Below are positions 1-64,000 of a stretch of DNA of 64,000 bases, one piece after another; position 1 is the stretch's first letter, and the number at the start of each line of letters is the position of its first letter. Position numbers and translations under genes: made by a program. Under the pieces are notes generated by a model, which saw only the letters and a program-made list of their open reading frames with translations, did not search any database and was not told the origin of the DNA. Source of the DNA: Chrysomallon squamiferum (taxonomy: Eukaryota; Animalia; Mollusca). Where the stretch lies: positions 36,580,001-36,644,000 of the forward strand of contig CM022671.1 in NCBI GenBank assembly GCA_012295275.1, written 5' to 3'.

Positions 1-60
<60 letters not shown>
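1..60. repeat. (GT)n microsatellite
   Basis: Pure GT run. Confidence 0.95.
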
Positions 61-63
<3 letters not shown>

Positions 64-109
64 TGATATTTAATATAATATACAACATATAAACATCTCT
101 CCATTTCAG

Positions 110-10816
<10,707 letters not shown>

Positions 10817-10877
10817 ACCAACTTACAGACGAGCAAGTATGATCGATATTAACATGTATATAATATATTTTTATACG

Positions 10878-10883
10878 AATAAA
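10878..10883 (+). terminator. Putative polyadenylation signal of the CARP gene
   Basis: AATAAA 62 nt after the stop codon, followed by a GT/T-rich tract. Confidence 0.55.
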
Positions 10884-10982
10884 ATTTATAAAAACATCGC
10901 CCGTTGTCTGTTTTATGTCTTATTAATTTCAAAATTGTGTGTCATTTAATAGACTGAACGCTCACGCATAGACACACATTTA

Positions 10983-11036
<54 letters not shown>

Positions 11037-11371
11037 GCTAAATGCATTTGTTGACGTGCGCGCACATACAAACGCCAATACAAACACACACATACATACA
11101 AAAATGTTATATCTATCTATCTATCTATCTAAATCTGAAACAGATTTAAATTGTTTGTTCGGTAATGTAAAAAAGAATTTTTCTTCTACTAGAATTAAAA
11201 CATAGATAAAGAATAGCGATAGAAAAAGATAAAATAACATATATTAATACTTGTTAGACCAGACACCGTGATTTTGTAATAATAATAATAATCAATTTCC
11301 GAATTCAGCAACTTAATAAATTTCACCACTATTTTGTAAGTTTCATTTTATCTTATTATTATTATTATTAC

Positions 11372-11411
<40 letters not shown>

Positions 11412-11579
11412 AATAACACACACACACACACACACATGTTTAAATATTACGAATAAAGTTTTTATATGCATATTTTTGGATAAGATTTAGTAAGCCATAG
11501 TTTGAGATGAATTTAATCTAAACATAGGACACATACCAAGGGAGATAACGCAGAATACATCTCTGCTGATATTTACTGC

Positions 11580-11602
11580 CCTTTCCGGGTTTATCACGTG
11601 AC
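11580..11602 (+). promoter_or_regulatory. Candidate promoter motifs of the RCC1-domain gene: TTCCGG (ETS-like) and E-box/CLEAR-like TCACGTGAC
   Basis: ctttccgggtttatcacgtgac lies ~100 nt upstream of ATG 11695, CpG-containing within AT-rich flanks. Confidence 0.35.
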
Positions 11603-11694
11603 AAATAAAAACGAAAGTGTGTAATTTTTGTATGGCTTTTCTTTAAAATTGTCTGCTTCTTTTATAAAATGATACATCTGGTGTTCAGTTTAGC

Positions 11695-12226
11695 ATGATG
11701 TATAATTTGTTCGAGGTTGTTCGACTGTTGTCAGTTGGTAAAGAGCAGGGGGTGAAAAGAAAACATAAAATTTTTGTAAAGACGTATGCATGGAAGGAGG
11801 AAGGCGAAATAAGCCTTTTGGCTCTGGCCTGTTCCAATGGTAAGATAATAATTATAAATTTTAGTTTACGTATTTAACATTATTATTGTTTCTCAAAGGA
11901 AATGTTTGTTGCAAACTTCTTGGTAAAATAAATGATTAATGTAAAATCTTTAAATTTTAAAATTAACATAAGCCAGTATTTTGTGGTTGGATATTGTATT
12001 AATCATTCAATGTTGGAAAAAAAAGAAGAAGTTAATACAAATAATATCAAATAGTAATTAAAAAATGGAATAATTCAGGTGAAATCTATAAAAAGAAGTA
12101 TTAAATCTGAAATAACATTAGATAAACTGTTATGTTAGCAAGCTTGTATCTGTCATAAACGTGACTCAGGTAGTGCTTATTGAATATATGATTAGTAATC
12201 AAGCTGTTCTTTTATATTCTTGTTTT

Positions 12227-12291
<65 letters not shown>

Positions 12292-12559
12292 TAATCCTAG
12301 AATATGTTTTTAAATTTTAAATGTTGACACTATAGTTATGATTCAAATTGTTTAAATTAATGCTGTTTATTTTCTTACAGATAGTATACTTTTAAGATAC
12401 AGTCTCTTTGGGAAGGCACCAGTTATCAAGCAGTTGCCATGGTTACCAGACAGAGTGATTGTGTCAATGTGCTTTGATCCTACTGTAACCTGGCTGCTGA
12501 TACTGACAGAAACTCCACAACTTTTCATAATCCCTGCATTTTCATTATTGGCAAGTTTT

Positions 12560-12635
<76 letters not shown>

Positions 12636-15600
12636 GGAGGGAGAGAGAGAGAAGTGATTTTATGAAATGTGTGAAGGTGATAAATAGAAATGTTTATATG
12701 AATTAGCACAATACATTTGACACATTTCACATTTAATAGTTTTGAATTTGAAACAATGGATTTCATGCATGTTCAGATTGAATACAGCAAAGAACAATAA
12801 GAAATAAAAAATTTGCTAACAACAGAATACTAAAACTGTATTTGGGTAATTAGATAAAATAATAAATAAATATTTTGTTAATTGCAGGAACCAAATGTTC
12901 GAGTTAATCAGATCTGGAGGACTGATGATGTCACTTGTGTTACCATGGAGAAACTAAAAGGTGAGGATAGTTTGTCATTTCTTTCTCTGATGAACTAAGT
13001 TGATGTCAGATACATTTTAAATAAGTGTGTTTTTTTTAATTAAGTGTCCGTGTTTTTTAATTAAGTGTCCGTGTTTTTGTCTGCTATGTTAGATGAACAA
13101 TCCATAAGTCTTACAATGAAAGTATTCTTTAATGTTTTTATTTCTCTCTCTGTCCATTTTTACATTTCATAATATCATTACATAAGTAATTGTAACTATG
13201 TGTTGTACATATATATGCATGTGTGTGTGAATATTTGTGTCAGTATGACTGCATTGTGTGTTTTTGTGTGCGTTTACATGTATATATGTATAGGATATGC
13301 ATCTGTCCTTTTTGTCTCTATGTTGGTAGATATATATATATCTGGGTATGTCTTTGTGTGAATGTGTGTCTTGGTTAGTGTTTATTTTGTGATTATTTTA
13401 CAGATAATGTGACTGTTACAAAATGGTGGCACACGTTTGATGATCAGCAGATTGCTATCATTGGATCAAAGGTAAGAATTAAAACTAATTAAAACAGGTG
13501 TTAATGTCAGAGCCTGGTCCTGTCTCTCAGTCACATTATAACAAGACAGTATCGCAGAATTAAATAACTGGTAACTGGATTTTATTTATTGAATCTGGTT
13601 TGATGAGGTAAAAGAAGCAACAGAAAAGATAAAATTATATACAGACAGATGAATGGAAGATTTTCTGTTTTCTAATAAAATAAGAATTTAACAAAAGTTT
13701 ATGTTGTTACTTGTTTATGTAGTGAAGAATTTTAACATGTTAATAACTGAAGTGTTTGTTTTACACAGAGTGGAGAGATTGTGTTTGTAGATTTGTTACA
13801 ACACAAAGTGGTGGCCACTGCACAGGTAGACAAACCTGTGAGAAAACTTGAACTTGTACAGAATGACACACAGACAGACACATATCTTCTGGTTTGTTTT
13901 TACAGCATTGAATTTGATATTATTTTAATTAATTACTCAGTGGGTTTTTTTTGTTTTTTTTTATGATAAATTTCTAAAAAAAAAGTTTTTATGCTTTAGA
14001 TGATAAACATAATAAATATATTTTTACATATAAACATCAAATTCTCTTTAAATTAATTTTTTCTTTATTTTCCATCCAGAGTAATCATAATATCTTTTAT
14101 GTTGAATTTCATTTCTACTGAAATTGTTTGTTTGTTTACCAGATTACTGCGGTCAGCGGTCAGCAGTGGAAACTTGTGTTGGAGACACACAGTGAGATGG
14201 TCAGTCAGCTGTCACATGACACAGGTGTGAGACAGGTGTCTGGTGCTGCACACAGACATCCAGTAAAAAACATACTTACTGCTGCAGGTAACTGTGTTTT
14301 ATATACATACAGGCACTTTATACACTGTAATTATATCATATGTACAGCTATTGTATATTGTTGACATTGTAATTATATATATATAAAATTTTGTACTTTG
14401 TTAATTATTTCTTCTAAAATTTATCTTCTAAGCATATATTTGACTACTATCTATACAGAAATTTTATCTTGTCAAAAATGATTACTATATCATTGCTACC
14501 AGTAAATCTGTCCTGTGTACAGGTGTGATTCTTTGTGTGTGATATATGTTTGATATTTAAATTGTTTGTGATTCTAGAAGAAGACAAAGAAACATTTGTT
14601 CCAGTTCAGTACACACAGTTTCAGAGATCTGTCACACTGACGTCACAGTATGCAAGAAGTCGACACTTTGTGATAGCTCACTGTGACAAGTCATCTACAT
14701 TACAGGTAACATACAGTAATATTGATTGTACACAGGTATATTACAGGTAAATTACAGGTAACATACAGTAATGTCGATTGTATACACAGGTATATTACAG
14801 GTAACATACAGTAATGTTGATTGTATACACAGATATATTACAGGTAACATACAGTAATGTTGATTGTATACACAGGTATATAGGTATATTGCAGGTAACA
14901 TACATTAATGTTGATTGTATACACAGGTATATTACAGGTAACATACAGTGATGTTGATTGTATTCACAGGTATATTACAGATCACATACAGTAATGTTGA
15001 TTTAATACACAGATACATTATAGGTAGCATGCAGTTATAATATAGATTGTGTACACAGGTATATTGTAGGTAACATGATATAATGTAGATTGTATAAACA
15101 GATATATTTTAATTATGTTACAGGTATATTATAGGTATATTACTGGTAACAATGTTTTTATTGACAAACATCAGATCCCAGAACCTTGCCTAGGCACTAG
15201 GAAAATATCAGTTTAAAAATTTATAAACAATAAATTTAAAAAACATAATTAAAAGAATAAAAATTCAACATTTGAGCATAGACCAAGTGTAATTTGAAAA
15301 AAGATCACCCCTCTGTGCTCAGATGTCTGGACTCCCCCTAAGAAACACTTCTTCATACTATTTTATCTGCAAACTTAAGACAAGAATAAACAAACATGAA
15401 GACAGACATTAGTGATGAACTAACAGCGTAATGGACAGTTGAACAGACACTCAGTACTAATACACCTGCTATTAAATTTGGCTGAGGGATAAAGTCAGAC
15501 AGTTAAATACACCACGCAGGCCATTTCTTTCCTTGTTTGTGCCATTAAAATAGGGAGTTACCGCCTAACTTGGTTTCCGTGGCAAACTAAAGGTTTTGTA

Positions 15601-18600
15601 TAATGTGTGATTCTATGGAAAAATTCATGGCCTATAAAAACACACAGACACAATTTCATACTGAAAGTTTCATGTACATGTGATCTTCACTCACACATTT
15701 GGCTTGTTCTGGTCAGCCTGGTGTTTCTTGACACTGAGTCTACCTGATTATTAGTCTCTGTGTGAAATAAATGAGGATAAAAAAAATGAAATTTATTTAT
15801 TTTTCAAAACTGTCGTTGATTTGCAGAAATGTTTTCAGTGCCCTAGACAACTCCTACTTTGCCTGTATGGTATCACCTGCCCTGTCTGCATTGTTTATAA
15901 AACTTGTTATTTGATACTTGTATGAAAGTGTTTACATTAGATAAGTAAAAACAATACATACTGAAACTTTTAAATTCTAAAACACAGGTGGTGAGAGTGA
16001 TATATAGCACTCTCCTCTCTTTGTCTACATACACACTTTTAAATTTTAAAATACAGGTGTATGACAGTGATCTACAGCACTCTCCTCTCTTTGTCTACAT
16101 ACACACTTTTAAATTTTAAAATACAGGTATACGACAGTGATCTACAGCACTCTCCTCTCTTTGTCTACATACACACTTTTAAATTTTGAAATACAGGTAT
16201 ACGACAGTGATCTACAGCACTCTCCTCTCTTTGTCTACATACACACTTTTAAATTTTAAAATACAGGTGTATGACAGTGATCTACAGCACTCTCCTCTCT
16301 TTGTCTACAAACTGCCCGTCAGCGTGTACAACGTTGTCCTCACAGACAGACTGGTGTTCTGTGTGTCTCGACTGAGTGGCAAGAAACTTCTTGTTCTGTC
16401 CAGTCAAAGATCAGAGGTCTCTCTCGATAGTCAGCAGGTTTGTTGTGTTACACTTAAATATTCCTATTTCTTTACGTTTCTTTTATCTTTTGAGAACTTA
16501 ATAAATATCTGTTTAAATTTTCATTGTTTATATATTAACATTGTAGATGATGTGGATGTAAAACTGTAGTTTGTTGTAAAGTATGGGTAAATTCTCTGTG
16601 TAGCAAGGTATGCAATATGTTGTGATCTGTTCACTAGGAAGATGACAGTGGAGTGTGGTCTGGCATTTTATGTATAGGCATTGGAATAAATATAAAAAAT
16701 CTAGAATTCTGACAGAACTGATTGAGAATATTGTAAAATAATTTGTGTTGTAGACAATTACAAACTGACAGATACACAAAGTACAGACAGGTTTTCACTG
16801 ACGTAAACTGATTTGTGTTGTAGACAGACATACAGAGTACAGACAGGTTTTCACTCGTGGTATGTTTTTTACTTAAGTCTTTTTGCATTGTTTCTTTGGC
16901 ATTTTGTGCTTTTTGGTTTGCTTTGTTTGTTTCAGTTTTGTTTATGATCGTTTGCATGTTTTCTCAGTTTTTATTTTGTATCTTGTATTATAATTGTTGT
17001 TGTTGTGTTGTATTGTATTATATTATATATATTTTTTTATTTATAATTGAATTGTTGTTCCTGCTTTATTTTGTTCAGCATGTGTTAGCTTGTTTTCGGT
17101 CTTGTTATCATATTCTTGTTTCTTTTTCTTTTATAGCTGTGAGATAGATCAAACCTTTATTATTCAATTTGTTTTCTCTCTTTATTTATTTCTCTTTTAA
17201 TTCTAATTTTTTTATTCTTTTATTGGGTTTTAGAATTTAATTCATGCATCTCACAAATGCATGCAGTTGTAGCAGTATTGTCATGTTTTTATTTTGTGTG
17301 TGTATATTTGGTTTTTTTTTTTGGTAAACTGTTATCAGATTATAATGTTTAGATTTTTATATTAGGCCTGAAAAAATAGTATTAATTGAAATTATTCATA
17401 CAGAGATAATTCAAAGATAATTGATAGTGTTATGATTCAGACAATAAACTGATTGATAATGTGTTAATGTTCAAACTGTTTGAAATTTACTAAAAAGAAA
17501 ATTCATAGTTTTGTGACTAAAACTTAGTGCAGCTTGGTTAAAAAAAAACAAAAATGGGTAACTTGATGATTCAGGTATTTGTAATTTATATGATTTTTTT
17601 TGCAACCACCCTGTATTTTCTCACTAATTCAGACAGTACTGTTAGTGATAACACATTGTTTAATTAACACTGATGATGTATAATGTAATGTGTGTAGGAT
17701 TTCAACACAGAAGCTGTTGTGCAGCAGTTTGATCTGCCAGCCAATGAGACTATACTGGGAGTGGAAAAAAGAAAATTTCCATTTTACTGGCATGACAACA
17801 AGGGTGATTACATATTTAGTTACCGTGGAAATGAGAGTGCAGCAGGATGTTCAGAGTGGATCGATGTCAAAAGTCACACAGTGCTGGAAGGTTGTGTGTT
17901 TGTCACCAACCAGGCAGTGTATGAGTGTAGACCTAGGTAAGTCAGTGCGTCTGTCCATGTGTGTGTGATTTATTTTTAGTATATTTTTACTAATACCTAT
18001 ATACATACATTTACAAACAACATAAACATACATATAGAAACACACACACACACACATACGCAGACACACCTCTATGCTTTCACATTCCACTTTTTGAAAA
18101 TACTAATTTGTATGTTTGTCTAATTGCTGTTTCAGTGTTTCACCTGAACACCTGTTTCTTCACCTGGCTATCACAAAACCTGACCCTCGTCATGCTGAAA
18201 CTCTTGCAGTCAACATCGGCTTAAATGTGACAACGTTGTTTGAACTTGCAGCTGACTGTTTGTTGAGAACAGGAGATGTTACCAGAGCCATTCGACTTTA
18301 TCATCTGTCTAAGGTATAACACACCCGTCTAATATGTAACACACCTGTCTAATATGTAACACACCTGTCTAATATGTAACACACCTGTCTAATATGTAAC
18401 ACACCGTCTAATATGTAACACACCTGTCTAATATGTAACACACCGTCTAATATGTAACACACATGTCTAATATGTAACACACATGTCTAATATGTAACAC
18501 ACCCATCTAATATGTAACACACCCGTCTAATATGTAACACACCTGTCTAACATATAACACACATATCTAACATATAACATCTAATATATATCACACGTCT

Positions 18601-21600
18601 AACATGTACCACAACTATCTAACACATAACACATTATACAATACACTGCAACTGTCTAATACATACACACCTATCTGACTTACAACATGTCTAAGGCTTA
18701 ACATAAAATATTTTAGACCTGCACATCAGTCATCCAAGTTTTGAGATTAAGAGACAAATTTTTCAGTGTTCCTATGTGAAACGAGCTTCGAATCTAGCAA
18801 AGACTGGACACACACAGGAAGTGGTAGGCATGTTACATCACACTCTCAGAAACATGGAACTCTCCTCTGCGGAGAGGAAGGAACTGGCAGACTTGTTGTT
18901 GTACTGTTACGTACATCAGCTGAAAGAACAGGCACAAAGTACACCGGCTGTCAGCAAGTCATTCAGGTGATTAATATTTTGCATGTTCAGTTGTTTACAC
19001 GTCAGACAATACTTCAGCAGTTTGTTCTGAGAGAGAGCAAACCTCAGGCTATGTTTAATGTTTACACACAAATAATTTTTCTAACCATATTCCTATTAAG
19101 ATAAACACATACATACACTTTGATAGATCACACAACAGAAACAGGACTACTGGCGTATACAAGCAGGTTGGAGATGAACACAAACACAACTTGTAGAATT
19201 GCAGGTAAATGTTGTCAGTTAATTACACATTATATCTGTATATGTGCATGTGTGAGATATTTCTGTATATTTCTTTATTAGAAGAATAAAGACAGCATTT
19301 GTATTTCAGGTGTTTTCTTCATGAGGATTTCTCTTTCAGTGAAGAGGCAGCTCTAAATCTTCTCTGTGACAATTTTCTCTTTGACTGTTTGTTAGAGTTT
19401 GCCAAGGTAACAGCTGATCTGTAATCAAGTCTCATGTGTGTAATTATCTCTTTAATACGTAACCTAGAATTATCCACTGTTTAATATTTGATCTTTTCTA
19501 CCTTTTTTTTGGTAATAATTGCATGTTCAAACTGTTATTTTGAATGACAGCATCATAAGCAATGCAAACAGTTTAGTTTAAATTTATTCAAACTGAGATT
19601 TCATCACGGTTTCAAGTTACGGTCTATGATGTTTTCAAATCTGTAGCAGTATTATTTTTTCTCTGTGTTGCAGGGGAGAGGTTTGGTGATGGAGACTCTG
19701 AGTTTGCTGATATCAAAGTCTCAGTTCAGTGTGAACAAAGATCAGCTTGTCAGTCTCGCATCCAGAGGTTTCAGCAGTCACCTGTTGAAAGCTGGGAAAG
19801 GTAAACCTCACTGAGACACTAGGTACATATTTGTACTGGTGTATAATACATTCAACATACATCTCTACTTGTATGTAGTAATTATTGAATATGAACTGCT
19901 TACACAAAATATGATAAATAAGTTAAATATCTCTCTGCTAGTCATGTAATAAGTATTTAGATTTAATCGATGCAGTAATAAAATGTTTGCTTTGTTGACA
20001 GGATGTTTACTGCAGTGTTTACCAGCCGATGATCTTGTCAGTTTACTTCTAACTCAGCCACAGTTAGCAGTACTCAACATGCAGCTTATTGAGTCACAAC
20101 TGAGTCAGCTTAGTGAGTCCAGCCTTGCAGCTTTAGCAGAAACCTTTGATCCTTCGAAACCTGTTATCAAGTCATTCCTTGCTCAAACTCACAGCTCACG
20201 TTATAGGTAACTGATTCCTTACTCAAACTCACAGCTCACAATATAGGTGACTGATTCGTTACTCAAACTCGCAACTCACATCATAGGTAACTGATTCCTT
20301 ACTCAAACTCACAGAACACGTTACAGGTAACAGATTCGTTATTCAGTAACACTGCTCACAGTAATTTGTATTCCTTAATCAAACTCACCTTACAAATAGT
20401 TATAATTCTGGTTACAGATTGTAATACGCATTTTTCTCTCTGTAAACAAACAGCTTGTTTATTTCAGAACTGTCAGTGTGGGCAGCCTCTCCTCGCTCAC
20501 CTCGTTTTCAAGTGATTCTGATGTCTCCATGGTAACCTGGTTTTTAACAAATATTTTTTTTATATCACAGCAGTAAGGAAAAAAAATCATGTTTTTAAAT
20601 TTTAAAAAAATGTGATATTTAACTAAGACTGATAATTGAATATGGTGGTTTTCAGATTTATTCACATACGTATTTATTATTCATCTGTTAGGTTAATACA
20701 CATTTGTTTCACACTGCTTGTATCCAGATCTCAGGTTAAATACAAACTGCAAAATGATAAAAAAATAAATAAATAAATAAATAAAATAAAATACTGGTGA
20801 CTTTGACATTGAAGTTCTTTTTGAGTCAGGTAAATTCACTTGAATAAATTGTTAATAGACGAATAAGTTTTGCTTTGAAGATATTTTCAAATAGTTTGTC
20901 AGATCAAAACCTATATTGAATGTGAAAATATTTGTTACCAGTGAATTACTAATAAGTTGATACTTTTATTTACAACTATTTTTAATTTTTTTATTGTTTT
21001 TTGTTTTTGTTTTTATATATGTGTAGGTAATTTGTTTATTTCTCACAGATGAGTAATGGAAGACAGATCTGCAGACTTGTTGAGTTTTTTGTTCGTGTTG
21101 TGTTGTTACTCAGCAAACACAGAAATGTAAACATGAAAACGCTGAAACTTTCTCATTTTACCAGTGAGACAGAAACAAACCAGTCAAAACACCCAGTAAG
21201 ACATATTATTATTTATTCAATAACATTTCATTCTTATCCTTGTTAATATCATCATCACCATCATCATCATCATCATCATCATCATTATTATTATGATCAT
21301 TATTATTATTTAAGTGGTTTATTTTACTGATAAGTTAATTTAAACAATTTGAGGTGGAGATTTCAGGGGAGACAACTAGAAGACTTAAGTTACAGCGTTG
21401 TTTGATTGGTTGTCAGAGCTGTCACTCGGCTGTGATCAGAAACTCAGACCTCTACAGCTGGGGCAGCCCCAGCCATGGCAAGTGAGTTGTTCAGTCACAA
21501 ACATCACAGAAACACCACAGAAAACACCACAGAAACATCACAGAAACATCACAGAAACACCACAGAAACACCACAGAAACACCACAGAAACATCACACAA

Positions 21601-24600
21601 AATTAAACAAACATCTACAAACAAAAAGAAAACCAGGTGAAAACAACATGTAAGTGAATTATATATTTGGAACATACAGGTGAAAACAAGGTGTAAATTA
21701 ATTATATATTTATACAGACAGAGAACTGACAGGTGAAAACAAGGTGTAAATTAATTATATATTTATATAGACTAGGACATGGAGAACTGACAGGTGAAAA
21801 CAAGGTGTAAATTAATTATATATTTATACAGACATAGAGAACTGACAGGTGAAAACAAGGTGTAAATTAATTATATATTTATACAGACTAGGACATGGAG
21901 AACTGACAGGTGAAAACAAGGTGTGTGTTCCGAGTCGAGTGGAGGTTTTACACATGTTGCAGTTAAAAGTCCAGTCAGTTGGGTGTGGTCAGAACCACAC
22001 CGTGGTCATCACAGAGCAGGGGGTCAGTATCCACTCTCCTTTTGTTTTTTTTAGAGATGTTTCAGTTTGTAGAGATGTTTTGTTTATAGATTGTTTGTTT
22101 TTTTCCTCATTATAGAGATGTTTTATATAATAGAAAAGTTTTTATTGTATACTGATAAAAGAAAAAACCAGTGTAAATATTTACACTAAACAAATACAAA
22201 AGTTTTATTTTTCTTATACATGATAATTTTCAGATAAACTATAAACAATGTTCAGTATGTAGTTATTTGATCTGTATTAATGTCTTTATTTTGTTTTTAT
22301 TATCATATATTTGTTTATTTAGAAAACTTTTTTTTCTTCAGGTATATGGCTGGGGCAGTTCCCACTATGGACAGGTTGGGGTGGGTACAAGACATTCATA
22401 CAGCCGTCCGATGCTAATAGACACCATTGGACATAAAACATGTATAAGTGTTATCTGTGGTCACTATCACACCTTGATGCTCACCGATGACTGTGAGTAA
22501 GTGTTGTTTATTATATAATGAGTGAGTGTTATTTATTATATAGTAAGTTATTTATTATATAGTAATTGTTATTTATGATATAGTGAGTAAGTTATTTATA
22601 CTAAGTGCTATTTATTATATAGTGTTATTTATTATATAGTGAGTGTTATTTATTATATAGTAAGTGTTATTTATTATATAGTGAGTGAATGTTATTTACT
22701 ATATAGTAAATGTTAGTGTTATTTTTTATATAGTGAGTGTTATTTATTATGCAGATAACATTATTTATCATTAGTTAGTGTTATTTATCATGCAGTCAGT
22801 AAGTGTTATTTATAATGTTGTCAGTGTTATTTATCATGTAGTCAATGTTATATATCAGGCAGTAAATAAATGTTATTTGCAATGTAGTAAGTATTCTTCA
22901 ATGAAACATGTTTTGTTTTGTCAGACTGTACAGTTGGGGCTGGGGGGTGCATGGTCAGTTAGGTCACAGTGACCCAGAGGACCGGCTGCTGCCCACTGTC
23001 GTCAAGTCTCTGGCAGGAAGGAATGTTGTGAAAATAGCCGCAGGCTACTGTCACAGTCTGGCACTCACAGAACAGGTACACACTGTTTACACAGGCACTC
23101 ACAGAACAGGTACACACTGTTTACACAGGTACACACTGTTTACACAGGCACACACTGTTTACACAGGCACACACTGTTTACACAGGTACACACTGTTTAC
23201 ACAAGCACACAGTTTACACAAGCACACACTGTTTACACAGGTACACACTGTTTACATAGGTATACTTTGTTTACAAAGATAATTGTCTACACTGTCAAAC
23301 AGTTTACAGAGCTGCTCAGTGTTTACGCATTTACACGTAGTTTACACAGATGTGCAGATTTACACAGAAACAGACACGTGTACAAACATACGTAAACATG
23401 ATGTGTGTCTTTGACAGGGAGACCTCTACGTGTTTGGTTGTGGATACTTTGGACAGCTTGGTTTGGGGAATAATTTAAAACAGTCAACACCAAGAAAACT
23501 GGACACCATTGGCGAAAGCATCACAGTGATAGGAGCCAAGTATTTCACCTCAGTAAGTTTTTGCACACAACATTTCTCTGTGCTATTAACACCAAGTTTT
23601 GTAACAAGTTTTATAAATAAGTTTTGTGACAGATACTAAACCTGAGTTATGAAGAAGCAAGTACTAAGACTGAATTCTGTAACTTGTTAAAGCTGATTTC
23701 TGCAGCCTGTACTGAAACCGAGTTTGTTGCAGATTGCTGTAACAGTGAGTAACAAAGTGTATGTGTGGGGATGTCACCCGTATGGACTGCGTTGTTCTGC
23801 ACAGATGCTGCGTCGTGCCAGACAGCATGGACAGCCACTGAGCGACCCCGTCAACAGCTTTCTCCTTCCAGCATGTGTTGACACAACGTACGTCAACGGA
23901 GACATCGTCCAGGTACAGACACAAATCTTTTCATAGTATTTTACCTCTCACACTTTTCACAGAGAAATTCACTGTCTCATGAGAAATACATAATTTTTGA
24001 TATTATAAAACATCATCATAGAAATAACAATTCCTTCTTTTTTTTCATAATCTGTAATGTTTAATTTGAACTATGAAGCCAAAATAAATTAAATTTTAAT
24101 GCAATTCAGTTAACTTTTTACAAATGAATTTTGTGAAATTTAAGTATTTTTAATTCATGTAGCTGCAGGAAGTTTACTCTGTGTACTTCTTACATTGGAG
24201 GGTGAAGTGCAGTTATGAAGTCTGTGAAGTTAATGTGTGAAGTATTTTTAATTCAGGTAACAGCTGGAAGTTTACACTGTGTAATTCTTACATCGGAGGG
24301 TGAAGTTTATGTCTGGGGTTACAACATGGACGGTCAGCTTGGTATTGGTACAAAGCAGGAAGAGGTAATCACATGGCTTTACAAAACAACTTTTTCACTA
24401 CAAGGTATTTGGTGTGAAAACAGTTGTGATGTTCTGTATGAATAACATTGTTTTTATCATGTCTCACTGTATCATCTCTCACTGTATCATCTCTCACTGT
24501 ATCATGTCTCACTGTATCATGTCTCGCTGTATCATCTCTCACTGTATAATCTCTCACTGTATCATGTCTCACTGTATAATCTCTCACTGTATCATCTCTC

Positions 24601-27295
24601 ACTGTATCATGTCTCACTGTATCATGTCTCGCTGTATCATCTCTCACTGTATAATCTCTCACTGTATCATGTCTCACTGTATCATGTCTCACTGTATAAT
24701 CTCTCACTGTATCATGTCTGACTGTATCATCTCACTGTATCATCTCTCACTGTATCAATCTCTCACTGTATCATGTCTCACTGTATCATGTCTGACTGTA
24801 TCATCTCTGACTGTATCATCTCTGACTGTATCATCTCTGACTGTATCATGTCTGACTGTATCATGTCTCACTGTATCATCTCTGAATGTATCATGTCTGA
24901 CTGTATCATCTCTCACTGTATCATTTCTGACTATCATGTCTGACTGTATCATGTCTTACTGTATCATCTCTCACTGTATCATGTCTGACTGTATCATGTC
25001 TCACTGTGTCATCACTCACAGTATCATCTCTGACTGTATCATGTCTCACTGTATAATCTCTGACTGTATCATGTCTGACTGTATCATCTCTCACTGTATC
25101 ATCTCTCACTGTATCATGTCTCACTGTATCATGTCTCACTGTATAATCTCTCACTGTATAATCTCTCACTGTATCATGTCTCACTGTATCATCTCTCACT
25201 ATCATGTCTCACTGTATCATGTCTTACTGTATCATCTCTGACTGTATCATCTATCACTGTATCATCTCTGACTGTATCATGTCTTACTGTATCATCTCTG
25301 ACTGTATCATCTCTCACTGTATCATCTTTGACTGTATCATCTGACACTATCATCCAGTGGTTCAGTGCATGTTAGTTTAAAAACTGATATTTAATATTTC
25401 TGTCACTGTTATTTGATTAGTTATTTGTTTAGGTAATCAGTTTACCAGTTAAATGGAACACATGTCAGTCTAATTAGTCACAGTACATTTTACTAGACTT
25501 CTCTTGGCAAACTCTTAACCTTGAATTACCAGTGTTTGTTATCTCACACGTTTTTTTGTTTGCTTTTAGAAAATTCCAAAAATGCTGACAAAGATAAATG
25601 ACTATCACATTGTGACAGTGGGAGCTGGAGGGGAGTACACCGTTGCTATGGATATCAATGGTCAGATTCTTGTGTGGGGTAAAAATGACACTGGACAGGT
25701 ATGAGACAGTTTACTAAATTTTCAGTTAGTGATTTGTAGACCAGGGTATTAACTGACTGCATGTTACTTGTTATAGTCATTTAATGTTTTTTTTTTGTTT
25801 TTTTGAGAATGTAACATGTTTGTGTTAAAGCAAGTTAACAGTAAATGAAAATGTCTGGTTAACAGCTGGGACTAGACACCAGTGAGACGGGCAAGAAGAA
25901 ACTTCACTCACATCATCAGCATCATGTGACCTCCACCTATGAAGTCCTGGCACCTGTAAAACTCACAGGGTTACCTCGTGAAGAGCACACAGTTCAGTTA
26001 CCACAGCAACAGTCAGACAGTTCCGACTTGTGGGTACGTTTTCAGTTGCAACAACTTTGAAAATAACGTGTTAATTGTGCAGCATGATAATGTTATGTTT
26101 TGAGTACGTCAGTTAGATGAATGACACCAGGTTTTTTAAAAAAAACAAAACAAATATTTCAGCTCAAATGTTTAAAGGATTGCATGCTTCTTATGTTTGT
26201 GTGCACATATGTCTGTCTCAGTTATGATAGTACATAATTCTTTTTTTTTATTATTTTATTCTGATTATTTTCTGGTTTTTATTATTTTAATCTGATTATT
26301 TTCTGGGTTTTTTTTTTTTATTAATTTTAATCAAATTATTATTATTTTTGTTTTTTTTATTATTTCAATTAGATTATTGTTCTAATATTTCAGTTGTATG
26401 ATGATGATAAAGAAGATCAACTTTTAAATTTGTTACCTGATCTTGACACTGTGGGTGAAACGAAGTATTGTTGTAAAGTAATTCCACTAGTAGTGAAGGT
26501 AATAATTACCTGTCTATGAGTCTGTCTGTCTGTATGTTATCTAGACAAAAACAATAAAACAACCTGTAATACTTATTACTGATTTAGACTCAGTATTATC
26601 ATTAAGTCATTTAATTTATAATGAAATGAATATTTATATATCATTAATTATGTCTTTACATACTTGTGTCAGTGTTTCTAATCTCTACATGTATGTTGTA
26701 TCTGTCTATATATTTTTCTCTACATTTTCCACTGTTGTATTAAATTTTACAAGATAAATTTTTCAATTCAGTGTTTATGTTTTTTTTCTTTAGCTGTGCT
26801 GATAGTGTACTAAAATATTTAATTCCAGTTCTTGTCTCATGTTTGCTGTGTTACTGACATCATACGACTTTGTGTTGACCATTCTGATTGGCTGACAGCT
26901 GCTGACATCAGCATCCTGTTAGGAAATAACATTCAGGTAGTAAATACTGTTTTGTTGTGAAGTAATCACTACTACATTTGAGATGGTCAGAAAACTTATT
27001 TCACTTAGAAATCTTCAGATAGGCTTTGTGTTATTATTTGTGAATGTTGACTGATGTTAAAGGCTCTGTTTTGTTATTTATGAATGTTGATTTATGTTAA
27101 AGGCTCTGTGTTATTATTTATGAATGTTGATTGATGTTAAAGGCTCTGTGTTATTACATATGAATGTTGATTGATGTTACAGGCTCTCTGTTACCATCTA
27201 CAAGCTGTGTCTCAGATGGATGGAGACAAGAAGAGTGAACTGTCAGCACAGATAGCTCAGTACCACATCAGGTGTCTTATTACTTTCATACAGCA

Positions 27296-27332
<37 letters not shown>

Positions 27333-28671
27333 AGAGAGACACAGAAACAAACACACACTCACACACACATAGACACACACACATAGAGACACACACACAC
27401 AGAAACACACACACACAGAAACAAACACACACTCACACACACACACACACAGACACACACACACACACAGAAACAAACACACACTCACACATAGACACAC
27501 ACACATAGAGACACACACAGACATACACACAACACACACACAAACACATATACATGCACACAGACACATGAGTCAGAGTGATTCAGATGGAACAGCACAC
27601 ACACAGACACATAAACACATACACACACAGATACATAAACACACATAAAGACACACCCACCAACACGAAGACATTCATTTTTGACATTTCCAGTCTTCTG
27701 TTTTGCAGATTGTGTGTTGAAAAGATGGAAGAAGAGAAAGAACAGACTGAAGAATTAAAATCTATGATTGTTGAGGTAATTTTTAAATATCTTGAAAATA
27801 GCTGTTTGACAAGGCAAAGTTATAGGACTTACATCATTTCGATGTATTTTACTGTTTGCTGATGTCAAACAACACTTGCTGCTAACAAAAGGTATTGATT
27901 GATAAGATGTTGGTCATATATTACTATTACATATTGTTTAACTCCTTATAATCTAAAATTAAACAGATAATCTTACATTCAGTCGTTCTATTTGTCAAAT
28001 GTGTTCAAATGATTTCAGATTTTCAGACACTGGGATAGATGTGACCTTCCTGTGAGTGACCTTGAACTTCTGTTCACAGAGAATCTTCACCTTTTAGCTC
28101 TTCCCATTGGTCTTGTCATCTTCAGGTTGTTTATTTTATTTTATTTTATTTTATTTTATTTCATTTTATTTTTTTGGTTTAATGATTTTAGGTTTTTATT
28201 TTTTTTTATTTGTATATTTATTAATTTCTTTCTGTTCTTCTTTATTTATTTAGTATTTGTTTATTTATTTAGTTAGTTAGCTAGTAATTAAGTTAGTTGT
28301 TTTGCTGTCTTTCAGTGGGCTGAGAGTAAACAAAGCAGAGAGAAGTAAACAGCTGTATGTAGAACAGTTTTCAACTCAGTTCTGTCTGAGAGTTTTACAC
28401 TGTGTTCTCACCGGACACCCTGACTGGATGGACAGACAGTGGACGTGTGGACAGCAGTTGACGGAAGCGACTACAGTCGAGATTCAGACACAAGATAAAC
28501 TGACTGTGTATGACCAGGTGTGGAGAGATGTCGTGCAGAACTTGGAGAAAAATTACAAATCTCAGAGTCACATTTCTTTGACAAAACATGAGACTGGTCA
28601 CCTAGGCCAGCAGAATCTTACAGGTGTGTGTGTGTGTCGCTCTCTCTCCGCCCCCTCTCTCTCTCTCTCTC

Positions 28672-28734
<63 letters not shown>

Positions 28735-28745
28735 GTCTCTCTCTG

Positions 28746-28778
<33 letters not shown>

Positions 28779-29167
28779 AAGTATATATTTCATATATTCA
28801 TTTTATCTCTTTTACCTACTTGAAAATACAGAACATGTATGTGTTGTTGTTTTTATAAATATCAACGATAAGATTGCTTTAAATGTTTGATTTTGATGGT
28901 TTAAAATTTGGATGGGATGTTATATAGCTTATATTAAAATTATTTTCAGATAACTCAAGTGTTAAACCACTGACAGTACTGTTTACTTGTGGACATCACT
29001 TCACACAGGAGTCATTCACACGTGAAATTGTTGTCAGTTTGGAGGACAAACTTACAGACAAACTACCTTTCACTATGTCGTTACTCAAACAGTATTATAA
29101 CAGAGATGGGTTACTTCCCCTCGCCTGTCCTAAGTGTGTACTCAGTGCTTTGATTACGTTATCATGA
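11695..29167 (+). CDS. RCC1-repeat protein, ~1,509 aa, 32 exons; probably claret/GLO-4-like Rab GEF family
   Basis: Phase-consistent exons: 11695-11839, 12381-12550 (GC donor), 12888-12960, 13404-13471, 13769-13891, 14143-14287, 14578-14705, 16267-16437, 17698-17936, 18136-18313, 18767-18966, 19310-19406, 19674-19800, 20002-20206, 20468-20531, 21049-21195, 21396 (or 21354)-21481, 21887-22022, 22342-22496, 22925-23075, 23418-23552, 23733-23912, 24257-24364, 25570-25698, 25866-26033, 26394-26498, 26829-26936, 27183-27271, 27709-27775, 28019-28125, 28316-28623, 28950-29167 (TGA). RCC1 repeats include [79 protein letters not shown]-terminus has FTCGHHF...LACPKC. Gene structure is solid; orthology is inferred. 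Confidence 0.88.
14700..15150 (+). repeat. ~41-bp minisatellite starting at splice donor 14706
   Basis: Unit tacaggtaacatacagtaatgttgattgtatacacaggtatat, ~10 copies. Confidence 0.88.
15966..16308 (+). repeat. 70-bp tandem repeat of acceptor plus exon start, 5 copies
   Basis: atacaggt at 16051, 16121, 16191 and 16261, plus a degenerate copy near 15981. Confidence 0.92.
18305..18620 (+). repeat. 20-bp minisatellite starting at splice donor 18314
   Basis: Unit ctgtctaatatgtaacacac; the first copy spans the exon end. Confidence 0.88.
20175..20390 (+). repeat. 40-bp tandem repeat of exon end plus donor
   Basis: AG|GT at 20205, 20245, 20285 and 20325. Confidence 0.88.
21636..21925 (+). repeat. 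~60-bp tandem repeat of acceptor plus exon start
   Basis: Unit aggtgaaaacaaggtgtaaattaattatatatttatacagactaggacatggagaactgac. Confidence 0.88.
22493..22860 (+). repeat. Degenerate ~21-bp minisatellite starting at donor 22497
   Basis: Unit gtgagt/gtaagt-gttatttattatata. Confidence 0.75.
23060..23262 (+). repeat. 34-bp then ~18-bp tandem repeat starting at exon end / donor 23076
   Basis: ggcactcacagaacaggtacacactgtttacaca is duplicated, then caggtacacactgtttaca units follow. Confidence 0.85.
24457..25352. repeat. 15-bp minisatellite (atcatgtctcactgt), ~60 copies, intronic
   Basis: Directly visible; source of the SHCII / RHDTV spurious ORFs. Confidence 0.95.
27020..27190 (+). repeat. 40-bp tandem repeat ending at acceptor 27182
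   Basis: aggctct at 27061, 27101, 27141 and 27181. Confidence 0.85.
27295..27660. repeat. Degenerate (CA)n/(GA)n low-complexity tract
   Basis: Directly visible. Confidence 0.9.
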
Positions 29168-29236
29168 TGGGTTACCGTGGTAACATGTCACTCAGGCTGT
29201 TGTGCTTATTTTTCACTGACAGATCATGATATATAT

Positions 29237-29568
29237 GTATGACAGTGTGAGATGTTTATAGTAAGGTATGTCATTTTCTGAGATGTTTTAGTAAAGTATG
29301 GCAGTGTGAGATGTTTTAGTAAAGTATGACAGTGTGAGATGTTTTAGTAAAGTATGACAGTGGGAGATGTTTTAGTAAAGTATGACAGTGTGAGATGTTT
29401 TAGTAAAGTATGACAGTGTGAGATGTTTATAGTAAGGTATGACATTTTGTGAGATGTTTCTAGTAAAGTATGACAGTGTGAGATGTTTTAGTAAAGTATG
29501 ACTGTGAGATGTTTTAGTAAAGTATGGCAGTGTGAGATGTTTTAGTAAAGTATGACAGTGGGAGATGT
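29237..29568 (+). repeat. 28-bp minisatellite in the 3' UTR (gtatgacagtgtgagatgttttagtaaa), ~12 copies
   Basis: Lies between stop 29167 and AATAAA 29626. Confidence 0.9.
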
Positions 29569-29625
29569 GATGTGATTCTAGTCTGAGTTATGCAGTGATA
29601 GTTGTTACTTGTGTTAATTATGTTG

Positions 29626-29631
29626 AATAAA
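29626..29631 (+). terminator. Putative polyadenylation signal of the RCC1-domain gene
   Basis: First AATAAA downstream of stop 29167, followed by T-rich sequence. Confidence 0.4.
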
Positions 29632-32600
29632 ATTAATGTTTGATTTAATATTTGTATTTTATCATTGTCTAGTTTCTGTTTAAACTTGAAAATGTTGAAA
29701 CCCAGATTTCATTGTTTGTCATTTTCTAATTCGTAATTGAGAGATGGTTCTAATCAAAGCAAACATGATAAAAATACAGAACAGTCTCAAACTACTATTT
29801 TATTTCACAAATTATTATTAGCTGTGTAATTTCATATTATTATTTTTATACTGATGGATACATACATATTTCTAAGTTTAAAAACAAATTATTATCTGTA
29901 CATATGTTGGTATTTTTTAATGTGGGTTATTATTTTTCTATCTGAGCTGTTGACCTGTTTTAAAGAATCAGATTCCCTAAAGACCAGTTTATTTTTCTCT
30001 GTATTTTACAAATTTACAAACAAAATATTTTATTTGTGTTCCCTCGCATCAGTTTATTTATATACATATTTGTTTTCTATTTTAATAAATAACATCTTGC
30101 CTGTTTTCTATTTGAAACTAACTCTGGTTTGCATAGATATTACATCGTCACAACATTGTATGACAATAGTTTCAACAACTGTATGCATGGAGATCATGTG
30201 AACAAACAACATAGTATGATGTTTACTTTTCCATACTAGATTGCTTGGAAGTTGCTTTGACGAACAACACAGTACGATGTTTAAGTTCTCATACTGCTTT
30301 GCATGGAGGCTAGATTCACTTTACTTTGAATGACATTTATGTTTCCATGCAACATATGAAGATGTGATGGCACACGTCATTTCATTTAAGTGTACACTGA
30401 CTGAAAATTTGAGAATGTTATAATTAAACATTATCAGAGTCGAATGCTTCATTAGAAATATGTTACCTGTGTGCAGTGAAAGGTGTTATTAAATTTATTA
30501 CTTGCACATCAACCATCACACTTTTGTATCAGAAAACTGAGTTTGTTGAAACACATAACAAAAAGAAGTCAGAATATAATTTATTAATAGATATTTACAC
30601 AATTCAGAATACACGTACAAGTTTCATTAGGTACAATCCTAAATATCTATATCAAATAAAGCTTATCAACTGTCCTCAAAACACTTATTGTGTGTGTTCA
30701 GAAATATAATATTTTAAAGTGAATTTTATGGTTAAAGCTTGTTATCTGCGTTGAACGATAACTGTAAATATATTTACATGGACAAACGATGTGTTTCATC
30801 ACAAAATACAATAAATGCATTATAAATTATATATTAAGAAAATATAAATAACAAAAAAGAATGAAAGAAAAGAAAAGAAATAAATTTTCAGCCATGGGAA
30901 GCCATATATGGTCTTGTTCCCATTTCTTTCTTTTTTTGTTGCATTTTTCTCAGAAAAGTGCCAGTGGACATATTCGCATTTTGTGATGAAACTCTACGAA
31001 TACTTCTTTATCTACCCGCAAAGATGATTAACAATATTTAATTAATTTTTTTTTGTTGTTGTTGATTTTTTAAATATACAACAAGTTAGCCTGATATTTA
31101 GCAGAGATTAATTTAAATCAATTATATTTACTAAGCAATATTTAACCGTAAAATACATTTTATAGAACAGTAACACTCTCAACATTGTAACTAAACAGTA
31201 TTAAAATATTGTATTCAAATATACAAATAACAATTTTAATGTGAATTTCATATTATCTTTTTTCATTTTATTTCTCGTACTTCTAAAAACGTAAAAATAT
31301 GCCTAGCAAACAAACAAAATCCCAATTTCACTATAAATAAATAAATTCACTGTTAACTATACAGTAGGACTCCGATATTGCTATTTATTAGTATAAACTG
31401 ACATATGATAACTGAATATTAAAACAAAACAGTGAACATTAATAATATAGACATCTGTATTATATACACGGGTTGGAATACACATGTGAGTATCACTGTC
31501 AAACACTTGTCAGTACTGTACATGACAAAGAACTCTTCAATAACAAATATGTCACAGTAAAACACTACACGCAAGTAAATTATTGAGTACACAGATGAAA
31601 CAAACTAACAAACACATCCAGTCAACTGTCAGAAATGTGACAACTATATACAAACCATACCAAACACAAATATTCTGTTGGGTTTTATTTATTTATTTAC
31701 TTACTTACTTATTTATTTGTTTGCATTTGTTTTTATTATAAAATGTTTAAATAATAATAATACTAATTATATATATTACAGTATTAAAGCAATATTTTCA
31801 ACATGAACTTAAGTAAATAAATAAAGTTATAAATTCAGTTATCAATATTACTCAGATCAGGCTCGTTTGACAAACATGTTCAAAACTTTTTTCACACCAA
31901 ACCTGCCACATTTGTGAAAGTTAGCACGTCGTATACAAACTAATTTATATCTGAGCTGTATTAACATAATATAGGTAGTACAAAGGAGGCCCATTAATTA
32001 CATTTAACAGATAATTATAAACTCTTAGTATGTTAAATATGTTAAAACTAATAACACTTCACCAGACCGATTCTCAAAGATATAGCAGATAAATAAATAA
32101 ATAAATAAATAAATTATATTTTAATATTTGAAACTGAGACATTAATTTCTACAACAGTTCAGTGACAATAATTTTCTCTGCGAGTTAGGAAACATAAGAG
32201 ATACAGCTTAATGTTCACAACTGTCCACTGACTCAAACATCACAAAGGAGATCAATTAAATAAATTATCACACAAATGTCGTCTTCTTCTCTCTATTTTG
32301 TTGTTTTGTGTTCTCATTTTTCTCTTTTTAGACTTCTATTTCCATATTAAGAAATCTCAATAAGTATTAAAAACAAGCGTATGTTATTAAAAAAAAGAAA
32401 TAAAATAGATAATAACAAAATAACTAAATAAATAAATATGTATAAAGAAAACATTAAGAGAACAAACAAGGGTTTCTGTCACCTCTCATTTCATAATAAT
32501 AAACCATTTCTTTAACTGATAACAAAACAGTTTCTTTCAGCAGTTCGCTGATAATTCCATAGATGAATTGTATAAAGCTGACCGTACCTGTCACTAATTC

Positions 32601-32803
32601 AGCAGTTCATAGTCTGACATCTGACGTAAAATAATATTACTGGACGGTTTTTGTTATCACAGAAGTTGTTTCAGCATTTTTAAATAATTATATTATTAAA
32701 TTACAGTATGTTACACACACAAACATGTACACACACACACATTCACATCTACATTTACATATATACAGTCACACACACATATATATACACATATATATAT
32801 AAA

Positions 32804-32834
<31 letters not shown>

Positions 32835-32945
32835 CATAATAATAATAATAAATAAATATATAAAAAATATATAGATAGAATAAATATATTTACTATTACT
32901 ACTACTATTACCACCACTTTTACTACTGCAGCTACTTTTTTTCAC

Positions 32946-32979
<34 letters not shown>

Positions 32980-33288
32980 TTAATAATAATAAAAATCATC
33001 ATCGTCATCACTGCTTATCAAAATGCTAATGAAAATATTTGTGTATAACATACGTAAATAAAATGTTTGGTAATTAAGATATTTTTGTTGTTGGTAACTA
33101 AATCTTATTTAAATCCTTCCAGTTTATCATTGTGAGGGAATGTTAAAAAAGCGTTAGATATTAGTTAACATTTCTGAAATAATTTATATTCTAGATACAA
33201 GCAACTTTTTTCATTTTCATAGAACTACATTTGCTAGGTGCACTATGTGTGTCTGCATTTGTATATTTGCCAATACACGATATCTGTC

Positions 33289-33392
<104 letters not shown>

Positions 33393-33599
33393 AAAGAAGG
33401 TAGATAGGAAAACATTTCAGACAGATATGAATATACAAATTTCGACATTTGACATTGGACTATTCAGTATTAAAAATATGTGATAGTTCTTTATCTCCTT
33501 CAAGTGTTATCTCTAATGGATAATAAAAAAAAAATAGTTTTCTTGACACAGTTCCTTGAAACTAAAATGTAAATATTTCAGAAAGCGGGAATCTGTGAA

Positions 33600-36500
33600 T
33601 TACGACACTTTTCTCTGTTTAGCAGACTGCTCTTTGCTTGATAGTGTCTTGTCTAATCCTGGGGCTGGAATTGATTTGCCTGGCACCGTGGATCTCACTT
33701 TAGGTGGAATCTTCTTTGGCTGAGGGAACTTCTGATCCATTTGTTTCTTCAGCCTGTCTCGTTCTGCTTGCTGTTGTTTGTACAGAGACTGGGTCTTCTT
33801 GCTGGAGTGCGACGCCTGGGCTGAATGAGGGGGTGGAGGAGCATTGACGTTTGGTTTGATGTGTTTCGACGTCCTCATCAGCTTCTTCAGATAAGCCATC
33901 TTCTCTATCTGTGCCTGCGCTTTGCTCTTAGCTTTTTTCTTCATTTCTTCATCTACTTTTTCTTCTTTTTTAGGTTTCTTCTTCTTGTCTTCCGTGTCTT
34001 TGTAACCAAACAGTTTGGTGCTGATCAAGTCCATGAGGTCGATGGACTCCTCGTGAGGTTTCTGTTTGATTGGTTGTAAATATTTGTTTTTCCCCTGACC
34101 GGAGTCACTGCCTTTCTTACTCGACCACACAGTCTTGAGGGCATTTTTCACTATGCTGAAGATACTCGCTTCTTTCTTGCCTTTACGAACTTTCTTTTTG
34201 AGTTTAAGAAGTTTTTTCTTCCCAGTGCATTTCCCTTTCTCACACTGTTTTACCTGTAAGTCATCTGGAATACCGTCCCCATCATCATCGTCATCTAGAT
34301 AATCTGGGATGCCGTCATTGTCATCATCGTCATCCAGATAGTCTGGGATGCCGTCTCCGTCTGTGTCAACAAGTTTATCTGGGATACCATCACCATCAGC
34401 ATCTTCGTCTAAGTGATCTGGAATGCCGTCACCGTCAGAATCCTGTTCATGGTCTGGTATCCCATCTCCATTTTTATCTTCGTCCCTGTGATCAGGAATT
34501 CCATCGCCATCTTGATCAGGAAGCCTGTCGGGAATACCGTCACCATCAGCATCGTCGTCCAAATAGTCGGGAATACCATCGCCGTCGAAGTCTTCCTTGT
34601 CATCAGGTATGCCGTCGCCATCATCATCATTGTCCAAGTAGTCTGGTATTCCATCATTATCATCGTCATCGTCGAGATAATCTGGTATACCGTCACCGTC
34701 AGTGTCTTTCTCCATGAAGTCAGGAATACCGTTTCCATCTCGATCCGTGTCCAGGTGATCTGGAATTCCGTCATTATCGTCATCATTGTCTAGATAATCC
34801 GGAATCCCGTCACCATCAGTGTCACCTTCAAGGTCATCCGGTATGCCGTTACCATCGGCATCATCGTCTTCATCGTCTGGGATCCCATCATTATCGTCAT
34901 CATCATCTAGGTAGTCGGGTATTCCATCGCCATCGCTGTCTATCTGTTCTTCGTCAGGAATGCCATCCCCGTCATCATCATTGTCTAGGTAATCAGGAAT
35001 TCCATCATTATCATCGTCATCATCTAAATGGTCAGGTATTCCATCACCGTCTGTGTCTTTCCAGTCAATGCCGTCGGGAATGCCGTCTCCATCTATGTCG
35101 TCATCTTCAGTGTCTGGGATTCCATCGTTGTCGTCATCATCGTCAAGATAATCCGGAATGCCATCTCCGTCGGTGTCAATCTGCTGATAATCTGGTATTC
35201 CATCACCATTTGAATCATCATCCAGGAAGTCAGGGATGCCATCATTGTCATCATCATCATCCAAATAATCAGGAATTCCATCCCCGTCAGTATCAAGTTC
35301 CTCATCATCTGGGATACCATCTCCGTCATCATCATCATCCAAATAGTCCGGAATGCCATCATTATCATCGTCATCATCTAAGTAATCAGGAATGCCATCC
35401 CCATCGGTGTCTAATTCTAGATGATCAGGAATTCCGTTGCCGTTGTCATCATCATCTAAGTAATCAGGAATGCCGTCATTGTCGTCGTCATCATCGAGAT
35501 AATCTGGAATTCCATCACCGTCCGTGTCCACTTCTTTGTTATCAGGAATTCCATCACCATCATCGTCATCATCTTCACTGTCAGGGATACCATCATTGTC
35601 ATCATCATCATCCAAGTAGTCAGGAATTCCATCACCATCTGTGTCAACTTGCTGGTAATCTGGCACACCGTCACCGTCATCATCATCATCTAAGTAATCT
35701 GGAATTCCATCATTATCATCATCTTCGTCGAGATAGTCAGGAATACCATCTCCATCTGTATCCACTTTGAGATAGTCAGGTATACCGTCCCCATCTGCAT
35801 CTTCGTCCAAGTGATCAGGTATGCCATCGTTGTCATCGTCATCGTCTAAATAATCAGGAATTCCGTCTCCATCTGTATCTTTAGTCTTGTTTATTTTTTC
35901 TGATGTGCTGTCGTCTTCATCGCTGTCGTCATCAAGATAGTCTGGAATGCCGTCTCCGTCGCTGTCTTTCTCTTTCTCGTCGGGAATCCCATCGCCGTCA
36001 GCATCGTCATCAAGATAATCGGGAATTCCATCGCCATCCGTGTCTAGCATTTTATCAACGTTTGTGGTTTTGATTCCCCTCTTCATTTTAAAAACTTTGG
36101 CTTTCTTTTGTTGAGCATCTGGAATACCATCCCCATCATCATCATGATCAAGGTGATCAGGAATTCCATCTCCATCATCGTCATCATCTAAATTATCAGG
36201 AATTCCATCACCGTCTGTATCTATTTGCTGATAATCTGGAATTCCATCACCATCCGCATCTTCATCTAAATGGTCAGGTATTCCGTCATTATCATCATCA
36301 TCATCCAAATAATCAGGAATTCCATCCCCGTCGGTATCAATCTCTTTGAAATCAGGGATGCCATTGCCATCAGCATCTTCATCTAGGTAGTCAGGAATAC
36401 CGTCTCCATCTGAATCGATGTCCAAATAGTCGGGGATACCATCACCGTCAGAATCGAGCTCTAGAGAATCGGGAATGCCGTCACCGTCAGAATCTTTATC

Positions 36501-38453
36501 TGTTTCCTGATCGTCTGGTATTCCGTCACCATCATCGTCCTCATCCAGATAATCTGGAATACCATCGCCGTCTGTGTCTATTTGCTGACTGTCAGGAATG
36601 CCATCGCCATCATCGTCATCATCTAAGTAATCAGGAATACCATCTCCATCTGTATCTTTTGTTTTGTCAACAGGCATAGTTTTTGCTTTTCCCATCTTAC
36701 GAAACTTCGCACGTAACGTCAACATTTTTTCTACCTCATCCGGTATCCCATCGCCATCATCATCGTCGTCCAAATAATCAGGAATCCCATCTCCGTCTGA
36801 ATCAACCTGTTTATAGTCTGGTATTCCATCACCATCATCATCATCATCCAGATAATCTGGAATCCCATCCCCGTCTGTATCCTTCGTTTTATCAACTACT
36901 TCTTGCTTTGTTGTTGGAAGTTTTGGAGATTTAACAGATTGTTTTGGAAGAACTTTCTTTTTACCAATCGGCACAGCTTTTGTTTGTTTTGTCACCTTTG
37001 CTTTTTTAGTAGGCACCTTTGTAGCCTTTTCTAGATGATCAGGAATTCCATCACCATCATCATCATCATCATCCAGGTAATCAGGAATCCCATCCCCATC
37101 TGTATCAACTTGTTGATAATCAGGGATACCATCACCATCAGAATCTTTCTCTAAATGATCTGGTATTCCATCACCATCATCATCATCATCCAAGTAATCG
37201 GGAATCCCATCCCCGTCTGTATCAACTTGTTGATAATCTGGTATTCCATCACCATCATCGTCATCATCCAAGTAATCGGGAATCCCATCCCCGTCTGTAT
37301 CAACTTGTTGATAATCTGGTATTCCATCACCATCATCGTCATCATCCAAGTAATCAGGAATCCCATCCCCGTCTGTATCAACTTGTTGATAATCTGGAAT
37401 TCCATCACCATCCTTATCTTCGTCAAGATGATCAGGAATTCCATCATTATCATCATCATCATCTAAATAATCTGGTATACCATCACCATCTGAATCTATT
37501 TCCTGATAATCAGGGATACCATTACCATCTGAATCTTTCTCTAAATCATCTGGTATTCCATCGCCATCATCATCATCATCCAAGTAATCTGGAATCCCAT
37601 CCCCGTCTGTATCAACTTGTTGATAATCTGGAATTCCATCACCATCCTTATCATCATCAAGATGATCAGGAATTCCATCATTATCATCATCATCATCTAA
37701 ATAATCTGGTATACCATCACCATCTGAATCTATTTCCTGATAATCAGGGATACCATTACCATCCGAATCTTTCTCTAGATGATCAGGAATGCCATTGTTG
37801 TCATCATCGTCATCCAGATAATCAGGAATACCATCGCCATCAGAATCTTTTTCTTTGTCATCAGGAATTCCATCTCCATCACTGTCATCATCAAGATGGT
37901 CAGGAATTCCATCATTATCATCATCATCATCTAAATAATCAGGAATACCATCTCCGTCTGTATCTTTGGTTTTATCTATTGGTGGAGGCGAAACTTTCTG
38001 AACTTTGGGAACTTTGGGCACAGTTTTTGGAACAATTTTTGGTTTCACTTTTTGATCTTTTAATAGAACTTTCTGTTGAGTTTTGGGCTGAACCTTCTGT
38101 TGTGTTTTTAACTGAACTTTCTGTTGTGTTTTGGGCTGAATCTTCTGTTGAGTTTTGGGCTGAACTTGCTGTTGAGTTTTCGGCTGAACTTTCTGTTGTG
38201 TTTTGGGCTGAACCTTCTGTTGAGTTTTTGGTTGAACTTTCTGTTGAGTTTTGGGCTGAACTTTCTGTTGAGTCTTGGGCTGAACTTTCTGTTGAGTTTT
38301 GGGCTGAACTTTCTGTTGAGTTTTGGGCTGAACTTTCTGTTGAGTTTTGGGCTGAACTTTCTGTTGAACTATTTTGGGTTTGGGTCGGGTTTTCGGAGGT
38401 TGTGTGGCTTTCTCCATTGACATCAACTTTCTTCCACAAAATGTGCAGGTCTC
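33600..38453 (-). CDS. Giant coding exon (1,617 codons + stop): Asp-rich DxDxDGIPD (TSP type-3-like) Ca2+-binding repeat protein with Lys/Gln/Pro-rich N-terminus and basic C-terminus
   Basis: Uninterrupted 4.85-kb ORF with synonymous variation between repeats, a coding signature. Opens at polypyrimidine tract + TTCAAG|GAG (phase 0). First in-frame ATG is 38423. 13-aa period xxDxDxDGIPDxL. The 5' connection is unresolved (see findings). Confidence 0.9.
38075..38380 (-). repeat. Coding 24-bp minisatellite, (QQKVQPKT) x ~12
   Basis: Unit ttctgttgagttttgggctgaact repeated on the + strand, in frame with the giant ORF. Confidence 0.9.
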
Positions 38454-39872
38454 CTTGAACAAAGATAACAAATAAAATAATAAGAAGAACAAGGCGATAG
38501 AAACTAAGTAAGTACGTACGAATATAAATAAATAAATAAATAAATATCAAACCATACCAAAATGCATTACAAACCAATACGAATGTTTTTCTATAATTTA
38601 TTAACCACATCATGCATAAGAAAACAAAAAATAAAAATAAAAAATAAAAATACAAACATCTATCCTTGTATTAAATATGATGATTAAAATGTAATGCTTG
38701 CTTCCCATGTTGACATATAGAACTACACATCCTAGAAAAACCATTGTTTATTATTCATTTTATTTATTTATTTTTATTATATATATATTTTTTTTAAATG
38801 TAAGATAATGTCTATATGCATTAACATGTGCTTTGGATCTGTGTGCCTGCGTCTGAATGAATTGTGTGTATATGTATACATAGGCATGTCCATATGTATG
38901 ATTATATATATGTTTCTGAATCTATTCATATGACTGCATGTATGCTATTTTGTGTGACTGTCTTGTCAACTTCCAGTCTAACTATTTAAAAGCAACACAT
39001 TTATTCTATTAAAAATTATACTTACTGGTGATAAATCCGAATGCTGTTTTTACGTCTTTGCTTGCAATAAATAAATTAGTAAACTGAATAACATGCTGGA
39101 ATGGCACACTGTGAAAACAACCCGATTCACATTTGAAGTTACAGCTCTGCGTTGCACTATGAAGTTTTTATATTTTTTTGAATTTATCTTCACAAAAAAA
39201 ATTTAAGTGTGTTCATTATAACTATTGGAAACGACAGAAATAAGCAAATCTAAAAAAAATATCTATTTATTTACTTATTTTTACTATCTTACTTCATTAT
39301 TATTATTAGCCTTACTGGTTTGAAGATAGAACGAATATTCTGTGTAACAAGAAATGTGTAACTGTAAGAATATTTAATGGTAAGAGGGGATTCAGTGAAT
39401 GTTTTAGATGGAATGAACTTGTAATTCACTGAATATTAATTTTTAAAAGAACGAATACCTAACATGAATATTTAACAGAATGAATGTTTAACAACACTTC
39501 AGTGAGATATACTGTATAGTCCATGGATCAGAACAGAATTTGGTACCAGCCAGATGGACAAAGCTTATCAGTTGTTTTTATATTAATTCATGAAAACTTG
39601 GCCTATAGCCAGTGACTATTAGTTTTGTCATCACAATATATTAACATAACTTTTATTCCAATTTACTTTTAATATAATTTAAAAAATTAAAAAATATGTT
39701 TTTAATTTAATAATAATATATATATAAAATAATAATAGTTATTATTAGCCTTATTTACAGAATCTTGAAGAAGCAGTAATTTTAAATTTCTCTGTAAATT
39801 CAGACATTTCAAATATAAGTCAGTAACTTTCAAATCCAAAAACAGTGTTGCAGAAAATGCAACAAAAATTAA

Positions 39873-39948
<76 letters not shown>

Positions 39949-40573
39949 TATTACATGTATTTTTTTTTTACCCCGGATTTGATTACGTGTTGAAATTAAA
40001 TAAACTATTTTATTTCTTGTGACTTCATATATATGGTTTATGTAGCTTTCTTTGTTTCAGAAGCCACCACTTTGGTTTAGGAAAATAATTACAACCAGAG
40101 CCTCACTGGACTTTCTTTGTTTTACAAATTTTAACATTTATTAGTTGTATTGCACAATTGATTTTTCTTCAAAATAGATATCTCACAAAGAAAATAATCA
40201 AATGCTAGGTCTTCTACAGCTGTATATAAAATTCATTTGTGGATGTATCATGATTGATGTTAGATTTTGTTAGCATTTTCCATACAAAACATTTTGTTTA
40301 TCTGGAAATAACTGGTATTGAACCTGGAAACCCAGCATTTCCATTTATAATCATCTGCAGACATGACATATACTTTGCTAGTAACACACAAAAAATTGAC
40401 TTCGCACACCGATTTGGTAACTACTCAAAATATGAATGTGTGTTTAACTTTAACACAAGTGTCAACAAAGTTTAAGAGGAAAAGAAAATTAAGGATTGTT
40501 TTACTTAATTAGAAAGTCATACTACAGGGTGTCAGAGTGAAACAACAAAGCCTATACTATTATCTTCAAACAG

Positions 40574-40606
<33 letters not shown>

Positions 40607-41452
40607 CAGCAGTCACCATTTTCCACAATACTCATTACTTCAGTTGTGACATTTGCTCCTCTTAAATCTGTGATATCTATATAGTTGTACATATTTGAAG
40701 GACGAGCTTCTACCGACAGAATATTTTATTCATTGATTTGTAAATGGTATTATTTTTCTTTCTACTACAGACATTTTAATTATTCCTATAGAAAATATTT
40801 ACTTCTGCAGTTTTAAAGCCTACCTTGGCACTTTCTAACCATAAATAAACTGATCCTTCTATGTTATGTGAAGAACAAAACAAACAAAAAAGAAAAGTCA
40901 AGCAAGCAAAATTGGCAAAAACATATTTTGAAACAAAACATTAAAATAACTTCAAAAACAACAAACCATGCATATTAACACATACAAATAATTTATTCCA
41001 TCTTGAACTGTACAAGTTTTTCATACAAACAAAATTTGTGATGTTAGTTCTTGATTGCTCATTCACAACAAAATACGACATTACACAACATCTTACATTC
41101 TCCATTTTTCCAATGAACAAGGCAACAATAAAAGATAATTAGGTTCATGTGCTCAGATTCTGTTAACTGTAATTCTTTTTACCCATTTTTCAAACAATTT
41201 AATAATAATAATAATACTAATAATAAAACTAATAATAATAATAATAAAACTCAAAATTTAAAACTTTAATAGCATAGTTACTTTTTGTAAGAAATATGTA
41301 AGTATATTTTAGGGAAATAATTTTCAAGAGAAGTTTTGAGTAGACTGCTCAGTTAACATGACAAATGACAAAATTAACATGTATCTATGAAGATGAAAAC
41401 TTCTAGAAATGATTTGCTGTAGTTTTGATGATGATATTTCTATTTTTCACTG

Positions 41453-44400
41453 TTAGAGTTCATCTTTTGTTTTATCTTCACTCTGTAGACAAAAGAAAAA
41501 AAAGAAGAAAAGTAACTATTAGAAATTGTCTCGGATTTTAGCTGTTTGTTCCCTGTTACCCTCATTGCTGGCCTTTGTTGTTTTTTTGTTTGTTAAATGT
41601 TCATTTTGTACTGAGTTAGTGCTAATCAAAACTATGCAAATCCTCATGCTCAAAAACAAAGGATGCAAATTGCACAAACAATTTGTTTTTAAAACAGGAG
41701 AGAAAAAGAAATAATCATAAAATGTATAAGAACAAAATGGATGCAGATATTAAAATTGTTTCAAATAAGAACGGATGAAATGGTTTCTCATCCGTCCGTC
41801 ACACACGGCACAGCAATAAGCTGTAATCGGGAAAACAGCACAGCAACTGGATTAGTTATACATGTCATGCAACAGGTTAGACATTTATTCACTTGTTCTT
41901 ACTGGGTGCTTTTCTTTTAATAATTGATCATTTGATACGGTTTCTTTTAATATTTGATTGTTTGAATACTGTAAACAAATGCTAAATAGAAGAAAGTTCC
42001 TTTTAAAACATAAATGTTCTGCAAGTAATTATTTTCCTATCAAACTTAACCAAGATAATAAAGATGTACTGTTGTATTTAGAAACAAATTAACTTACTTT
42101 CTCTGCTTCTTCTGCAGGTTTTTCTTCCTCTTTTATTGTTTCTTTTTCTTTTTCTTCACTCTCTTCAGCAACAACCTCTTCTTCCTCCCCTTCTGCTTTC
42201 TCCCCCTCCTCTTCTTCCTCTGGCTCATCTTCAATCTGTTAGCAGATTTTAGTATTAAACACCTTTTTACTTGCATGTTTATTACACTATTCTTTTCTTT
42301 GTAATATACATCATCTATAAATCAGGTAGAACACAGATTGAAAAATTTGATAGGATAGTTGTAATATTTCTTTCAGTCTTTATTTTATCACATAATATAT
42401 GTACAAAATATACTTGACCAAAAAGTTGAAACTAACACTAACCTTGGCATCCAGTGGTACGTCCATACTAAGTCGCAGCATTCTCTCTATCCTATCAGCA
42501 AACCCTGCTGAGTCTGGAACCAGGTACCCTGACCTCATCGTAGCAGTTTCAAACATGATGATTGCCAAGTCTTTAGCAGTTTGATCTTCTTTGTTTGCCT
42601 GAAAGTAATGATGAGTGTAAACCTATAAATACATACAAACGTCACAATCATACACACACAGACACACACACCGTCAACAAATGCCTTGCTGTTTTTACAT
42701 TATTAAAACAAAACTTAATTTGTAAAGATCTCTGTATTGTTAATGCCTGGCTATTTAACAGATCTACACAATTACCTCTACTTTCTGTTTAAGTTCTTTC
42801 ATCAGAGGGTGTCGTGGGTTGATTTCCAATGTCTTCTTTTGTGATGAATAAAATCTGAAAGAAAAAAGTTAATTTTACAATTAACATTTTATACATAGAA
42901 ACAGCTACATTTTACTGTTATTTTTTTTATTGTATGTAAAAATTACATACATGTTCTGTGTCCATATCTATGGCCACAATTATTGTGTTTTCACCCTAAC
43001 ATGCATCTTAAAACTGCATTAATAACTACTAAGTTACTCACTCCTGATTAGGGTCTTTGGATTTAGCATAAGCTTGTGCTCTCATTAATCTCTCCATATT
43101 TCCTGACCAGCCATACTGACTGGCAACCAAGGCACATGGTGAAGTTGTCAAACGTTCGGACACAGTCGCTTTTTCAATCTGGAAATTTCATATAATATTC
43201 ACTTTTAACTTGATATATCATTTGACAAAAATAAATCCAAAAAGGTACTAAGAAAGAAGATAAATGCTTTAATGAAACTTTTTAAAATCTGGTGTTTTCA
43301 CTCATATTATCAAGGTTTAAAATTAAACAAAAATGAGAGTGGTTATCAAATTCCCATTATTACATCTTAGGCTTCATAAGCAAGAAACATTATGCTAGAT
43401 TTTGAAATTTTCTCACCTTGTCTTTCAAAGCGTCCTCCTTCAACCACTTCAGTAGAGGTTCGTACTCCTTTTCTAGAGCTTCCTTCCTCTCCTTGGCTTT
43501 TTCTGAATCGTCAAGTTTCAACCCATCTTTAGCTACATTTTGGAATTTTTTACCATCAAACTCAGGCAATGACTGCATGCAGTATTCATCAACTGGGTCA
43601 ACCAAATAAAGCACTTCATAACCTTTCTTTAGAAGACGCTCAACAAATGGAGATTTTGATACCTGAACACAAAATATACTTATATAAAATGTACTGTAAC
43701 TGATATAATGAATATTTAACATGCAGAATGTTGAAATATAAACAACACATTTAAAAAATAAGATACAGTAAAATATTTTTTACATAAATGATTTCATAAA
43801 TTCAGTTTTATTTTTTTTCATTTTGTCTTGGCAATTTCTAATAACATTATCACAAGAGAAAATTAGGTACTATATTTTTAAGAATACCAAAAATTATTAG
43901 TATGAACAAACAAGTGAAACTTTGACATCAAGAAAAATGAAATCAATTTATCTAGAATTATTTTGTTTCAGTTACCTGCTCTTTATGCAAGTAATGAACT
44001 AGTTGGCAAATTAAATTGTAAGTAATTATTTTAACAGATGTTTATAAATGTTTAAAAAAGCATGCCTCATTTTTGGTGGTTCCAGCTATGAAGTAAATAG
44101 CATCCTGTTTTTCCTTCATCCTCTCAACATAGTCAGCCAGACTGGTCATCTCGGTGTCAGAGTTAGAAGAGTAAAATCGGAGAAGTTTTGCCAGTCGAGT
44201 TCTGTTAGACGGGTCTTCAATGACTCCCAGTTTGATACTGGAAAACATTTTTAATGTGATACATAACATTTTGTCTGATTACTGTACAAGTAATAACATA
44301 TGCTGAATTAATCAAGAACTGAAATTCAAAAAATATTTGGAATTAATACTTATCTGTTCCTGCAGATGCATTGTTTATAATATATTACTTGATATAGACT

Positions 44401-47400
44401 TATTAAATTAAGAAAATGATTATCTAATTTTCTTCAGTAATGTTTCATGGTAATCCTGTCAGTTTTATACCAGAGAGAAAAACACAAATATTCAGTCATT
44501 ACCTTGTGCTGTATTCCTTCCAGAAGTGTTCATAATCATCTTTGCTTATCTTCTTAATCATGTCAAGAGTTTTTCTAACAAGTTTTTTCTTTATCACTTT
44601 TAACAGTTTGTGTTGCTGTAGGGTTTCTCGTGACACGTTCAGTGGCAAGTCATCAGAATCAACCTGAACACAAAACATGAATAAAATCTTTAACTTCCAT
44701 CTAGTATTTTATTTTATGTTTTTCTATTTTCTGTGGAATAACCCCCACCAAACAAATTACATACAATACTTTTGAACACTTACTCTGAATTGAAAATGTG
44801 CTGTGTAACTTGGTTTTAGTACACTTTTCCTGTTATATAGTTACAGGAAAATGAATACAAAAAATTAAAATGTAAACATGTAGGAGATATCAAAATTAAC
44901 ATCATAAATGGTATGTAAAGGAAGCTTTGTTTCAATTAATGAACATGCAGGATTAAATTAAATATTGATTACAAATTAGCAACAGAGTGAGATTAAAACC
45001 TGATTTACTTACCACACCTCTGATAAAAGCCAGATATTTTGGCATCATATCTTCAAAGTCATCAGTGATAAACACTCTTCTGACATACATCTGAAAAAAA
45101 TATAAAACATTTTAAGAAGGTTTATGCCCAACACTGGAAAGCTATTTAAAATATATGCAAAGCCAATGCTTTTTGGGACAAAAAAAAAAAAATCTGATTT
45201 ATTGTAGGAATAAACATAAAAAAATATAATATTTTTAATAGCTGTGTAAAATTCAATTCTTATAAAATGAGGAAAAACAAACCTTTATACTGCTAATTTT
45301 CTTTCCATAGTTATGGAAGAGGTCACTGGGAGAGTTCTTTGGCACGTAGAGGATAGATTTGAACGTGACCTCACCTTCGGCAGTGAAGTGAATCTTTGTC
45401 ATTGGATCTTCAGATTCCTTGCTGATAGACTTATAGAATTCATTGTACTCACTTTCTTCAATGTCTGCAGGTCTGAAACAAAATAAGTTTATTTTATTTA
45501 CAAGATAACTCATGATGTAGAATATTACAACCGTTTTACAATGATCAGTGAAGAGGTGAACTCACTTGCGAGTCCAAATTGGCTTCACGCTGTTCATCAG
45601 TTCCCAGTCCCAGACTGTCTTTGACACCTTCTTTGTCTTTGGTTTATCTTCCTCCTTCTCTTCTTCCACCTTTCCATCATCTTCCTCTTCTTCTTTGTCT
45701 TCTTTTTTCTTTTCTTCCTCTTCAATAGGTTCCTCAACCTCTTCTGTCTGTTACAAAATATTTATTAAAGGTTTATAATATTTTCTTTTTAGCAAGAATT
45801 GAAGAACATTTTCAAATAATTGTTACAGTAAAGAATGAATGAATATTTAACGACATCAGTACAATTCTAAGTTCACAATAAGAAAATAATGGAGTAAAAT
45901 AAATCAGTGTTAGAAACTGATTTATAATATTTTTACTCTATACAGTATAATAAATACGAGAAAAAAAAAATGTATCAAACATTTTAAAATTTATAATAGA
46001 AATTAAAGTATGGGAAATATCACAGTGTCTCAACTCCATCCTTTCTTGATTGTTTATAAGACTACCAATCACCTCAGTCTTACAATAAATAAAATTTGTA
46101 AAACAAATGCATGAAACTGATGTAAATCAGAATAAATAGAAGAATTATTTCCAAACAATGGAATTATAACAAAAGAGGTAAAGAATAAATGATAATTAAC
46201 CAGTGCTTTGTTATGAGAAGATAATAACAAATGTTAAGATGTGAAGGTTAAAAGAACAGCTGTACTCTGAGAGAGACATGGTGCCCTTTCAAGTGAGATA
46301 TCAGATAAAAAAAACAACCTCACACCTGCTCCAGCTTAATGTTTCATATCTAACATCACAAGCCCTCCTCTTTATCTCATGTTCATTCATTTGAAAGTTT
46401 TACTAGTAATTAAAATAATGTGGCAGGCGGTAATAACAGACAAAATTGATAAAATATTTTAATAAAAAACTTCATTATTAAAAAAAAAAGAAAAAAAAAA
46501 AGAAGGTTCCATTACAAATATACTTAACTCTTCCAATTTAGAATTAATGTCAGACTAATGCAAGGTGTAATTATAGCCAACTTTGAACCCAGACCTTCTT
46601 TGGTGTAAATTTTGATAAAAATAAGAAAAGAAATAAAATAATTAAAAAGAAATACCAAAAATAAAATAATATTTTAAAGTTAAAATATAGGTGTTATTTA
46701 AAATGATGAAGTGTTTTACTTTGCTAGTCCACAGGTAGATGTTGAAGTTGATGAACTGACTGTACTTCTTTATCAAGTCTTTTAAAGTGTTTTCCTCCAA
46801 AAAGTCATGTGCCTCTTCCTTCAGATGCAAACTGCAAAATAAATCAGTTAATGGATTCTTAATGACACAATCTTTGATGAACCAGACAAGCAAATGTTCT
46901 AATTATTAGGCTACACAATTTAAAAACACACTTATTAGAGTAACAGATACAAACATTAATAGTAAAAAAAGAAAGAAAAAAGAAGACAAACAGTCTTAAA
47001 CATTATACATACAGTACATTTTCCTAACACAGTTGTTAGGTTTCAATTATTAACAAATGTAACAATACTAACAAATCTGCTAATAAAATCAGGTGGTTCA
47101 AGATAAGTCAAAGTAATTTTAGACAACAAATAACTGTGTAGGATAAAGAACATGTAAATCCTATTTCAGTACAGTGTTAATAGAACTTAAGGCTAAAGCT
47201 AATTAAATTAAGGTAGGTGTTGTAATAACTTAATGTGACTGCTGTATATATAGGACTAATGAAATTCTTACCTGACAGTAGTTCCACGTCCAAGTGTATT
47301 TCCTCTTGGATCTTTCACAATGCTGAACTCATTGGCATCAGATTCCCAGATGTATTGGTCATCATCATTGTGCTTTGAGGTGACAATGACACGATCCGAA

Positions 47401-48256
47401 ACTAAAAAAAACCCAAAACCAAAACAATTGTAAGTCAAAGCAATCTATTTACAGACTGTAAATTAATTTGCTTGTTGTTTGCTGCAGTGACATTAATGTT
47501 TTTAAATTATTTTCTGGTGTATGTGTGCAATGGAATGCAGTGCTGTATGGACTCAAGTAGGCATGTGTCACTTTACAAGCAAAATTGCAGCCCATGGGCC
47601 ATACAAAGATTTCTACAGTAAAATCACGTTTTTATCTTCATAAAATAATTTTTTTTTTTAAATCGTTTCAATTATGTCATCTACTTTCTTTTAACTTCTG
47701 GCAAATCATGTGCAGCTTATTAACAATTGTAAACAGAAAGCTTTCTTTTAAACATTTTAACAGTTTTTGCTTTTAAAATGGCAAATGCTCCTTTTCCTGC
47801 TTCACTACTTCATTACTTTGTATTTATGAATGCTGTTAAATTTGCTAAAACATTTCTGTGGACATTGATATTATAGATTAAGCATAGTGTAGATGCAAAA
47901 AATATAAATTGATTGTAATACACTTTTTGTTTCTTAGTTCTGTTGGTGTGGCTCCTAAATATACTCAAATTTTCTTATGCGCCACTAGGTAAGACTTGAG
48001 TTTGACACCCCTGGACTAACGAATATGATCAAATTAAAAACGAATCTTACCCAGAAAAGATGAATAGAACCCAACACCAAATTGTCCAATAAAATCAGCT
48101 GCATCAGCCTGAGTCTCTTCAATTTTTTTCTGTAGAAATTCACTTGTTCCTGATTTGGCAATGGTGCCGAGATTTTTCATCAGATCATCTTTAGTCATGC
48201 CAATACCAGTATCGGTGATATGTAGGACATGATTTTCTTTGTCTGCCTGCAGTAGT

Positions 48257-48299
<43 letters not shown>

Positions 48300-51200
48300 A
48301 CCTTTAATATTCATAGACAACAAATGATTATCATGTGTTAATTACATTATTTTTTGTATTATGTAAAAGGGAAGAAATGTAGATAATTTTCATACACTGA
48401 GAAAAGATAGAACATAAAACCATGTGATTGCCATGTAAGAATGATCTTAAGCCATACCTATCACAATTTTTATACATGTAAAAATAATATCCATAAGTAA
48501 AAATAAAAACTACTTCTTTTTAACACTTGACAGTACGATAAATTAATCTGCTATGTAAAGTGTTTTAAACTTTCTGTTATAAATTATATATGAATAAGAT
48601 GCTTCAAAGTATCAATTTGTTATACGAGAAAATATAATTATATAGCCACTGCTAATAAATGAATAAAAAATTATAGTAAATGTAGACATTAAGGAATCAT
48701 TTTTACTGTAAGAGCAAAAATGACATAAGCAAACCATTTACATAACTTTACTGTCAAACCAAGTGTTCAAAAGAAAACAATTAGGAAACTGGATACTGTA
48801 CTTGTGCACACAAAATTAAATTATAGCATTTGTTAATATATAACTCTTTAGGGCTTTTGCATTTTATACTTTTGTTATATAATGGATTAAGTGACATTTG
48901 TTAACTGTTGAATATAAAGATTTTAAAATTATCTAAAATTAAACAGTAAAAATAAGAAACAAACTCAACACAACTCATCATCTTACAGGTAAACAGCAAT
49001 ACAAGTATGAATTGTTATATTTGTGTGACTGCTGATTGTTACTACTAAGCTCAATGTCTTACAGTGAATGTATATTTAAGGGCAACTCTTTTTTTCTGCA
49101 AATACATCTGCATGTTGTTGCATGTATCTGACAAGTCAAGTTAAAATACCGGGGTGAAGTGCTGTAGCTGGGAAACATTTTCTCCTTAGTCATAGAGAAG
49201 CAAGTTATTTCTGAGTGAATGCTGCTACTTGTGAAGACTGGGGAGATTTACAAAACAATGACGGTAGCTGCAAACAGTGAACTCACTTACAGAAATATCA
49301 CTGCTATAAACAGTAAACTAACTAACAATTAAGTTCTGACCTGATCTCTGTATGAAATGAAAGGGAAAAGCACGGTTATGTGAAACAATTTTTCTTTCTT
49401 TTACAAAACAAAGAAAAAAGTCTATTACATTGCTTGAATGCTTTCAGCATCTGTTACTGGTGTGACTAATACTGAAGAAGAAAAATTCAAGGCTGGAAAG
49501 AAAAGCTCTGTTCAGTCTTGTATAGCATTTCTACATGTAATACATCTCTAGACTGCTATGATCTTGTCAGATATTTAATGTACAGACTATCGTACCATTT
49601 CTACAGTACACATCTATTCCAAACATTGGCTTCAAATTATTTAACTGATTTTACAAATATTTTCTTTAAAAACTAAAAGAGTTAATACTTTGTACCATTT
49701 GCTGCTTAGTAAACAAGTTTTATTATTTAACACTTTCCTAGATTCTGATAAAAAAATAGACTTTTTAAATTATTATTTATTAAACAATTTCTACTATGCT
49801 ATTATTCTTTTAAATTCATAATTATATTCTTACTTATAATTACATTTGAATGAAATACATAAGGGACTTAATTTTAAATATGAATAAAGTGCTTCAATAT
49901 TTGTCAAATTGTTTTTTCTAATCTTTCATCTCATTTAAGTTGTAAAAAGGTTAAACATATATAGTGATAATTAAAACAAATTAGTTTTAGACATTTCTAG
50001 TCCTAAAACAAAAATATATAAATCTCTCCCATTTATTGGGGTTTTTTTTTATTCTGTTCTGACAAAAATATACATTTAAAACTGATTACACTTATTATAT
50101 ACATTATTTTTATAGCCTTAAGCAAATTTATGTAAGAAATGTATGATGAAGTTTTTTTTAACTGAGGAAAATACAGCTTGATGAAGTTTTTTATAATTCA
50201 GATTATAGAATTATTATGATGATCGAATGGACTTCTATCACTAATCAAAGAAACTTTGTGAATTTGTTTATTTCTGTTTCAAACCTTACAGTCATCCTGA
50301 CCCACATTGCTAATTATATTCTCCAAGCCTTTCTTGTGTTATGAATTCCATGATATATGTTTGTTTAGAAATAAATCAAGAAATAAACTGGAATGTCCCA
50401 GGATGGTGCTGGGCTAATAAAGACATCAGACAGGTGCTACTAACAACATTATTTATGTTTGTTGATCCAGTAGACCTGTGTACGTAGCTGTAATTGTAGT
50501 TGTTATTAATAGACTACATATCCACAAGCACCATGCAGATACTTATTTTTTACCACATGAGGTCTTTAACTGCTTATCACAAAGTAACTAAGTGTCTTGC
50601 CACAGTGGTGTATTTTAACATGTTCTGGCAGACACACATTTTAAGAAAAAATCTGGGTTTTGGCCAAAGATGAAGAAAACCATATTGATAGGGTAGCTGG
50701 AGCCATGCAGTAAACAATAAGTTAGAAGTGATAACAGAAACAAACAGTTGGTAATAAGGTTATTTCTATAACCATGCACACTATTCTAAAACAGGATGTT
50801 AAGAAGATCAGAGGAAAAATTTTAATTTTTATAAATTTCTTGTTACAAACACATTTCTTATTGATCACTGAAATATTGCCATGTTTCCTATTTTAATCCA
50901 TATATAGCTAGAAACTTGTTTTGAATCAATATATATGTATCAAGATATGCTTATTTTTTAACAAGTATTACAAAACAGCATTCGCCTGGTAATAAAAGTA
51001 TATTATAAAATAAACATTTATATAACAAATAAAATCAGATGAACATCCTGATGACAAAAATGAACTTGGTCAACATCCAGATTTTATTTTTATATTTAAT
51101 TATTCTCTAGTAATTTTATGGTATATCAACATATTTATAAAACACAGAAAATATGAATATTCCAGATGTAGAACTTAACTGCTTATTTAGTTACTGATTA

Positions 51201-54200
51201 AGAAGACTGCCCCCCCCATCCTGCTCCCATAAACACAAGCTGTTTTCCTCAAAGATCCACAAATAAATGTTTAATAATGTGTTCCTGTACCATAATGCAA
51301 TCTTATTTACACAATGAATAAACAGGTAAATCTACAATAAACAAAATAACCGCAGCAAAACTTTGTGGAAAAGAAACAATTTGTAATACTTCATGAAAAA
51401 ACATTTTAATTTTTTTGAAAATGTTAGAAATTAAAGAATACTGGTTTTTGTCAAACAATCTACTTATGTCAGTATCTATCAACAATGTGAAAATGTCTTG
51501 AAAAGAATTTTGATTGTGTTTATAAAAACAACAGAAAAGCTTAGGATCTAATGTTAACAATTTCAACAGATACAAAACCAGTGAAGCAAGATATATGGTA
51601 AATTATTACCTAACAACTGGCTGTTATGAAAAGCCATCAGTAATGAAAACATTTGTGGCGTATGTTATGGCTAGATACTTATACATTAGGTAAATTGAAT
51701 AAAATATATATTTCATATAAATAACTGATTAAATGCAGAAGTTATGTCTTCCTTAGCTCAGAGAATAAATCTGTTAGATATTAAAAGTATTTAAAATATA
51801 TTGCTAATTATCATATTTAATTCTTTCCTTTTTTTTTCTTTTTGGAGACATTGGTTAACAGAAATACATCAGTTCAGATGAGTACATGTTTAAAATAAAA
51901 CTGAAATATGTGTATAAACAAAATAAATTACACTATTGTGACAGGTACCATTCTCTGAACCAGAGTTGTGACATCTCAAATTGAATTTCCTTTTTTTTTT
52001 CTTTTTTTTTTTTAATAATGCTTAATGTGTACAGTTCTGGCAATATATACTGTCAGATGTAGAACAGAAATAAAGCCAGCAGGACTCACACTGGTACTCA
52101 GAATGTGTTATCGGCAACATGCCTTCTTCTCAGTGAAATGTGCATCCAATAATATTTACAGGAAAGTCAGTTTTAGAGAGGAAACAAGCTGTGTTGTTTG
52201 TGAGGTTGGAGATGAAACATACTGATGCTGTGATATGGAAACACAAAGTGGATGTCTGCAGAACATGTGTGAAACAATATCACAGCTACTGTTCATTCAG
52301 AACATAAACTAGTGAAACATTTCTAGTGTACAAGATATTACTAATTAAAATTGTAACAGTTTCCTTACTGTTTATGACAGAATAAAAATAACCAACATTC
52401 AAATGTTATGAAATTACTTTGTCCTATACAACAGAACTGTGACCATTATCAACACTGTAACATGATATAAACAAAGTGAAAGTATGAACAGGTATCACAT
52501 CACACTAATATAATATATTACTTGACAATATTTCACAGTGGATAGCAGCTGTGTAATGAAGTGAAAACATTGACTTACCTTTATCTTGATACTCATCTCT
52601 GTAATGCTTCCCATTGCATCTTTGTCAGTGAGAGAAAGAAAACGAATCTTGTCTAAAGCATCAGAGGCATTTGATATCAGTTCTCTTAAGAAAATCTGAA
52701 AATAAAACCGGTTTTCATTAATCATCTAGTACCAGTAATTATTTCAGTGAACCTAATTAAATGCAGGGTGTATATTTATGTTTCTTACAAGTTTTATGCA
52801 AATGACTACACATATTAAATTAATAATCTTAAAGATGTATCAAGTGTAGATGGGTCAATTTCACTTTTGAGGGAAGTAATTTACTAGCAAAAATACCTTC
52901 TGATTAAAAGATGAGATTTGGAAACATTTTACATAGATCTTAGCAGCAAGCCTCTGCTATTAACAAATCACTTTTCTCACTGAGAAGTGTCACAAATGTA
53001 AAACATACCTCTTTATTTTTATACAGAGAGTTGATAATAAGTTTCATCATGCGATCCACTTCAGCTTGGAATGCAAATTTTTCCGATTTTTCCCTGAGTT
53101 CCTTCATTTGAGCAACGTTCAATCCATCTAACTTTATTGCTTCTTCCTCTCTGAAAAACAGATTAAAAATATAATAATTAAATGAATTTTATGAAATATG
53201 TAACATTAATTACAAGTTGGAAAATCATTTCAAATTGCTCACATTAAACACTATACTGTTGTATTTGCATACAATGGCATTCATAAATCATTAAAAACAC
53301 ACAGGATTCAAACTTTGGGATTTTCTGTATTTTCATAATAGTATTTATTTTTAGTTACTTGTCAATAATTTCTTTATATATATTTACAATTATTATAAGC
53401 AAAAAGGTTACATGTTTAAAAATTTGTGTAAGGAAAATGTCAAGATACATAATTTCTGATAAATTCTGATAATTTAATGGGGGTTTTTTGTTGTTTTTTT
53501 TAAATTAATATTATTATTCATTTATTAAATCATTTTCCCAGATAAGCATGATCCAAAATGATAACCATTAAGGGAGGGATGTTTTTTTGTTTGGAGGGAT
53601 GTTTTTTTTGTTTTGAGGGAGGTTTTTTTGTTGTTTTTTTTAAAAAGTATTTATTAGTTTTTTGTGTTTTTTTTGTATTTTATCCCCATCAGTTTTAATC
53701 TAATTTAAGCATCTATCAATGAAGAACAGTTTATTCAGTAATGCAAGTCTTTTATTATAAATACTGAAATATCACTGATTATTTATCAAAAGCAATGAAA
53801 AACAATTTCCTTGATCTGGTGAAACTTAGAATAATGACAGAAATGATGTAAACTGACATTTATTTTATCATTCACAGATTTCTAAATATGTAACCTTTTT
53901 TGCATATAATAATAAGAATGAATGAATGAATGAATGAATAAAAAAAAAAAAATTGAAAAATAGATAGACGAAACACAAAATATATCAGAAATGATATATC
54001 TTGAGATTTTCATTACACAGATTTTTAAACACGTAACCTTTTTTGCATATAATAAAAATAATAAAGAAATAAAGAAAAAAGAAAACACACTGAGTAACAA
54101 AATATGTCAGAAATGATGTAATTTGAGATTTTATTACACAGATTTTTAAAAAGGTAATCTTTTTTGCATATAATAAAAATAAATAAATTACAAAATAACA

Positions 54201-57200
54201 GAACATAAATAATATAAATAACCCCGCAGAAAAATTAATACTGTATTTATTTTAGCTTTTTTAAACAGTTACATATGACATTAATTAGTGTGTATAACAG
54301 TCAGTAAAACTATTTTCACTTTAACAAGCAAATTGCATGACAGACACTGGAGAAAATGTTTTCACAAGTTGTCATTCTAATCAGATTTTTGAGGAATTGG
54401 CATCAACTGTTAATATCTTTCTTTTGACATCCATTAACTGATCTGTACATGGAATTATGTTTGTTCGTTTTGTTGAAAATACAACTGAAGCAGTATTTAA
54501 ATAATACATTTAATACCTAGCATATAACCTGCTTGAAAGGATATAAATCATAAACAACATTTAAACTAATCTATATTTTGATTTCTAATATGATTCTAAT
54601 AATTAGAAATTGGCTGGTGATATCATTAACGTTTTATTTTCTATGAAATTCCCAGAGCACATCAAGGATACTAAGTAAGCTGTGGTTGAATATTAAGATA
54701 GTGTGTAGTAACTGACATGAAGTCTGAGTTGGCAGCTCATGTTGTACAGCTCAGTTATAGCTGGCAGCCAAACTTGGGCATACACCAGGATCTTGCTGTC
54801 TGCTTCTACATGCTTTTATGTTTACAGTGAATGTAAACAAAGCAGAAATCAACTTATTTTAGATAGTTTTGTCCACACTACCATGTGAACAGTAGTAAGA
54901 TATCATCTATAGTATGTACTTTCTGAACCCAGGTTTCAAAATATTGAAAATGTGTGGTCAATAGTATTTGTGGATAATTATAATACTAGAAAAACAATTA
55001 TTCAACCATAGAAAATTATTAGGCAATATAATGTACATATGTATTTAATGTTATTCTAAAAATATGAACATAATTTAAATTTGTTATTATGTCAGACTGT
55101 ATTTTTAGACATTTTTTGTAATAGTTTACTAACTCATATTTGTTTTTTTTTTGTACTTTCTTTCTGATATAAATGTAAATGGCACTGTTTCAGATTTTAA
55201 AGTAGTCTTTGATTCACTTAAATCAGGCAGCATATGATAAAATGAGATTTTTTCAAGCATAAAAAATTCAGATTCTGTACTATTCTGCAGTGTAAGCATT
55301 AGCATGTGCTGAATTATTCCAGATGAGAAAACAACATGCTTGATTCTAAAACTCAAGTAGACACACACTAGATGCAGTGTGTGATATATGCTGTAGTTGT
55401 CTTAGAGCTGCTTCTATCTACCTGCATATCAGCCACTGCGTTGTAGTACTCACCCCCTGCCCACAACCACACATGTAAACACATACGTGGTGTCTTAAAT
55501 TATATAGTACAGGAGATAATACTGTTATGTCAGTGCTTTTTTTTACCAGCAGTCAAACCAAATATGTTAGCACCTGCCTAATACCTAAGAATAGTTTGTG
55601 TACTGTCCTTGATGTAGTGATGCTCTTACTGTTAAATAACTAACAGATGAAGTCAAAAATGTATTTGTTACACAGCCAATATTGCTGTCCTGCAGAAACA
55701 CTGGCCAACTGGTTTGTTAATGCCAGAGCATCCATTATATAAAATAGTTTACATAATTAAACTCATATGAAATTAAAATCCTTCCATACATAAATTATTT
55801 TTATTTTTATAAAACTTTACCTACAGATACATATACAACTGCTAACAAATGTGCAGTTTAATATAAATGCTGCTGCAATTACCAATTTAGAAATACTAAT
55901 AATAGAACAATTTGAACATTCTTGAAAAATGTATACATGTATCTGTTTTTGTGTATAAATATGCATGATGAAAGCCAGAAAAATGTTCACTTTAAAGAAA
56001 CTGAAGATTAATCTCAGTTATCTGTTAAAGATTTTACCATGTAGCATGTTTAATGCTACCAGCTAAAACTAACAGATTAATTAACTGATAAACAGTCTTA
56101 CACATCTGCAGGGTATTACAGCTTGTGAATGACTGACAACTATTTGTTATAGTATCAATGATTTACTTATAACGAATCCTCTAGCACCAATGTATAAAAA
56201 ACAGTTTTAATTTTTCAAATAACTTACATTAAAATGAACGGATGGTAAAATGCATTACAGTTAAATATAACAAATCTGAAATTCATCTCAATTTTAACAA
56301 ACAAGAAACAAAAAAAAAATAAATAAATAAAGTTGATGGCCCTATGCAAACATTCTAGAAAAGTTGATTTTTAGTTATGCATATTAATGTCACATTTTTA
56401 AGAATGGTGCTAGTCACATTTTACTTAAAAGAAGCCAATATTTCACAGTACCAGTCTTCTTAAAAAAGCAGTTAAATTTACTTTTTTTTTTTTTTTGACA
56501 AAAATATAACTGAGTAAATTGATTGCTCACCTTTGTACTACCTCATCATCAGTTTTTGAAGCTTCTCTACTTTTACCAAGATCTTCCTCAACAGTGGAAG
56601 TTGAATCATCTTTACTACTCGAGTCATCTGCTGCTAATGCAACTGAAAAAGGAAATAAAGTCATTGTTGTAGTATTTATATCAGAATGGCAAATGCAAGT
56701 TTAATCTACAGCATTCTGAAACCGGTGATTTTTGTCTGTAGTTCTATGTTTTTGAGACAGAATTTGTACTGGTAATGTAACAATAGTTAATTAAACAATA
56801 GCTGACCAGTACAAAAAGATATCCTATTTTATCAAAAACAAAAAATAATTGAATTTCATATTAATTTTCCTTTATTTAGTTTTATTAGCACTGTTTCTAA
56901 ATTACTACACTGATGAAGATAAACTGTAAGAATAACAATGAAAAAGTTAAGAAACAAAAAACAAATAAAAAATATTGTCTCTAACCAACTACACTATATT
57001 AAACACAAAATTATAGCTTCCAGTAATATTCAAGTAATGTTTTCTTTGTAGTATTCACATAAAAGTCTAATAAAAAGAGAAAACCCAGAAAAAAACAGAA
57101 TGCAGGATAGTTTGTGACCAAATGAAGTGGCTAATTTACATTTTATTATCACTTTTATAATTAATAAAAATGTGAAATATTAAAGTATGTGTGTAAGAAT

Positions 57201-58538
57201 AAATAAATAATTTTGAAAATACCTCATAATTCTAAACTTATTTTGACAGGTCTGTTATTATTTATAATAGTCTTATAATAAATAATACTGAATATCAGCC
57301 CCTTCACAAATGCAATCGTGAAATAACTAAAAAATTAACTGTTGAGTCAAACATGAGTATTGTATTATTTGTAACAATATTAATAATTTTTTATTGTTAT
57401 ATATATTTTTTTTTTTTTTTAGAAAGGCTAAATATTACTGAGGTGTTTTTTTCTTTAAAAGATGTTGGTTCATAAAACAGAGAATTATATCAGATAACAG
57501 ACCATTTGTATTACAACTTCACATAATTATAATACACAAACCCTGAATACTACTACTAGTCCTACATTGACAAATAAGTAAAGAAATTATATTTTTGCAT
57601 AACTGACATATTTAACTTAGAAATGTTTCTCAAATTTGAAAATCATATATCCTTAATACAAATGATTGCATTTGACTGATAATTTTGAACAGAAAGCTTA
57701 AATTAATGTTAACAAATTGCTTTTGAAGTGATATGCTAATTACTTAATGTGTAATAATTATTGTAAATATAAAACAGATGTATTAAAGTGAAAACAGCCA
57801 TAAAACCCATTAAAAATGTTTGTGAAAATAAGTCATAATTGAATATTTATGAAATAAATATATTAATGTTTCATAATGAATACTAAATATTAAATGTTTT
57901 ACAAACAAGTTAAACATTGCATTCATGTAAATATTAAAAATTAACAAGTAATTTGAAAATACATATGCTGTACTCATAATGATCAACTTTTAATTATTTA
58001 TTATTATTATTGGTTTTTTTTAAATTAATTTAGATACACTTATTTTATATAAGTAATAAAATAAATAAATAAAAATAAAATTAATTTAACAAAACATTTT
58101 TTTTTTTCTTTTTTATGGCTATTCTTCATTATTTTTAATATAATATTAATAACAATTTTTAGTGCAGGCCCAGTACATGTCGGATACGATATCGAAAAGA
58201 ACGACAATATCACTAGTTCAAAAAACAAATAAATAGTAAAATACATGCTAATATTATTCTATATCAGTTTAACTAACTGACTGGTAATAAATCTGATCAT
58301 CAAAATAAATATTTCTTATATCATAGGACACACTGACACGGACAGTTACACTGGCTGTGCAAAAACATTTTACACGTGCTATAGCCTATAGATAATATAA
58401 TGTATTATACCATATACGAAGTTAGACGTCAAACGAAGGAAGGGGTAACAATAATTGTAAACAATTTTAAAAGTACTTTAGAAACTTACCGGATAAGAAA
58501 AGTAAACCTAAGATTCCTAATACGAGTAAATATTTCAT
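41453..58538 (-). CDS. HSP90B1: Endoplasmin / GRP94 (ER Hsp90), ~808 aa, 18 exons
   Basis: Exons: 58538-58490 (signal peptide [16 protein letters not shown]), 56642-56531, 53150-53009, 52695-52579, 48246-48051, 47401-47272, 46831-46720, 45747-45566, 45472-45283, 45090-45013, 44663-44503, 44237-44066 (GC donor), 43662-43417, 43178-43042, 42854-42776, 42598-42443, 42235-42098, 41482-41453 (SEDKTKDEL*). Hallmarks: [82 protein letters not shown]-terminal KDEL. Confidence 0.97.
47558..48013. mobile_element. Possible decayed non-autonomous hAT-like element (MITE) in an HSP90B1 intron
   Basis: Right end gagtttgacacccctg (reverse complement CAGGGGTGTCAAAC, a hAT/Charlie-type terminus). Degenerate left end taggcatgtgtca. 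Flanks gactcaag / gactaacg resemble a decayed 8-bp target-site duplication. Confidence 0.3.
53890..54200. repeat. ~125-140-bp tandem duplication, about 2.5 copies, intronic
   Basis: gtaacctttttt gcatataata...tcagaaatgat...ttgagatttt.attacacagatttttaaa recurs. Confidence 0.75.
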
Positions 58539-58655
58539 ATTTGCCCTCTAGAGGAGGAGGACGCGAAAAACAGCGTTTGTTTGCTCGGATGAGAACCGTC
58601 CTTGCTCTTTTGGATGCAGGAACTTTCTGGGGAATCCCTTCCGCTGCAGAACTAA

Positions 58656-58746
58656 CCAATCACCAGTCCCCACATTCCTTCATTTTAACCAATGAAAGCC
58701 ACCCAAGTCGATGAACCCAAGTCTCTACTTGGCCTTATTCGATTGG
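58656..58746. promoter_or_regulatory. Three ER-stress-response-element (ERSE)-like motifs in the HSP90B1 promoter
   Basis: CCAAT-N9-CCACA (58656-58674, +), CCAAT-N9-CCAAG (58689-58707, +), CCAAT-N9-CCAAG (58728-58746, -). Consensus is CCAAT-N9-CCACG; all three keep the exact 9-nt spacer. Confidence 0.75.
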
Positions 58747-59033
58747 CCCGCGTTGAATAGTACTAAAAATAGAATGACTGGTTTTGTGAAGCAAACCCCC
58801 AGCAACATTTTTTTTTCGGAACGTCTCGGCTACAGTCAGTAACAGTCCTAAAACTTCCACGTGGTTTTACGCAGACTGGCAGTCTACATTAATAATATTG
58901 TAGTTTGATTAACTGACACAGTTATTTCCTTTATTACAGCAACACCATTCATCAGCTAAGAATTGCGTTACACGTTGCAAATATTTTAGTAACTTCCTTC
59001 AACCAGTCTCGAATTTAATCTATGGTCTACCTG

Positions 59034-59091
<58 letters not shown>

Positions 59092-59331
59092 AGAGAAATA
59101 ACTGTAACAATTAAACTTAAAGTTCACCAAATTACACGCTCTCTCTCCCGCTCTTTCTTTTATATCCACGTATGTGTGTCTATATTCCATTTCATTTTGT
59201 TTATAAATTATTGAATTCATTAATATTAAATGCCTATTAATTTATAAATTTTCTCGGAGTAATTAAAAAGTGCACATGCTGTGGAAAATGTAATCGTTAT
59301 AATTATACGTACGTGTCAGCAACAAAAACAA

Positions 59332-59339
59332 TGACGTGG
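59332..59339 (+). promoter_or_regulatory. UPRE-like XBP1/ATF6 motif TGACGTGG
   Basis: Exact match to the UPRE core ~800 nt upstream of the HSP90B1 ATG; other ACGT cores nearby (e.g. CCACGTGG 58857-58864). Confidence 0.4.
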
Positions 59340-59575
59340 CAGTAAATAGAAACAGTTTACTACGTTCACGTGTACAGAGCAGTATCAGCTGTTTTTGTGG
59401 CAGTAATACTGTACCAGAGAATGACAGTTATTTTTTTGATGTATTCCTTTTCTGAAACTGTTTTATGTCATGTTCGAAGAAAGTTGAATAACACCGTTTA
59501 TAAATATGTATGTCTGTCGGTGCATTGAATGAATGTACTGTTATTTATGCGTGTCTGAATAGCTGTATGTGTCTG

Positions 59576-59636
<61 letters not shown>

Positions 59637-59879
59637 TTTGTAGAAGCCAGGTAACTGTTCAAGGTGGCTGCTTTACTACTACGTTAAAATAAATACATAA
59701 TTATACATTGATACTATCAGTAAATAGCTTATATTTATTAAATAATAAAGCTTTAGAAATTATTATGAAATTATCTCTCTCTTACACGATTTTATGCATT
59801 TCATTTGGGGATTTCGCACAAATACGCAATAAACCGAAATTAGCCGACTACGTACAACCTCTAACCCCGACCTTAAACA

Positions 59880-62800
59880 GTATTTCCGGGTCAGAAATGT
59901 TGTGCTTGGTGATCGTAGCGCTGAATGGAGTAGGTTCAAACTAAAATAGTTTATCTTTGTGAACATTTAATCCTATAGGCAATGCTATAGTTTCAACACA
60001 AAGGTCATGTGCGAATTTTACAGTAACAAATGTAAGTGATAACTGTTTATCTGTTTACAGTCCATATTAAGAGAAAATGGTATCAGGTGTTGACCGTTTA
60101 TGTTTCGGATATCATCAAGATCAATTGAAAGTGGCAAGTTAAGCCTTGCGTAAGATTAATTTTAGACAACTATCATGTCGCATTCCATGTACTTCTTATA
60201 TCTTCGATTTCTTCTTCTTGTTTCCCTTATATTCTTAGATTTCTTCTGCTACTACTTAATTTATAAAAAAAAAATAATAATAATTAAAATATATAATAAT
60301 AATAATAAATAAATAAAAAAAAAAAAAAAACAACACTTTAAGATTTAATCACTTTTAATGTACTTAGAATGAAAGAATTTGATCGTACCTCCCATCAGTT
60401 TAAAAATAAATAAAGGTAAATTATTCCCTCACTGTATTCTTACTCTTATTCAAATATGTATAAAACTAGATGAAAATTAATGTAATGAATATAGAAAAAA
60501 TAAAAATGTGATCTTGCAGTTAAGATCAATGCCTTGTCAGGAAAGATTTTATTGGATATTATGCTATTATTTGTTTTTCTGCTGGTGAAACAACAACAAA
60601 CAAACTAACAAAAAAGAAATACACTCCCCACAAAAAACAACAAAAAAACAACAACAATCCCACAATAATAGTAGAAAGCTGAGATAACTGTCTCTGGTCT
60701 CTTTGGCAGATCAAATCAATCAATTTATCAAAAAGTAATATTAAATACATTTAAAAAATGAATGAAATATAAAATAAATAAATTAATTAAAAAACCGAAT
60801 GTAATATAAAATAAATTAATTAAAAAAATGAATGAAATATAAAATAAATAAATAAATAAATAAATAATAAATTGGTATTAATAAGTAAATATATGTTTAC
60901 AATATTAAAAACTGTTTTAACAGAAATATTTATTTTTTTTATTTTTTTTCTGCATCTGCAATGCGTAAAACTGATTTGCTGATTTCATGTATTAGTATCA
61001 TCTCTTCATGGTTTCTTGTGATTTACAGACTGCTGTATTTAGATTTAATTAAATACCTGTTACATCATTATACCATTTCATATATTCATCATCAGCCTTA
61101 ATGATATAGACAGAAGTGTGATGATTAAGCAGTTATTAGTGTTCAGTGGTCTAAAAGCTCCTTGAAGTGTTGTACACACATACGTACACACACACGCATG
61201 CACACACACACACACACACACACACAAATATATATACCTATACATATATATATATATATAATATCACCCATACATACATATACATACACACACATACAGG
61301 GTGTCACAAATGTTTATCCATAGGCATGCAAATTGAAATATTCTGTTTTTAAATCAAGCTTATCCAGAGAGGTGGATTGTAAAGCAAGGTTAAACTGAAT
61401 GGCCTTCTAGGTCTCCAAACTCAACAAAAGTCAACTTTTTTCTTTGAACTCGGCATTGTATGACAACTGGCCAGCAGTCACTGTACTAAGGGAGACAATC
61501 ACCTCGGCATGTAACAATCTCAGTTCTCTACATTAAGAAATGTTCAGCTTATTTTATTTAATATATACTAAGTGTTGTGAAGTCCACGGCTGCCAGTTCA
61601 AGAATTAAAACATTTAAATATATTTTTACCTGTGATTGCAGACCTTTGGCACATCTCTATATTATATATATATATTATGATCAAATGAACTGCATTCAGG
61701 CTGAACGTTTTGTAGAAGTAAGTACTGTTATTTGTTAATTTATTGGTTGTGTGTAGATGTATTTGAACTGATATGTATGAATAAATATATATGAACTGGT
61801 GTATGTGATTTGTGTATATGAGTAGATGTTTTTGTAAATGAATGTATGTGAGTAGGTTTGTATGTAAATGTGTTTTAAATGTAACTGAATATATATAATT
61901 ATGTGTGTATGTGTGAATATGTATATGTGAATATGTATGCGAATGTGTGTATGTTAATATGTGTATATTACTATGTGTATGTTAATATGTGTGTATGAAT
62001 GTGTGTGTGAATGTGTATGTATATTTTGAATGTAAATGTGGATGTATGAATGTGTGTGTGAATGTGTATGTATATTTTGAATGTGAATGTGTATGTATGA
62101 ATGTGTGGGTGTGGGTGTGTAATTCACTGATAGGGAACGTATTGGTGGTTAGAGGAACATGTTCTTTTTGATGTACAAGTAAATTCTTTCTCCTTCAGTT
62201 GTGATGGTTTATCAAACACAAACATGAAACTGAATCTTACTGATAATCATTTATCACCTTATCTACCAAGCTTTTGTTCAATATTAAACAGCACTGAGAT
62301 TTTGTTAAATTAGTATTCGTTGAATGTTATGCAAAATAAATAAATAAATAAATAATTATATAAATAAATACAAATATAAATAAATAAATATTTAATATAA
62401 AAAAATATCTAAATAAATATATATATATATATATAAAATGAAATAATAATAAAATAACAAATGAAAAAGGAGAGATAAAAACATTTTAAGAAGTTAGAGT
62501 TGTGTGTAGTGTTTGTTTTAGGTTTGGTAGAGAGACTCAAGTACTCACTTAACATGTTAATTCAAACATTGCTACAAGCAGTTTGTATTATCTCAGCACT
62601 GTATTTGAAACAATGATAATTTTTCAGAGTTTTATCATTTTCATTCTTAATAAAAAGAAATATACTATAAATCTTGAAACAAAGACGATTTCTGACACAG
62701 ATTAATAAACAATCAAATTAACATTTTCATATTTGAATCAGATTTTAAAAATTTAATCCCTTTGTTTAATCATTTGTGTTTTGTGAAAGATTTCAGTTTA

Positions 62801-63464
62801 TTTATTAGTTTTGTTTATTATTATTTCAGATTTAGTCTTTTCTCTCTGGTTTCATTGATATCATTATCATGACAGTGATTTTAATTTTTGAACTCTGTAT
62901 TATATGAATATACCTGCTGTCAACCTCATGTACATGAATTTGTTTTCCTTCTTCAAAAAACAAACAGAAAAAACCCTTTCATACAGCCTGAAAAAACAGC
63001 TATCAATTTATTATTTATAGACATACCTACTTACTACAGATATGAAATGAATGTGAGTTTTGTATAGAAATCTCACACACAGATCTGAACATGTTTTATA
63101 ACACACAGACGTTCTTTGTGAGTAACTTCTGTTTACTTTTCACTAAGTAAATACCTGTTGATTTTATGTTGTTTACTCTTTCTGTAAATTATCTTTCACT
63201 TCCTTTTTTCTTCAAAAATGTACCTCATTAAATACTAATACAAACATTTCTTTTTTTTAAATTATTTTATCACAATATAAATGTTTTTCCTTTTCAACAA
63301 TTTGTGTTTTTTTTAATTTCATTTTCATTTTAAATTTTTGTATATATCTTTATGGAAAACAAATAATTAGATTGTAATACCAAAATGTGTTTGAATATCT
63401 AATACTGAATGAATGACAGAGAACCAGTTCCTTCCATTTTCACAGGAATTTTTTGTCAAATGAG
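59880..63464 (+). other. Possible 5' exons of a divergently transcribed gene of unknown identity
   Basis: Donor GTAAGT at ~60031. Exon-like segments 60061-~60133, 61642-61717 (TTGCAG|...|GTAAGT) and 63446-63464 (TTTTCACAG|...|GTAAGT). No convincing continuous reading frame. Confidence 0.3.
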
Positions 63465-64000
63465 GTAAGTTTCAGTGTCAGAAATATATTGTTTTTGATT
63501 CCAAATAACCTGTATAATCAATGAATCAAAAACAAATTGTTATCAGTGTTTGCTGGGTGTGTAGTGCCACTGTTGACTTAAATGTGGGTATGTGATGCAT
63601 GAAATCTGTTTTAATTTCACTTACTGTGTTCATCTCACTCAGTTGATCTGTGTACCATTTATAACATAAAAACAAAAATATTAAAAATAAAAGAAATAAA
63701 TAAATAAAATGAAAATGTAAATAAATAAAATGAAAATGTAAATAAAAAAAATAAAAAAAGAATAATGATCCAGATAAAATTTTTAATTTTTTTTTAATTA
63801 AAAGTGACTGTTTCAAAGAAATAATGTTAGGGTTTTGACATGTTTCAAAGTTCACTGATAGGTAAAAGTGACAGATTAATAACACTTTTTTGCTGGTAAC
63901 ATATAAACTCATGTCAGGTATTTTATTTCATCCCCTACTGAATCACTTTAATAACCACACAGTGCTAGGCTGTGACGACACTAATAGTCTCACTCCAAGT

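Follow-up and report, generated by a model that had tools for sequence, protein, structure and literature searches.

The 64,000-nucleotide stretch of Chrysomallon squamiferum DNA analyzed here (the window) carries the gene of the chaperone GRP94 (endoplasmin, HSP90B1) followed on the same strand by a giant, Asp-rich open reading frame, which raises the question of whether this frame belongs to a gene of its own or provides HSP90B1 with an alternative last exon, as a preliminary description of the sequence had proposed. We favor the second answer in an extended form and judge it reasonably probable: the giant frame would be an alternative last exon of HSP90B1 whose product is cut by site-1 protease (S1P), giving a KDEL-less GRP94 and a giant acidic protein. 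The alternative-last-exon part of this reading is supported by homologues rather than by reads.

HSP90B1 (minus strand) has 18 coding exons that total 2,427 nt and encode 808 aa ending in KDEL. The coding part of exon 1 (58490..58538) contains the ATG and most of the signal peptide, and is followed by exon 2 (56531..56642) and by exons 3-16 (42443..53150), which encode the ATPase, middle and C-terminal domains and show 74% identity to Lymnaea GRP94 over 765 aligned positions. Exon 17 (42098..42235) encodes the acidic linker and ends in phase 0 before GTAAGT, the donor that both predicted isoforms would have in common, while the KDEL of the canonical isoform is confined to the 30-nt exon 18 (41453..41482), with AATAAA downstream at 40997 and 40730; re-derivation from the sequence reproduced both the phase of exon 17 and the isolation of KDEL noted in the preliminary description. 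The part encoded by the last exon is similarly short in Schistosoma mansoni, where the short form has 11 residues after residue 785, against nine in the Chrysomallon counterpart. The HSP90 ATPase, middle and C-terminal domains, the signal peptide and the C-terminal KDEL identify the gene, and its product groups with animal GRP94, the nearest rows being Lymnaea and Nucella (Nucella pairing 93/90, not starred). In the promoter, a CCAAT-N9-CCACA element in reverse orientation (58656..58674), which is of the ERSE type, agrees with the ERSE promoter described earlier, and more ERSE-like or UPRE-like sites lie nearby at 58746, 58707, 58864 and 59339.

The giant frame (38453-33600, minus strand; 4,854 nt, 1,617 aa) opens after ...TCTTTGTTCAAG, 3,000 nt past the HSP90B1 stop and in phase with exon 17, and joining it in silico to HSP90B1 exons 1-17 yields an open product of 2,415 aa. 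The stop-to-stop frame begins at 38546, and the 31 codons between this point and the acceptor contain no ATG. The acceptor, a T-rich tract followed by AAG (38454..38473), is middling on a matrix built from the splice sites of HSP90B1 itself, with a score of 5.5 compared to -3.6 to 14.0 for the true acceptors and the seventh rank among the 155 AGs in 41452-38301. The length, strand, acceptor, phase and distance first described for this frame were all recovered on re-measurement. Because 10 of the 15 HSP90B1 introns listed are phase 0, the phase match alone carries little information, in keeping with the original caveat that it would arise by chance at least about a third of the time.

The predicted tail begins with a junction motif (38421..38453, exon residues 1-11) in which CxxC occupies residues 3-6 and RKLM, a predicted S1P site, residues 8-11. 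This is followed by a basic Lys/Gln/Pro-rich spacer of 152 aa (37965..38420; 26% K+R, 2% D+E) in which a 24-nt unit (QQKVQPKT) is repeated 12.6 times, by 87 TSP3-like DxDGDGIPD repeats with a mostly 13-aa period (34262..37964; 42% D+E) interrupted by three Lys-rich inserts after 37064, 36764 and 36143, and by a basic C-terminal region of 219 aa with the stop (33600..34261; 27% K+R), which has neither a KDEL-like end nor a membrane segment. The count of 87 G[IV]PD units, spaced by 13 aa in 75 of 86 cases, bears out the earlier estimate of about 85 Ca2+ loops; 490 of the 1,617 residues are Asp and four are Cys. Pfam TSP_3 (PF02412) matches the giant exon with an E-value of 2.7e-29 (101 bits against a cut-off of 25), as do the extracellular Ca2+-binding TSP3 regions of COMP and thrombospondins (TSP-1/2 chains; E 3.6e-9 to 1.7e-5), and by this likeness the loops likely bind Ca2+. 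TSP_3 is the only domain returned by the domain search of the giant exon, and we do not place the protein in the thrombospondin/COMP family. Querying the ESM Atlas with the start of the giant exon gave TSP3 clusters only (0.75-0.76), which is a lead. No signal peptide was found in the 1,617-aa frame; a membrane anchor (best 19-residue hydropathy 0.22) and furin processing (no R-x-[RK]-R in the tail) were considered and rejected.

The comparison that singles out the acceptor comes from the one mollusc long form found, a partial Lymnaea gene model (P0273, CAL1526239.1) in which GRP94 continues into ESCAFCNRKLMS and 18 DxDxDG loops. The junction motif of this model comes straight after the acidic linker, and its 12 residues are identical at nine positions to the first 12 codons after the 38453 acceptor. 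Scored against all 61,570 stop-free six-frame 12-mers of the window, it reaches 53 exactly at 38453, the next best score being 25. The Nucella GRP94 model has no tail, and a search with HSP90B1 exon 16 against 50% representatives showed none in the C-terminal ends displayed for the 150 listed of 279, which are mostly single-exon genomic fragments. An ESM Atlas query with the Lymnaea junction gave no usable match. The 18 loci from a scan of metagenome contigs with a degenerate junction motif, none of them with a tblastn match to GRP94 or the repeats, were dismissed as chance.

Long GRP94 forms, all of them gene models, are also found in trematodes. Among stored GRP94 sequences, 38 have at least five DxDxDG loops, namely 37 models from 16 trematode species and that of Lymnaea; an unlinked repeat gene in related genomes was to count against the isoform, and in all these species' models the tail is fused to GRP94. 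Within the 38 long forms, CxxCxRx[LF] is present in 36, compared to one of 180 other stored HSP90-family proteins (a truncated Heterobilharzia model), and R[RK]L[LM] follows the chaperone domain in 37, mostly as two copies in flukes. A KDEL form and long forms from one gene are both seen in schistosomes only, as gene models: the S. mansoni short form (796 aa; ends KDEL/KNEL) and long forms (2,126 and 1,743 aa) are exactly identical over residues 1-785 and diverge there. Fluke tails also have a Lys-rich spacer (96-128 aa) between motif and first repeat, as in Chrysomallon. The fluke motif alone matches the giant exon modestly (rank 5-199 of 61,570, never top), CxxCxRxL occurs three times in the six frames of the window, and DxDGDGIPD-type repeats are also common in bacteria. 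Homology of the snail and fluke tails is thus likely and short of proof, given the modest motif match and the bacterial repeats. With the second fluke motif, G-x-R[RK]L[LM]AV, position 38453 does not stand out (rank 6-134 of 55,177), so this motif was left out of the support.

What is new here is the S1P-type site at the join of GRP94 and tail, which reads RKLM in Chrysomallon and RRLL in flukes. The giant exon has no R[RK]L[LM] besides RKLM; in 5,000 shuffles of the tail, the motif arose anywhere in 0.48% and never within the first 20 residues, and 113 non-HSP90 repeat proteins (219,106 aa in total) do not contain it. The site conforms to the S1P consensus R-X-aliphatic-Z, is conserved and falls on the predicted lumenal side, and both RRLL and RKLM are reported cleavage sites in the sections consulted of a published account (PMC8310232). 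We therefore predict from the sequence that the precursor is cut at RKLM. With such a motif 8-11 residues into the exon, the product is probably not a single 270-kDa chaperone-sponge, and a western for a band above 250 kDa, once proposed as a check, could miss the isoform because the precursor is likely cut. The secreted chaperone-Ca2+ sponge of the preliminary description thus keeps its Ca2+-type repeats and its lack of KDEL, but would probably exist as two proteins.

The same splice evidence would also fit a real long isoform that stays uncut, so that GRP94 and a Ca2+ sponge remain joined in one 270-kDa protein within the ER or sarcoplasmic reticulum of some specialized cell type, for instance muscle; we consider this unlikely, although it is the strongest of the alternatives. 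GRP94 dimerizes through its C-terminal domain, and such a form could be held back, in a calsequestrin- or junctate-like manner, by heterodimerization with KDEL-bearing GRP94 or by the thiols of the widely kept CxxC; several schistosome long forms moreover end in EE[IT]HDH, which is faintly HDEL-like. However, the tail end in Chrysomallon has no retention-like sequence, and retention would leave the near-universal S1P-type motif at the join unexplained. RRLL substrates can, moreover, be cut by S1P even in the ER, according to the same partly consulted account (PMC8310232).

RNA-library contigs (four runs of one study) were placed on 33000-39640 only. They cover parts of the giant exon in patches, with near-zero cover at 38453 and the 5' end, and no joint or loose end at 38453 that would mark the 42098->38453 junction is among those listed for this region. 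The joints that are listed join repeats or match just 20-22 nt; all loose ends listed fall within repeats or AT-rich matches, and a further 44 loose ends and 93 pieces lie beyond this listing. The missing junction does not show that the splice is absent. One run also covers the intron 38803-39178, and DNA or pre-mRNA may therefore contribute to contig cover. Of the claim that the giant exon ends a GRP94 of about 2,415 aa, the open frame and the Lymnaea and fluke models stand, and the splice itself is unobserved.

The missing junction, at a point of near-zero cover, would also be expected if the frame were part of a distinct gene that lies downstream and starts from a promoter and small first exon of its own, and if the GRP94-tail models arose from two conserved neighboring genes by read-through or by fusion during annotation. 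We regard this as improbable. Several AATAAA signals do follow the KDEL exon, and GRP94 fusions with unrelated neighbors recur in annotations: fish GRP94 + PKA-RII models make up 21 of the 98 rows of one database listing, and a hemichordate model runs through KDEL into an EGF-repeat protein. The models of 17 species, however, share a fusion that skips the KDEL exon. The region 38454-41452, once described as free of any exon with an ATG and signal peptide, does contain two ATG + hydrophobic candidates (38744-38658 and 38659-38606), but both are weak, their donors scoring 3.3 and 3.5, below 16 of the 17 true HSP90B1 donors. No stand-alone snail or fluke repeat protein appears among the 120 matches listed of 2,630 (889-2,830 aa only), where a mosquito membrane protein is the only animal entry besides seven trematode GRP94 fusions. 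A protease site within the first 11 residues also fits a large N-terminal partner and hardly a signal peptide.

Very improbable, finally, is that the giant exon is reached from exon 16 or by way of micro-exons, or that it reflects read-through of rare use and no function. In favor of this, there is an open, AG/GT-flanked phase-0 24-mer (39316..39339, minus strand) named in the preliminary description, itself unsupported and below the score cut, and a higher-scoring open 69-mer (39361-39293); flukes have extra residues between the acidic linker and CxxC. Against it, the Lymnaea motif follows the linker directly, and a 1,617-codon frame kept open with a motif kept across phyla speaks against noise. 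Micro-exon candidates near 39790 and 39040 were dropped below the score cut.

Under the favored reading of an alternative last exon followed by cleavage, the exon 17 donor at 42098 would be joined to 38453, leaving out the 30-nt KDEL exon, and the 2,415-aa precursor would enter the ER by the GRP94 signal peptide and be cut behind RKLM, either there or in the cis/medial Golgi. This would release a GRP94 of ~91 kDa that ends in CxxC-GRKLM and has nearly the size of the normal protein, along with a tail of ~176 kDa and a pI of about 4 whose TSP3-like loops would bind Ca2+. Since neither product has a retention signal or membrane anchor, both would be exported. The tail, its production driven by the ER-stress promoter of GRP94, would most likely store Ca2+ in bulk or form a matrix, either within a secretory compartment or extracellularly. 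We tentatively extend this to the suggestion, possible but far from assured, that from the ancestor shared by snails and flatworms onward the GRP94 gene has also encoded the precursor of a giant secreted Ca2+-binding protein, KDEL loss and the S1P split giving an untethered GRP94 and an acidic Ca2+ store or mineral matrix. On this extended view, the CxxC beside the cut site may place cleavage under redox control.

GRP94 is regarded as a single-form, KDEL-retained chaperone, and how it gets to the cell surface and beyond is a long-standing puzzle. A conserved route of splicing and cleavage would resolve this in snails and flukes, provide a genetic route to extracellular gp96, the fluke-host interface included, and link bulk Ca2+ handling to an ER-stress promoter. 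On standard westerns, the untethered GRP94 would be indistinguishable from the ER form. The route would also define an overlooked protein family, uncommented in the genomes of 16 parasitic flukes. In accord with the preliminary description, we found no account of a long GRP94 form in the literature searched, most subscription journals lying outside its scope. A survey of S. mansoni heat shock proteins, in which the gene appears under the name 'endoplasmin precursor-like', makes no mention of a tail in the portion consulted (PMC9559072). A KDEL-less GRP94 could explain the endoplasmin reported, in the part of the study consulted, in S. japonicum eggshell samples (PMC1435792).

Compared to known systems, the locus matches canonical GRP94 in its 18-exon gene, signal peptide, ER-stress promoter elements and 808-aa KDEL product, and differs in the predicted second isoform, which lacks KDEL and adds 1,617 aa. 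Closest to this isoform are the long trematode 'endoplasmin' models (among them XP_018651354.1, TNN18814.1 and KAG5444747.1) and that of Lymnaea, in which GRP94, CxxC, R[RK]L[LM] and DxDGDGIPD repeats follow in the same order; complete models of this type lack KDEL, and their database entries are silent on the tail. In flukes, an acidic spacer is flanked by two motifs and alternative models are numerous, whereas Chrysomallon has a single motif and the whole tail in one exon. The DxDxDG-type loops and 13-aa spacing recall the type 3 repeats of thrombospondin/COMP, but the 87 units are simple and cysteine-free, EGF repeats and a C-terminal lectin-like domain are lacking, and the units resemble bacterial TSP3-like arrays in sequence. 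ASPH likewise yields from one ER gene an enzyme and, through alternative last exons, the acidic Ca2+-binding proteins junctate, junctin and aspolin; these are membrane-anchored and lack the catalytic domain, whereas the predicted isoform retains the chaperone in full, apparently to be released by cleavage. With S1P substrates, as far as the consulted sections describe them (PMC8310232), the isoform has in common RKLM/RRLL at a predicted lumenal position, and differs in being a soluble chaperone precursor whose cleavage is predicted. Diatom silaffin and silacidin precursors, which in the consulted part of one report release acidic peptides at RXL motifs (PMC4557024), are repetitive and charge-segregated as well, but they are unrelated in sequence, serve silica rather than calcium, and carry RXL after each repeat in place of one site after a folded chaperone.

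Comparison with relatives appears to settle most of the question of whether the giant minus-strand frame downstream of HSP90B1 (GRP94, endoplasmin) is an alternative last exon of that gene replacing its KDEL exon, a reading that we hold to be highly probable. The sharpest test is a partial Lymnaea stagnalis model (CAL1526239.1), in which the acidic linker is followed directly by ESCAFCNRKLMS. Scored ungapped against all 61,570 stop-free 12-mers in the six frames of the window, this 12-mer has its top match at 38453 (score 53; runner-up 25), the first codon past the acceptor that the preliminary description had chosen without knowledge of Lymnaea. The window GRP94 is 78% identical to that of Lymnaea (699 tree columns), and its tree partner is Nucella (93/90, not starred), a placement that makes the animal a probable gastropod. 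The Nucella and rotifer GRP94 models lack the tail, and Lymnaea is the one mollusc long form found.

Giant-exon residues 1330-1617, used as a query, recovered seven HSP90-domain proteins, all trematode endoplasmins (best 120 of 2,630 matches). Searches for over-long GRP94 (best 120 of 127 matches; 98 matches), together with cluster look-ups, brought the total to at least 38 GRP94 sequences with a minimum of five DxDxDG. Of these, 37 belong to 16 trematode species (eight of Schistosoma, four of Paragonimus, and Trichobilharzia, Calicophoron, Opisthorchis and Clonorchis) and one is the Lymnaea model. In S. mansoni, 796-aa forms (AAF66929.1, and a Logan protein found on 49 contigs) are identical over 785 residues to forms of 2,126 and 1,743 aa and then end after 11 residues in KDEL or KNEL, a short/long layout of the same design as in the window. 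S. japonicum SJCHGC05256 is identical to the C-terminal 260 residues of the long isoform; we take this series to be cDNA-derived, in which case the tail would be transcribed there. Besides its representative P0030, S. rodhaini has 13 alternative long endoplasmin models (P0121-P0141; 1,691-2,617 aa, two clusters), a hint that the tail is heavily alternatively spliced. The fluke CPTCRRLL shares the pattern CxxCxRxL with the giant-exon head; because on its own it is a weaker match to the giant-exon start (rank 5 to 199), the proposed homology of snail and fluke tails rests on the whole layout of GRP94, CxxC, R[RK]L[LM], Lys-rich spacer and repeats. The spacer of the Lymnaea model is short and non-basic.

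In the window, HSP90B1 is complete (58538 to 41453, minus strand; 18 coding exons, 808 aa). As previously described, the phase at the end of exon 17 (42098) is 0, and a 30-nt last coding exon holds KDEL by itself. One intron is GC-AG (donor 44066, starting GCATGC). Exactly 3,000 nt past the stop, behind a T-rich tract and AAG, begins the giant exon (38453-33600, minus strand; 1,617 aa), which comprises a head of 11 residues, a basic spacer of 152 aa, 87 G[IV]PD repeats where about 85 loops had been proposed, and a basic end of 219 aa. The repeats are 42% acidic and spaced by 13 aa in 75 of 86 cases; the frame matches Pfam TSP_3 (E 2.7e-29) and also COMP and thrombospondins 1 and 2, in their type 3 repeat regions. 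In a second open frame of 232 codons (37972-38670, minus strand), the 24-nt tandem repeat is read as a Ser/Thr-rich QNSTESSA repeat, probably a by-product of the tandem repeat. A plus-strand gene converges on the giant exon, with exons at 22905-23075 and 28281-28823 (plus strand) that hold a single RCC1 repeat (Pfam E 1.9e-16) and a coding-like stretch that matches no family above the cut-off.

The join carries a motif, R[RK]L[LM], that suggests cleavage. Of the 38 long forms, 37 have it downstream of the chaperone domain, most flukes in two copies, and 36 have CxxCxRx[LF], a pattern shared by 1 of 180 other HSP90-family proteins. The giant exon has a single copy (residues 8-11); of 5,000 shuffled versions, 0.48% contain the motif anywhere and none contains it within the first 20 residues, and it is absent from 113 further repeat proteins (219,106 aa in all). 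Several fluke tails contain further RKL[AS] motifs. According to a review (PMC8310232), the site-1 protease consensus is R-X-aliphatic-Z, with RRLL optimal and RKLM a tested site, and the enzyme cuts in the ER to cis/medial Golgi. Splicing of exon 17 to 38453 would yield a 269-kDa precursor, and a site-1-protease-type cut would split it into a GRP94 of about 91 kDa, if the signal has 21 residues, and a tail of 176 kDa with a pI of about 4. The GRP94 half would almost co-migrate with normal GRP94, which could account for the isoform escaping notice. We regard this full predicted splice-and-cut mechanism as somewhat favoured. The 1,617-aa frame itself lacks a signal peptide, a membrane segment, a furin site and a KDEL-like end. 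That the long form instead stays uncut as an ER/SR store, its repeats still joined to the chaperone, is unlikely beside so conserved a motif.

The window alone has a limited say on the alternative-exon reading: the acceptor is middling (score 5.5 against -3.6 to 14.0 for HSP90B1's own 17; seventh of 155 AGs), phase 0 is common (10 of 15 listed HSP90B1 introns), and two candidate ATG exons lie just upstream. The earlier statement that no ATG exon with a signal peptide precedes the giant exon is thereby softened, although both candidates are weak. Four RNA-library contig sets of one study, compared on the giant-exon side, make its transcription likely and no firmer, because coverage is partial and shallow (some depth in 11 to 23 of 30 bins) and one set also spans intron sequence; among the joints and loose ends listed for these sets, none lies at 38453. 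The weak ATG exons would suit a separate gene, which we consider improbable; among the best 120 of 2,630 matches (889-2,830 aa) there is no stand-alone snail or fluke tail. Other routes to the giant exon seem very remote.

All long forms found are gene models. Nothing was added by a search of 50% representatives, by scanning metagenome contigs for the motif or by the ESM Atlas. Recurrence alone is no proof, because other GRP94 fusions recur too: 21 of 98 rows of the over-long search come from fish, as 'endoplasmin' models about 1,200 aa long (P0272, part of P0274-P0294, P0312) joining GRP94 to PKA regulatory subunit II, which reflects either an annotation fusion that recurs or a read-through that is conserved, and one-off fusions are also present. 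KDEL is absent from both fish models inspected. However, the fish and one-off partners are whole known proteins, whereas the join to this tail bears a conserved processing-type motif. In basidiomycetes, dozens of HSP90-family models about 1,500 aa long (most of P0183-P0258) also carry PF01846 and PF00397, presumably FF and WW domains, and this fusion is the same in many genera. Glandiceps P0270 does not stop at KKDEL but continues directly into an EGF-repeat protein, to our eye CRELD-like, ending in HKEL; it is probably two neighbouring ER genes merged. A Topomyia mosquito membrane protein (P0103; PF12832, which we take to be MFS-like) has, in a long insert, DxDGDGIPD repeats like those of the giant exon, which suggests that animals have recruited this repeat more than once.

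The preliminary description knew of no account of a long GRP94 isoform, and a literature search, to which supplements could add, likewise found no description of an alternative last exon, TSP3-like repeats and a site-1 protease site combined on GRP94 and common to snail and flukes. Separately, these three are of known kinds. The predicted release resembles that of diatom biomineral proteins, whose acidic peptides are freed at RXL motifs of repetitive precursors (PMC4557024), a likeness in how the two may work and not one of kinship.
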